A stretch of 60,305 nt of DNA, the filler included, from Candidatus Zapsychrus exili (GTDB lineage: Bacteria; Omnitrophota; Gorgyraeia; Zapsychrales; Zapsychraceae), in assembly GCA_030765585.1 (NCBI GenBank). It is 4 parts of 4 records of this genome, joined end to end, with 100 filler letters (N's around TTAATTAATTAA, not from the genome) between each part and the next. Parts side by side here need not be neighbours in the genome. Positions count along the whole stretch, not along the records: positions 48,218 to 60,305 come from JAVCCJ010000029.1; 3 more parts are not named here. The stretch is one strand, 5' to 3'. Position 1 is the first letter of the stretch; each line of letters begins with the position of its first letter. This document shows positions 1-60,305 of this stretch, one piece after another. The position numbers were made by a program, and so were the translations under genes. The notes under the pieces were generated by a model, which saw nothing but the letters and a program-made list of their open reading frames with translations, made no database searches and had not been told where the DNA came from.

Positions 1-132
1 GCCAATATAGTCGTTACTAGGACTGGTACCAGTTCATACGCATAAATAAAGTAGTAAAAATATAATTTAGGAATTAAAACATTGGAGCTCTCGTATAAAG
101 AGCTCCAATGTTTATACAAAAAGCAAACAATT

Positions 133-522
133 ATGAGTAACAAAAAAGGATTTACTTTAATAGAAATAATAATTGTTATTATTATTGTTGGAGCCATTGC
201 GGGACTTGCTTTGCCTCGCTTTGGACTTACTTTTGAAAAGATAAAATCCCAAGAAGGTGTTCAGATTTTAACATCTGTTTATAATGCTCAAAAGATCTAT
301 TACGTTGAAAATGGAGCCTATGCTACTTCTATGGGCAGTCTAGATATTACAGTGCCTACGCCGCAACATTTCGCTGCTCCTGTGCCCAGGAACAACCCTT
401 CAAGCACAGTTGTTAGGATTGATAGATCAACAGGTGCTTATAGGCTCATAATTAGCTACCTAGGCACAATAAATTGCCAGAACTATTCTCCATACCCAAG
501 TTGCACTCAAATAGGATATTAA
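133..522 (+). CDS. Type IV pilin / PilE-like protein
   Basis: Class III signal KKG|FTLIEIIIV with hydrophobic helix and C-terminal Cys pair; ATG at 133 preferred over TTG at 82. Confidence 0.85.
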   Translation: MSNKKGFTLIEIIIVIIIVGAIAGLALPRFGLTFEKIKSQEGVQILTSVYNAQKIYYVENGAYATSMGSLDITVPTPQHFAAPVPRNNPSSTVVRIDRSTGAYRLIISYLGTINCQNYSPYPSCTQIGY

Positions 523-526
523 AATT

Positions 527-931
527 ATGAAAAAAAACGGATTCACATTAATAGAGATACTTATAGTAATTGTTTTGCTGGGAATCATTTCTGGGTTCGC
601 TATACCAAGCTATTCAAAGGCAATAAACAAAGCCCATGAAAAAGATACCGTTGTTCAGCTTACTGCGATACATGCTGGCAATATGATTTATAAGGCTCAA
701 AGTGGCAGCTATTTAACTGGGACTAACAAAAACCTTTCTTACGTTAATTCCAATCTTAAACTAAATGTAATTGCTAATTCTGCAACATACAACTATACTG
801 GAGCTTCAGCAACTTTTGCAGCTACCGCTCAATACGGCAGCTTTACAGTTAAGGTTACTCATGCGGCTATCAGCTCTAGCAATCCTTGTTGCAACTCTGG
901 CTCATGCCCATCTTTAACCGCTTGCCGGTAG
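527..931 (+). CDS. Type IV pilin-like protein
   Basis: KKNG|FTLIEILIV prepilin motif; Cys-rich C-terminus. Confidence 0.85.
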   Translation: MKKNGFTLIEILIVIVLLGIISGFAIPSYSKAINKAHEKDTVVQLTAIHAGNMIYKAQSGSYLTGTNKNLSYVNSNLKLNVIANSATYNYTGASATFAATAQYGSFTVKVTHAAISSSNPCCNSGSCPSLTACR

Positions 932-954
932 GTAGTGGTATATAAGGTACTCTA

Positions 955-1302
955 ATGTTACAAATTTTGAGAAAAAACGGTTTTGCATCAATCATGGAAG
1001 TCATTGTGTCGTCAATTGTCTTTCTAATAGCTGCTTTTGGAATTCTTTCTACTATATCCCAATTAAGACCTCAAGGAACAGGCTCAGCAAAAAAACTAGA
1101 AGCGGCTTACATTGGAAAAGAAGTCATAGATGATATTCGCGGACAGGTTGATGCTAGAATATGGGATGACCCAGGAAACCTTCTTGCTGTTGGCACAACC
1201 CACACTGAAATAATTAGAGAATTTAATGTAACCTGGTGGCTTGAAGATGTTCCTGATATGGGCGCAAGAAAACTTGAAATGATAATAGAGTATCCAGAAT
1301 AA
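955..1302 (+). CDS. Minor pilin/pseudopilin (PilV-like), atypical N-terminus
   Basis: RKNGFASIMEVIVS plus hydrophobic helix; position in pilin cluster. Confidence 0.65.
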   Translation: MLQILRKNGFASIMEVIVSSIVFLIAAFGILSTISQLRPQGTGSAKKLEAAYIGKEVIDDIRGQVDARIWDDPGNLLAVGTTHTEIIREFNVTWWLEDVPDMGARKLEMIIEYPE

Positions 1303-1313
1303 AGACCAAACAA

Positions 1314-1931
1314 ATGCATATATTAAAAAATAAAGCTCTAACTTTAACCGAACTTTTAGTTTCAACTGTTCTTGTCGGAATAGTGATGATTGGTGTAGTG
1401 TCTATGAACTATGCGATAAAGCAGGTTCAAGAGTCTACAAACAAATCAAGCATGCTTGCCATGCGCACAGCGTCTACAATGAGCTATATAACAAGAGAGG
1501 GATCTCAAGCGATAGGAGACGTGTCTTCGTATGGAATAGTGCTAAACACAACAAATCCATCAACCTGCAATTGGGTTTCTTTTCGTCAAGATACAAGCGA
1601 TTCAGCAGATGATTATACGGATGACATCTGGAAAATATTTATAAGGGATCTTAACACAAATACTTTGCGTATGTGCGAACAAACAATAGCTCAGGGGGGA
1701 TCTACTCCAAACACATCGAGCAAGTGTTCTGTTGCAAGCTCAATAATAATTTCTCAGCATATTCAAAATGTAACATTTGAATTATTAAATAACCCCAATC
1801 AATCATATCTTGATTTCTATTTAAGTATTGCAATTGACGCTAGATACACTCCGGACTCTGCTGTAAATCCAATTGAAAATCCAGAATATTTTCTTCAAAC
1901 CAAAATAAGCCCAGCTTCACACAGTTGGTAA
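1314..1931 (+). CDS. Minor pilin (PilW-like)
   Basis: KNKA|LTLTELLVS motif with E5; Cys residues in globular domain. Confidence 0.7.
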   Translation: MHILKNKALTLTELLVSTVLVGIVMIGVVSMNYAIKQVQESTNKSSMLAMRTASTMSYITREGSQAIGDVSSYGIVLNTTNPSTCNWVSFRQDTSDSADDYTDDIWKIFIRDLNTNTLRMCEQTIAQGGSTPNTSSKCSVASSIIISQHIQNVTFELLNNPNQSYLDFYLSIAIDARYTPDSAVNPIENPEYFLQTKISPASHSW

Positions 1932-1980
1932 GTTTCTCTAAGAATCAACAAAACTACAAAAAATATGTTATAATTTAATT

Positions 1981-2616
1981 ATGGAAAATAAAGCAATAAT
2001 AAAAACTATTAAATTTTTAAGCGTTCCTCTGATAAGTTCTTTTCTGGCAATCTCTATGTGTGCGCCAACAGTCTTTGCTGAGGGTCAAATCATAGACTCT
2101 AAGGAGAAAGCGGAAGAGAATGCAAACAAAATAGATCAAGAGGAAGAAAAAGAGACTATAGATGAGGTTGTTCGGGAGGAGAATGCAAACAAAATAGATC
2201 AAGAGGAAGAAAAAGAGACTATAGATGAGGTTGTTCGGGAAGATAAAAATACAAGATATCAAAGAGTAATTCAGAAAAAAAGAAATATAGCAAATCTTAA
2301 ACCTGTCATAAAAAAAAGCAAAGAAAAAGAGAAGTCAGAAGAAGGCAAGGAACATGAAAAAGCGTTCAAGAAAAAAGAAAAGATTAAGCTAAAAGAAGAA
2401 AAAAAGTTAGAAAGAAGAAAAAGAAGAGTTAAGAAGCAACGATTGCGAAGAGAAAAAGAAGTTGAAAAGAACCTCGAGAGAAAAAACAAAGAAAGACTTA
2501 GGAAATTAAAGATAGTAGAAGACAGAAAAAAGAAACTTCATAAAAAGATGGAAAGAATAAAAAAGAACGCTGAAAAAAGAGAGAAAAGAAGCAAAAAAAG
2601 AAGGAGAAAGAAGTAA
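1981..2616 (+). CDS. Secreted hypothetical protein, Lys/Glu/Arg-rich coiled coil
   Basis: Signal peptide ending VFA-E; acidic repeat followed by basic tail. Confidence 0.65.
   Translation: MENKAIIKTIKFLSVPLISSFLAISMCAPTVFAEGQIIDSKEKAEENANKIDQEEEKETIDEVVREENANKIDQEEEKETIDEVVREDKNTRYQRVIQKKRNIANLKPVIKKSKEKEKSEEGKEHEKAFKKKEKIKLKEEKKLERRKRRVKKQRLRREKEVEKNLERKNKERLRKLKIVEDRKKKLHKKMERIKKNAEKREKRSKKRRRKK
2116..2240 (+). repeat. 63-bp tandem duplication (ENANKIDQEEEKETIDEVVRE x2)
   Basis: Units start at 2116 and 2179, identical over 62 bp, in frame. Confidence 0.95.
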
Positions 2617-2625
2617 AAACTTAAC

Positions 2626-3363
2626 ATGCATACGCTTTACTACCACGAAACAAAACTTACCGAAAAAGAAAACATAACTCTTAAAGATTCTGATGAGATA
2701 CACCATCTTAAAAATGTCCTAAGATTAAAAAAAGGGAACAAGGTAACTGTTTTTGATGGATTGGGCACTGAAGCTTTAGGGGAAATAAAACACATAAAAG
2801 AGAACGAAGTAATAATATTTATAAAAAATGTGAAGGAGCTTGAATGCACTGCAAATAAAATTATTCTTGCATGTGCAATACCCAAAAAAAATAAATTTGA
2901 ACTTATAGTAGAAAAGTGTACTGAGCTTGGAGTAAGTGAGATAATTCCAATAATAACAAAAAACTCAGATGTAATATTAAGCGGAGAACGCGCAAACAAA
3001 AAGCTTACTCGTTACAAAAATATTGCCATAAGCGCATCAAAACAATCAAAAAGAGCAACCATACCAACAATTCATCCTATATGTAGCTTTAAGGATGCCC
3101 TTAGCAAACTTTCAAAAGAAACAACCGCACTAATACCAAGCCTAGAGGAAAAATCTAATAATATTCTTAAAATCCTAGAGAAAACAAAAGATATTGGAAA
3201 AATATCACTTTTTATAGGACCTGAGGGAGACTTTACTAAAGAAGAATACTCTCTAGCATCAAAAAGCGGGTGCATACCCGTATCTTTAGGCAAAAATATT
3301 CTTAGAGTTGAAACAGCAGCAATATGTACTGTTTCTTGCGCAAGCCTATATCATCAAATATAA
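2626..3363 (+). CDS. rsmE: 16S rRNA m3U1498 methyltransferase
   Basis: HHLKNVLRL, EKCTELGV, IGPEGDF and LGKNILRVETA motifs. Confidence 0.95.
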   Translation: MHTLYYHETKLTEKENITLKDSDEIHHLKNVLRLKKGNKVTVFDGLGTEALGEIKHIKENEVIIFIKNVKELECTANKIILACAIPKKNKFELIVEKCTELGVSEIIPIITKNSDVILSGERANKKLTRYKNIAISASKQSKRATIPTIHPICSFKDALSKLSKETTALIPSLEEKSNNILKILEKTKDIGKISLFIGPEGDFTKEEYSLASKSGCIPVSLGKNILRVETAAICTVSCASLYHQI

Positions 3364-3405
3364 TAATCTTTATATTTAATATAAATAGTCTATATCTATA
3401 TATTA

Positions 3406-3434
3406 TTGACAATATATCTAAGCTCGTGTATAAT
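3406..3434 (+). promoter_or_regulatory. Sigma70 promoter upstream of recA
   Basis: Perfect TTGACA-17 bp-TATAAT. Confidence 0.8.
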
Positions 3435-3553
3435 CCATTTCTCTTTAAAGTTTTAAATAAATTTAACAAATCCCCGGACAATCTTGCACTTTATTAATAT
3501 TAAAAGCATGATTTATTCGATTTCACCTAAAAGAAGAATAGGAGAGGGTAATT

Positions 3554-4558
3554 ATGGCAGAACAAAAGACACCAACTGAAATGGAAAACAGAAAAAAAGC
3601 ACTAGAGCTCGCATTAACACAAATTGAAAAACAATTTGGCAAGGGATCCATAATGAAGCTCGACGGCGGTATAGTAAAAAATATCGAATCTATACCAACA
3701 GGTTCCATAGCACTTGATTTAGCTTTAGGTGTAGGAGGGATTCCAAAGGGAAGAGTAGTCGAAATATACGGCCCTGAATCTTCAGGCAAAACAACGCTTA
3801 CGCTTAGTATAATAAGTCAAATTCAAAAACAAAACGGAACAGCAGCATTTATTGATGCTGAGCATGCATTTGATTCAGCTTATGCTCAAAAGATAGGTAT
3901 TAAACTTGATGATCTTCTTATCTCTCAACCTGACACAGGCGAACAAGCACTTGAAATAACAGAAACTCTTGTTCGGTCAAATGCCGTTGATCTTGTTGTA
4001 ATAGATTCAGTCGCCGCACTTACACCAAGAGCAGAAATTGAAGGAAATATGGGAGATTCTCATATGGGCCTTCAAGCAAGATTAATGTCACAAGCTCTTC
4101 GTAAGCTTACTGCAGCGATAAGCAAATCAAAGACATGCGTGATATTCATCAATCAAATAAGAATGAAAATAGGCGTTATGTTCGGAAGCCCCGAAACAAC
4201 AACAGGTGGACGCGCATTAAAATTTTATGCATCTGTTCGCATAGACTTAAGAAGAATTGAGAGCCTAAAACAAGGAGACGTTTTTATAGGAAATCGCGTA
4301 AGGGCTAAAATAGTAAAAAATAAAGTTGCTGCACCTTTTAGAGAAGCAATTTTTGAAATACATTTTAATGAAGGAATATCCAGAGAAGCAGATCTGCTAG
4401 ATTTGGCAGTTAAGTATGAAATCATAGAAAAGGCAGGATCTTGGTTTTCTATAGAAGGTGAAAAAATAGGTCAAGGCAAAGAAAATTCTAGAAAATACTT
4501 ACAGGACAATCCTAAAATAGCCAACAAAGTTGAGAAACAAATTAGAGAAAAAGCATAA
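3554..4558 (+). CDS. recA: Recombinase A
   Basis: [10 protein letters not shown]-loop, DSVAAL, ALKFYAS. Confidence 0.99.
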
Positions 4559-4566
4559 GAAATAGA

Positions 4567-4624
4567 TTATAAGGCTGCTTATGTCATCGAAGATATGAGC
4601 TCTTCAATATAAACAGCCTTATAA
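4567..4624. terminator. Hairpin between recA and alaS
   Basis: TTATAAGGCTG...CAGCCTTATAA inverted repeat. Confidence 0.5.
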
Positions 4625-4668
4625 AAGATATACAATAACAAAGAGGCACGGCCAAAAAAATTATTATT

Positions 4669-7326
4669 ATGAAAACAAAAGAAATTAGAGCAAAATTTTT
4701 AAAGTTCTTTGAATCAAAAAAACACAAAATCATTGCAAGCGATTCGCTAGTTCCAAAAGATGACCCTACGGTTCTTTTTACAACCGCAGGTATGCAACAA
4801 TTTAAACAGCAATTTCTTGGAAATATAGACGATTTTAAATGCGCAACAACATCTCAAAAATGCTTAAGAACAGACGATTTAACTGAAGTAGGTAAAACAG
4901 ATTTTCATCACACGTTCTTTGAAATGCTAGGAAATTTCTCTTTTGGAGATTACTTTAAAAAAGAAGCTATATCTTTTGCTTGGGAATTTTTAACCAAGGA
5001 GCTTGGAATTGATAAGAATAGACTCTGGGTATCAGTATATAAAGATGATGAAGAAGCTGAAAAATTTTGGCTAAAAAATATAAAGATACCTAAAGAAAAG
5101 CTGTTTAAGCTAGGAGATAAGAGCAACTTTTGGCCATCTAATGCAAAATTAAATGGACCTAATGGGCCATGTGGGTCTTGTTCAGAGATATTTTTTGATT
5201 ATAATCCAGAGGACAAAACTATTCCCTCTGACCCTGACGACATACCTGGGAGATTTTCAGAAGTATGGAATCTTGTCTTCACTCAGTTTGAGCGTAAAGA
5301 AGGCGGGGAGCTCGTTCCTTTACCTAACAAGAACATAGATACTGGAATGGGACTAGAGCGTCTAGCTGCTGTAATGCAAGGTAAGAAAAATAATTTTGAA
5401 ACCGACATATTCGCACCTATTCTAAAATCAATTGAAGAAGACCTTGGAATAAAAGACATATACCAAAGAAATGTTATTGCAGACCATATGCGTGCTATTT
5501 GCTTTGGAATTGCTGATGGCGTTATTCCTTCGAATGAAGGCAGAGGATATGTGATAAAAAAATTAATTATCACAGCAACAGATATAGCAATAGCTAATGG
5601 CCATCAAAAACCTGTAATATTTAATTTAGTCGATAAAGTTGTAGAAACGATGAAAGACCCTTATTCAGAAATTGAAAAAAAGAGCAAAGACATAGCTGGC
5701 ATGATTAAAGATATAGAGCAATCTTTCATTAAAGTTTGCAAAGAAAAGGTTCCTGAATTAATCGATAAATATAAAATCTTAAAAGATAAAGTTTATGATT
5801 CTAGTGCTTTTGCAGAAGAAGCTGCAGAAGAAGCTGGTGAGCTAGCGTTTAAATTTAAGGATACTTATGGACTGCCAATCAATATGATTATTGGTATATT
5901 AGAAAAACAATGTGGCCTTATGGATGAAGAAAAAACAGACATATTGAAAAAATATGACAAACTTATGGCAAAACAACAAAATCAGTCTAGAGCAACTAGT
6001 AAAATGACTGGGGATGTTTTTAAAGGCAGCGAGATAAAGACAAACTCTCCAAAAACAAACTTTTTAGGTCACAAGCACGCCAATGTAACTGGTACTGTTC
6101 TTGGACTTTTTGTAAACAATAAAACTGTTCCAACAGCAAAACAGGGAGAAAATGTTAAGATTGTTTTAGATAAGTCTTCTTTTTATGCAGAATCAGGCGG
6201 TCAAATTGGAGATACGGGAACAATAACAAAAGATAAGGTTTCTATAAAAATAACTGATACTCAAAAAATAAATGATGTATTTATTCATATTGGTGTAGTC
6301 GAATCTGGAAATATCAATGTCAACGATCAAATAAAAGCAGAGATAGATTTGGACAGAAGGCTATCTATAATGAGAAATCATACTGCGACGCATTTACTTC
6401 AAGCTGCGCTAAGAGAGGTTTTAGGATCTCATGTTCAGCAGCAAGGTTCGTCGGTAGATAACGAGCGTCTTCGCTTTGATTTCACGCATCACAAAGCACT
6501 TTTAGATGAAGAGATAGAGAAAATAGAGGACTATGTAAACAACATAATTCTATCATGTTGCACAGTAACAAAAGACTATATGTCAACAAAAGAAGCGGTG
6601 CAAAATGGAGCACTTGCTTTCTTTGCTGAGAAATACGGCGAAACTGTTCGCGTTATTTCAATAGGAAATACATCAAAAGAGCTGTGCGGAGGAACACATC
6701 TTGACTCAACAGGTCAAATTGGACTATTTAAAATTGTAAGTGAAAGCGCAATTGCACAAGGCATAAGAAGAATAGAGGCTAAGACGGGATTAAATGCATT
6801 AAGAGATATAAAGAATCAAGAAAAACAACTACTAAAAATATCTAGAAAACTAAAAGCTCCTGCAGATGAAATTGTAGGTCGTGTCTCAATGCAGTCTAAG
6901 AAAATAAAAGAGCTTGAAAAAGAACTTGAAAAATATAGATTTGAAACAATTAAAGAATCTATTGATTCTATAGTTTGTGATTCAGAAAGCGTAGGCAACA
7001 CTAAGATCATCACACATTGCTTTAAAAACGCTGATATGGGGTTATTAAGAAAAGTATCCGATATTGTAAAACAAAAAGCTAAATCATCTATCATAGCACT
7101 TGGAAGCTCCCTAGATGATAATGCATATATATTGCTCTCAGTATCAGACGATATTATCAAGAAAGATATTAAAGCAAATGAAATAATTAAAGAAATTGCA
7201 GTTTTAATCGACGGAAGCGGTGGTGGAAGCCCAAAGCTTGCCCAAGCAGGAAGCAAGGAAGCGTCCAAGGTTAATGCAGCAATACAAAAATCTAAAAACA
7301 TAATAAAAGAAATGCTAAAACCATGA
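4669..7326 (+). CDS. alaS: Alanine--tRNA ligase
   Basis: HHTFFEMLGNFSFGDYFK, DTGMGLER, HTATH, ELCGGTH, DHHA1 GGG. Confidence 0.99.
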   Translation: MKTKEIRAKFLKFFESKKHKIIASDSLVPKDDPTVLFTTAGMQQFKQQFLGNIDDFKCATTSQKCLRTDDLTEVGKTDFHHTFFEMLGNFSFGDYFKKEAISFAWEFLTKELGIDKNRLWVSVYKDDEEAEKFWLKNIKIPKEKLFKLGDKSNFWPSNAKLNGPNGPCGSCSEIFFDYNPEDKTIPSDPDDIPGRFSEVWNLVFTQFERKEGGELVPLPNKNIDTGMGLERLAAVMQGKKNNFETDIFAPILKSIEEDLGIKDIYQRNVIADHMRAICFGIADGVIPSNEGRGYVIKKLIITATDIAIANGHQKPVIFNLVDKVVETMKDPYSEIEKKSKDIAGMIKDIEQSFIKVCKEKVPELIDKYKILKDKVYDSSAFAEEAAEEAGELAFKFKDTYGLPINMIIGILEKQCGLMDEEKTDILKKYDKLMAKQQNQSRATSKMTGDVFKGSEIKTNSPKTNFLGHKHANVTGTVLGLFVNNKTVPTAKQGENVKIVLDKSSFYAESGGQIGDTGTITKDKVSIKITDTQKINDVFIHIGVVESGNINVNDQIKAEIDLDRRLSIMRNHTATHLLQAALREVLGSHVQQQGSSVDNERLRFDFTHHKALLDEEIEKIEDYVNNIILSCCTVTKDYMSTKEAVQNGALAFFAEKYGETVRVISIGNTSKELCGGTHLDSTGQIGLFKIVSESAIAQGIRRIEAKTGLNALRDIKNQEKQLLKISRKLKAPADEIVGRVSMQSKKIKELEKELEKYRFETIKESIDSIVCDSESVGNTKIITHCFKNADMGLLRKVSDIVKQKAKSSIIALGSSLDDNAYILLSVSDDIIKKDIKANEIIKEIAVLIDGSGGGSPKLAQAGSKEASKVNAAIQKSKNIIKEMLKP

Positions 7327-8546
7327 AAACCTTAAAACAAAACGGAGTAGCGCTTCAAAAACTATACGACAGAAATCTTTATGCTAGAAAGAAATCTGTT
7401 TATGAAAAAGTAAGACGTATCGTAGAGGATGTGCGAATAGATGGTGATGAAGCCGTAATAAAATATACAAAGAAATTTGATAAAGTAAAATTAAGCCCTA
7501 AGGAAATAAAAGTTACAGAAAGCGAAATAAGCTCTGCTTTTCAAGGTATCACTAGCGATTTTATATCAACACTTAAAGTTGTTATGAACAATGTTTCTAC
7601 GTTTTATAAAAAGCAAGAACACAAGCCTTGCAGAATAAAAGACGCTGATGGAGTCCTTTTAAAAGAAAATATAATACCGCTTGATACTGTAGGTATTTAC
7701 GTGCCTGCTGGCACAGCACCTTTAGTATCGTCTGTATATATGTCTGTTATTCCAGCAAAAGTAGCTGGCGTTAAAAACATTATCATTGCAACACCACCAG
7801 ATAAAGATGGTCGTATCAACCCGCACATATTAGCTGTCGCTAATCTGCTAAAGGTTAATGATATTTATAAAATTGGTGGTGCTCAAGCAATTGCAGCACT
7901 AGCATTTGGCACAAAAACAGTGCCAAAAGTAGATAAAATTATCGGACCTGGAAATATGTTTGTAACTGAAGCTAAGCGTCAATTATTCGGATACGTTGAT
8001 ATAGACATGCTAGCAGGGCCTTCTGAACTTGTTGTAATTGCAAACATGAACAGTAATCCAAATTATATAATAGCTGATCTTGAAGGACAAATTGAACATT
8101 TAGGAGGGCTGTCTGTATTAATTACAACTTCTAAGAAAATATTAAAACAGGTAAGCAAAAAAGTATCTGGCGGCTATGCTATTTACGCAAAAAATATCGA
8201 CGAGGCAGTAGATATAGCAAATAAAATAGCTCCTGAGCATTTGCAAATATTAACAAACAACGCAAAAAGCATTGCGAACAAAATTAAGAACGCAGGTGCA
8301 ATATTTTTAGGACCTTATAGTCCAACAGCACTTGGAGATTATGCAGCAGGACCAAGTCACGTCTTGCCAACACTTGGTTCAGCGAAGTTTTTCTCTGGAT
8401 TATGCGCCTCTGATTTCTTAAAGAAAAGCCATGTTATATCTTATTCAAAAAAAGCCCTTGAGAAAGTAAGAGATCATGTTGAGAAAATATCAACGCTTGA
8501 AGGTCTTGATAAACATTGTGAGTCTATTAAAATTAGATTCAACTAA
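7323..8546 (+). CDS. hisD: Histidinol dehydrogenase
   Basis: GGAQAIAALAFGT, GPGN, DMLAGPSE, APEHL, GPSHVLPT. Confidence 0.97.
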   Translation: MKTLKQNGVALQKLYDRNLYARKKSVYEKVRRIVEDVRIDGDEAVIKYTKKFDKVKLSPKEIKVTESEISSAFQGITSDFISTLKVVMNNVSTFYKKQEHKPCRIKDADGVLLKENIIPLDTVGIYVPAGTAPLVSSVYMSVIPAKVAGVKNIIIATPPDKDGRINPHILAVANLLKVNDIYKIGGAQAIAALAFGTKTVPKVDKIIGPGNMFVTEAKRQLFGYVDIDMLAGPSELVVIANMNSNPNYIIADLEGQIEHLGGLSVLITTSKKILKQVSKKVSGGYAIYAKNIDEAVDIANKIAPEHLQILTNNAKSIANKIKNAGAIFLGPYSPTALGDYAAGPSHVLPTLGSAKFFSGLCASDFLKKSHVISYSKKALEKVRDHVEKISTLEGLDKHCESIKIRFN

Positions 8547-8592
8547 CCCCGTTAGAGAACAAAATAAACTTACCCCGCTCTCTAAACGGGGT
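8547..8592. repeat. REP-like palindrome (CCCCGTTAGAGA...TCTCTAAACGGGG)
   Basis: Imperfect inverted repeat between hisD and hisB; related arms at 31767-31809. Confidence 0.6.
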
Positions 8593-8606
8593 AACGAGGA
8601 AACATT

Positions 8607-9224
8607 ATGAAACGTATTGCTCAATTAGAAAGAAAAAGCAAAGAAACAGAAATAGTAGCAGAGCTAAATATCGATGGAAAAGGACAGTCGTCTATCAAAA
8701 CTAATATAGGGCTGCTCGATCACATGCTAGATCTTTTTTCATTTCATGGATATTTTGACCTAAATCTAAAAGTGAAAAAAGCTGATCTAGAGATAGATAT
8801 ACATCATACAAATGAAGATATCGGTATTGTGTTAGGAAAACTATTTAAAAAGGCCCTTGGTGAAGAAAAAGCAGGTATTAAGCGTTTTGGATCGGGTTCT
8901 GCGCCAATGGAATCAACGTTAGGCGAAGTAACAGTCGATATCAGCGGTCGCGGTTACTTAACCCTTAAAATTGGCGATGGAGCATACCCTATTCAAATAG
9001 CTGATCAAGATGGATATGCGATTAGCTATCTTGAGCACTTTTTAGAATCATTTGCTCATGGATTAGGAGCTACAATAAACGTTACTATAAAGAAGCCTAG
9101 TGAAGATTTGCACACCAATATGGAAGCTGCGTTTAAAGCTCTAGGTATTGCGCTTGATAAAGCAACACAAATAGATCCTAGGCGTCAAGGCGAGGTTCCT
9201 TCGACAAAGGGAATAATAGACTAA
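8607..9224 (+). CDS. hisB: Imidazoleglycerol-phosphate dehydratase
   Basis: DHML, DIHHTNED, LHTNMEAAFKA, PSTKG. Confidence 0.95.
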   Translation: MKRIAQLERKSKETEIVAELNIDGKGQSSIKTNIGLLDHMLDLFSFHGYFDLNLKVKKADLEIDIHHTNEDIGIVLGKLFKKALGEEKAGIKRFGSGSAPMESTLGEVTVDISGRGYLTLKIGDGAYPIQIADQDGYAISYLEHFLESFAHGLGATINVTIKKPSEDLHTNMEAAFKALGIALDKATQIDPRRQGEVPSTKGIID

Positions 9225-9252
9225 AGAGTAAACTTAAAAACTAATGGATATT

Positions 9253-9288
9253 AATTGCAGGGGTTCAATATTTTGAGCCCCTGCAATT
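9253..9288. terminator. Hairpin between hisB and hisH
   Basis: AATTGCAGGGGTTCAA-TATT-TTGAGCCCCTGCAATT. Confidence 0.55.
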
Positions 9289-9301
9289 TAAAATTAAAAA
9301 T

Positions 9302-9835
9302 ATGATTGCAATAATTGACTATGGAATGGGAAATCTAAGAAGCGTAGAAAAGGCGCTAGAAAAAGTTGGCGCAGATGTTTTAGTAACGCAAAGCAAAGAT
9401 GAAATAGAGGCTGCAAATAAATTGGTTCTACCTGGGGTTGGCGCAATAAAACCGGCCGTGGAGAAACTTGCTAGTCTTAATCTAATTGACTCTATAAAAG
9501 AATCAATATCTCAAAATAAACCTTTCTTAGGAATATGTTTAGGTTATCAAATTTTATTTGAGAGAAGTGATGAAGGGACAGACGCAAAAGGTTTAGGCAT
9601 ATTAAAAGGCGATGTTAAAAAATTTGATAGCCTCAAAATACCTCAAATAGGATGGAACCAAATAACAATACAGCAAAAAGATTGCCCTATTTTTTCTGGC
9701 ATAGAAAACGAATCTAACTTTTACTTCTGTCACTCTTATTATACTGATCCAGAAGATAAAAGTATTATTGCAACAACAACGAATTACGGGAAAAAATATG
9801 CCTCGTCTATTGCAACAAAGAATATATTCGGCGTA
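9302..9835 (+). CDS. hisH: Imidazole glycerol phosphate synthase, glutaminase subunit (3' end cut by contig end)
   Basis: IDYGMGNL, PGVG, GICLG, YFCHSY. Confidence 0.95.
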
Positions 9836-9935
9836 NNNNNNNNNNNNNNNNNNNNNNNNNNNNNNNNNNNNNNNNNNNNTTAATTAATTAANNNNNNNNN
9901 NNNNNNNNNNNNNNNNNNNNNNNNNNNNNNNNNNN
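9836..9935. other. Artificial contig linker
   Basis: N-run around TTAATTAATTAA (stops in all six frames). Confidence 0.98.
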
Positions 9936-10663
9936 GCGCTATACGCGAGCAATATAAAATAAAGGTCCATTGCCCTACGGTCACTTCTTTTAAGCATCAT
10001 CGGAAAATACTTCTCATCCTCCAGTAAAGCCTTTTTCACCTCTATTCTTTCAATAATACTACCAACATAAAGAGGCTCTCTTTCCCTTTTTGCGGCCTCT
10101 TCCTTCTTCTTCTGTATCTCGTAAATCCTCTCCAACCTTGCTATCTTCTCCTCCGCGAGCTCAAGTGAATCAATCAGCGTCACCGACTCAAAATTATTCT
10201 TAAGCGCGACAATGCTCCAATTCATACTCCCCTCAACCACATAACGCCCATCCACAACAATAACCTTATCGTGCAATTTACGTCCGGGCGGCATAAAATA
10301 CAGCTCACACCCCGCGTCCTCCAACTCCTTAAATTCATCTTTACCAACAAGCTCTTCATAACTCACATCAGGAAACCTTGTATTCAAATAAATCCTTACC
10401 TCTACGCCCCGCTCTTCGGCCTCAACCAAATCATTCAACAACAGCTTAACCGGATTATTCGTCTTTAACTGCGTACTGATATGATACATTCCAACAACAA
10501 CCGACTCCTTGGCATTATCAATCAATTCAATAACGGCCTCTTCATATTCCCGATCAGATATATCACTCACGCTGGCCGGATAAAATTCCCCAGCAAAACA
10601 AAAATCCCCACCGATTACAGCAAGGATTAATATAAAGACAACAATTCCAATTTTGGATTTCAA
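9936..10663 (-). CDS. Phospholipase D/Nuc-family HKD protein with signal peptide (3' end cut by contig end)
   Basis: LHDKVIVVDGRYVVEGSMNWS matches HxKxxxxD-x6-GSxN. Confidence 0.85.
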
Positions 10664-10758
10664 TCTATATCTCCATTCTCATAGCTATTTTTATTATACG
10701 CCTCTCGTATAATGAAGAAAAATGCATGATTGCATCAATATCCCCCATTATTTTCTAC

Positions 10759-11673
10759 TTATTTACAATAGTTAACGAAACCTTTTTGTGATATATCTAA
10801 TTGTTTTTTAATCATATCTTCGCAATATGCTATAGCCTCTTGACCTCCTGATACTATTTCTTTTGCTTGCTTAAGTACAGCAAGTGCTTTTTTAGAATTG
10901 CCTTCTTCGTAATATATTTTTGCTAATGTACAATAGACTGCTTCATACTCTGTTCCTAAATTTATTGATTTCTGGAGCGCTTCCTTTGCTTGCTTTGTAT
11001 TATCTAATTGGTTATACATAAAACCTAAGTTGTGCCAGTACTCTGGGTGTTTGAGGATTCCTTTTTCACCTTTGGCAGCTTCACTCATATGCTTTATTGC
11101 GTATTTAGTGCCCTTACGCCCCATTTTATATAAACAGTACGCTAAATTAAATTCCGCGTTTGCTGGTCGCGATTCCGGTAATGCACAACCAATATTTTGA
11201 GAATCCTCTACTTCCTCTTTATATAAATCATGCCTAAGACCCATAGTTAAAAAATCTCTCTCTTCTGTACGTTCTTCCATTAGTTTTAATTGTTGCGACT
11301 GGAGATTATTATAATGGGTAGATATTGCAATAGGAGACCATATATAGATAATGCTGAATAGAACGAACAAAATTTTCTTTGACTCATTTTTTGTGTCTTG
11401 ATGATTTGCATTAAAATTTATAGTGTTCTGAACAATAATTGCTATAAGTATAAACGCAATATAGTAAGACGCAATAAACTTAGAGAATATCGAGAACCTA
11501 TGCAAGATCCCCGGAATTAGCACAAGAAATATTATTATAATAGGAATCACATGATTTTTAAGATATTCTTGAATCTTCTGCTTTACTAAATAATGCTGCA
11601 AAGTTTCTTTTATTGTCTTTATACCTTTTCCTATGCTATAGAGATATTTGTTATCCTTTCCCATTTTTCCCAC
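10759..11673 (-). CDS. Membrane protein with C-terminal TPR repeats
   Basis: Three hydrophobic segments; WHNLGFMY and YCTLAKIYY TPR-like helices. Confidence 0.7.
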   Translation of the reverse strand: MGKMGKDNKYLYSIGKGIKTIKETLQHYLVKQKIQEYLKNHVIPIIIIFLVLIPGILHRFSIFSKFIASYYIAFILIAIIVQNTINFNANHQDTKNESKKILFVLFSIIYIWSPIAISTHYNNLQSQQLKLMEERTEERDFLTMGLRHDLYKEEVEDSQNIGCALPESRPANAEFNLAYCLYKMGRKGTKYAIKHMSEAAKGEKGILKHPEYWHNLGFMYNQLDNTKQAKEALQKSINLGTEYEAVYCTLAKIYYEEGNSKKALAVLKQAKEIVSGGQEAIAYCEDMIKKQLDISQKGFVNYCK

Positions 11674-11766
11674 CCTCTCAGTAAATACTTACAGTTAAAA
11701 AAATTAAACTTCTCTCCTGCTCGGTTTAGTAGAATTGTAATTCCATGAACACAATACTTAATTATT

Positions 11767-11961
11767 TTAAAATAGAACCGTCCCCTTTATTACCCTATTT
11801 ATTATTGAATAAGCACTTATGCCCTCATCTCTGTAGACTTTAAATATCTCATAGCCTTCTCGTTTAGCAAAAGATTCAAGATATTCTCGTTGAACTTCAA
11901 GAGAATACCCCTCTTTTACTTGATCTTCTGTTGATACGTGAATATATATAGATATTTTCAT
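11767..11961 (-). pseudogene. N-terminal fragment of a serine recombinase
   Basis: MKISIYIHVSTEDQ..GYSLEVQ..YRDEGISA, with YxRVS altered to YIHVS; terminates after about 64 codons. Confidence 0.85.
11769..11787. repeat. 19-bp inverted repeat, left copy
   Basis: AAAATAGAACCGTCCCCTT is the exact reverse complement of 21526-21544. Confidence 0.9.
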
Positions 11962-11984
11962 AATATTCTTCAAAAAAATAAACA

Positions 11985-12785
11985 TTATGCTGGGTAAGGC
12001 AACACGAAACCTGTGTTGCAGCATTCATAGCAACTTATCCCAACAAACTTATCCAGTTTTTCCATTTTCATCCATTCATTAAGAATTGTTTTATGTCCAT
12101 CGATTGTTTGAACATCGTTCTCCTTAAACAAATCGAGAATTTTGTCGGCTTTTTCTGCTTCAGGAGACAAATATAATCTAAAAGCTTCTATAAATCTTTT
12201 TGCCTTTTTGCGATGTTCATCAGACAATTCAACGCTATAAAATTTTAGCAATAATTCCGCATGCACTAAAAAAGAACTTCTACAAAGATCTCCATAACCA
12301 ATGTCATCTAAATGCGCCATACCATCATTTGATTTTAACCGAAGCTGTTTTAAATATCTAGGAACTTTAGTATACAAATCATCAAAAAGATTGGCCTTAA
12401 AAACTTCCCCATCAATTATATAGTTTTCTGATGCAAGTCTCGCATAAACAACAACATCATCTACGTAAGTCCTAATTCTACCAAAAGCTCTCTCTATAGC
12501 CTCTGATTGGGAAACACCCGAACGCCAAGCCAAAATAGAAAATTTATCTACAAGCTCAAGCTTCATATGCGTTAATTCATGTGCTAAGTCAACATCTTCC
12601 CAACCATCTCGCAATCTAATTATTGCCGTAGATGAGGGAATAAACTTATATTCTGCAACAACACAAGAATCCAAAGATTCAAATTCAATGCTTAATCTTG
12701 TTTGTTTTTCAATATCTACAAGAAAATTTTTTATGCAATCACGTAATCGTAATAATATGATATCTTTATCCATATCTTCCCTCAC
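11985..12785 (-). CDS. Hypothetical protein with HExxH (zincin-like) motif
   Basis: DLAHELTHMKL. Confidence 0.6.
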   Translation of the reverse strand: MREDMDKDIILLRLRDCIKNFLVDIEKQTRLSIEFESLDSCVVAEYKFIPSSTAIIRLRDGWEDVDLAHELTHMKLELVDKFSILAWRSGVSQSEAIERAFGRIRTYVDDVVVYARLASENYIIDGEVFKANLFDDLYTKVPRYLKQLRLKSNDGMAHLDDIGYGDLCRSSFLVHAELLLKFYSVELSDEHRKKAKRFIEAFRLYLSPEAEKADKILDLFKENDVQTIDGHKTILNEWMKMEKLDKFVGISCYECCNTGFVLPYPA

Positions 12786-12857
12786 TTAAACTATCCTTTC
12801 TACACTTCAAGGAATATCTCTCGTTAGATTGGGCTTCTGCTGAAACACCTGTATAAT

Positions 12858-14924
12858 TCACTCTTTTACCTCAAACACTTTTTCTCCATTAAAATACGGT
12901 ATTTTGTCTCTACTGAAACCAAAGGTATTGTAAATACGTTCTGAAAAAGTAAACGCATCTGAATCGCTCTCAGAAACCAATGCTTTAAAACTTTTTTCAA
13001 AATACCAATCTTCAAAATTATAGTTCTTTTCTTCCCTGTCAGACATATGGGCATAATTATTAAGGCTATATGGTCTCAAGGAATATTTACCCTGATTAAC
13101 GAACCCCATACTTACATGAAAAGATTTAAATATATCTAATATAGTTGATAACTCGCGTAAAAGCCTAAAAAAACTAACTGGATACTCTGTAATTGAATAC
13201 GGATTAAAAAGAATTTTGTCTTTGGTCCCTTTATCCTCCATCGCCCAAGAAAAACTATTGGTATCAATAGCACAAAAATCAAGATACCCATTTCTAAATA
13301 AACGCAGTCTTAATTCACCAAGCTGCTTTTCAATCCCATCAAATGTATGAGTTATATCATTTGACGGATCATAAAATGACATATTCCAACCACTCGACCT
13401 ACTTGAAGACGGATTTTTTATAATTCCCTGAATTTTTTCATCACTAATATCAACTATTTCTGGACCGAAAGGAATCGGGGTTGCCGTCATAAAAAAAATC
13501 TTTTTTCCATTAAGATCAGATTTAATCTTTCCAACCATTTCTGAATTATATTTTTTTGAAATATCACTATTCTCTGAAAAACTTTTTGATCCATTTTCCA
13601 TTGCAACTGATGTCAACAATTCAGGCAATTGGATATCACCTGACGCAGCAATAGCCTGTGTTTCCCTATCTATAAGGGCATTTGCCCTTTCTAAATTAAC
13701 GTCAGATACATTATCAATCAACCAACGAGTTAATTGAATAGATAGATTACGAATTCCAGAATAGTTAAGGTGCTCCAACGCATTAATATCAGTAAATTTC
13801 TCGAATTCTTCTTGCAAAAGTAGACATGCCTTCATACCCAATCCATGCATTAAACCATATTCATACGTTACACTATTGCTGCCTGAAGAAATATCAGTAA
13901 TACCAAAAGCACATGTTTTAACAAGACAACAAACTTTACATAAAACCGCATTTGAAGTTAGTTTATCTTTTGCCGCTATGGGGGTAAACCCCAATTCACT
14001 AAGGACAGATCTTAAGGCAGCTTCGCATGATTTATAATTAGGTTGATAGGGGATATCTAAAAAAACATTTTTATCTGAAAAATTCTTTTTAATGGAAGAT
14101 AATAAGTCACATGACTCCTTAGCTAATGGACCGCATAAAACATTCTGTGACATACGCCCGCTCCTTCCATCCTCGACTTGCTCCACTTCATCCACAGCCT
14201 CTATATCTTTAGCATAATCAAACACACACTCTGGCATTTTTATTTGAGGGAACAATCCTTTTCTTAGCTCATCAACAACATTATAAATCTCCTCGTTTTT
14301 GACACTCAATACTCGTGGAATTTTTATATCCAAGCGTTCCTTTTCTTTTTTAAGAATTACAGCAACAGCAGCCGCCTTTAAGTAGCCTAAACTAAGATCC
14401 GAAGCTTCTCTTTCCGTGAAACTTTTATTCTTATTATAGTGTGACAATAGCTGCATAATAAATTCCTTCTCTTTTTTAAACTCTAGGTGAGGTCCATGGT
14501 TTTCCATAATGCGATCCAGAAACCTAGCTAATTCATTTAAACCCATTCGAAATATATCATAAAGCCACTCTTGTCTTTCAAAAGAAACCTTAATATTCTT
14601 TTTCCATTCTCTCTTTTCATCTAAAAGTTGTTTGGCTATTGAAAATTTAGGAATAATACCCGCTTTTCCTAATGCAATATAAATCCGAAATTTAATACTT
14701 CCTTCAAAACCACGACAATAATCAGAATTACGAGCACCCTTTAAAGCTTCCTGAAGATCCTCCATCGTATCACCTCCGAAAACAATCTCCACACTCTGAT
14801 CTTTAGAATCTATGAGGAAATGGTGATTATAATGATCCTTTTGAAAAGTTTTAATTCTTACCATAGGATCCAAGTTCTTGATAAACTCTGTTATATAATT
14901 TACAGCATCCTGATTGTTTGTCAT
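12858..14924 (-). CDS. Multidomain protein with central NDT/TIR-like domain
   Basis: VFLDIPY...GITDIS..SNSVTYEYGLMHGLG resembles the NDT-like D-IS-x3-NxNVxxElG pattern. Confidence 0.6.
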   Translation of the reverse strand: MTNNQDAVNYITEFIKNLDPMVRIKTFQKDHYNHHFLIDSKDQSVEIVFGGDTMEDLQEALKGARNSDYCRGFEGSIKFRIYIALGKAGIIPKFSIAKQLLDEKREWKKNIKVSFERQEWLYDIFRMGLNELARFLDRIMENHGPHLEFKKEKEFIMQLLSHYNKNKSFTEREASDLSLGYLKAAAVAVILKKEKERLDIKIPRVLSVKNEEIYNVVDELRKGLFPQIKMPECVFDYAKDIEAVDEVEQVEDGRSGRMSQNVLCGPLAKESCDLLSSIKKNFSDKNVFLDIPYQPNYKSCEAALRSVLSELGFTPIAAKDKLTSNAVLCKVCCLVKTCAFGITDISSGSNSVTYEYGLMHGLGMKACLLLQEEFEKFTDINALEHLNYSGIRNLSIQLTRWLIDNVSDVNLERANALIDRETQAIAASGDIQLPELLTSVAMENGSKSFSENSDISKKYNSEMVGKIKSDLNGKKIFFMTATPIPFGPEIVDISDEKIQGIIKNPSSSRSSGWNMSFYDPSNDITHTFDGIEKQLGELRLRLFRNGYLDFCAIDTNSFSWAMEDKGTKDKILFNPYSITEYPVSFFRLLRELSTILDIFKSFHVSMGFVNQGKYSLRPYSLNNYAHMSDREEKNYNFEDWYFEKSFKALVSESDSDAFTFSERIYNTFGFSRDKIPYFNGEKVFEVKE

Positions 14925-14969
14925 AGCATTTAATGCCTTGTCTTAATATCTTGGTTATTTATCATTTCT

Positions 14970-15380
14970 TCATTCTTCTATGTAAGTCTTGAAATTTGTT
15001 ATTTCACCATCAATAATTTTTTTTCCAAAAATAAAACAATTTTTCATAGCTTCTTCCTTTGTATCATACGTATTTTTAGCACTATAAGGAGTACATTTAG
15101 CTCCATCTGAGCTAAATTTCCATATATTAATATTTATAGTCCACTTTTTTGAATCAGCTAGTTGATAAGGAGATGCCTCTATTTCAAAATCTTCATACCT
15201 CACTCTATCGGGATAAGCTGTCTTCTTTTTCAACCACACATCAATATCAGATTTTTTAAAACGCAAAAGATCACCTACTTTTGTATAGGGAACTTTGCTA
15301 TTAGAAACCCAATTGTAAATTGTTTGTGGATTAACTTTTAAATATTGCGATAATTCTGTCACACCCATCAGTTCTTCCAT
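14970..15380 (-). CDS. Excisionase-like HTH (HTH_17) protein with C-terminal extension
   Basis: ELSQYLKVNPQTIYNWV..KVPYTKVGDLLRF; GGAGG RBS. Confidence 0.8.
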   Translation of the reverse strand: MEELMGVTELSQYLKVNPQTIYNWVSNSKVPYTKVGDLLRFKKSDIDVWLKKKTAYPDRVRYEDFEIEASPYQLADSKKWTININIWKFSSDGAKCTPYSAKNTYDTKEEAMKNCFIFGKKIIDGEITNFKTYIEE

Positions 15381-15522
15381 ATTACCTCCTAATAATTATA
15401 ATTCATTTACTTTGATTATAACCTACATACTCAATCTGTCAATATATTTTAAGGGGAGAAATCCCAAAAAATTAGCTTCGGGAGGGCGGGGGCTTTAGTT
15501 TTTTCTGCTTTTTAAGCAGCAA

Positions 15523-15813
15523 CTAGGGAGTTGATGCGCGGACTCCGACCACAGCGTCGGTGGACGCTAAAACATCAAAATCGCCCCCGCCATCGGCGGC
15601 GCTCGGAATTCTGGGGACACAATGAGCTATCCCCGGAATGCTTTTATAGGCTTTCATTAACTTTTTATCTGCTTCGATTAAGATTTTAAAAAATAACAGA
15701 AGATTATCTGCGCAATCGATCAATTCCTGCTCGGTAGGCATCCGGCCAGTTTGTTCGTGCCATTGCTCCGCTATAACGGTTTCAAATTCAGTCTTGTTAG
15801 TGTATTCGGCCAT
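15523..15813 (-). CDS. Small hypothetical protein
   Basis: ORF with helical N-terminal half; C-terminal part runs into a GC-rich palindromic tract. Confidence 0.4.
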   Translation of the reverse strand: MAEYTNKTEFETVIAEQWHEQTGRMPTEQELIDCADNLLLFFKILIEADKKLMKAYKSIPGIAHCVPRIPSAADGGGDFDVLASTDAVVGVRASTP

Positions 15814-16121
15814 AAAAACAAAAAGCTCCGTATTTGTTTTACAGAGCTAATATACATGATTTTTTATGCTTTGAAAATTTACTAAATCAATCTTATTTTT
15901 GGAGGATTTCAGTATGCTGAATTTGATGATTTTTAGAAGGTTTTCAGTAGAGCGCTGTTATGGTAGCGGGCCGAATTGAAAGACACGCAACTTATGAAAT
16001 AATACTTGACTAATTTCTCAACTTCGTCTAAAATCAATTCAGTTGTATGAACTCCACACTTGTAATTTTCAAAGTACGCCTCACACTAAACACAGTCGAA
16101 GGTTAGAACGGGAGAATTAAT

Positions 16122-16700
16122 TTGCCAGCTGTTTTTTTAGAATTGATTAACCAACTAAATAGCAGCGTATTTATTCTATTGACCATTCTTATCTGTTCAT
16201 TTTTTATAATATATAAAGTTGGGAAATGGTCCGAAATATTTAAGCACCATGATTCTAAAATAACAAAAATAGAAGGTCTTTCTGAAAAAGTAATTGAGCT
16301 GAAAACAAAAGTAGATTTAATTTATGATAACACAAACCCCAGAAGAACAGTGGCAGCTATGAGCCCCATAAGTTTAACAGATATGGGGAAAGAAATAGTA
16401 ACTAAAATTGAAGCAAATCAAATCTTAGAGAAATATATTTTAAAATTAACTAAAGAAGTTGATTCAGAAAATCCAAAAAATGCTTATGATATTCAAAGCG
16501 CATCTATGAAAGTTGCAAAAGAAAAAATGATAACTTTTCTTAACGAAAAAGAACTGAATACCGTTAAACAGGAAGCATATACTCGCGGTATTATAGTTCA
16601 AGATGTGATGTCTGTATTTGGATTGCTATTAAGAAATCATATATTAAATCAAAAAGGTATGCCAATATCTGATGTTGATACACATGCTCCGCATGACTAA
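16122..16700 (+). CDS. Hypothetical protein with N-terminal TM helix
   Basis: 192-aa ORF, GGAG RBS, TTG start. Confidence 0.65.
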   Translation: MPAVFLELINQLNSSVFILLTILICSFFIIYKVGKWSEIFKHHDSKITKIEGLSEKVIELKTKVDLIYDNTNPRRTVAAMSPISLTDMGKEIVTKIEANQILEKYILKLTKEVDSENPKNAYDIQSASMKVAKEKMITFLNEKELNTVKQEAYTRGIIVQDVMSVFGLLLRNHILNQKGMPISDVDTHAPHD

Positions 16701-16849
16701 GTAAAAAATCAATCGCTATTTTAGGATCAGAATTTAAAGCCCACCAAGTTTAATCTTAAAAAAGTCAATTTCTTATTATCAGATTGATGCACTAATATTT
16801 TTTAACACCTTTTTTCTTATATAAGCTTATCGGGAGACACAACACCTAT

Positions 16850-19348
16850 TTATCCTTTTTCTTCAAGAGAATTAGTATTATGTCTCCTGATTTTATAATT
16901 TTTTCCTTCAAAATTAATAAACATCGCCATTGGTACAGATTTTAAATATTTTATACTTCCAAAAGATAATAAAAGTCTTTGTACTGTATTGCTTATAAAA
17001 CCATTTGGAGGGATTAGGAATTCAAGTTTTCCAGTAAAAGTCATTGAAGACAGATCAGACACATGTTTCTCTCCAGTTGCTTTAGAATCATCAAACTCCA
17101 AAGCAGATCTTTCGTGTATTTTCTTTATTTCTTTCAATAAACTTTGCATAGCTTCTTTAGATGGAATCCGCAGAGAATCTTCTAAAAACATTGAACTAAT
17201 CCTCCGTAATATACTTCTAAAATTGCCAAGCTTACCGGACATTCTCATTGCCAATGTCTTAGCCGGATTGATTTCAAAAGTAATATCTAAATTTCGGACA
17301 TATTCAATCAGAATTTTCCAAGTAGATTCCTTTGTTAAATCTCCACAATTTACTGAACCCTTTATTTCATTCCATCGCAGCATATCATTTGTATAAATTA
17401 TTGATCCCGTAATTTGAGCTAAAAATAAACCTAACTCAAAATTTGGTGAAAGATGTGATATCATAAATTGTGCACCTTTTTCCCCTGGTTCAAGCTGCTG
17501 TAGCAATGCTAAAGGGTCTTCCAATCTTTGCTTTTTCATATACTGCACTAAATCTGCCACCTGCTGAGTAGATAACCTTGGATCAAATTCTCTAATTTTT
17601 CTTCTCAAGCTATCATCAGGAATTGCAGACATCTTTCTTCTAAAATCATCTCTATATAAATCCATCATCGGCTCCATATGGACAGGATCCGGCTTATTAT
17701 GTTTCCACCTAGCCTTTGCCATTCCCCATAGCTGAGTCCTTAGGCTATGGTTAAAATCACACGGATCTGGGACAAGATTTATAATCCCTTTTTCTATAAA
17801 TGGGGCTAATTCAAGCAATAAAAATACGTTCTTCAATGTTTCTTCCTTAAATTTCTCCGGAGATTCTACTGGACTATATTCAGGCTTAACCTTCACAGGA
17901 TTCATAAATGGATGCATAACTATAATTTCATCAAAATATAAAACAAAACTTGTTACATTCCTATGAATTATTCGTGGATCAATTAAACCAGAATACAACG
18001 CGCGAAAAACTCTCTTATCTGGACGGGGTAATAGATCAATAATATTTGTTTCCGGTGGCCACAAGCAACCAAAAGCCTTATGGATATCTTTAACTTGCTG
18101 ATCACTTAATTCTCTGCGCACATCTTCCCAGGTTTTACCTTTGTTCAAGCCCAGAATATTAATAACCATTTCAATAAACATCAAATTTCTTTCGCGTATA
18201 CTACGAACAGTAGTTATCGGACAATCAGAAGTAGCTTTATTCTGACAGCATTTCTTATACTTCTTACCACTCCCGCATATACATGGATCATTAACCCCTA
18301 TCTTACCTTCCCAAGGTGGTTTCTTTAGATACGACAAATCACCCACGGTACGACCAAAAGCATCTTGATAGTGCGTAGCCCCATTTTTATATCCAATATA
18401 TAATTCACCTCCGAAATGCCACAGTTCATTTTTAGGCGGAAGTAAACATTTACCTATTTCCTTCCAGTTAACTTTAACATTAGCTTCTGGGTATAACCAT
18501 TCTTTTTTAGCTGCCGCGATATACCGCCGTGCTCTTGCTTTTAATATATAATTAAGCGCGCTAACTTCCGAAGCATTAAGTTTCCGTGATCGAATCATTG
18601 TATCTATGCGTGAAATAGTCTGTCCGAAATGCCGCGCATATGTCCTGTTAGTTAGCAAATCTGTACGTGTTGGATTTTTAGCATATTCAAGATTTGTAAG
18701 TATTAGGCAATGATTTAGCCCCATAGGGAAGATTGTTTGCGATCCTATAAAAGCGATGGGAGGGTCTGTGCAATATTTTGAATCTAAGGGGCAATCTGGA
18801 TTATAGATAGTTACAGGATTATCGGTTAATAGAAATTTTATATCAGAATTTTCTGCAGAAACTATTTCTCGCACTGCCTCAACCCACATTGTACAATGCA
18901 TTTGTCTAATTTGCTGCATCTCAAGCATAAGTTGTACTTGCGATAAGCCTGAATATTTGGCTTTTATCCAGTCAAGACCTTTAGGGGTTCTTATTTTTTG
19001 CGCATCTAAATATTCAAAAAATTGGCTAAATGTTTCATGAATTGCAGCAATATCATTATTAAGAAAAGCTTGAACAGCTTTCGGACCATCGGCATCAATT
19101 TTCCCGAACAAATACCTTTCCACGTCATCGTTCAGCATACCAAAAAAAGAAGTTGTATATAAATCCTGCAATTTAAAACTCTTCTTTGGGCCTTGCACAT
19201 GACAATCCCTTAATTTTATAACTCTTCCATCTGACAAATGTTTTTTCTCAGGAAATAAATCCAAATAGTAAAAAGTAGAGTAACCAGGGAGAAGAAACCT
19301 CTTCTGGTATGAAATAGGCACATAATGATTTTCTCTTGCAATACTCAT
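16850..19348 (-). CDS. DUF4238-domain protein with SEC-C metal-binding motif
   Basis: N-terminal NHYVPxxY, FLLTDNPV, and GVNDPCICGSGKKYKKCC. Confidence 0.8.
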   Translation of the reverse strand: MSIARENHYVPISYQKRFLLPGYSTFYYLDLFPEKKHLSDGRVIKLRDCHVQGPKKSFKLQDLYTTSFFGMLNDDVERYLFGKIDADGPKAVQAFLNNDIAAIHETFSQFFEYLDAQKIRTPKGLDWIKAKYSGLSQVQLMLEMQQIRQMHCTMWVEAVREIVSAENSDIKFLLTDNPVTIYNPDCPLDSKYCTDPPIAFIGSQTIFPMGLNHCLILTNLEYAKNPTRTDLLTNRTYARHFGQTISRIDTMIRSRKLNASEVSALNYILKARARRYIAAAKKEWLYPEANVKVNWKEIGKCLLPPKNELWHFGGELYIGYKNGATHYQDAFGRTVGDLSYLKKPPWEGKIGVNDPCICGSGKKYKKCCQNKATSDCPITTVRSIRERNLMFIEMVINILGLNKGKTWEDVRRELSDQQVKDIHKAFGCLWPPETNIIDLLPRPDKRVFRALYSGLIDPRIIHRNVTSFVLYFDEIIVMHPFMNPVKVKPEYSPVESPEKFKEETLKNVFLLLELAPFIEKGIINLVPDPCDFNHSLRTQLWGMAKARWKHNKPDPVHMEPMMDLYRDDFRRKMSAIPDDSLRRKIREFDPRLSTQQVADLVQYMKKQRLEDPLALLQQLEPGEKGAQFMISHLSPNFELGLFLAQITGSIIYTNDMLRWNEIKGSVNCGDLTKESTWKILIEYVRNLDITFEINPAKTLAMRMSGKLGNFRSILRRISSMFLEDSLRIPSKEAMQSLLKEIKKIHERSALEFDDSKATGEKHVSDLSSMTFTGKLEFLIPPNGFISNTVQRLLLSFGSIKYLKSVPMAMFINFEGKNYKIRRHNTNSLEEKG

Positions 19349-19542
19349 AAATCCATCTTTCCAAAATAAAAAAACTTCGCGATAAATTATGCGAAGATTT
19401 TGCTTTTGACGTATAGGGTTTTCATTTACTGAACTCGAGACTTTAAACTTACAATTTAATTTTAGTCTTAGTTAGATATTTTATCAATAATTGAGCCTTA
19501 TCTTATTCGCAATCAATTTATTCCATACATTTTAAATTATTT

Positions 19543-21288
19543 TCATAAATAATAACTGTCATTCATCTTTTCATCATGAATAAATGATGTAATTATAAAG
19601 CTAACTTCGCCTTCTTCCATTTTAATATTTTCCATCTGCCCCAGCCTAGTATTTATAACTTCACATTGTTCTTGCGTAATATAAAAGCGATGTTCACCAA
19701 GCCAATGTTTTGCTTTAATGCAATCTTCTTTAACATTTGATTGTAAAAGTGTTACCATGCCTTCAACCTCAGCCTTATCAATCTTAGGAAAAAGCTTAGG
19801 GAATACATCAACGTGCCCATCTTCTGACACAACAATACATATGGTTGGATGTTCATTTGAAGCAATATAACGTATGGCTGAGTTATATCTTGCCCCCCGC
19901 GATTGATCCCCCTCATCCGTAGCTTTACCATCTAAAATAACACCTATAGCATAACAAACCCCCTTTGAATCGATCAAAATAGCCCCATCAATACCACTAA
20001 GACGCGAAACAAGCTCAGGAGTCACTTCAATTGGATTCACCATTAAACACTGCTTTTTTAATCTCTCAGCTTCTTCTTTGGCCCTGGTTGAGACTACAAT
20101 CATTGTCCCTTTTTTTTGATCTATTGCCGCTGACACCACACTCCAAATACGATTTTCAGCATCTTTTAATATTTTTTGAATTATACGCTTTATATCTGAA
20201 CGAAATACCTCTTCATTAAGTCGTTTTAGTGGCAACCATGGAATTCCGTATGAAACATTCATTAATAAGTTGTTGTTATAATACATTTCCCATCTATATC
20301 TTCCAGTAAAATCTATTCTGAAAACATTCTCCATGTTTGAAGATTCAAGAGTCCCAAATCCTGTAATTCCATTATTGATCCCAGGAAATTTATCGCCCCC
20401 CCGACACACACAAAATAAGTCTTTACCGCTAATTTCAATCATCTTTCGAGCTAATTTGTGATTATGGATTGGTATTTTATCCTTTAGTTGCACTTGAAGC
20501 TTGACGTTTTTTTCTTTTGAAGAGCAAAAAAGCATCCTCCCAATCGCTGCTTCTCCTTCATAAGGAAGCGAAGAAACAATATTTAAACTATCGAAAATAT
20601 CTCGCAAGATCAGATCTCCTGTACAAAGAGTAATGGCATAACAAAAATCATCCCCAGCTTTTCGTAAAATAGAAGTTTTCTCTTTAGGAAATGTATTAAA
20701 AAAACGCCCAGGTTCTTTTTTTTCAAGCATTTCGGTCGCTTCTTCTAAAAGACACAAGATTACATTGTGCAAAATCCCAATAGAAGATTCATACTTTTCA
20801 AACAGTATCGGCTTTGGAAGATGTGGATATTCAAAAACCTGAGCTCGGTTAAATTGTAAAACAGGAACAACATGATACCCTTCGACTCTTGTCGGCAATC
20901 CACAAAAGGAAATAGTTTTATTTTGAGAATCATATAGAGATACAGCTTCTTTCACAGATTGGCGTACCGACTTTTTTCGAATATTTTCTGGCATATCACG
21001 CATACTAGGCTCATCGCCATAAATAATTGAATGATCAGGATGTTCCTTATAAATAGCCTCAGTTCGCTTTGCACATTCAAAAAATATTTTTGGATCCCAC
21101 CCTTCATTTTCCGGCTCAACACATACTGGATAATCGTCTTTTTTTTCAGGGATACGAACACCAATAAGAAGCGCTTTTGGCTCCAGAGTTGGCGCAATTG
21201 ATTGGATAACGTCTTTTGCCTTAACTTCTAAAGATAGCCTGAAATGAGGTTGATATCCCCACATAAATAATTTGATTGCCCTGCTCAC
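19543..21288 (-). CDS. Diadenylate cyclase (DisA_N/DAC)-domain protein with long N-terminal sensor-like region
   Basis: IDGAILID, ILDG, RGARYNSA (variant of RHR), VSEDG. Confidence 0.85.
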   Translation of the reverse strand: MSRAIKLFMWGYQPHFRLSLEVKAKDVIQSIAPTLEPKALLIGVRIPEKKDDYPVCVEPENEGWDPKIFFECAKRTEAIYKEHPDHSIIYGDEPSMRDMPENIRKKSVRQSVKEAVSLYDSQNKTISFCGLPTRVEGYHVVPVLQFNRAQVFEYPHLPKPILFEKYESSIGILHNVILCLLEEATEMLEKKEPGRFFNTFPKEKTSILRKAGDDFCYAITLCTGDLILRDIFDSLNIVSSLPYEGEAAIGRMLFCSSKEKNVKLQVQLKDKIPIHNHKLARKMIEISGKDLFCVCRGGDKFPGINNGITGFGTLESSNMENVFRIDFTGRYRWEMYYNNNLLMNVSYGIPWLPLKRLNEEVFRSDIKRIIQKILKDAENRIWSVVSAAIDQKKGTMIVVSTRAKEEAERLKKQCLMVNPIEVTPELVSRLSGIDGAILIDSKGVCYAIGVILDGKATDEGDQSRGARYNSAIRYIASNEHPTICIVVSEDGHVDVFPKLFPKIDKAEVEGMVTLLQSNVKEDCIKAKHWLGEHRFYITQEQCEVINTRLGQMENIKMEEGEVSFIITSFIHDEKMNDSYYL

Positions 21289-21305
21289 AATGATCCTTTA
21301 CTTTC

Positions 21306-21525
21306 TTAATTACCGCAATAACAGTCTTTCATCTGATTAATTCTCTGCCTGGAGGCATACCAAAAAATCAGCTCATATATTCTGCTGCTTTTTTCTTTAA
21401 ATACAGTCCGCTCATAGGTCTCAGGCAAATCTTTATCTAAGACTTCTTCTATTACTGTCTTAACCTTTCCCTTGTCTGGTTGTCTTTACACCAATCCTGA
21501 ACCAATACAGCAGGCCTCTTGAACC
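21306..21525 (-). pseudogene. hsdR: C-terminal remnant of a type I restriction R subunit (HsdR)
   Basis: Manual translation VLVQDWCKDNQTR / (frameshift) KVKTVIEEVLDKDLPETYERTVFKEKSSRIYELIF resembles HsdR C-termini. Confidence 0.6.
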
Positions 21526-21544
21526 AAGGGGACGGTTCTATTTT
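21526..21544. repeat. 19-bp inverted repeat, right copy
   Basis: AAGGGGACGGTTCTATTTT. Confidence 0.9.
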
Positions 21545-21575
21545 TCTTTTAACACTTATTCAGAATGTCAATTAA

Positions 21576-22157
21576 TTAGGCGTCTTCAACTAAATCAGAA
21601 ATCGACGGATACCCAACAAGTTCTATATTATCAGGTTGTTTGTCTTGTCTCATTTTCGGCTCAATTAGTTTTGGTAAATAAGTATACACAGGACTATCAA
21701 CTGTTGGCTTGTTTAAAATCACTTTCATTTTCTTTTTTAATTCTTTTTTGAATCGCTGTGCTTCAGTGACACCAATATCTTTCCCCAAGTGTTCGTAAAA
21801 ATTAATCACTGTATGGTCTACATCAAACGGAGGATCAACTTTCTTTTCTGCAATAACTATCGTGCTAAAGGGACGAAGAGCGTGCCTTACTCCTAATTCA
21901 TACAAAGCATTAGCATTAAGTGTAGAAATGTCTGCAATAACAATGTCTGCCTGATAAATCCAATCATACATAGGTTTATCGATACTACCATTAATAGCCA
22001 CATCATTAGCTCTAAAACATTTCATTTTTAGCGTCTTACACACAGGTTTGATAAGATTTTGATAAGTTTTGTCTAAATCAAAAGTTATTCCTTGCTTATA
22101 ATCAGTTTTTTGTCCATATCCCATGATTACAAAGCAGGTTTTTTGTTTTTTATTCAT
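21576..22157 (-). CDS. Nucleoside 2-deoxyribosyltransferase-like/deoxyribohydrolase domain protein, probably truncated
   Basis: CFVIMGYG, ADIVIADISTLNANALYELGVRHALRP. Confidence 0.75.
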   Translation of the reverse strand: MNKKQKTCFVIMGYGQKTDYKQGITFDLDKTYQNLIKPVCKTLKMKCFRANDVAINGSIDKPMYDWIYQADIVIADISTLNANALYELGVRHALRPFSTIVIAEKKVDPPFDVDHTVINFYEHLGKDIGVTEAQRFKKELKKKMKVILNKPTVDSPVYTYLPKLIEPKMRQDKQPDNIELVGYPSISDLVEDA

Positions 22158-22229
22158 ACCTCACATCCTTCGTATCAAGCATACCCTAATTGCCTATATA
22201 CTTCTGGCTTGTAATAATAATTCCCAGAA

Positions 22230-22766
22230 TCATACCTTATCACTTTTTTCTCTATTGCATTTCTCACAAAGTAATTCTACATTCCTGACTGTATTGCTAC
22301 CCCCTTTTACAACTGGTATTATATGGTCAAATTCGAGATTTTCTCTACTACCACATTTAACACATTTACCGCTGTCTCTTCGCCATACAGTTTCCTTAAT
22401 TTCATCTGGTATTCTCTCTCTTCTATTCTTTAGCCCATATTCTTTTTCAAGTAATTTTTTTCTGACTTTTCGTCTTATTTTATCCTTTCTTATTCTCTCT
22501 TTTTCCTTCCTTTCTATCTCTAAAACCTCTTCTTTCCTATCTGCCCTCTCCTGAGATAATCGCTCTTCCTGAGTGAGTGGATGTCCCAACCTAATCATAC
22601 CTATAAAGAAACATAAGGAAATCCAAAGGATAACCAAAACCAAAAGGAATACTTCTATCCCATAAGGCACTGTAAATAGAGAAATAACAAGTGCAATGTA
22701 GAATGCTTTTCTCGCTACTGAAATAGGTTGTTTTTTGGTGTGGTCCTTCTTAATTTCTTTTACCAC
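22230..22766 (-). CDS. HNH endonuclease with N-terminal TM helices
   Basis: RDSGKCVKCG..LEFDHIIPVVKGGSN..N..LCEKCN. Confidence 0.9.
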   Translation of the reverse strand: MVKEIKKDHTKKQPISVARKAFYIALVISLFTVPYGIEVFLLVLVILWISLCFFIGMIRLGHPLTQEERLSQERADRKEEVLEIERKEKERIRKDKIRRKVRKKLLEKEYGLKNRRERIPDEIKETVWRRDSGKCVKCGSRENLEFDHIIPVVKGGSNTVRNVELLCEKCNREKSDKV

Positions 22767-22933
22767 CTTCTATATTATGCTATACCTTTGCTTAACTTTT
22801 TATATTTCTCAGATTCTTGAAATATCTTATGTCTTTTCTGTGATTTATTCAATTCTCTTTCTAATTTTTTAAGATTTATCCACTCTCTCATATTTAATCA
22901 TCCTAATGCTTCTTATGCTGAACATAACATTCT

Positions 22934-23653
22934 TCACACACCAACTAACTGTGGCATTTGATCCCAATATTTGCCTTCTAGTTTACGTCCAGTCTTCTTT
23001 TTATTTGTTCCACCCCATTGCTTAAAGAAAAAAGGTACTTTTTGTTTTACGCATTGATCTCGAAGATTCGTCACCCACTCAGGATCCATATATCGAGCTC
23101 CTGGGCCTGATTCTCCACCGACGATCGCCCAATCAATATTCTTTAAATTAACTTTCCCTACTGCTCCAATAAGCGGTTCAAATGAAATAAACTTTACATT
23201 CGCCTCTGTATACCTTAAGCAATCTATCCGATCCTTACACTTAGCGTTCTCAACGCTAACACCCATCCAAATGTTTTTTCCCCACGTCAATTCATCACTT
23301 AACTCTGCCAAGCGATCCGCTCTTTTGGTTAGGATCTGAAACGTGTGAATAGACGCTCTATTCATAACATCAAAAACCTTCTTGATGAAAGCTTTTGATA
23401 CCTTGCGATGAAAAAGATCACTCATTGAATTTACAAAAATGGTTTGAGGCTTCTTCCATTTAAGCGGTAATTCAAGCACATGCTCATGGCACATCAACTC
23501 AAAACCATTGCGATAGTTTACTTGTCCCATAGCCTGCAACCTTTTTGCCATTCGTTCAGCGTAGCAATTCTTACAACCCGAACTAATCTTTGTACATCCA
23601 GTCACCGGATTCCATGTTGATTCCGTCCATTCAATTTTCGATTGTGCCGCCAT
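22934..23653 (-). CDS. Phage Gp37/Gp68 family (DUF5131) protein
   Basis: IEWTESTWNPVTGCTKISSGCKNCYAE, NSMSDLFH, GGESG, FFFKQWGG. Confidence 0.92.
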   Translation of the reverse strand: MAAQSKIEWTESTWNPVTGCTKISSGCKNCYAERMAKRLQAMGQVNYRNGFELMCHEHVLELPLKWKKPQTIFVNSMSDLFHRKVSKAFIKKVFDVMNRASIHTFQILTKRADRLAELSDELTWGKNIWMGVSVENAKCKDRIDCLRYTEANVKFISFEPLIGAVGKVNLKNIDWAIVGGESGPGARYMDPEWVTNLRDQCVKQKVPFFFKQWGGTNKKKTGRKLEGKYWDQMPQLVGV

Positions 23654-23655
23654 AA

Positions 23656-24780
23656 TTACACTCCTATGAATTTAATTAGAGCACCTTTAGTGACAGTATT
23701 ATTTCTTTGTTTTGGTTTTCTTTGCATTTCAATCAAACCTTCATTCTCCAATCGCATCAAGGCCTCTTTTATTGTTTTTTTAATACCATTTGTATTTACA
23801 TATGCCCATTCTTCAATATCATCATAAACAATGGTTTCTTGCTCTTTGCAATAGTCTTTAATGCGATTACGAAGATTGATTCTTTCCGGATCCTCAAACA
23901 ATGACATTTGCGCAGTCTTAACGCCAATAGCTTCAAAACGATATTCAACATCGCTAACTCGTGCCATGTTATCTTTCATAACTTCTAATGCTTTAAAATG
24001 CTGCGATGCATGAATAAGATAATAGCGAGGACGAATCCCTTGCCCAGGAGTATTAATTCGAAAAGGCATAACATACTTCGATTTTCCTATCTTTTGAAGA
24101 TTTTTGCAATATAAATTTATAAAGAATAGCTGGCGTTGTTCAGCATTTTGTGTTTTTTCTACATCTTTATATTCATCAGTACCAAACAAATCCAACATAG
24201 ATTGTTCTGCATGACCTTGCTCCCAAAACCGAACTACATCGTAAACCATATAGTTTATAAAAATTTCGCTCCTTGGATAGGACAAGATTCTTTTCAATGT
24301 TTGCATTGAAAAGCCCGAATATCCAAACGGATCTACAAAAAAGAACATGGGATAATTTTTAATAGCATTCGTATCAATTTCATCTAATATTGCATTAATT
24401 CGTTGCTCAAAATCACCCTGATGCACTTGCCAATATTGGTTATTAGTATTAATTCTGTTAAGAATATTCCGCAAGGACTTGACACATTCTTTATCCTTAT
24501 CTATGCAGAATATAACAACTTTTCTTTGCTTATCATCTACGATTAAATCATTCGCGATATTTGCAACCAAAACAGGAGAACCTGCGCATTTAGAAGTTTT
24601 TGTAGTGTCACAATAATATTCGCCGGGACCACAAAATCCATCAAAATAGGTAACAAGTTGTGATTTACCATAATTCTTGCTTGCACTAAATAATATTTTC
24701 ATCCAAACCGCAATATATTGTTTAAGTAAATCATGTTTTATTTTTGTCGGTTCTTCTATAATCCAAGGTACATTCATCAT
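23656..24780 (-). CDS. tcmP: Three-Cys-motif partner protein (TcmP; methyltransferase-like with wHTH)
   Basis: KHDLLKQY, YFDGFCGPG, FFFVDPFG, SEIFINY; 2 bp from the DUF5131 gene. Confidence 0.85.
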   Translation of the reverse strand: MMNVPWIIEEPTKIKHDLLKQYIAVWMKILFSASKNYGKSQLVTYFDGFCGPGEYYCDTTKTSKCAGSPVLVANIANDLIVDDKQRKVVIFCIDKDKECVKSLRNILNRINTNNQYWQVHQGDFEQRINAILDEIDTNAIKNYPMFFFVDPFGYSGFSMQTLKRILSYPRSEIFINYMVYDVVRFWEQGHAEQSMLDLFGTDEYKDVEKTQNAEQRQLFFINLYCKNLQKIGKSKYVMPFRINTPGQGIRPRYYLIHASQHFKALEVMKDNMARVSDVEYRFEAIGVKTAQMSLFEDPERINLRNRIKDYCKEQETIVYDDIEEWAYVNTNGIKKTIKEALMRLENEGLIEMQRKPKQRNNTVTKGALIKFIGV

Positions 24781-24908
24781 CTTCCCAATACAATTTTTCT
24801 TTCATCTTGCATAAGTTCATATGAGTCAAATGCAGGTTCATTGATTTCTTTCTAGCAAATCCAAACTCCTTCTTCTCCTTGATTATCTGTTTTCGGCAAC
24901 TCTAATTC

Positions 24909-25841
24909 TCACAGTTTTAAACTCTTAATGTGCTTCCTTAAGGATTTTTCTAGCCTAATCATTCCTTCAATCATATCGTCTTGCAATTTATCCCATTCTT
25001 CCTTATCATTTAATCCTGCATAGTCAAATCTTTTGCTAATACGAGAGGCTCTTCTATCATCAAGTCGCTCCCATTTAAGTTTGCCTCCGAAATCATTTTC
25101 GATTTCATTTTTCTGGGAATAAAGTTCATCAAATATCTTCTTATTTTCTTCGTTGTTTTCTTTCCCGCGATCAATATATAACTCAACTTGTCCATGTTTG
25201 TACGTTATCGCATAATTAAATCCTAATCCTCTTTTTCCAGAACCAGCACCAATCCATGAATATATTGATGGTGATATATTGGCATGAAGAGATGTTTTCT
25301 TCTTGCTTTTTTCTAATAAAGTTTTCCAAAATTCATGCCTCTTTTTATGCCTCCCAGCAAGTTCTTTCTTTTCTTCACCCACAATCTCAGTCTTTTCACT
25401 AGGACCTGTTATCACAGTAAATTTGGCAGCTGGTTCAGAGTTTCCAATACGATAGGCCTCAATCTTGACTAAATAAAAACAAACATCACTCCCTGTTTCA
25501 TTCAACCATTGTATTGCAGTCTCATGTTCAGGGCGTGGTTTACTAGAAATCCATATAGCTGTTTTGGCTTCAAGATTCGACACATAGGTAAGCATTTTTC
25601 CAAGATGATCATGGTCAGTTTTTTCAAGCTGGTTTTCTATAAGAACTTTTTGTCCTGATCCATCCTCTGCCGTAATATCCGCAGAAAAAGAACCAACATT
25701 CTTTTCTTTCTCATCCGCTGTCAAATCCATATCCAACTCTTCACCTAAAACTTCTAAGTTTTCGTACAACCAAGAGGTAAAATCTTTAGCCTCATTTCTC
25801 CAAACTTCCCTCAATGGAACTCTTTCAATTTTCCCAATCAT
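24909..25841 (-). CDS. DUF4268-domain protein with N-terminal PD-(D/E)xK-like nuclease domain
   Basis: EAKDFTSWL, ADI, IENQLEKTDHDHLGK; C-terminal FW...LxWERL. Confidence 0.85.
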   Translation of the reverse strand: MIGKIERVPLREVWRNEAKDFTSWLYENLEVLGEELDMDLTADEKEKNVGSFSADITAEDGSGQKVLIENQLEKTDHDHLGKMLTYVSNLEAKTAIWISSKPRPEHETAIQWLNETGSDVCFYLVKIEAYRIGNSEPAAKFTVITGPSEKTEIVGEEKKELAGRHKKRHEFWKTLLEKSKKKTSLHANISPSIYSWIGAGSGKRGLGFNYAITYKHGQVELYIDRGKENNEENKKIFDELYSQKNEIENDFGGKLKWERLDDRRASRISKRFDYAGLNDKEEWDKLQDDMIEGMIRLEKSLRKHIKSLKL

Positions 25842-26038
25842 ATTTTTATCCCTTTTTTTACCACTAATTTTATATATAAAAACTCCATGATGACCATTCG
25901 AAAATACTCAGAACTCCCTTCAATCGCAATACTTAATTCTTTTGCTTAAAACAGGCTAATTTCTCTTAGTCCCCATCCAAATATTAGTAACTATATTCAT
26001 CTATTGCTTTTAAGGAATTGTCTTTTATCTTTTGTTTA

Positions 26039-26659
26039 TTATTGAGATTTTCCAAGACTTTTTTCTTTTTTGCTATCTTTTAGATTAAATGTATAACTAA
26101 AATCATCCTTATTAATTATTTGATATTCCATATTTTCCACGGTATATAATTTTTGGCTAACAAAATGGGCTGGGATATACTTAATAACAAAGAATTTAAT
26201 GGTATCATTAAAAACGTGATCTGGGGAGCCAATGCCTTTTAAAGCGATTATATTATTTTCGATAACTAAAGTGGCTGGACTAAAAACCCCGCGTTCATTT
26301 GATACCTCTACACTATTTTTTTCTGGAACATTCTCTAATTCAAAAAATATTATAGCTCTTTCATTAGAGAAACCAGGGTACGAGAAAACTTTAACTCTTT
26401 TATTTAAATCCTGATTCTTAAATTTCTCAAACGTAAATTCTTTGGGGGAATTAACGGAAACATCTATTTTATTTGCAGTTATTCCTCCGGATTGATTATA
26501 ACTAGTAACATAAACTTTCTTTTTGGTATCATTTTCGCCAATATTTTTGATTTCTTTTTTTGGATAAACAAATATAAACCATGACCAAATAATAATACCT
26601 ACAATATATGCTATTATCCGTAGAGGCAAAGACAGATTGATTAAAAATTCATTTAACAT
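26039..26659 (-). CDS. Hypothetical membrane-anchored protein
   Basis: N-terminal TM helix, VTSYNQSGGITA motif, AGGAG RBS. Confidence 0.6.
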   Translation of the reverse strand: MLNEFLINLSLPLRIIAYIVGIIIWSWFIFVYPKKEIKNIGENDTKKKVYVTSYNQSGGITANKIDVSVNSPKEFTFEKFKNQDLNKRVKVFSYPGFSNERAIIFFELENVPEKNSVEVSNERGVFSPATLVIENNIIALKGIGSPDHVFNDTIKFFVIKYIPAHFVSQKLYTVENMEYQIINKDDFSYTFNLKDSKKEKSLGKSQ

Positions 26660-26711
26660 TTGTTGATCTCCTTGATAAAATAGAGATAGACACCTTTTCC
26701 TTTTTTACAAT

Positions 26712-27334
26712 TTATAAAACACAAACAAATTCACCAACAATCTGAAAATCACTTGCCGAAACATTTTCAAGAACTATATTATCAAAATCTTTATTATCTG
26801 GCGAGAGAATTATTCTTTTATGCTGCCATGTTCCATCATCAAAATATTCTTTTTCACTGTGATACCTCTTTATTGTATACGTTCCCTGTGATTCAGGATC
26901 TCGAAGTGCATTGCAATTAGCTAAAACAATTTTCCCTTCCCTGGATCCTCCCCGTTCTTTTCTAAATACACACCAACTATTATCAGGAATGGTGGGCTCC
27001 ATAGATTTTCCCACAACTTTCGCAATAAACATATTTTCATTAATTTTTATAGAGGCTTTAACTTGCATCCACCCCAATTTTTCAACAAATTCTTCTTTTC
27101 CAAAAGCGGTCGCAACGGCCTCAAGAGAATAAGCCGGCAAATACTCAGTAAATTGAAGTTTCCCAATAACTGATTCCTCTATCTTTATGCGCAATTTGTC
27201 ATCATGTGAAATAAGGTCAGAAAAATATTGTGGTTCCTTTGTTAGAGCGGGGGCAGCTTGAATGCGCGATCTAAAAAAAGATTCCGTTTCTTTATCGACA
27301 AAGCATACATAGCACCCCTTCAGACCCCGCGTCA
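26712..27334 (-). CDS. C-terminal part of a DUF2075-type helicase-S24 peptidase fusion (5' end cut by contig end)
   Basis: Frame stays open to the gap: TRGLKGCYVCFVDKET, then GKSMEPTI...YTIKRY (Ser-Lys dyad). Confidence 0.75.
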
Positions 27335-27434
27335 NNNNNNNNNNNNNNNNNNNNNNNNNNNNNNNNNNNNNNNNNNNNTTAATTAATTAANNNNNNNNNN
27401 NNNNNNNNNNNNNNNNNNNNNNNNNNNNNNNNNN
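27335..27434. other. Artificial contig linker
   Basis: N-run with TTAATTAATTAA. Confidence 0.98.
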
Positions 27435-27560
27435 AAAGTATCAGAAAAGAAATTAAAAGAGGTCCAAGAACTATTAAACGACAGGCCTCGAAAAGTACAT
27501 GATTTTTATACACCTAATGAGGTATTCTTTAAACTGTTGCACTAGAAACTAGAATCTACA
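27435..27560 (+). mobile_element. Right end of an IS30-family element
   Basis: KVSEKKLKEVQELLNDRPRKVHDFYTPNEVF..* (27435-27545); terminal IR 27535-27560 reads TGTAGATTC...GCAACA on the minus strand, like the IS30 IR. Confidence 0.85.
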
Positions 27561-27677
27561 CGTTTCTGGTCTATTGCTGGTCTATTGCAACAACCTTACC
27601 ATTCTGGAGTCTTACTTTCAAGCGCTTGGTGATAATAATGGGGACAGGCTACTATCTAAGTTGGAGGCTATCCCTAT

Positions 27678-28232
27678 TTATATTCTAAAAACTTTACAAA
27701 ATGTAGGAAAAATCACTTTAAAAGCATCTTTCATCACAGAATATATTTTAGCACCCTCAAGGAATGCGTTCAAAGCTTCAATCTTTATAGGATCAATTTT
27801 ATTCTTGAAGCTATCAAGAATATTAGCACAGGACTGTTTCCAGTTTTCTTCATTTGATGCCCATAAAATTTCAGCTGCTTTGGTCATTTCTCCCTTAAGA
27901 GCATTTGCAAGTTGCAATTTTCGTCCTTCCCCGTATGTCAATGCAACCAAGCTAGTGATTTTATCAGAAAGCAAAAACTTTCTAACTTCTTTGCTTAAAT
28001 TTCTATATTCCTCGTTATTTAATGAGAGTTCTTTACTATTATAAACTCCTTCTTTATGAATTTGCATAGCCTGCAAGCGAACATAAATTGCATCCAACCA
28101 GTTTACTACTTCAATTAACAAATCTCCGCGATACTTTGCCTGTTCAGATGCATACTGATAAACCACCGAAAGCATTGTTGCGAATAATGCTCCAATCAAA
28201 CCTGATAATAAAATATTCATAAATTCCCCCAT
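27678..28232 (-). CDS. Hypothetical protein with N-terminal TM helix
   Basis: 184-aa helical ORF. Confidence 0.6.
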   Translation of the reverse strand: MGEFMNILLSGLIGALFATMLSVVYQYASEQAKYRGDLLIEVVNWLDAIYVRLQAMQIHKEGVYNSKELSLNNEEYRNLSKEVRKFLLSDKITSLVALTYGEGRKLQLANALKGEMTKAAEILWASNEENWKQSCANILDSFKNKIDPIKIEALNAFLEGAKIYSVMKDAFKVIFPTFCKVFRI

Positions 28233-28590
28233 AATGTTACTCTAAATTAATAGGGACGTTCCCCGATTTATACTTAAGAGTGTCCCCAGAAAGCTATTTG
28301 TTCGCGGTGTTTCTTTTTTCGGTAATTCCCAGAAGCGTGGAATTACCTCTTAGAGATAAGCTCTGCTTATCTCTTATATGAAAAGCGCTTATACTTCTTG
28401 CGCTTAAATTTCCTGCGGGATTGAGATAAGATTTTTTGTAGTACTACTTGTATAATTACTTGTATTAGGTACGTTCAGTCATCCTACACCTGAAGCAAAT
28501 TTATGTCAATTTTATTAATTATGCTTAACATTAGTAGGATAGTAGGGATTAGGAAGACTTAAACAACTACGTAGTGACTACGTAGTTGAT

Positions 28591-28962
28591 GAGATTGCCG
28601 CGCCTATCGGCTCGCAATGACAAAGGACGAGCGCAACAACAATACATTGCTTTTGTTTTGGATGTTAAACGCCGTTAGGAAATTTTAGTATGATTTATAC
28701 ATCGAGCAAGCAAATACCACAGCAGCATTACTGTTTGAGGTCTCGCTTTAATGCGAGACGAGTTTAATGCGGCGTTAAGCGAGATGTGCGAATTTTACTT
28801 TAAAATTTTCTTAGGCAGGTTTCTTTTGGTCCTTTTCTTACATTAAGAAAAGGACAAGATGAAACGCTTGGCGTTTCTAAACGAAGCGTTACCGCTTCAA
28901 AAAACACTATAGGTGGTGCGTCCCTACCACATAGGGACAAGGTAAAGCGGTTGCCGCTACCT
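28591..28962. repeat. Cluster of structured palindromic repeats
   Basis: GAGATTGC..CTCGCAATGAC hairpin, an ~220-bp multi-stem unit and short hairpins repeated at 31400-31990. Confidence 0.85.
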
Positions 28963-29505
28963 TCAATTCTTCTGATCAAGATGTCCTTCGCGAATCACAA
29001 CATACTTATCCGTGTCAGTATTAACATCATAAATACTAAAATTATTATTTATATCAAACTTTTCATTGCGAACTGCAAAATTAATTGAAACTGAACCCGT
29101 GTCATCAGAACTTTTGATGCGATGAAAAACATTACACGGCCAAACAAGCATTGCCGCTCCTTCATAAAACATCTTATCATTTTTCTTTATATAATTTGGA
29201 GCCACTTCAAAGCGTTCAACTTGCTTATGTTCTACATTATAAATATCAGTGTACCTAGTGCCGCCTAAAACCAACAAATAGTCTTCTTGACCAGTATGCA
29301 TATACCATGGTCTCTTAACTTCGCCCACAGAACCTGGAGAAATTGCACCACCCTCATGAATTACACGATCGATTCCGTCTATGCGAGGTATTACATCTAA
29401 AGGAATAATATCAAAATGTACCCCTGGGGTCTGGCGAAAAGATTCTAACGGTAAAATTTTATATAGCCCTTTAACTTCTTGAAATATACTATTGTTATCG
29501 CTCAC
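28963..29505 (-). CDS. Cupin-fold hypothetical protein
   Basis: WYMHTGQED...VFHRI metal-binding cupin-like pattern. Confidence 0.6.
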   Translation of the reverse strand: MSDNNSIFQEVKGLYKILPLESFRQTPGVHFDIIPLDVIPRIDGIDRVIHEGGAISPGSVGEVKRPWYMHTGQEDYLLVLGGTRYTDIYNVEHKQVERFEVAPNYIKKNDKMFYEGAAMLVWPCNVFHRIKSSDDTGSVSINFAVRNEKFDINNNFSIYDVNTDTDKYVVIREGHLDQKN

Positions 29506-29566
29506 AAAATTCCTTTTTACCTTTTACAGCGCGCGTTAGCGCACATCTACCTTTTCCTTTTGCCTT

Positions 29567-31252
29567 TTACCTTTTACCCTTATTCCTACTGCTTCTATCT
29601 CTACCTCTATCTTTCCTATCTCTATCCCTATTTCTACCTCGGCTTCGACTTCTGCCATGATCACCTTCTGGTCGGGTCTTATCAACATTGGCCTTAATAA
29701 TAACCGGGCCTGTTCCTCTTTTCTTCTTCTTAAAATAAGAAAGTAGAATTTCAGCATCTTCAAACGGTAATGTAATAAAAGAAAACTTATCAAGAACTTG
29801 AACATCCTTTATCTTGCTTGGCCGTATTTCGCAGGTGTTTTCAATTAAACTGATAAGCTTATTACGAGATAATCCATCTCGTTTACCTTGAGTAACAAAC
29901 AATCGTGTCGTTCCTGCCTTGTCAACAACGCGGCTAGACTCTTCGATTTGAGCATAACTACCAACATTAAGCTGATCAGCAAATGCATGCTTTAGTAGCG
30001 CTGGCAATATCACCTCTGCTGGATTCTCAGCCAAAAGCTCTTCTGCCATTTTAGAATACTCTGGTTGCACATCGCCTTTAAGTAATTGTTCAATATCTAC
30101 TTTTATACGTGCACGTTTTGTATTTATAACATCTTTTACTTTAGGCAATTTTTCTTTTCTAATATCAGCCTTAACTTTTCTTTGAATAAACTGAAATCTT
30201 CTATATTCAGAAGGAGTAATAAATGTGATTGCATTTCCTTCTTTTCCAGCTCGACCCGTGCGTCCAATACGATGAACGTACGACTCTGGGTCTTGCGGTA
30301 TAGAAAAATTGATAACATGTGTTAGGTCAACTACATCTATTCCTCTTGCGGCAACGTCGGTTGCAACTAGAATACTTGTTTTCTTCTTTTTAAATCTGTC
30401 TAAAACTCTTTCACGAGCACTTTGATTCATATCGCCATGCAATGCATCTGCTTCGTAGCCACGATCTATTAGATGTTTATAGGTCACATCTACATCCACT
30501 TTTGTACGACAAAAAACAAGACCATAAAATTCTTCTTCAATATCAATAATTCGACAAAGAGCTTCAAACTTATCACTTTGAGATACTTCAAAATAGATTT
30601 GATCGGTTTGCGCAACGGTAAGTTCTACTTGTGCTGCCCTAATAACATCGTAATCGCCCATATATTTCTTAGCGATTTTCAGAATTTCTGGTGGCATGGT
30701 GGCTGAGAACAACAAAGTTTGACGGTCAGAGTTAGTCTGACTTAAAATTTCGCTTACCTCTTCAGTAAATCCCATGTTAAGCATTTCATCAGCTTCATCT
30801 AAAACTAGAAAAGACACCTTATCAAGTTTTAAAGTTCTACGTTTTAAATGATCTATCACGCGACCAGGTGTGCCGACTACAATATCAACGCCGCGTCTTA
30901 AACCTTTAAGTTGCAAACTGATTGATTGCCCGCCATAAATAGGCATAACACTTAGCTGTTTTCTTCCTTTTAAAGAATTGATTTCTTCAGAAACCTGAAC
31001 CGCTAGTTCGCGCGTGGGTGCGAGCACCAACGCTTGCGTATATCCTGCTTTTTCTTTAATAAGCTCAATAATAGGTAGGCCAAATGCTGCGGTCTTGCCT
31101 GTTCCTGTTTGTGCTTGAGCAACAATATCTTTTTTGCCATTTAATATAGCAGGAATAGTCTTCTCCTGAATAGAGCTTGGCTCTTCAAATCCCTTTTTCT
31201 TAATTACTTTTAAGATATCTTCTGATAATCCTAGTGTTTCAAATGATCCCAT
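29567..31252 (-). CDS. deaD: DEAD-box RNA helicase with DbpA-type RNA-binding domain
   Basis: Q motif, AQTGTGKT, PTRELA, DEAD, SAT, HRIGRTGRAG; RS/RD-rich tail. Confidence 0.93.
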   Translation of the reverse strand: MGSFETLGLSEDILKVIKKKGFEEPSSIQEKTIPAILNGKKDIVAQAQTGTGKTAAFGLPIIELIKEKAGYTQALVLAPTRELAVQVSEEINSLKGRKQLSVMPIYGGQSISLQLKGLRRGVDIVVGTPGRVIDHLKRRTLKLDKVSFLVLDEADEMLNMGFTEEVSEILSQTNSDRQTLLFSATMPPEILKIAKKYMGDYDVIRAAQVELTVAQTDQIYFEVSQSDKFEALCRIIDIEEEFYGLVFCRTKVDVDVTYKHLIDRGYEADALHGDMNQSARERVLDRFKKKKTSILVATDVAARGIDVVDLTHVINFSIPQDPESYVHRIGRTGRAGKEGNAITFITPSEYRRFQFIQRKVKADIRKEKLPKVKDVINTKRARIKVDIEQLLKGDVQPEYSKMAEELLAENPAEVILPALLKHAFADQLNVGSYAQIEESSRVVDKAGTTRLFVTQGKRDGLSRNKLISLIENTCEIRPSKIKDVQVLDKFSFITLPFEDAEILLSYFKKKKRGTGPVIIKANVDKTRPEGDHGRSRSRGRNRDRDRKDRGRDRSSRNKGKR

Positions 31253-31399
31253 AGCTTTTACCTTAATCCTTTTCCCTTTTTGTCTTTTTCCTTTTTCCTT
31301 TTTCCTTAATTTGCAGCGGCATTATAGCACATAATAAAAAAAGAGCCCTATTTATTAATAATAGAGCTCTTTTATAAGAAAATTCCTTATTATTGTTCT

Positions 31400-31990
31400 T
31401 TGAAGCGATAACGCTTCATCTTGTTCCTGTGTGGCAGGAACATACCACCCACTTTTTTTAAAAAAAGTAGGCAAAAAACTTTGCCTATTCAGGTTTTAAA
31501 GAATTATTTAATATTTTAGCTTAACGCCGCACTGAACTCGTCTCGCATTAAAGCGAGACTTTAAACAACAGTGCGTATGGAATATCTAACTTGCTTGCCA
31601 AACTATTAAATAATACAAAAACCTTACAACGGCGTTTAACATCCAAAACAAAAGCTTTTATGTTGTTGCTGTTATGCTGTTTAGTAGCTATTGGAATTTT
31701 TTCCTTACAATTTATTTATCAATGAGTACAAGTACCACACTTGTCCACTGTTTAAAACCCAGTTTAAACCCCGTAACTTTATATCTAAGTTGTGGGGTTT
31801 AAACGGGGTGAGTTTGGCAAGGTACCATTGATTAATAAATTTAAGTGTTTAAAATTCCAGGCGTAAACTCTTTGGATACTTTCTCTAGAGAAAGTATCAA
31901 GAAATATGAAGCGTTACCGCTTCAAAGCACACTGTAGGTGGTGCGTCCCTGCCACACAGGGACAATATGAAACGCTTGGCGTTTCTAAAT
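31400..31990. repeat. Second cluster of structured repeats (inverted copy of the 28633-28857 unit, a divergent unit and short hairpins)
   Basis: 31628-31655 and 31535-31559 are exact reverse complements of 28649-28676 and 28740-28764. Confidence 0.9.
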
Positions 31991-31997
31991 GAAGCAC

Positions 31998-32198
31998 TTA
32001 TCCAACTCTTAACAAATAAATATACCAAATAAGAACAAATAAAAACACAAGGATGACAAACGCAATATATTTTATTATTTGAAGCCTTATTTCATTATCT
32101 ATAGTCATCCTAAGCGAATACACTAGCATATTTGCAATAACATAAGCTAGTCCTATTATAATTAGAATAATAAAAGTTACTAGTATTGTACCGTACAT
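31998..32198 (-). CDS. Small two-TM membrane protein
   Basis: Two hydrophobic segments; abuts the upstream ORF. Confidence 0.45.
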   Translation of the reverse strand: MYGTILVTFIILIIIGLAYVIANMLVYSLRMTIDNEIRLQIIKYIAFVILVFLFVLIWYIYLLRVG

Positions 32199-32426
32199 TT
32201 ATGTTCCCTGCTCTTCTTGTTTTTTATCGTTACCACAGCAACATTTGCCTAACTTACAAGCTCTAAGACCACATATAATAAAAATAATCCCAACAACAAT
32301 TACTGCTAGCTGTTTAGAGCCTATGTCTAAACTTGCGCCAATGCCGATATGATCTGCCAAAACACCAATAGACACCAAAATAATACCTGCTACAAAACAA
32401 CATACACATTTATTTGTTTTAAACAT
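32199..32426 (-). CDS. Small Cys-rich two-TM membrane protein
   Basis: GGAGG RBS before ATG at 32426; two TM helices, CVCC and CCC motifs. Confidence 0.6.
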   Translation of the reverse strand: MFKTNKCVCCFVAGIILVSIGVLADHIGIGASLDIGSKQLAVIVVGIIFIICGLRACKLGKCCCGNDKKQEEQGT

Positions 32427-32823
32427 CTTACGCCTCCCTTTATTGTTAGAGATAGACATTCATTTCAATCATTCTATTGCTAGGATAAGTTTTGGTCAAG
32501 TTTTTAGTTTTAGGGCATCCAGGCAAAAAAGGAACAGTACGCTTTAGGGACAGTCCCCATTATTGAAGTTTCCGCCTCGAGGCATATTTTACTTAACTTT
32601 TTTATATGTCTCTATTGAGAACGTTGACTATTTGGGGAGCCGCATTGAAACTGCCACCTTTCAGTAACATTTTTCTAAAAAATAGCGGAAATGATACTGG
32701 ATTCAATTTTTCCCTTTAAAAACTAAAGTAAAATTGAATACGACATACTTTTTACAAAAAAACAAATGCCGTATTGGTTTCTTCAATTATTTTCATATAA
32801 GAAACCAATCTCGGCATATTCAT

Positions 32824-32859
32824 AAAAAAGGACACCCTTTTACAAGGATGTCCTTTTTT
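32824..32859 (-). terminator. Intrinsic terminator after tRNA-Phe
   Basis: AAAAAAGGACA...TGTCCTTTTTT hairpin with poly-T on both strands. Confidence 0.8.
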
Positions 32860-32868
32860 GCATGAATA

Positions 32869-32941
32869 TGCCGAGAGACAGAATCGAACTGTCGACACAA
32901 GGCTTTTCAGGCCTCTGCTCTACCAACTGAGCTATCTCGGC
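32869..32941 (-). tRNA. tRNA-Phe(GAA), CCA not encoded
   Basis: GCCGAGATAGCTCAGTTGGTAGAGCAGAGGCCTGAAAAGCCTTGTGTCGACAGTTCGATTCTGTCTCTCGGCA cloverleaf. Confidence 0.97.
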
Positions 32942-33061
32942 GAGATTACTACTTAAATCTTGGATAAATCTGATCCGAATGCTGCGTAGCCAAACGTGAA
33001 AACATTTTGGTGAAGCATGTATCGGCGAACAAATCTTATAATCTCAAAAAAATGAATCTAA

Positions 33062-33090
33062 ATTCTACATAACACACGCGTACTTGTCAA
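33062..33090 (-). promoter_or_regulatory. Sigma70 promoter for tRNA-Phe
   Basis: TTGACA-17 bp-TAGAAT on the minus strand. Confidence 0.7.
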
Positions 33091-33106
33091 CAGTCAATTC
33101 TATTAC

Positions 33107-33507
33107 CTATTGTCCCAAATAATTATTTATCTTAACAAAAACATCTTGAGCCAAAGATACCTTTGGCATAATGCTTTTCTAGCGCGAACAGTCAATCTTA
33201 CCGCGGCTTTTTCAAGAGGTGTAATTGTTGCTGTTATCCTTGAGCCACCTACATTTGCAACAATAGTGCCGTCCTCTTCGTTTTCTTCAACAACCAAACC
33301 CATTATAGAAAGTATCTCGATTGAGGCATCCCAAACAACGACTTCTTCGTATTCTATTATGCCCTCAAACGTATCAGGGCTAACAACATAGCCGCCGACA
33401 GCGCCAAGTCCTCCAACAACTAAATAAATACATCCCGAGGTTGAAAGAATTGCGACTAAGATAAGAACTGCTAATAAAGAATTGATTTTAAAGTTTAGAG
33501 GTTTCAA
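33107..33507 (-). CDS. Lipoprotein (DUF3568-like) with an apparent 1-nt frameshift near 33170
   Basis: Lipobox TSGC followed by a Gly-rich segment; alternate frame gives MPKVSLAQDVFVKINNYLGQ*. Confidence 0.6.
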
Positions 33508-33549
33508 AGCACTCCTCCTTTTTATAAAAGGTTGATTAATATTATTTAT

Positions 33550-35061
33550 TTACTCTGTTATTTCTTTGCGCCAACGACGCATTGAAATAATGAGCGCAAC
33601 AACAAACGCTATTACAAGCCAATCGCGACCTATCAGAACAATTGAAAGCCACGAGTAATCTCCGTATGGAGATGTGACTTCTGTTTTTAAATCATTTATC
33701 AAAAGCAAAAACAATACTGCTGGTGTTACAAATTTAACGCAAGTGTCCCACAACTTAGGCAACATCCATTCGGCAGTGCGATTAATGTGTGTGCGCAACT
33801 TGCTTGCTTTAAATATCCAGCCTATTAAAATACATTCTAAAATTCCGACGATAACAAGTCCGTAATGCGTTATAAAATGATCTACTATATCAACCCAAAA
33901 AAGTCCGCTCTTAGCTGTAAACATAATGCTTAGCATAAATCCTGAAATACACACAACTGATACAACAGATTTTCTTGAGTAATTAAATTTGTCAATTACC
34001 GCCGCTGAAAAAGCCTCTACCAATGATATTGCGCTCGACAATCCTGCTATTACTAGAGAGGTGGAAAACAATACGCCGAATACTTTTGAGAACGCTGGCA
34101 TCAAACTTATTGCCTTTGGATATGCGACAAAAGCAAGTCCAATGGACTCGCTGACCACTTCGGAGACTTCAACACCTGTTGTCGTTGCCATGTATCCTAG
34201 CGTGCCGAATACTGCAAATCCGGCGAGCAAAGAAAATCCAGCGTTACCGAAACTTATTATAAATGCGTCCTTAACTAATGATACCTTGCGCGGTAAGTAC
34301 GATGCGTATGTTATCATTATGCCAAAAGCTAGTGACAATGTGAAAAATATCTGAGAAAAAGCATCTATCCAAATTTGTGGACTTTTTAAGAGCGAGAAAT
34401 CTGGCTTTAAATAAACTTCTAATCCTTTTGCCGCACCCTTTAAATTTACACTCCAAATAACCAGAATAACTATCAGAAAAAATAAAAGCGGCATAAAAAC
34501 TTTGTTTGCGCGCTCAACACCTTTTTGTACGCCAAAGAAAACTATGAGCCATGTCAATGCCCAAACAGCGACTAGAGATAAAAGTATTGGCGTGCGTATG
34601 TCTCCTAGCTGAAACGGGCCTTCGCTTATCTGTAAAAATTTATCAAAGAAAAATGCGTTTGCATCAGCGCCCCAAGATAAATCGAATGAAAAAAATACAT
34701 AATTTACGCACCAGGCTATAACAACAGAATAGTAAACCATGATGCCGTACATCGCTGTTGTTGATGCCCACCAGCCAGCCCATTCCCATCTTCTATCAAC
34801 CTTGGCAAATGATAAAGGTGCGCTACCACGCATCTTGTGACCAATTCCGAGCTCCAATATCATAAGAGGTATGCCAACTAAAAAGAGCGCGATGAAATAA
34901 GGAATTAAAAACGCCCCGCCTCCGTTTTTGTAACACAAATACGAGAAACGCCAAATGTTTCCTAAACCCACAGCAGAACCCAAAGCCGCTAGGATAAATC
35001 CCATTCTGCTTTTCCACTGCGGACGAGGATGATGACTTTCACTTAAGCTGGATTTCGTCAT
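33550..35061 (-). CDS. Sodium-dependent transporter, NSS/SNF family
   Basis: GSAVGLGNIWRFSY..GGGAFLIPY, QIFFTLS. Confidence 0.95.
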   Translation of the reverse strand: MTKSSLSESHHPRPQWKSRMGFILAALGSAVGLGNIWRFSYLCYKNGGGAFLIPYFIALFLVGIPLMILELGIGHKMRGSAPLSFAKVDRRWEWAGWWASTTAMYGIMVYYSVVIAWCVNYVFFSFDLSWGADANAFFFDKFLQISEGPFQLGDIRTPILLSLVAVWALTWLIVFFGVQKGVERANKVFMPLLFFLIVILVIWSVNLKGAAKGLEVYLKPDFSLLKSPQIWIDAFSQIFFTLSLAFGIMITYASYLPRKVSLVKDAFIISFGNAGFSLLAGFAVFGTLGYMATTTGVEVSEVVSESIGLAFVAYPKAISLMPAFSKVFGVLFSTSLVIAGLSSAISLVEAFSAAVIDKFNYSRKSVVSVVCISGFMLSIMFTAKSGLFWVDIVDHFITHYGLVIVGILECILIGWIFKASKLRTHINRTAEWMLPKLWDTCVKFVTPAVLFLLLINDLKTEVTSPYGDYSWLSIVLIGRDWLVIAFVVALIISMRRWRKEITE

Positions 35062-35075
35062 ATTAAATATGTGCT

Positions 35076-35237
35076 GTCATTCCTGCGAAGGCACGTAAAG
35101 TCCCGTTGAGACTACGTTCCTTTACGGGCAGGAATCTCACTTTTATTATTTTGAGATCCCTCGCTTTAAAGCTCGGGATAAATTCGGACTTATAACTTAC
35201 GTTTACTCACTTAAGTTCGCTCCGTAAGTTATGTCCT
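35076..35237. repeat. Nested palindromic repeats
   Basis: TGTCATTCCTGCGAAGGC...GCAGGAATCTC split by a CGTAAAG..CTTTACG hairpin; GGACTTATAACTTACG..CGTAAGTTATGTCC hairpin. Confidence 0.75.
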
Positions 35238-35240
35238 CAT

Positions 35241-37574
35241 TTATTGTAAAACTATTCCCAACCACGATTGAATCGCAGGTGAGAACTTAACAATTACTGG
35301 AGCAAAAACAATTGATACCATGCTCATTAATTTTATCAAAATGTTCAATGATGGTCCGCTTGTATCTTTACATGGATCACCAACAGTGTCCCCTATAACA
35401 GCCGCTGCGTGAACAGGGTTCTGTGATCCGTCCTCTAGCTTTTTGCCTCCTAGATGTCCGGACTCAATATATTTCTTTGCATTATCCCATGCGCCACCTG
35501 CATTATTAAGCATGGTCGCCAAAACAAATCCTGTTGTTAAACCACCTGCAAGAAGTCCGACAACACCAGCAACACCTAAAATTAAACCTGTAACAACAGG
35601 AATAGATATTGCAAGTAGACTTGGGACTATCATTGCTCTTTGTGCGCCTGTGGTTGATATCTCAACACATTTTGCATAATCAGCTTTTTGAGTTCCGTCC
35701 ATAATTCCAGGATATTCCCTAAATTGACGACGAACTTCATTAACCATATCACCTGCGGCACGTCCAACTGCCTTCATTGTCATAGCGCAAAATACAAATG
35801 CTGCCATAGCTCCAATAAAAAGCCCACATAAAAGTAGCGGATTCATTATATGAGCTTGATAATAATTTATAAAGTCTAGTATGCCTAGACGTGCTATTGC
35901 ATCAGCAGAAAGCTCTTGAGCGCCGATCATAAATGTACCGGTCTCACTTGCTAGGTTTCCTGCCCACATCTTAACTTCCTCAATATATGCAGCGATAAGT
36001 GCCATCGCGGTCAAAGCTGCAGAACCAATAGCAAAACCTTTTCCTGTTGCAGCTGTTGTATTTCCTAATGAATCAAGCGCATCTGTTCTTTCTCTTACCT
36101 CAGGCTCAAGGCCTGCCATCTCAGCGTTTCCACCTGCATTATCTGCGATAGGTCCGTAAGCATCAGTTGCAAGTGTAATACCTAAAGTTGAAAGCATTCC
36201 AACTGCAGCAAAACCGATTCCGTAAAGACCTTCTGAGAAATGTTGAAAACCACCTGAAAAACCAAAAGCACAAAGAATACCAACTACGATAATTATAACT
36301 GGAAGTCCTGCTGAATACATGCCTGTTGCAAGTCCGTCAATAATAACTGTGGCCGCTCCCATTTTTGCCTCGCCTGCAAGCTCTCTTGTAGGCTTATAAT
36401 GACTTGAGGTAAACAGCTCAGTCGATTGTCCGATTAAGACTCCTGCAACAAGTCCGCTTGTAACAGCGCCAAAAATTCCCCAGGAAACTATTCCTATTTT
36501 TGCCATTACAGCAATCGCAGCTAATACAAAAACTGAGCTACCTAAAGTTCCAAATAAAAGTGCGTTAAGTAAATTTTTAGCACTTGCATCTTCCTTACAT
36601 TTAACTAAAAACATACCTACAATTGACATTAAAATTCCAATACCAGCGACGATCATTGGAGCAATTACATACATTATTCCTTTTGAAATATCATAATTTG
36701 GGTCAGCGTAAGCGTTGTGTGAGGCAATTGAAGCACCAATTGCAGCGGTTGCTAAAATCGAACCACAGTAACTTTCGTAAAGGTCAGCTCCCATTCCAGC
36801 GACGTCTCCAACGTTGTCTCCGACGTTGTCAGCAATTGTAGCTGGATTTCTTGGGTCGTCTTCAGGAATTCCTGCTTCAACTTTTCCAACCAAGTCAGCT
36901 CCAACGTCAGCAGCCTTTGTAAAAATACCTCCACCAACACGAGCAAAAAGCGCTTGAGTTGACGCTCCCATTCCAAAGGTTAACATTGTAATTGTAATGT
37001 CTACTAGCTTCTTGGCGTGAGTTGTTCCTGCGTGAACTAAATCCATTCCTAAGAACTGAAGTCCGTTTAACATATTTACGTCTGTGTAAACAAGCTTGTC
37101 TAAAATTAAATACCAAATACAAATATCAAGTAAACCAAACCCAACAACAATCAAACCCATTACAGCGCCTGAACGAAAAGCAACTTGAAGTCCACTATTT
37201 AAACTTTTTCTTGCTGCGTTTGCAGTTCTTGCTGAGGCGTTAGTAGCTGTCTTCATTCCTAAGAAACCACAAAGACCTGAGAAGAAACCGCCTGTTAGAA
37301 AAGCAACCGGTACGAAAGGATTTTGAATTCCGTTAAGCGCAAGAATTGAAAGAATTATAAAAAGTCCAGCAAAGACAATTGAAACCGATTTGTACTGTCT
37401 AAAAAGGTAAGCCATTGCGCCTTCTTTGACGTAACCTGCGATCTCTTTCATTTTGTCAGTACCTTCGTCAGCCTTCATTAATTTTAAATAATAACCAACT
37501 GCAAAAATTAAAGCTAAGATGCTTCCGATTGGCGCTACCCACCAAATGGTTGGGGTAAGTGTTACGTTTGACAT
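35241..37574 (-). CDS. hppA: Membrane-bound pyrophosphatase (K+-dependent type, probably Na+-translocating)
   Basis: [26 protein letters not shown] (Ala at the K+-dependence site), [10 protein letters not shown]. Confidence 0.95.
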
Positions 37575-37657
37575 TTTTCTCCTTTTAAAGAATTAAAATT
37601 GTTACAAAATGAAAACCAAAACTTTATTTAAAGAAATCTAAAAAGCAGAACTACAAA

Positions 37658-37741
37658 CTAACCTTTTGTCGGTTTTTTGCCGTGGTTAGCCTTCTTAGAA
37701 CGCCAGTTTAGCTTTCCTCTTCTTTTTCTCTTTTTACTCAT
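37658..37741 (-). CDS. 27-aa basic protein, ribosomal protein bL37-like
   Basis: MSKKRKRRGKLNWRSKKANHGKKPTKG; AAGGA RBS; missed by the ORF track. Confidence 0.7.
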   Translation of the reverse strand: MSKKRKRRGKLNWRSKKANHGKKPTKG

Positions 37742-37785
37742 AATATCATCCTTAATTTTAAAGTTATACTAATAATTTGTCTTTT

Positions 37786-38451
37786 TTATATACTATTTAC
37801 TTGTACTTCATTTAAATCCTCTAAGATGCTAAAAACATCTAGCACATTATATATAATTTTATGTGGATTTAAAGCTTTAATTTCATCTTCCGTACTTGAG
37901 CCTGTTACAACTGAAATAGCTCGCATTTTAACAGCGTTCGCAGTTTCGACATCAATTGTCATATCTCCAACATAAATAGCTTCATCCGCGCTTAAATTAA
38001 ATTCCTCTAGCACTCTTTCTAATATCTCAGGTGCGGGCTTTAAATTCTTTACTTTTTCTCCGCTTAAAACATACTTAAAATACTTACTCATATTTAAATG
38101 CTTTAAAATAACCTCTGTTGACCAGGCAGGCCTGTTTGTTGCAATGGCCATTGTGTATCCTGCATTCTCAAGTTTCTTTAAAAGATCTTTTGCTCCAGGC
38201 ATAAATTTAGCGCCTGTTTTCAAAGAGCGCTTATGACTATGACGATAAATTCCTATTATCTTATCAATGTCTTCTTCTTTAACAAAACTGTTCATCAAGC
38301 TTCTTACGCCCCACCCAACGCTTCTTTTAATATCTGAACTAGTTGCAACAGGATATCCCAAAGAACTTAGAGAATAGTTTAAGCTTTCAAAAACAGCTTT
38401 ATAGGCATCAACGAGTGTGCCGTCTAAATCAAAAATTACTAGCTTTATCAT
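37786..38451 (-). CDS. HAD-family hydrolase (phosphoglycolate phosphatase-like)
   Basis: FDLDGTLVD, ATN, KPAP, YVGDMTID. Confidence 0.9.
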   Translation of the reverse strand: MIKLVIFDLDGTLVDAYKAVFESLNYSLSSLGYPVATSSDIKRSVGWGVRSLMNSFVKEEDIDKIIGIYRHSHKRSLKTGAKFMPGAKDLLKKLENAGYTMAIATNRPAWSTEVILKHLNMSKYFKYVLSGEKVKNLKPAPEILERVLEEFNLSADEAIYVGDMTIDVETANAVKMRAISVVTGSSTEDEIKALNPHKIIYNVLDVFSILEDLNEVQVNSI

Positions 38452-38609
38452 AATAAATGCAAGGATAAAAAGTGAAGGATAAAGGATAAAATTAAATGAA
38501 CTATCTAAAACAAAAAGCTATGATTTTGTATTAAAATCTTTGAATTTTACTTTTTATCTTTTATTTCTTTTTTTCTTAATCCTTTATCCTTAATCCTTAA
38601 TTCTTGTTT

Positions 38610-39209
38610 TTAAGATGGATTTACAACTCCACCTGAAACGATAAATTTAAATGCGTCTTCAATTTTAATATCAGTAAATATAATATCCTCTTTAGGAATC
38701 ATTACAGCAAATCCTGTTAGAGGTCCTGGCGCAGAAGGAATAAAAACATTGCAAAGCTCTTTACCTGTTTGCTCACGAGCTTCTTCTGCCGACTCATTTG
38801 TTAAAAATCCATAAGAATAAACATCTTGTTTTGGATACTGGACTATTACTACTTGTCTAAACGAACCCATTCTCTCTCTTGAAAAAAGAAACACAGCCAT
38901 CTCTTTTAAAGCAGGATAAATCTTTTTGACAAATGGAAGCTTAAGCAAAATACTTTCAAAGAATTTATGAAGCCTATTCCCTAAGAAATTTCTTACAAAA
39001 GATCCTAAGATAACAATAATAACAACGCCAACAAATATGCCTATTCCCCTAAAATAAAATCCAAATTGTTTGAAAAAATACGGCTCCAGATACTTTCCCA
39101 AAAGCCCGTCTGACAAATTTACAACAAGCGTAAATAAATAAATAGTAAGAGCAACCGGTAAGAAAGTAATCAAGCCAGATATAAAATATTTCTTTAATTT
39201 ACTTAACAT
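38610..39209 (-). CDS. DUF502 family membrane protein
   Basis: LPFVKKIY, VFIPSAPGPLTGF, KFIVSGG. Confidence 0.85.
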   Translation of the reverse strand: MLSKLKKYFISGLITFLPVALTIYLFTLVVNLSDGLLGKYLEPYFFKQFGFYFRGIGIFVGVVIIVILGSFVRNFLGNRLHKFFESILLKLPFVKKIYPALKEMAVFLFSRERMGSFRQVVIVQYPKQDVYSYGFLTNESAEEAREQTGKELCNVFIPSAPGPLTGFAVMIPKEDIIFTDIKIEDAFKFIVSGGVVNPS

Positions 39210-39284
39210 TTAAAACCTCCTGTTTTTTAATCTGGGGACAGCCCCCACATGGGGACAGCCCCCGTAAATTTCAATTTAACTTTA

Positions 39285-40310
39285 TTAAATTACAAATCTA
39301 TACAAAATTACATTTACCACAATAAACAAAACAATCATTAATATCGAATCTAAGCCTAATCTAAAATATGTTTTCTTGTTTCTTATTCTAAGCCCTATAA
39401 CAGCAACCACCGTTAAAGCTATTCCTAAAAAAGCCGTATACGCGTTTAGCTTTGATACTGATTGTAATATCGGGGCGGCACCCCTATAAAACAATCCACA
39501 AAGAAATACAGAGAACATATTTATCATATTGCTTCCAAAAATATTACCTAAGGCCAAATCAATTGATTTGATCCTTAAAGCTGAAAGCGTAACTGTCATC
39601 TCAGGTAATGAGGTTACAATCGCGACGAAAATACTACCTACAAAAGTTTGGCCCAAGCCAGTTACTTCAGATATTTTATCTGCTGATGATGCAAGCAACA
39701 CAGCCGCAATTATAACAATTGCCGCACATAAAATAATATTTATCCAAATCTTAAACAAAGAATCTTGATTCAATTGTACAGCCTTATCATCTTCTTCTTT
39801 AATAAGCTCTGATTCTTTGCGACCCAAAGAAGACAATATCTTGATACCCACAAAATAAATAACCGCGACTAAAATAAGCCCTAGACTTAAATTACCAAAT
39901 CTCAACGCAGAAAACATTCCTCCAAAAAATATATCAAGTGCAATTATTAAAGTAAGCACAATTGCAAACAAAGATGATGCATTATGCGACTTATTTGGCT
40001 TAACCAAGCTAGTAACTGATTTACCTACAAGTGCTAAATCCATCAAGACAATCAACATCAAATTAAAATTATTACTTCCAAGCAAGTTTCCTAAACCTAG
40101 ATCAACTGCATTAAGAGATACAACAGCTACGAGGCTTGTAACTCCTTCAGGAAAAGATGTCACCATACCAAGCAATATAATACCAATCCATACTTTTCCA
40201 ATAGAAAGTTTATCGCTTAGTTTATCAGCATAAACAGTAAGTCGCTTACCTGAAAGCACAATTAAAACAGCGCTTACTAAAAACTGTAACCATATACTAG
40301 AAAACTTCAT
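39285..40310 (-). CDS. Sodium:calcium antiporter (CaCA family)
   Basis: Duplicated TSFPE/TSLPE and GNLLGSN/GNIFGSN repeats. Confidence 0.9.
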   Translation of the reverse strand: MKFSSIWLQFLVSAVLIVLSGKRLTVYADKLSDKLSIGKVWIGIILLGMVTSFPEGVTSLVAVVSLNAVDLGLGNLLGSNNFNLMLIVLMDLALVGKSVTSLVKPNKSHNASSLFAIVLTLIIALDIFFGGMFSALRFGNLSLGLILVAVIYFVGIKILSSLGRKESELIKEEDDKAVQLNQDSLFKIWINIILCAAIVIIAAVLLASSADKISEVTGLGQTFVGSIFVAIVTSLPEMTVTLSALRIKSIDLALGNIFGSNMINMFSVFLCGLFYRGAAPILQSVSKLNAYTAFLGIALTVVAVIGLRIRNKKTYFRLGLDSILMIVLFIVVNVILYRFVI

Positions 40311-40492
40311 TTTTGTCCCATTATATAAAGCATTAGCAACCCGGCAAGCGCAAGAATCATTCCAATAGAACCCTTAAATAAAAGAATCACATCTTTCCAC
40401 CAAACTAAAACAAGGGTAATACCAAAAATAAGAATAAGATTACCAATAAGAAACATGAGGAATTTTTTATAACCATTTTTTTCTTGTGTCAT
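40307..40492 (-). CDS. Small membrane protein
   Basis: Two TM helices, GGAG RBS, 4-nt overlap with the antiporter gene. Confidence 0.7.
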   Translation of the reverse strand: MTQEKNGYKKFLMFLIGNLILIFGITLVLVWWKDVILLFKGSIGMILALAGLLMLYIMGQK

Positions 40493-40510
40493 ATTAAACG
40501 CTCTCCTAAA

Positions 40511-41449
40511 TTATGATGTAACAGCCAAAGTTTCTTCTTGCGGCCTTGTCTTCCACCTTCTATGCATCCATCCCCATTCGCAAGGATACTTTCTTATATA
40601 ATCTTCAATTATAGAAGTCAAATTTCCTATGTTAATAAGAATAGTTTCTTCTTCGTCTTTGCCTTCTACTAAATTATATGGTGGCTCTATTATTATTTTA
40701 TGTTTGGAATTGCTTTCTCTCTTGATAAACATAGGCAAAATTACCGAATCAGTACGCATTGCAAAAACAACAGGACCTGTCGCTGTTGCAGCTGTCTTTC
40801 CAAAAAAATCAACAAACACTCCTCCACCACTTCCAAAATTCTGATCTAAAGGAATAAAAATAACCTCATTTCTCCTTAAAGCTTTAATAGAATTCACAAC
40901 ACACTCTCTTCTTGGAAGCGAATAAACAGTTTTTAGACCCTTCTCTTCTCTTCTAATTTTCAGAAACTTATCAATCTTTTTATCTCTTGCTGGACGCATA
41001 ATAACATTCGTTGGATACCCTTCTCTCGCGCATTTAAGCATCATTAAAGGAAAATTACCAAAATGTGCAGTAACAGCAATAACGCCCTTGCCCTGCTTTA
41101 GAGCCTCATCTAAATGCTCTCTACCTTCAAAAGTGACGCCGGAAGCTATAATCTCAGGATTTGACATATAGCAAAGTATCTCTATCATGCCCATCCCAAC
41201 ATTATCAAAACACTTATCTATTATGCTCTTAATTTCCTCTGGACTTTTTTCTTTACCAAAAGCAACATCAATTGTTTCTTTTGCTATTTTCTTTTGCCTG
41301 AACGCAAAAAACAATCCTGTTTTTATAGAAGTCAGCGACAATACCCTTACTACTTTATATGGCAAGTACTTAAACAGCCACGCAAAAAACACAAGAAACC
41401 ATCGCGCCAATGCCCTCTGAGATATTCTTATAAAACTTTTTAGAGTCAT
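40511..41449 (-). CDS. Lipid A late acyltransferase (LpxL/HtrB family)
   Basis: TAHFGNF, DQN..GVFVDFFG, WGWMHRRWK. Confidence 0.88.
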   Translation of the reverse strand: MTLKSFIRISQRALARWFLVFFAWLFKYLPYKVVRVLSLTSIKTGLFFAFRQKKIAKETIDVAFGKEKSPEEIKSIIDKCFDNVGMGMIEILCYMSNPEIIASGVTFEGREHLDEALKQGKGVIAVTAHFGNFPLMMLKCAREGYPTNVIMRPARDKKIDKFLKIRREEKGLKTVYSLPRRECVVNSIKALRRNEVIFIPLDQNFGSGGGVFVDFFGKTAATATGPVVFAMRTDSVILPMFIKRESNSKHKIIIEPPYNLVEGKDEEETILINIGNLTSIIEDYIRKYPCEWGWMHRRWKTRPQEETLAVTS

Positions 41450-41455
41450 AAATTA

Positions 41456-42205
41456 TTATTGTAAAATATTTCCTATGGTTGATATAAGTGTCGCCGCATT
41501 TACCGGCTTATTTAAATGTGCATGAGCACCAGCTTCCATCTCAGCTTTTATATCTTCAGCTGAATCTTTGTCTGTAAGAAATACAACTGGTATATCTTTT
41601 GTTCCTGGATCTTTTTTTATTTCCTTACACACTTCTCGCCCCTTTATCCCAGGCAAAAGAACATCGAGAATAATTAAATCAGGTTTTTGTGCTTTTGTAA
41701 CCTGTAGACCTATCTCTCCAGTATCGGCGGTCAAAACAGAATATCCAGCAGATATAAGCCATGGACGAACTATTTTTATAATAGATGGATCGTCATCTAC
41801 AATTAGAATACTTTTCCATTCTTTCTTTTTCTTACTAACAAAACAATTTCTTAGAGATACTGCATCAAAATAATCTATTATCACAGGTTGAGTAAAAAAC
41901 ATAATAACAATAACATTCATAATCATATAGCTTGGTGGTATAGCATCAGGAAAAGTTAAAGACATTATCAAAGAATAGATAAGACATAGTCCGTTAGCTG
42001 ATATTAAAAGAAGTCTTCCCCATTCTTTTAATCTAGAAACAGCAACCGCGCTTAAAAATAACGCTGCGAATATAGCAACGAGAGGCTTAGCATAAACAGA
42101 ATGTGCCGCTACTTTATTTGCTTGAAAATAAGCTGCAAACAAAACAAGATAAAGCACCGCAAGACCTATTCCAATAATTTTCATATTCAACGATTTTTTG
42201 TCCAT
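41456..42205 (-). CDS. Membrane-anchored receiver-domain protein
   Basis: Four TM helices, then ILIVDDD..PDLIILDV..FLT..KP. Confidence 0.85.
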   Translation of the reverse strand: MDKKSLNMKIIGIGLAVLYLVLFAAYFQANKVAAHSVYAKPLVAIFAALFLSAVAVSRLKEWGRLLLISANGLCLIYSLIMSLTFPDAIPPSYMIMNVIVIMFFTQPVIIDYFDAVSLRNCFVSKKKKEWKSILIVDDDPSIIKIVRPWLISAGYSVLTADTGEIGLQVTKAQKPDLIILDVLLPGIKGREVCKEIKKDPGTKDIPVVFLTDKDSAEDIKAEMEAGAHAHLNKPVNAATLISTIGNILQ

Positions 42206-42236
42206 AATTACTCCCCTTTACATTAAAAGTTTATAA

Positions 42237-43772
42237 TCAAATACGTCTCTTAATTTTCATAAGAGCACAAAGTAGTATACATCCAAAACAAAGATATGTA
42301 AAAACATCTCCAAATTTTGTATAAATAGTCTTTTTTTGATTCAAATCAACATTTAGCGTAGCATATCCTTTAATATATGTCATTTTATTACTATTATTTT
42401 TAACATTATTTAAAATATTACCAGAAGAATTAATAAAAGAACTTAACCCCGTATTCGCAGATCTTACAACATACTTCCTATTTTCAACTGCCCTAAGCAC
42501 GGAGCTCGAAAGATGCATAAAAGGTTCTTTTGAATCACCAAACCATGCATCATTTGTAATATTAATCAAAAGCTCTGCACCAGATAATACAAACCCCCTT
42601 GAAATCGTCTCTATTGTATCTTCGAAACAAATCAGAACAGAAAAAAGGCCTCCCCCTTCTAAGCTAAATGTTGTAAATTCACTCCCGCTAGTAAAATCAT
42701 CGATTGGAACAATATATTTCAGAAATGGAAAAGCAGAGCGAAACGGAATATACTCACCATAAGCCACTAAATGCAGCTTATTATATTTTTCTTTTATCTC
42801 TCCATATTTTGTTGTAAGTATCGCTGAATTAAAATAATCTTGGCCCTCTCTTGTAACAGAACCAAACAATATCGGCACTTTGATATTATTGCTTAAGTTC
42901 TTTACCTCATTTACAAATTTTTCTTCATCAGGAAATATTGCTGGAACAGATGTCTCGGGCCAAATAATTAAATCAGGACTATCGTTCATTGCTTTTAATG
43001 TAAGATCGATATGTTCTTCCACTATTTTAGGCCAAAGACTTTCTTGCCATATATTTGTAAGCTTAGTATTTGGTTGTACGACCGCTATCTTTAGCTTTCC
43101 CGTCGACTCAATAGTATTATTTAATCTATAATTCCCATATAAAAATGTTGCCGCAAGCAAAGCAACAACTACAAAGCAACTCAAAATTGTAGCACCTGGC
43201 ACTCGCAAATTTCTTTTAGGTGCCCGGCACCACTTCAAAAAGATATCAACTAAACCTTTTAACAAAACATTTACAGCAATAATCAAAAAAGATATTCCAT
43301 ATACACCTGTAATATCGGCAATTTGAATTATATGTAAATTTTTATACTGAGAATATCCTAAAGATGCCCATCCAAAACCTGTGAATAGATAAGCGCGCGC
43401 ATATTCTAAAACAACCCAAACGCTTGATAAAAATAATATCTTAAGAAATAAATTCTTAGCTTTAAAAGAACTATAGCAAATAGCAAACAAACCAAAATAA
43501 AGCGCAAAATATAATACAAGCAATGTTGCGCCAACAAAGGTAACGTTAGTGAGCCAATAAAACACTAATACAAAAAATACTATTCCACAAAAGTAAGCTA
43601 TTTTAAAAGAATCTTTTCTAGATTTGTCGTCTAGCGCATAAAAAAGTGGGATCAATGATACCCACGAAAGAAACCAAATGTCAGTCTTTGGAAATGCCAA
43701 ACATAAAAGAACTGCTGATAAAATAGTCAGCATACAGTTTTTGGATTTTAAGAATTTAAGAAATAGTTTCAT
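42237..43772 (-). CDS. lnt: Apolipoprotein N-acyltransferase
   Basis: WPET, YNKLHLVAYGEYIP, ICFE, TNDAWF, RSANTG. Confidence 0.95.
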   Translation of the reverse strand: MKLFLKFLKSKNCMLTILSAVLLCLAFPKTDIWFLSWVSLIPLFYALDDKSRKDSFKIAYFCGIVFFVLVFYWLTNVTFVGATLLVLYFALYFGLFAICYSSFKAKNLFLKILFLSSVWVVLEYARAYLFTGFGWASLGYSQYKNLHIIQIADITGVYGISFLIIAVNVLLKGLVDIFLKWCRAPKRNLRVPGATILSCFVVVALLAATFLYGNYRLNNTIESTGKLKIAVVQPNTKLTNIWQESLWPKIVEEHIDLTLKAMNDSPDLIIWPETSVPAIFPDEEKFVNEVKNLSNNIKVPILFGSVTREGQDYFNSAILTTKYGEIKEKYNKLHLVAYGEYIPFRSAFPFLKYIVPIDDFTSGSEFTTFSLEGGGLFSVLICFEDTIETISRGFVLSGAELLINITNDAWFGDSKEPFMHLSSSVLRAVENRKYVVRSANTGLSSFINSSGNILNNVKNNSNKMTYIKGYATLNVDLNQKKTIYTKFGDVFTYLCFGCILLCALMKIKRRI

Positions 43773-43784
43773 TTAGGATTAGCT

Positions 43785-46754
43785 CTATCTACCACAACAC
43801 TTTTTGTGCTTTTTGCCACTTCCACATGGGCAGGGGTCATTGCGTCCAACTTTTGGATCTTTATTTTGATGTGGTGTAGGTTTGGGCGGTGGCAAATCTG
43901 GATTACTTGCGCCTTGTGCATTCGGTGCTTGATAATCGGATAGACTAGACATTTCATTATGAATTAATTTTTGCGGCAATGAACTAAAAATTCCTCTCGT
44001 ACGTTGTCGCTCTTTAGCAGATTGTATCTTAAATATCATCTGGCCTACTTCTTCGTTTATTGAAATATACATAACTTCGAACATCTGAAAACCTTCTCTT
44101 TTATATTCGATCAAAGGATCACGCTGCGCAAACGAACGTAAGCCAACACCTTCTCTCAATTGGTCCATTGCATAAAGATGATCTTTCCATTTTGAGTCAA
44201 TAGTATTTAAAAGAAGCATTCTTTCTATTTGTCTTAATTGTTCAACGCCAATCACTTCTTCTCTCTGCTTATATGCCAACATAAGCTCGTCGACAATAAG
44301 GCTTTCAATTTCGCCAGCATCCATATTTACTAATTTATCTTTATTGTGCTCAATATTAAAATTAAATGCCTGTTTCAAACTCAAATCAAGGCCTTCTATA
44401 TCCCAATCTATTTCGCCTTTTTGCTCTTGAAATAAATGTTGTTGGACTAATCCACATACTATATCTTTTATCGCCTCAACAATTAAATCTTTAACGTCTT
44501 GGCTTTCTAAGACAGAACGTCTTAAATCATAAATTACCTCACGCTGTCTATTCATTACATTGTCATACTCAAGCAAATGCTTTCTTATCTCAAAATTATG
44601 ACCCTCTACTCTTCTTTGTGCGCCTTCAATAGAACGAGATAAAAGTGGATGTTCTAAAACCTGGCCTTCTTCTAATCCTAAAGTGTTCATAACGCTTATA
44701 ATTCTGTCTGACGCAAAAAGTCGCATCAAATCATCTTCCAATGAAACAAAAAATCTTGAAGAACCAGGATCTCCCTGCCTTCCTTGACGACCTCTTAGCT
44801 GATTATCAATACGACGGGACTCATGACGCTCAGTACCAAGAACATGAAGGCCTCCAAGCCCTATAACCTTCTCGTGCTCCTCTTTAGTCTGCGCTCTAAA
44901 TTGCTCTAAAAACTTCTTTGTATTGCCCTCTATATCTTTATCGTCATCTGACTCTTTTGCTTTGTCCTCTGCTAAGGACTTCGCAAGAAACTCTGCATTA
45001 CCACCTAAAACAATATCAGTTCCTCGACCTGCCATATTAGTCGCAATAGTTACAGCTCCCAATCGTCCTGCCTGTGAAATTATTTGAGCTTCCATTTCAT
45101 GATACTTTGCATTTAGAACTTTATGAGTAATGCCTTTTGCAGATAACATCTTAGACAAAGTCTCTGAACGTTCAATTGATATAGTACCTACCAAAACAGG
45201 CTGACCACTTTTGCTACACTCCCCTATTTCTTGTACTACTGCATCAAACTTTTCTATCAAACTTCTATAAATACAATCAGGAAAATTTGCCCTCTGTAAC
45301 TTTCTATTCGTCGGGACAACAACGCAATCTAAACCATATATTTGCTCAAACTCTGTAGCTTCAGTGTAAGCGGTTCCTGTCATACCTGATAATTTTTCAT
45401 AAAGCCTAAAATAATTCTGGAAAGTAACTGTTGCAAGGGTTTGATTTTCGCGCTCAATTTTTATTCCTTCTTTTGCCTCAACTGCCTGATGAAGACCATC
45501 AGACCAGCGACGACCAGGCATCATGCGACCAGTAAACTCATCAACAATAATCACTTGACCATCTTTTTTAACATAATCAACATCCGCAACAAAGAATTCA
45601 CGTGCTTTTAAAGCTTGTAGGATATGATGACGATATTCTATAGTCTCCATATCGTGAAGATTATCTATACCAAAAAGTTTTGCGGCAACCTCTTCTCCCT
45701 GATCTGTCATAGAAACAGATTTTGCTTTTTCATCTGCCAGATAGTCATATCCTTCTGATAAATTAACCTCATCATGTTTTGCTTGAATTTCATCAGCTTC
45801 TGTAACACGACGGCCTTTGAGCTTCTTTGCTATTTCGTTTGCACGATAATATTTATCAGTCGACTCCTCTGCAGGTCCAGATATAATAAGCGGCGTTCTT
45901 GCCTCATCAACTAAAATACTATCAACCTCATCAACTACTGCAAAATGATGTGGTCGCTGAACCATATCTTCTTTATAATTAACCATGTTATCTCGAAGAT
46001 AATCAAATCCAAATTCATTATTCGTTCCGTATGTAACGTCACAATTATATGCAACTTTGCGTTCAGAAGGCATCATGTCGTGCTGAATAACTCCGATAGT
46101 AAGCCCCAAGAATTCAAAAATAGGTCCCATCCATTCACAGTCACGTTTAGCCAAATAATCATTTACAGTTACAACGTGAACACCTTCGCCTGTAAGCGCA
46201 TTAAGATAAGAAGGAAGTGTTGCAACAAGAGTTTTACCTTCTCCTGTTGTCATCTCTGCAATATCACCATTATTTAAAACCATGCCACCTATCATCTGCA
46301 CATCAAAATGTCTCATATTCAAAACACGTTTTCCTACTTCACGAACAACAGCAAAAGCTTCAGGTAATATATCATCTGAAACTTTTTTCTTAGCTTTTAC
46401 TAAATCGCTTTTTGCTTTATCAATTTGAACATTTATGCCATCTTTTTCTTCGTAAGTTTCTGCAACTTTATAAAGCTCCTCTAGACGCGATAACTCTTCT
46501 TTTTCTTTTTTTACAGCCTCTTTACATATCGACTGAAAATATGGAGTCTTGTCTTTAAGCTCAATATCAGTTAATTTGCTTATTTCAGATTCAAAACTAT
46601 TTATTTTTGAAACAGTTGCAGACATCTTTTTCATAAGTCGCACCGACGGAAGCGGTAGCTCATTATGAAGGTGCATTGTAACCTTAGGCTCTAAGTTATT
46701 TATAAACTTTTGAGCTGATTTTATTGTTCTTCCTCTAATTAAAAAATCAAACAT
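43785..46754 (-). CDS. secA: Preprotein translocase subunit SecA
   Basis: MTTGEGKT, DEVD, NMAGRGTDI, GRQGDPGSS, C-terminal SEC-C. Confidence 0.98.
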   Translation of the reverse strand: MFDFLIRGRTIKSAQKFINNLEPKVTMHLHNELPLPSVRLMKKMSATVSKINSFESEISKLTDIELKDKTPYFQSICKEAVKKEKEELSRLEELYKVAETYEEKDGINVQIDKAKSDLVKAKKKVSDDILPEAFAVVREVGKRVLNMRHFDVQMIGGMVLNNGDIAEMTTGEGKTLVATLPSYLNALTGEGVHVVTVNDYLAKRDCEWMGPIFEFLGLTIGVIQHDMMPSERKVAYNCDVTYGTNNEFGFDYLRDNMVNYKEDMVQRPHHFAVVDEVDSILVDEARTPLIISGPAEESTDKYYRANEIAKKLKGRRVTEADEIQAKHDEVNLSEGYDYLADEKAKSVSMTDQGEEVAAKLFGIDNLHDMETIEYRHHILQALKAREFFVADVDYVKKDGQVIIVDEFTGRMMPGRRWSDGLHQAVEAKEGIKIERENQTLATVTFQNYFRLYEKLSGMTGTAYTEATEFEQIYGLDCVVVPTNRKLQRANFPDCIYRSLIEKFDAVVQEIGECSKSGQPVLVGTISIERSETLSKMLSAKGITHKVLNAKYHEMEAQIISQAGRLGAVTIATNMAGRGTDIVLGGNAEFLAKSLAEDKAKESDDDKDIEGNTKKFLEQFRAQTKEEHEKVIGLGGLHVLGTERHESRRIDNQLRGRQGRQGDPGSSRFFVSLEDDLMRLFASDRIISVMNTLGLEEGQVLEHPLLSRSIEGAQRRVEGHNFEIRKHLLEYDNVMNRQREVIYDLRRSVLESQDVKDLIVEAIKDIVCGLVQQHLFQEQKGEIDWDIEGLDLSLKQAFNFNIEHNKDKLVNMDAGEIESLIVDELMLAYKQREEVIGVEQLRQIERMLLLNTIDSKWKDHLYAMDQLREGVGLRSFAQRDPLIEYKREGFQMFEVMYISINEEVGQMIFKIQSAKERQRTRGIFSSLPQKLIHNEMSSLSDYQAPNAQGASNPDLPPPKPTPHQNKDPKVGRNDPCPCGSGKKHKKCCGR

Positions 46755-46765
46755 ATAAACTCCTC

Positions 46766-47852
46766 TTATTTCATTCTTAAGAAAGCTTCCATAAACATAC
46801 CTAGACCACCATCCATAATTTTAGCAACATTTCCGGTTTCAGCCTCTGTCCTGTGATCCTTTACCATATTATAAGGATGCATAACATAAGATCTAATTTG
46901 ACTTCCCCACTCAATCTTTTGTTTGCTTCCATATTCTTTAGATAACTTTTCTTCTTGCTCTTTTAATTTTATCTCATAAATCCGCGCACGTAAAACCCTC
47001 ATTGCAGCTTGTTTGTTTTGCAACTGAGAACGTTCATTCTGGCATTGAACCACAATTCCAGTTGGCGTATGCGTCAATCTTACAGCTGAATCAGTTGTAT
47101 TAACACTTTGCCCACCTGGACCTGATGAACGGAATATATCTATACGCAAATCTTCTTGATTTATTTCAACATCGATATCGTCTTCTATTTCTGGGATAAC
47201 ATCAACTGATGCAAAAGAAGTATGACGACGGCTGTTTGAATCAAATGGCGAAATACGAACTAAACGATGTACGCCTTTCTCAGACTTTAAATAACCATAG
47301 ACCATATCGCCTGAAACAGATATTGTAGCGCTTTTTATACCAGCTTCTTCACCATCTAGCGTATCTAAAACTTTAACGGAATGTCCATTACTTTCGCCCC
47401 AGCGAATATACATACGAAGCAACATACTTGCCCAATCACAACTTTCAGTACCACCAGCACCAGCATTTATACTCAAAATCGCATTATTTTTATCAAACTG
47501 TCCACTTAATAAGCTTTTTGTTTCAAGGGCTTCTAAATCTTTTGCTAAAGCATCTGATTCTTCTTTAATCTGCGCAACCATATCCTGATCATCATCGCAA
47601 ATCTCTGCTAATTCTTTTAAATCTGACACCTTCTTTAAGCTTGTTTCAAAAGGATCAATACAGCTCTTTAAATATTTCATTTCCTTCATTAATTTATTTG
47701 ATTTATTAAAATCACTCCAGAAATCGGGCTCATTGATCTGATTTTGGATTAAACGAATAGAGTCTTCTTTTTGAGAAAGGTCAAAGAAACCCCCTTAGAC
47801 TTTGAAGTCTAGTTTCAATATTTTTAAGTGCAGTTTTTATATCTTCTAACAT
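46766..47852 (-). CDS. prfB: Peptide chain release factor 2 (programmed +1 frameshift, about 361 aa)
   Basis: ATG at 47852, 23 codons to AGGGGG-TTT-CTT-TGA-C, then the +1 frame with SPF and GGQ. Confidence 0.97.
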
Positions 47853-47960
47853 AATAATAAAAATAGTAATAATACTTAATAATGGTGGATATTATAACAT
47901 AGGTCTAAAGTATTGCAATATATTATAGGTAGCAGCCATCTATTTTAATCGCTTATAGGT

Positions 47961-47992
47961 ACCGTACCCCTTTTTGTAAAAAGGGGTACGGT
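47961..47992. repeat. Perfect REP-like hairpin
   Basis: ACCGTACCCCTTTTT-GT-AAAAAGGGGTACGGT. Confidence 0.85.
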
Positions 47993-48117
47993 TGTACTAG
48001 CTCACTAATTCGGTAACTCTTTTTAGTTTATCAAAAGGGGTCTCATAGTTCAAGCCCCCATGTCTACGAAGATGATTATATTCAAAAATATAATTACCTA
48101 AGTTAAGCACAATATCC
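47993..48117 (-). mobile_element. 3' end of an IS481-family element
   Basis: YIFEYNHLRRHGGLNYETPFDKLKRVTELVS* then TACA terminus; integrase-core C-terminal motif. Confidence 0.7.
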
Positions 48118-48217
48118 NNNNNNNNNNNNNNNNNNNNNNNNNNNNNNNNNNNNNNNNNNNNTTAATTAATTAANNNNNNNNNNNNNNNNNNNNNNNNNNN
48201 NNNNNNNNNNNNNNNNN
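48118..48217. other. Artificial contig linker
   Basis: N-run with TTAATTAATTAA. Confidence 0.98.
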
Positions 48218-48550
48218 AGCATAGGCTACTTCAAAAAGCAAAATAAATTTGAGCTGTGTTATTATAAAATTAAAGATTGTATATGTAAAGTATAAAAAAC
48301 ATGCAATAATTTGCTTTTAATTTTTTCGTAAAACACGTTATGATATAGCATCATAACAAAAAATTACCCTCGCCTTGACTTTCAACTAATACTTGGGATG
48401 GAGCAGGAAAGAATTTTGATCCTAATATAGCCAGAACATTTCTGCAGATTGTAAGAGAAGAAAAAACTCCCCTAAATCAATAAGGTTACTCATCCTTTTC
48501 TTTAAATTAATCTCTTTTACTCTATGGGTTATAAATATTGGGTTGGAAAC

Positions 48551-48577
48551 TGGCGGAGAGGCTGGGATTCGAACCCA
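48551..48577 (-). repeat. att direct repeat (3' 27 nt of tRNA-Ser)
   Basis: TGGCGGAGAGGCTGGGATTCGAACCCA identical to 60202-60228. Confidence 0.95.
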
Positions 48578-48732
48578 CTCTCCATAACATCTTTGTTTAT
48601 ATTATATTACGACAGGGTAAAATGTCAACGTGTTACGATTGTGACAAAAATAATATAGGATATATATCCTACAGACAAACCTAATCGTTTGCGTTTTTCT
48701 GTGTTCTTTGAATATATTTTTGAAGATATTTA

Positions 48733-49308
48733 TTAATCTAACATTCCCAAAAAATCACTGTGAGATAATACTTCTAAAAACTTATCGCTATTGATAAGTA
48801 AAACGTTCTTGAAACTTGATTTCAATTTGCCAACCGCTGTTGCAAATTCTATATACTTCATTATTCTTGTAAAACCTTTTAGCTTGCTTGGAGTTAGGGG
48901 TATAACTATTCCAATTGCACCAAGAATAGAAGCATTAGCAATATCCCCTAGCATGTGTTTGCGTGAGCCCGAAGCGTTCAATCTCAATTGCAAAAAACAT
49001 CTTGGGTTTCTGTTTAAACTTGTCAAAATATTATTTTTACTATGTAAACCGTTTTCTGATACATCAATTATTAGCCTTAAAAACTCACTGTATCTGTGAA
49101 TGCTATCTTTTATTCTCTGTTTATTATATTCAACCCTACCATCAATATTAAAAGGTCCGACTGCAATATCTAGTCTTGGACAATATATTTCTCGGGTTAA
49201 GCTATCTTGGCTGCTTTTCCCAACGTCCCATTCTTGTTTAACATTCTCATTGCCAAAAATTTGTTTTAGCTTATGACAAGAAGTTTTTTGATACTCTTTT
49301 GAGTCCAT
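48733..49308 (-). CDS. Putative PD-(D/E)xK nuclease-like protein
   Basis: PRLDIAVGP; AIEIE readable in a neighbouring frame at 48977-48991. Confidence 0.55.
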   Translation of the reverse strand: MDSKEYQKTSCHKLKQIFGNENVKQEWDVGKSSQDSLTREIYCPRLDIAVGPFNIDGRVEYNKQRIKDSIHRYSEFLRLIIDVSENGLHSKNNILTSLNRNPRCFLQLRLNASGSRKHMLGDIANASILGAIGIVIPLTPSKLKGFTRIMKYIEFATAVGKLKSSFKNVLLINSDKFLEVLSHSDFLGMLD

Positions 49309-49361
49309 CTTTTTGGTATTTTCTATAAACAGTTCTGTTTTTAAAACATCCTATCGGCCCA

Positions 49362-51143
49362 TTACATATCTTCATCGCTATCAACTTCTTCGTCAGCCTC
49401 ATAATCCAAATCAACCTGTATACCCAAAAGTTTTGCTTCATGAGATTTATCAGTTAATTCTAAAATTATCTTTTCATGAATTATAGACTGGTATTCTGTA
49501 TCAGTTAATTCAGTTTTAATTGAATCAAGCGTATCTTGATTAGCAGAAATGATATATTGTACATTATTATCTTTCGTATTTTCAAAAGCAAGTTTAAATA
49601 ACGTGGCTCTTTGTCTTGGATCCATGTCAGCAAGAAGTCTTCCATCATGAAAAATAAATTTTATGTTATGATTATGACCACACTTCATCAGAATCCAATC
49701 AAAACAAAATATTTTAACTTCACTGATACCATCACCTGTATCGCCTTGGATTTTAGCAGTAATATCAAACCTTAATCTATTTTGACCATCATTATTCTTT
49801 ACTTCAATACCTGCTTTTATGTTTTCATAAAACTGGTCAACAAATTGCTTAAATAAAGAGATATTCTCATTCAATAAAGGTTTAATTTCTTTCAAATAAT
49901 TATTTGTTGAAATATTCTCCTTACCAAGATCGATTTTTATGCTTTCTAGCTCATTTTTATACTGATTAGTAAGCTCTTCATAAGTTTTAAGCTTTGCTAA
50001 TTTAATCTCAAAATTGTTTTTTTGACTATTTAAAGCTGAATATACGTCTAATGCTCCATGCGTATTTAAATATTGCAACCTCTGGTCTAGTTCTTTACCT
50101 AGGGCGGTTATGGTCTTTTCAACTTCTAACAGTTTGTCTTTTAGCAACTTCATCTCCCCCGACAAACGCTGCTCTCTACTTATTAGCAATCTTTTATTAA
50201 ACGTTTCAACCTCACTAACTTTTTTAATAACCATATCATTCAGGCTTAACTTAGCATCTTTATATAAATCTAGAATCTTTTTCTTTGAAATATCTGGTTT
50301 TATTTCAAGACTTCTCTTAATATTTCGAATAGCATTATTTATCACTGTGGCTTGATTTTCGTAAATTCTACTCTTTGCAGATAATTCATCTGCTTCTTTG
50401 CGAATTTTATAAAAATCCTCTGCTACAATAAAGTTTGTAATTTTATGTAATAAGTTAGCAATTTTATTCTCTAAATCCACAATTTCTATATCTATATTCT
50501 TACTCTTTTTTGAATCCGTACTTTCTTCAAAAAATGATTTAAGAATAGGATCTTTCTCTATATTCTTTTTAAGCTTATCTACCTTATCAGCATTAATTTT
50601 TAAATCATATTTTTTAGATATTTTTTCCACGTCTAACCCTAACAGGTAAGCATTGTTAATCAAACGTGGATACTCTCGTTCTTCATAAACAAATATATCA
50701 TAACTACTATAACTACTTCTTTTGGGCCTAATAAATCTTGACATCAACGATCTATAGGTTAGGTATTTTTTCTTTTGGTCTAACGAAAATACCTTAACTT
50801 CTAAATATCTTTTGAATTCCCTTAATGTGTATTCCTTCCCATTCATCGTTAGTAATTTCTGATTATTAGTAGTCCTAGTTACAGTAAACTTCTCATCATC
50901 AATCATAAAATCTAATGTAAATATCCAGCCGGATAATTTTTTTTCAAACTCTGCGATTGGATTGCACCCGAAACAAAAATGTATGAGACGAATAATCAAT
51001 GATTTACCAACGCTATTATATGTTTTTCTTTTATTATCAACTGCTTCACTTTCTTTGCGACCGAGTATTATAGATATTCCACTTTTATTAAATGTAACAG
51101 TATGAAAACTTTTTTTATTTGCCCTTAATTCAATTAATCGCAT
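49362..51143 (-). CDS. ABC/SMC-like ATPase (DUF2326; LmuB-like) of an ABC three-component/Lamassu system
   Basis: NSVGKS Walker A, long coiled coil, GDG signature region, FIFHDG..DMDPRQ, QYIISAN. Confidence 0.88.
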   Translation of the reverse strand: MRLIELRANKKSFHTVTFNKSGISIILGRKESEAVDNKRKTYNSVGKSLIIRLIHFCFGCNPIAEFEKKLSGWIFTLDFMIDDEKFTVTRTTNNQKLLTMNGKEYTLREFKRYLEVKVFSLDQKKKYLTYRSLMSRFIRPKRSSYSSYDIFVYEEREYPRLINNAYLLGLDVEKISKKYDLKINADKVDKLKKNIEKDPILKSFFEESTDSKKSKNIDIEIVDLENKIANLLHKITNFIVAEDFYKIRKEADELSAKSRIYENQATVINNAIRNIKRSLEIKPDISKKKILDLYKDAKLSLNDMVIKKVSEVETFNKRLLISREQRLSGEMKLLKDKLLEVEKTITALGKELDQRLQYLNTHGALDVYSALNSQKNNFEIKLAKLKTYEELTNQYKNELESIKIDLGKENISTNNYLKEIKPLLNENISLFKQFVDQFYENIKAGIEVKNNDGQNRLRFDITAKIQGDTGDGISEVKIFCFDWILMKCGHNHNIKFIFHDGRLLADMDPRQRATLFKLAFENTKDNNVQYIISANQDTLDSIKTELTDTEYQSIIHEKIILELTDKSHEAKLLGIQVDLDYEADEEVDSDEDM

Positions 51144-51378
51144 TATAAATTTTTCCTTGATCATTAATATCTAAGGCCCCAACGCAAAATAAATAATCTA
51201 GAGCAAAAACTATATCATCAAATCCATGATGAGCTGGAAAACGTTTTGAATTATTTATTTTTGAGTAATCCCACCACAGCTCATCTATTGTTTTTGGTGT
51301 ATCCAAAAACTTTAATAAATAACTTCCTAAACCAAATAGAGATTCTGACATAGATATATGCTTTGATGGTAAAATCAA
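51130..51378 (-). CDS. ABC-3C middle component (LmuC-like)
   Basis: ILPSKHISMSESLFGLG..TIDELW..ALDYLF; TTG start overlaps the upstream TGA. Confidence 0.8.
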   Translation of the reverse strand: MILPSKHISMSESLFGLGSYLLKFLDTPKTIDELWWDYSKINNSKRFPAHHGFDDIVFALDYLFCVGALDINDQGKIYNAIN

Positions 51379-52310
51379 TTTTTTTCCTTTAATGGGGGAG
51401 TTTGAAAGATATCGCAGCACTCAAAATAATATGCCATTAAAACTAAAACGGCATCTTGTACCGGCCTAGTGCGCTTGGGACTAGCCTTTGTTAGAATATA
51501 AAAAAATACAGCATCGCTTTTATTTATATCGTTATTAACTTCCTTTACACCATTAGAATAATAATTAACAAATATCTCCTTAATGTCACTCTTCAAACTA
51601 ATACTGTTCTTCTCGAAATAATCTTTAATAACATGATTTTGATAATTGCCCTGATTGAGCAAGCTTGCAACACTTTCACTTAAATTGTTAAATACTATTT
51701 TCTTATCAAAGTCTGGATTCTTAGGAATCCTTTCTTCATTATAGGCAAACTTCATGCCCATCAAATGATTTATTACTTCATTCATTGCGCCAAAATTAAC
51801 ATCTGATATATTTAAAGGATCAGGCAAAGGTCCTAAAACACTGACAATTTGTTCATCGGAAAGCTCAAAAAATACATCTTCAAGGTTCTTACTTAGGAAG
51901 GAACTACATTTTATTCCAACATATTCCTTTTCAATTTCTGAAAGCTTTTCTTCTAAAGAATGGTATGTGCCTTTATATTTATCGTTTAATGCAAAAAAAT
52001 ACATTTTAATTGGGCTAATTTTATTCCAATATTTATATAATCCCTTAAAATCAACAGTTAATTTCTTAATAGTATTGTTTAAATTATTAGAACTATTCTC
52101 GGGGGCATATACTTGATAATATGTTCCCGATTCCTTGTCAAAACCATCATTCTTTCGGTCCCCATATTTGCCTTGTGGCTTGACAGGCTTAAAGTTTTTA
52201 TTTGCATTCTGCATGATATTAACGAAGAGATTTTCATATTCTTGACCATCACTCATATAGATCTTTGGGAGAAATAATAAACGTGCTATATATCTCTCAC
52301 TACTATTCAT
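51375..52310 (-). CDS. ABC-3C effector (LmuA-like): restriction-nuclease-like domain plus CTD
   Basis: GQEYENLF, GDRKNDGF..YYQVYAP, KIVFNNLS, YYFECCDIF. Confidence 0.85.
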   Translation of the reverse strand: MNSSERYIARLLFLPKIYMSDGQEYENLFVNIMQNANKNFKPVKPQGKYGDRKNDGFDKESGTYYQVYAPENSSNNLNNTIKKLTVDFKGLYKYWNKISPIKMYFFALNDKYKGTYHSLEEKLSEIEKEYVGIKCSSFLSKNLEDVFFELSDEQIVSVLGPLPDPLNISDVNFGAMNEVINHLMGMKFAYNEERIPKNPDFDKKIVFNNLSESVASLLNQGNYQNHVIKDYFEKNSISLKSDIKEIFVNYYSNGVKEVNNDINKSDAVFFYILTKASPKRTRPVQDAVLVLMAYYFECCDIFQTPPLKEKN

Positions 52311-52398
52311 TCTATTGCCCCTTTATAGATTAATAAAGTAATTATAGCACTTACGTAACATGTTTTCAATAAAGAAGTTTTGTTACATATTATAATAA

Positions 52399-52490
52399 TG
52401 GCGGAGTTGGTTGAATTCGACCCCCAGCTTTCATGACATCTTTATTTATATTGTGATAGGGCGAAACGTTAACGCGTTATGATTGTGATA
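52399..52490 (-). repeat. Degenerate copy of the att-end region 48551-48646
   Basis: TGGCGGAG..TTCGA.CCC..CAT(G/A)ACATCTTT.TTTATATT..AGGG..AACG.GTTA.GATTGTGA shared in order. Confidence 0.8.
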
Positions 52491-52510
52491 TACAATAAGA
52501 AATCGATAAG

Positions 52511-53032
52511 CTAAGGCATGGGCAAGTCTAAGAAATCTAATGGAAGCTCATTAAAGAAATAGTAGCAGCCAACCGATTTCACATAATCTAATACATCCTT
52601 ATACTCTTTCTTTTTAAACCAGTCATTAAGAACATAAACATATTTGACAGATATATTTAAAGAAGATAGTAATTTTTTGTATTGCTTATTCTTAAAATCG
52701 CAAGTCTGTAGCTTCTCATCAACAGAACCGGCCACTTCTTGAAATTTAATTTCTATAATAAAGAGTGTCTTATCTTTTATTATTAAAATCGCTTCATCAG
52801 GGAGTAGTTTTTTTGAAATGATAGCTTTAAAATCAATGTCATTTGGCTCTAATAAGTTTTTATATAATTTGTGCTTTTGATATAATTCCGCGACTTTCTT
52901 ATCTTTATAATAAATAGTATCATCTGAAACTTCATAATGGGAAAGAGAAGAAATCGCTTTCTCAAGCGATATTCTAGACTCAAACCTTAACCCCGTTATT
53001 GTTTTGCCTCCACCCTTGCCTCCTTTTATCAT
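52511..53032 (-). CDS. PD-(D/E)xK restriction endonuclease-like protein
   Basis: LLPDEA..IIEIKFQEVAGSVDEKL; ATGA overlap with the MTase. Confidence 0.8.
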   Translation of the reverse strand: MIKGGKGGGKTITGLRFESRISLEKAISSLSHYEVSDDTIYYKDKKVAELYQKHKLYKNLLEPNDIDFKAIISKKLLPDEAILIIKDKTLFIIEIKFQEVAGSVDEKLQTCDFKNKQYKKLLSSLNISVKYVYVLNDWFKKKEYKDVLDYVKSVGCYYFFNELPLDFLDLPMP

Positions 53033-53874
53033 ACAAGTACCGCCTTCGGTTTTCTATCACGTTTTTTCATCACGTTGGCATTAAGTAAGTTAAATCTTTT
53101 TATCGATAAATCAAGGTAAGATTTTTCATTATCTATACCAATAAAATTTCTACCATATAAATGAGCAACAAGTCCGGTTGTGGAACTGCCCGTGAAAGGA
53201 TCTAGCACAAGTTGTCCTTTGTTTGTGCTCGACAAAACAATTCTTTTGAGCAAATCTTCCGGTTTTTGAGTGGGATGCTTACCAAATGTTTTTTCAAATG
53301 GTTTAGGAGTGTTAATACTCCATACAGAACGCATTTGCTTATTGGGTTTCTTTATAATGTCTCCCGGCCATTCGCCGTTGCGCATAAGATTGTAATTAAA
53401 TACATGCTTAGCTTTTTTATTTTTTCTGGCCCAAATTATTGTTTCATGGCTTGCGGTAAAAAAGCGGCAGCTTAAATTGGGGGCAGCGTTAGGTTTAAGC
53501 CAACTTATATCATTTAATATATGATACCCTGATACTTCCAACGCGTATCCGCAGCGATAAATTGAATGATAAGTTCCGCTAATCCAAATTGTACCATTAG
53601 GCTTTAAAACACGCCTACACGCGTTTATCCAAGCTATATGAAACTTTAAATCTTCATCTAACCCTTTGCTTTCGTCCCAACTACCTTTATTAACAGAAAC
53701 TCTTTTGCCAGCATGGCAAGTAAAACCGCCATTGGATAAATTATAAGGGGGGTCCGCAAATATCATGTCCACTGATTCTTCGGGCAAATTATTCAAAGAA
53801 TCTCTGCAATCATCTAAATAAAGTTCAAAGTTATCGCTTTTAAAGTATGGCTTAACCTTATTACCTTTTATCAT
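53029..53874 (-). CDS. Beta-class N6A/N4C DNA methyltransferase (DpnIIB-like)
   Basis: FADPPY precedes HPTQKP and DPFTGSSTT. Confidence 0.93.
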   Translation of the reverse strand: MIKGNKVKPYFKSDNFELYLDDCRDSLNNLPEESVDMIFADPPYNLSNGGFTCHAGKRVSVNKGSWDESKGLDEDLKFHIAWINACRRVLKPNGTIWISGTYHSIYRCGYALEVSGYHILNDISWLKPNAAPNLSCRFFTASHETIIWARKNKKAKHVFNYNLMRNGEWPGDIIKKPNKQMRSVWSINTPKPFEKTFGKHPTQKPEDLLKRIVLSSTNKGQLVLDPFTGSSTTGLVAHLYGRNFIGIDNEKSYLDLSIKRFNLLNANVMKKRDRKPKAVLV

Positions 53875-53947
53875 GATTACAAGTTCTCCCCTCCCAGGGC
53901 ATCAAACTGCGTGGCTTTTTATATTATAAGTGGCTATAACAATAAAT

Positions 53948-55003
53948 TCAAGTATTATCTAATTCTTGTAGTTGTTTCACATCCTCTTTCATATGCACAG
54001 TTGGCAAATGAGCATATTTCATTGTATCACGAATATCAGAATGACCCAATAGCTCTTTTATTTTATATATATCCACTCCTTTCTTCAGCAGGAACGTTGC
54101 ATATGAATGTCGAAGCTCGTGCAATCTGGTGAGGCCTGTGATATTTGCTCTCTTTGCTATTCTTATCAAGACTCGCCTTGGCATTTGTTTTGAATATGGC
54201 CCAAATAGGACTGAATTGTTTTTCGGTAGATTTGTTAATACCCGCTTAAGATTATCATGCATAGGAATTATTCTTTCCTTGGCTTTACCTGTTTTTTTAT
54301 TTATTCCTTTGGGTCGAAAGTTTTCTTTATTGCGTATATATATTAGCCCTCTTTCGAAATCTATATCGCTCCATTCAAGACTAAGAAGCTCTGATTTTCT
54401 TAATCCGGTATGTATAAAAGTGTAGAACATAGGGTAAAATTCTTTAAATTCGTTTTTGCAGATACTTATAAATTTAGTGTATTCTTCTTCTGTTAATACT
54501 TTAATTGGTTTTGAATCAATTATTTCAACCGATTTTAAATTTTTAGCTGGATTTTCAGATAAACAATCCCATTCTACTGCTTTACAAAAAAAGGCCTTTA
54601 AAACAATGACATGATTTTTTAGTGTACAGGTTTTAGCTTGATTTAATCTATACTGTTTATAGTTTTCAAGCAGTTTGGGCGTAATGTCTGATAGGTTTTT
54701 GATATTAGGATAGTCCTTGAGAAAATTAGCGAATGTTTTTAGAATAGAGGTATAACTACGAAGAGTGTGGTCACGGCGATTAATTTTTATCCACTCTAAA
54801 TAATCAGAAACAAAGGCATGTACGGATTTTTTTAAGAAAACTCTGCTGCCTCCGAAAAGTAAAGCTTCGGATTCTTTTCGAATCAGGATTTCTCTGGCAA
54901 GCGATTTCGAAGCAGTACCAGAGCTTTCTCTTACCCTTCGCCCTGCTGCTGAATAAGCCAACCACCAGCAAGGGCTATCTTTTCTTTTGTAAACTACGCC
55001 CAT
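53948..55003 (-). CDS. Tyrosine recombinase/integrase
   Basis: HTGLRKSE, K, HELRHSYAT, LLGHSDIRDTMKYAH. Confidence 0.95.
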   Translation of the reverse strand: MGVVYKRKDSPCWWLAYSAAGRRVRESSGTASKSLAREILIRKESEALLFGGSRVFLKKSVHAFVSDYLEWIKINRRDHTLRSYTSILKTFANFLKDYPNIKNLSDITPKLLENYKQYRLNQAKTCTLKNHVIVLKAFFCKAVEWDCLSENPAKNLKSVEIIDSKPIKVLTEEEYTKFISICKNEFKEFYPMFYTFIHTGLRKSELLSLEWSDIDFERGLIYIRNKENFRPKGINKKTGKAKERIIPMHDNLKRVLTNLPKNNSVLFGPYSKQMPRRVLIRIAKRANITGLTRLHELRHSYATFLLKKGVDIYKIKELLGHSDIRDTMKYAHLPTVHMKEDVKQLQELDNT

Positions 55004-55012
55004 ATCTTATTG

Positions 55013-55216
55013 CTACCCTGCTATTCTTACTGGCGGTTTTGCTAATACCGGCTGTTTGAATGATTCAGCGAACTTGTTTAATTCTGATAATCGAAAAAGT
55101 ATCCTGCCTCCTACTTTGTAGCAGGGAATCATGCCTTTATATCTCCAAACATACAAGGTTGATTCTTTCACATCCAAAAACTTTGATACTTCACTTATGC
55201 TTACAAATCTTTCCAT
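55013..55216 (-). CDS. Excisionase-like HTH protein
   Basis: EVSKFLDVKESTLYVW..IPCYKVGGRILF; directly upstream of the integrase. Confidence 0.85.
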   Translation of the reverse strand: MERFVSISEVSKFLDVKESTLYVWRYKGMIPCYKVGGRILFRLSELNKFAESFKQPVLAKPPVRIAG

Positions 55217-55227
55217 TTTTTAGCCTC

Positions 55228-55365
55228 CTATTTAAACTCTATAGTAATTATCTTAATGCTTCTTTTTAAACGAAACATGCATATCATAAGCACTCTAATG
55301 ATCCATGCGTAATGCATTTTTTCAAAAGTAGATAATCTATGCCTGCTAAATTTGATCTCTATCAC
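55228..55365 (-). CDS. Possible 45-aa small protein
   Basis: TAAGGAGGTG Shine-Dalgarno then GTG; stop overlaps the excisionase RBS. Confidence 0.4.
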   Translation of the reverse strand: MIEIKFSRHRLSTFEKMHYAWIIRVLMICMFRLKRSIKIITIEFK

Positions 55366-55460
55366 GTTCTCACCTCCTTACTTAACCTATTTGTAAAGTT
55401 GAAAGGCAAAAAATATATGTTACTTAACTTATTTGTCAAGTTTCAAATTAAAAAAATATC

Positions 55461-55652
55461 CTAGAGAAGATCTTTTGCTTTGCATCCTACCACCCTTGCT
55501 ATTTGCTCAAGCTTTTTGATCGATACCATCTTCCCATTCTCAATCTGGCAGATGTAACTTTCACTAACTCCAACCTTTGTTGCAAGCTCCAACTGAGTTA
55601 AATTCATCTGCACTCTTTTCGCCTTTAACTTACTTCCGATATCAATTGTCAT
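55461..55652 (-). CDS. XRE/Cro-family HTH regulator
   Basis: LTQLELATKVGVSESYICQIENG. Confidence 0.9.
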   Translation of the reverse strand: MTIDIGSKLKAKRVQMNLTQLELATKVGVSESYICQIENGKMVSIKKLEQIARVVGCKAKDLL

Positions 55653-55682
55653 TTGAAAGAGCTCTTTTATCTTGTTAGTTTA

Positions 55683-55711
55683 ACTATATCATTACTTAAC
55701 CTATTTGTCAA
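55683..55711 (-). promoter_or_regulatory. Promoter with overlapping operator upstream of the XRE gene
   Basis: TTGACA-17 bp-TATAGT with extended -10 TG; overlaps ACTTAACCTATTTGTCAAGT. Confidence 0.8.
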
Positions 55712-55847
55712 GTATTATTTTTTCTTTTCCTCGTTCAATGATGCCTTGAAAAAATATAAACCCACGATTAATAATTATGTAAATGCGCTATTATTATGTA
55801 ATTAAAGATATCTTGTTCTTAAAATTTAGTTTGAAATATTAGTTGTA

Positions 55848-56645
55848 CTATTTTGAATTAAGTTCTGGAATTTCTATTGTTTTTTCTTTTTCCTCACCTT
55901 TTATTTCTTCCTCAAGTGTTTTAGGGAAATCAGATAAATGTTTTTCTGCAGAATGACATGCTTCAGTAGCTTCTTTTAATAAATCACGAGATAGCTCTTC
56001 AATCTTTTTTTCTTCATTTGGATATACCACAATCTGCTTTGGTTCTCCAATGCCACCAGGATTTGTTAATATAGCGTGTTCTAAAGTCCACACTACAGCA
56101 AATACACCTTCCTCAATAGACGGCAATCTATCTGGCCAAAAAATTCTTCGTATAAAAGCTAAAAAGGGGTCCGCTATATTTTGCCCACTTCCTATTGCTA
56201 CAAAAGGTAAATATTCTGTCACCTCTTCCGGTGAACATTGTTGATCAAATTGGAAAAGACAAAGATGTCCTGACACAGGTACTGCCAAAACAACATTAGA
56301 AATAGCACTTTGCAATGCAGCTCCTCCTATAGCACCCCTTGCTACTGTTGCTGCTTTTAACTCGTCTTCAGCGTGTTTCCATAATGCACGACGTAAAATA
56401 GCCATAGCTTCGTGCTTCTCCTTGCCCGACAATCCTCTGTTCTTCCACAAACTAGCAATTTCACCATTAAATCGTTGGCCAAGCCCAACAGGCCCAGAAA
56501 CACCTAAAACAATTGAGTCGGCTATAATCTGCAATTTTTTTATAGTCTGTGATACAGTTTTCTGGCTTATGTTGCCTAAGGTGGCCGCACCATCTGACCC
56601 CATCACTATTCCATCCTTGCATTTAATCCCAATAATAAGCGTCAT
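55848..56645 (-). CDS. Proteasome-beta/HslV-like Ntn (threonine) hydrolase
   Basis: M-T1LIIGIKCKDGIVMGSD17, KKL, VSG and AIGSG motifs; no propeptide. Confidence 0.8.
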   Translation of the reverse strand: MTLIIGIKCKDGIVMGSDGAATLGNISQKTVSQTIKKLQIIADSIVLGVSGPVGLGQRFNGEIASLWKNRGLSGKEKHEAMAILRRALWKHAEDELKAATVARGAIGGAALQSAISNVVLAVPVSGHLCLFQFDQQCSPEEVTEYLPFVAIGSGQNIADPFLAFIRRIFWPDRLPSIEEGVFAVVWTLEHAILTNPGGIGEPKQIVVYPNEEKKIEELSRDLLKEATEACHSAEKHLSDFPKTLEEEIKGEEKEKTIEIPELNSK

Positions 56646-57082
56646 AACTGACCTTTAAAAACGCTGTTTTTACTATAACTTGGAAATTCTTTATATATAC
56701 TCCTAATTAATTGTGGAAATGTCAAATGCACAATCCATTGAATTACTTTATGTATATATTCATATATTTCTCCGGAAATTTCTTTCTTTATTTTTTCTGT
56801 TGCTTTTAGTCCCTTAAGAGTAATCGAGTATTGCTCAAATCTTTTTCCACTAAACATATTAATATTGATAAGCCCTTCTGAAGCCAAATTTTCAGCATCT
56901 CTATATATATCAATACAAAATGGTCCATAATCATAGGCTATAAATTCATAATACTCTTTTTTTTCAAAAATCATGGGCATTTTCTGCCTTAACAAAAATA
57001 AACTTTTTTGAAGCTGAACAGGAGTAAGCCCCCTGTCTTCAGCGCAACTAGTTACAAGCAAAATCCAATCTTTTTTTTCCAT
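56642..57082 (-). CDS. SocA/Panacea (DUF4065)/YwgA-like winged-helix protein
   Basis: QLQKSLFLL..YEFIAYDYGPF..IYRD; ATGA overlap with the protease gene. Confidence 0.7.
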   Translation of the reverse strand: MEKKDWILLVTSCAEDRGLTPVQLQKSLFLLRQKMPMIFEKKEYYEFIAYDYGPFCIDIYRDAENLASEGLININMFSGKRFEQYSITLKGLKATEKIKKEISGEIYEYIHKVIQWIVHLTFPQLIRSIYKEFPSYSKNSVFKGQL

Positions 57083-57150
57083 AAACCACTACCCCCTATA
57101 AAACAATATTTATTTAATAATTAAGCACCATGCTCCTGGAATTTTAGATG

Positions 57151-57600
57151 TTATTTTATACGAAGATCATTCTTTGCTATTATTTTAAAATCATGCAAGC
57201 ATTTCTTTGTATATTTTAAATCATGTTCAATAACGCTCCAAAGAGAATTTTCGTTCCAACTTAATTCTGGTCTGTTTTGATAAGTTTCAAGTGCTTCTAC
57301 TGCTTCATTGGTTATTATAAATGAGCCGACATCTATTGCTCTAGCAAGTTCACGCAATGCCGTTTTATACTGTTGCCATAATTCATTTTCTCTTTCTGGA
57401 GATAATTCAGAGTGTTCATATTCCGCGTTAAGCTTTTGTTCACAATAGTTTTTTAAATGATGGATAGCATCAATAATCTTTGCATAGGCTTCGGCTTTTT
57501 TCTCCCACCATTTTTCTGTACGAAATTTTCTTAAGGAAAGTTGCACAGTAATAATTACCATGAGGAAAGAAATACATATTTGTTTAATTGTTTCCCACAT
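57151..57600 (-). CDS. Hypothetical helical protein with N-terminal hydrophobic helix
   Basis: EKWWEKKAEAY motif; 149 aa. Confidence 0.65.
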   Translation of the reverse strand: MWETIKQICISFLMVIITVQLSLRKFRTEKWWEKKAEAYAKIIDAIHHLKNYCEQKLNAEYEHSELSPERENELWQQYKTALRELARAIDVGSFIITNEAVEALETYQNRPELSWNENSLWSVIEHDLKYTKKCLHDFKIIAKNDLRIK

Positions 57601-57747
57601 AGTTAAAAATTTTTTCCTTATTCCTTTAAATGTTCTTGTTTAGCATTAGACTTTATAATTAATAAGTGAGAATACGGTTTTAACGCACATTAGCAAGTTA
57701 ATAAATCTCAATATCGTTTATTACGTACCTTTTTAGCGACTACAATA

Positions 57748-57778
57748 AACATAGCATAACTTAACCTATTTGTCAAGT
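57748..57778 (-). promoter_or_regulatory. Promoter with overlapping operator upstream of the 57600-55848 genes
   Basis: TTGACA-17 bp-TATGTT with extended -10 TG; same 20-bp operator. Confidence 0.7.
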
Positions 57779-57785
57779 ATATTCT

Positions 57786-58709
57786 TTACTTTTTAATTTC
57801 TTTTACAATAAAAGGCGTTTCTTTTAAAAAGAAAGTGATCTTATCTGCTGGTTTTATATTGTATTGAAGATCCTTGTTACTGACCACAAATTGTCTCTTA
57901 ATTAAATCCTCTTTATATACAGAATAATACAAATCTGTTATGTCTTTATTCTCAATGGCCTTCTTGTAATAGCCTTTTGCTTTTTCAACATTATTCGTGT
58001 ACCACCAAATAATATCCCCTATTTCAATATTTAAATTTACATACTTTTCGTTTTTTTCTATCCCTTTCTTGTAAAATTCTAGCGCTTCCTCCCAATCCTT
58101 TTTGGCAAAAGAAACGCGGCCAAGCAAATGATACGTTATACTATTGTCAGCTTCTATGTATAGTGCCTCATCCAAAACTCTCCTCGCACTCTTAAAGTTT
58201 CCCCCTTCGGCATAAAGCTGCCCTAGCAAACGATACACTTCGACAAATTCTTCAGGATATTCTATATTTATTAACTCCAGGAGCTTAATTTTTTCCTTGC
58301 GATTTTCTGCATTATAAATAAAATAAGTATATATATCACGAACTACCTGCTGCCGTTCGCCCTCCGGCAATGTGCTTGCATATAATAAAATTGCTTCGGC
58401 AAAAGCCCTTGCTGAATTGTAATTATTAGTCTTTAGGTTTTTTTCTATTTTTGATAGTGGACGTTCAAGAGAAAGCCTGTTGCTACAAAGAAGAGTTAAA
58501 GTTATTTGCCGTCGGTCCTTTATATAGTTTTCTTTTTTCAGTCTTTCGCTTTCCTGCTCAAAAAAATAAGTACAAACACAGCTTATTGTAAATGAAATTA
58601 TTAATAGCGCAAACGCCGCTTGATAACACCTACGTTTTGCATTATCCCAGCTTACAATAAGAGAAATAAGAGCTATCACGAAAGTTACTAAAATACTAAT
58701 ATATATCAT
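57786..58709 (-). CDS. Membrane-anchored TPR protein
   Basis: Two TM helices; YRLLGQLY and YHLLGRVS TPR-like helices. Confidence 0.7.
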   Translation of the reverse strand: MIYISILVTFVIALISLIVSWDNAKRRCYQAAFALLIISFTISCVCTYFFEQESERLKKENYIKDRRQITLTLLCSNRLSLERPLSKIEKNLKTNNYNSARAFAEAILLYASTLPEGERQQVVRDIYTYFIYNAENRKEKIKLLELINIEYPEEFVEVYRLLGQLYAEGGNFKSARRVLDEALYIEADNSITYHLLGRVSFAKKDWEEALEFYKKGIEKNEKYVNLNIEIGDIIWWYTNNVEKAKGYYKKAIENKDITDLYYSVYKEDLIKRQFVVSNKDLQYNIKPADKITFFLKETPFIVKEIKK

Positions 58710-58737
58710 TCGTACAACACCTGCTATTTTCTACCGA

Positions 58738-60045
58738 TTAATACCCTGCTACTTCTAAAACAACTGATACGCAGCCCTGAACCCGGCGACAAAACACGCG
58801 CATTTGATGCTCTGAAAGTGGCGCTGATAACTTATGCACTATTTCGTTTGATGGGAAAAATGTCGCCTCGGTAAGCTTTATATCTTGTTCTGCCATTTTT
58901 GAATATGATCCAAGGGCAACCTCTCGAAATATATATCGAAGCCGCGAATTGCGGGTAAATTCTCCATCTTTTATATCATCTTCTGGATTTTCTAGAAATG
59001 ATTTAAGATTCTCATCAGGTGCCAAATAACGCAGAAGATGATCAAGTAGCGTTCTGAAAGACACCCCAGCATGACGAATCCATCCGTCGTGACCTGACCT
59101 TATTGCCGTTATGCCTTCTCGATATACGTCAGCTAATTTTGGATTCACTGCTTGTAAACGCGTCTCAACCTCATCCCCTAATGTATCAAGAAAGCTATCT
59201 GTGCTTTTAACACTAAGTTGATCTAGGGCGCATTCGTCTAGCCGATGAAGAACAGCAGCAGCAGATATAGCTGCATATGGTTCAATTGTAGGCGCCTTGA
59301 AGAGCAAGCTACTCGTATCAACCAAGAAAGAATTATCCATTTCATTATACACGGAGGCTGATAGCAAATTAAGCTGTGTAGTTGCCTCATTCACGTCAGC
59401 AAAATAAACACCTGCACTTTCCATAGGTTGAGTTAAAATCTCAGCATTTATCCGTGATGTCGCCAAAGAGGTATCAACTAAATTTTTGACCGTAGATATT
59501 TCATTTTGCAGTGTATTGCCTAGCGAAATAAGGCTATCTTGGGATAATAAGTTTATAGCGCTTGGTTGATCTAGAAGTGGTAACTCAGCCAGTTTCTCCA
59601 TGCTAAAAACGTTTACTCCATTATAATCAACAACATGAAGATGTTCGATATGATTGCAAACACTACTGGCCATTGATGCTGTAGTGGCAAAAATTGAGCC
59701 CGTTGCGTTAACAGCTATGTTAGAAGAAAAAGGGAATGCGTTCTGATTGTCCAGTAAAAGCGCTGACGGCGCGCTTGCAATGTTTGCAAAATTATCAGCA
59801 CATGACACGACAGATGAAATATCGTTACTTAGTATAGAGAGATTGTCTTTCAAATCAAACATCGCGCTAGCTGGTGCACTAGCACATCTAAGATCCAAGC
59901 TCTTCTCTATCATAGACGTTACGTTGGAAATATTTTCAGTAACAACATTAACTTTGTTGGTAAGCGTGCTAATGGAGGAAGTCCATATATTGGGGACTAC
60001 AAACGCATCATTATAACTATCCACAAAAGACCTCCTTAAAATCAC
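58738..60045 (-). CDS. Protein with C-terminal pPIWI-associating-nuclease-like domain
   Basis: RHAGVSFRTLLDHLLRYLAPD..TRNSRLRYI; S/A/N-rich N-terminus; start uncertain. Confidence 0.6.
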   Translation of the reverse strand: MILRRSFVDSYNDAFVVPNIWTSSISTLTNKVNVVTENISNVTSMIEKSLDLRCASAPASAMFDLKDNLSILSNDISSVVSCADNFANIASAPSALLLDNQNAFPFSSNIAVNATGSIFATTASMASSVCNHIEHLHVVDYNGVNVFSMEKLAELPLLDQPSAINLLSQDSLISLGNTLQNEISTVKNLVDTSLATSRINAEILTQPMESAGVYFADVNEATTQLNLLSASVYNEMDNSFLVDTSSLLFKAPTIEPYAAISAAAVLHRLDECALDQLSVKSTDSFLDTLGDEVETRLQAVNPKLADVYREGITAIRSGHDGWIRHAGVSFRTLLDHLLRYLAPDENLKSFLENPEDDIKDGEFTRNSRLRYIFREVALGSYSKMAEQDIKLTEATFFPSNEIVHKLSAPLSEHQMRVFCRRVQGCVSVVLEVAGY

Positions 60046-60201
60046 ATTATTATTTATAATAACGTGTTAATTTCGTGACATAAATCTCAAAAAAGGTAAA
60101 AATATGCAAGATTTATATAAAAATACAAAAAACAGTTAACACCTTGATTTTACTACTTTTATATATAACGTCAAGTGAATTAACTGCTTATGGGTTTATA
60201 A

Positions 60202-60294
60202 TGGCGGAGAGGCTGGGATTCGAACCCAGGGTTCCGCTTATAACGGAACAACCGCTTAGCAGGCGGCTCCTTTCAACCACTCAGGCACCTCTCC
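60202..60294 (-). tRNA. tRNA-Ser(GCT)
   Basis: GGAGAGG acceptor stem, CT-GCT-AA anticodon loop, long variable arm, encoded CCA. Confidence 0.98.
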
Positions 60295-60305
60295 ATAATT
60301 TGGCA

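Follow-up and report, generated by a model that had tools for sequence, protein, structure and literature searches.

What does a proteasome-type hydrolase do when it is encoded apart from any proteasome, directly behind a small protein with an antitoxin-like fold? Two genes of Candidatus Zapsychrus exili (GCA_030765585.1) raise this question. They lie in the 60,305-nucleotide stretch of DNA that was analyzed as a whole (the window), and the original prediction took them for a SocA/Panacea-like protein translationally coupled to a threonine protease, that is, either a toxin-antitoxin pair or an adaptor with its dedicated protease. Both open reading frames, of 146 aa (57082-56642) and 265 aa (56645-55848), are present on the minus strand as claimed, and they overlap:

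55848..56645, minus strand: proteasome-beta-like Ntn hydrolase, 265 aa, predicted toxin/effector (Pfam PF00227, AF2, fold matches, conservation)
56642..56645, minus strand: ATGA stop/start overlap (sequence read directly)
56642..57082, minus strand: small winged-helix protein, 146 aa, predicted antitoxin or sensor (ORF call, sub-cut-off Pfam match, AF2, Foldseek)

The junction between the small gene and the protease gene reads TTATGACG, and judging from these letters the ATGA overlap is likely to couple their translation. A contig of identical sequence from run X1, which may be the source sample, spans the junction.

The small protein carries the predicted LQKxLFL/YGPF-type signature (PVQLQKSLFLL...YEFIAYDYGPF). 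Its SocA/Panacea-like label stood in part: SocA_Panacea (PF13274) is the best Pfam family, with a score of 21.7 bits that stays under the gathering threshold of 25.7, and a Panacea match at E<=0.01 was obtained for 15 of 119 relatives among the matches listed. Membership in SocA itself was not borne out (17.1 bits vs an NCBIfam cut-off of 190), and a SocB-like neighbor is absent. The AF2 model (pLDDT 92) and Foldseek agree on a winged helix, and the closest solved fold is the C-terminal domain of DarG (7yk3; Foldseek E 1.9e-4; VIA Z 11.4, rmsd 4.5, 140 aligned residues, 14% identity), followed by PadR/MarR winged helices at Z 8-9. As modeled, then, the small protein is a Panacea/YwgA/DarG-C-terminal-like winged helix. 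Among the matches listed, G53 and P54 are found in 121/121 sequences and F55 in 118/121, Q25, K26, and F29 are invariant, and a GPV-like Panacea motif is present after the conserved central helix. The recognition helix carries a net acidic charge (mean -2.2); PadR helices are usually basic in charge. The C-terminal domain of the antitoxin DarG binds its toxin (PMC13368585, in part), and Panacea domains neutralize diverse toxins by binding and have been proposed as sensors (PMC8832971, PMC10440598, both in part).

Weaker relatives of the small domain occur as DUF488 fusions (PADLOC PDC-M19), with HD-hydrolase partners, and as middle components of ABC-three-component systems; five distant ones (L191, L214, L219, L188, and L204) either come after an HD phosphohydrolase gene or form a fusion with DUF488 (PDC-M19). 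L191 matches the C-terminal part of the PADLOC DarG model (E 3.8e-7), and the small-domain families are therefore linked by sequence. An HD-YwgA pair exists in B. subtilis as well. Distant archaeal relatives carry a PadR annotation, and of four archaeal plasmid records that match at a distance, the two examined have no protease. The C-terminal NSVF of the small protein was considered as a proteasome-activator-type tail and rejected, since a similar segment lies within DUF488 fusions that have no protease partner.

The larger protein passes the Pfam Proteasome family (PF00227) with 36.5 bits against a cut-off of 22.4, and structure comparison bore out the predicted proteasome beta fold: the AF2 model (pLDDT 94) matches proteasome-beta-type folds in Foldseek at E about 1e-12, with Anbu (VIA Z 21.0) level with beta subunits (Z about 20) and an rmsd of about 3. 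The catalytic residues that had been read from the sequence are in place, as a Met-Thr start, D18, K37, G51, and G152-S153-G154. Among the 121 intact non-redundant homologs in the matches listed, whose median identity to each other is 38%, Asp17, Lys33, and Gly47 (G51) are each kept in 121/121 and Thr1 in 120/121; the exception, L021, lost its Met-Thr to an insertion sequence. The homologs all start with Met-Thr, so a propeptide is absent, as had been claimed. Ser129 and Asp166 sit around the N-terminal amine in proteasome-like Ntn hydrolases. In the same set of listed homologs, Ser129 (S153) is kept in 106/121 and replaced in the other 15 by Ile, Leu, Ala, Asn, Arg, or Cys, while the Asp166-like position is variable (N61/A21/S20/H10). 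Since Anbu was moreover inactive on standard substrates (PMC5666114, in part), broad proteolysis by the enzyme is not assured. The model has helices at 77-106, 109-112, and 220-255, and by alignment to 9f9p_I it contains about 22 extra residues as a helical insertion after H2, which is shorter in distant members. The long C-terminal helix is followed by a Pro-rich P-x-P tail, and this ending, not the charge mentioned in the original prediction, is what is conserved there. There is no alpha subunit or proteasome/HslU-type ATPase within the element, in agreement with the earlier reading, and no other PF00227 gene or HslU above the cut-off in the genome (96% complete). Against the 20S proteasome/HslUV families it scores 32 and 19 bits, where the cut-offs are 224 and 158, and none of the PADLOC models matches the protease.

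To follow the pair in other genomes we collected 542 protease relatives among 3006 candidates and took 79 loci from genomes, 80 from metagenomes (the best 80 each of the matches listed), and 4 from viral contigs. The pairing proved to be conserved when sought from either gene. Among the matches listed, the small gene lies directly upstream of the protease in 127 of 141 non-redundant protease-seeded loci; in the remaining ones it is nearby or rearranged (6, with L058 convergent), cut off by a contig edge (6), or missing (2). The ATGA overlap (-4) recurs in 19 of these 127 listed adjacent pairs, and most others are spaced by -1 to +12 nt. Seeding with the small gene, we found a proteasome-like gene or its remnant downstream in 19 of 25 loci at or above 85 bits (four loci of the seed genome and one at an edge are not counted), and a proteasome-like gene in 0 of 32 loci below 85 bits. 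In seven of the 19 (L196-L202) the proteasome-like partner is more divergent (L196: hhalign 98%, 24% identity); the small proteins of these loci form a more divergent clade, and three of the proteasome-like partners are truncated or frameshifted. The trees of the two proteins co-vary (Mantel r 0.70, null maximum 0.21), which, on FastTree trees, is indicative and expected of any linked pair. Among the matches listed, 57 labelled rows cover 15 phyla with 23 changes, a distribution that is clustered and far from vertical. The profile of the small protein matches 3 of 301 genomes of its own phylum, with the pair in 2 of the 301, and in another phylum 2 of 401 genomes are positive; the module is rare and patchy.

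Neither clustering of 5401 ORFs from the 163 loci and the window nor a scan of 148 of the 223 nearest neighbors, with the other 75, mostly short or dubious ORFs, dropped, returned a conserved third gene. The protease had no match in plasmids and cultured phages, and the 2 hits among 8000 longer-form candidates scored for a gene fusion were a frameshift join and a spurious extension, which makes the search weak evidence on fusions. The top enriched words upstream of the pair are the Shine-Dalgarno sequence and TTGACA, and a search of the regions ahead of 119 small genes gave no shared palindrome or operator (the top count was 7, against 4-9 in shuffles). The two genes make up a mobile operon that is conserved and self-contained. 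Among the matches listed, 77 of the 148 scanned neighbors bear a Pfam label, and a hand count assigns 15 of these to transposase, integrase, or phage genes and another 17 to restriction, HNH, TIR, SIR2, HEPN, NYN, or similar genes. The enrichment near defense genes depends on the control, for which we used the 41 other genes of the window, 28 of them labelled: mobile or defense neighbors are frequent among the matches listed (32/77) against a strict count of 1/28 (p 9e-5), but less clearly so against a generous one of 6/28 (p 0.07), which is high because the control takes in another island. Many loci lie amid housekeeping genes. Taken with the makeup of the neighbors, this indicates a mobile pair that frequently, though not in every case, has defense genes close by. 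One transposase family, IS1595-like where scanned, is present in 12 loci (L003, L004, L005, L008, L014, L019, L061, L073, L075, L076, L103, and L108); it often adjoins the pair and may move it.

In Ca. Z. exili the pair sits on a 12,088-base contig (48218-60305) that extends from a tRNA-Ser through to a 27-nt att repeat and carries the following features:

60202..60294, minus strand: tRNA-Ser(GCT), the integration site, with the 27-nt att core at 60202-60228
57748..57778, minus strand: sigma-70-like promoter (TTGACA-17-TATGTT); a palindromic operator-like site (57759-57778) overlaps it
57151..57600, minus strand: 149-aa gene, hydrophobic N-terminus, PHROG 17948, probably co-transcribed with the pair here
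55380-55399, 55422-55441, and 55694-55713, no strand: copies of the palindromic site around the HTH gene (sequence search)
55461-55652: Cro/C1-type HTH gene, upstream of the excisionase and integrase
55013-55216: excisionase
53948-55003: integrase
48551..48577, no strand: distal att copy, 27 nt, 100% identical

Two elements may be stacked here, to judge from a third, degenerate att copy at 52399-52425. In run X2, 48578 is joined to 60202 on one contig, a weak junction (depth 2.6, a summed contig figure; side 28). As had been proposed, the 149-aa gene probably shares a promoter with the pair, the sigma-70-like one at 57748..57778, which would drive all three genes at this locus. The suggestion that its product is the toxin or substrate of the pair was rejected, as a search of 227 other loci gave no homolog at E<0.4; on sequence, the gene is a local passenger outside the module. 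The 20-nt palindromic site has 4 copies in the island against 0.03 expected and is found at none of the other loci, which points to local regulation, probably by the HTH protein of the island. Its copies overlap -35 boxes and would probably place the promoters of the HTH gene, the excisionase-integrase genes, and the cargo under a single regulator (55461-55652).

The pair has the anatomy of a type II toxin-antitoxin system, being a conserved, coupled two-gene operon that is mobile and patchy. We favor the toxin-antitoxin half of the original prediction over the adaptor-plus-protease half and read the pair as type II toxin-antitoxin-like, with a predicted threonine-protease toxin restrained by a small antitoxin or sensor; we give this reading about an even chance. 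It draws on the gene with the antitoxin fold coming first and being coupled, on there being two genes only, on relatives that bind toxins, and on the acidic helix. In the mechanism that we infer, which takes in binding, proteolysis, toxicity, a trigger, and a defense role, the enzyme would be armed by removal of Met1 alone, with no propeptide and no ATPase, and the small protein, translated first and coupled, would hold it inhibited. The enzyme would be set free once the element is lost or the small domain senses a trigger, for instance a phage protein, and it would then cut one or a few host proteins and arrest growth.

Complex prediction weakly suggests that the small protein may bind the enzyme directly. 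The heteropair scored 0.38 against 0.00 for the best control, with at least 92% contact agreement between runs and a partner pLDDT of at least 86; of 157 solved complexes, 116 reach this mark, as do 2 of 215 mismatches, and passes at 0.60 or under comprise 18 of the 157 solved complexes and both passing mismatches. Covariation between the two proteins was not above that of shuffled pairings. Gene decay shows no significant asymmetry: the protease is damaged and the small gene intact in 11 loci, vs 3 loci for the reverse (p 0.40 when set against gene length), and L102, which came to light later as a fourth locus of the reverse kind, weakens the asymmetry further. Damaged small genes stand beside an intact protease in L036, L102, L114, and L127, and L117 has an intact protease with no small gene within 4.6 kb upstream; these are all single assemblies that may contain errors or be silenced. 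Two partnerless proteases (L076 and L134) have no Thr1 start. The small gene persists without the protease in L175-177 and L178, or fused in L167 and L185, and it is therefore unlikely to be a toxin. Particularly, L167:3449-4219 and L185:1276-1944 are C-terminally extended or fused copies of the small domain with no protease, and L178 is a viral contig with two stand-alone small-domain paralogs and no protease.

The evidence also has to be read against an adaptor or sensor with a dedicated protease, where the small protein would deliver a protein of a foreign or rival element to a latent, host-harmless protease, or activate it. SocA itself carries a Panacea domain and acts as a proteolytic adaptor (PMC8832971, in part), the five loci where an intact protease has a damaged small gene next to it or none at all speak for such an arrangement, the predicted binding fits it equally, and the relaxed Ser129 and Asp166 positions could mean that activity depends on the partner. 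However, SocA feeds an unfoldase machine, ClpXP, whereas the enzyme of the pair has no ATPase; the PanA proteins tested so far acted independently of ClpXP and Lon (PMC8832971, in part), and no conserved substrate gene was found nearby, so we regard this reading as unlikely, if by no means negligible. The same five loci would suit a reversed polarity of the RosmerTA type, in which toxicity would lie with the small protein (as a DNA mimic, for example) and the protease would be the antitoxin, and protease antitoxins such as RmrA are known (PMC10440598, in part). Against it stand the intact small genes that have no protease (L175-177 and L178) or lie beside a broken one (11 loci), which leave it very improbable.

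The PadR/MarR-like folds that come next in the structural match (Z 8-9) and the PadR annotation of the distant archaeal relatives raise the possibility of a repressor with an inducing protease, similar to ImmR/ImmA, in which the winged helix would bind DNA and be cleaved by the enzyme on a signal. Yet the recognition helix is acidic, the upstream regions of the 119 small genes share no palindrome (7 vs 4-9 in shuffles), conserved regulated genes are absent, and the sole operator-like site at the locus is specific to the island, which has an HTH gene of its own. This reading is improbable. Least probable of all is a narrow transpeptidase or amidase resembling connectase, which would ligate or process the small protein or a non-protein amide. 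Connectase illustrates that ligases occur among proteasome homologs (PMC8665760, in part), Ser129 is replaced in 15 of the 121 listed homologs, and the helical insertion may block ring assembly, but the model retains H1/H2, which connectase misses, and matches connectase less closely (Z 11.7) than it does beta subunits and Anbu (about 20).

The pair lies outside formal Panacea, SocAB, DarTG, HslUV, and Anbu membership and is type II toxin-antitoxin-like by anatomy. It resembles PanAT (PMC8832971, PMC10440598, both in part) in its two genes with the antitoxin-like one first, the related fold, the G-P-hydrophobic motif, and its mobile and patchy occurrence, but its small protein scores below the Pfam Panacea cut-off; a term search of the supplements of these two papers gave no mention of proteasome, Ntn, HslV, or Anbu, nor did the main texts yield the word proteasome. 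With DarTG it shares the fold of the DarG C-terminal domain at 14% identity, but it has neither macrodomain nor DarT and its partner is an Ntn hydrolase. Like the type VI system SocAB, it ties a Panacea-like domain to proteolysis; unlike SocAB, it has no SocB and encodes its own protease, whereas SocA uses the ClpXP of the host. On the enzyme side, the fold and catalytic centre are those of Anbu, HslV, BPH, 20S beta, and connectase, but identities are 15-23% and all NCBIfam cut-offs are missed. The missing propeptide and long C-terminal helix recall Anbu; the lack of HslU or an alpha subunit sets the pair apart from HslV/20S. The Anbu operon carries a transglutaminase, an ATP-grasp, and an Alpha-E protein (PMC5666114, in part), and none of these partners is among the 148 scanned neighbors or the conserved clusters. 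By its described features the closest counterpart is PHI (Fuchs 2021, PMC8665760, in part), with Thr1/Asp17/Lys33/Gly47, no propeptide, an H1/H2 helical insertion, a long C-terminal helix, and a scattered distribution; there was no match to the listed representatives among the 9 accession sets found. A more distant copy of the winged-helix domain is shared with PADLOC PDC-M19 (a winged helix-DUF488 fusion plus partner) and with HD-hydrolase/YwgA-like pairs, whose partners are different and whose distant loci have a proteasome-like gene in 0 of 32 cases.

Consistent with the original claim that no named system has this pairing, no published description was found in a literature search in which most subscription papers were outside the scope and the PanAT/NetFlax tables label many proteins as hypothetical, so that an unnamed entry is possible. 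The module thus joins two known folds, is strongly conserved, and is apparently undescribed. The paper on PHI described 22 new families of proteasome homologs, whose genomic context suggested no function (PMC8665760, in part); one orphan family now gains a near-obligate partner gene. If the enzyme is a toxin, a proteasome-fold protease would join the effectors of toxin-antitoxin systems, the Panacea/DarG antitoxin fold would extend to the control of proteases, and the pair may yield a partner-gated, sequence-specific protease or ligase tool. More tentatively, and with somewhat less than an even chance, the loci may represent a widespread undescribed class of toxin-antitoxin or anti-phage systems, with a stand-alone proteasome-fold threonine protease as effector, a Panacea/DarG-like sensor as switch, and one sensor clade joined with two or more divergent proteasome-like subfamilies; were this so, conflict systems would be a main job of orphan proteasome homologs.

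Finally, several other genes in and around the island deserve mention. An ABC-three-component module (CTD10, MC6, and a DUF2326 ATPase; PADLOC PDC-M68, Lamassu-like) occupies 49362-52310, between the degenerate and distal att copies, and is followed at 52511-53874 by an N6/N4 methyltransferase gene overlapping a 173-aa PD-(D/E)XK-like gene, probably a type II restriction-modification pair. Adjoining the tRNA, a 435-aa protein (58738-60045) is of low complexity in its N-terminal part and carries a pPIWI-associated nuclease domain (PF18165) at its C-terminal end. An identical tRNA-Ser recurs in the same genome (G000 C117:1-1300), there with another integrase-like gene behind it, and a copy of the island integrase, 90% identical, lies on another defense-rich contig (C88:4934-5796), so the site appears to carry alternative cargo in the population. 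Elsewhere in the window, positions 9935-27194 form a second island-like stretch with PLD, an excisionase-like HTH, DUF4238, DACNG/DACNH-DAC, HNH, DUF5131, DUF4268, and an S24 peptidase.
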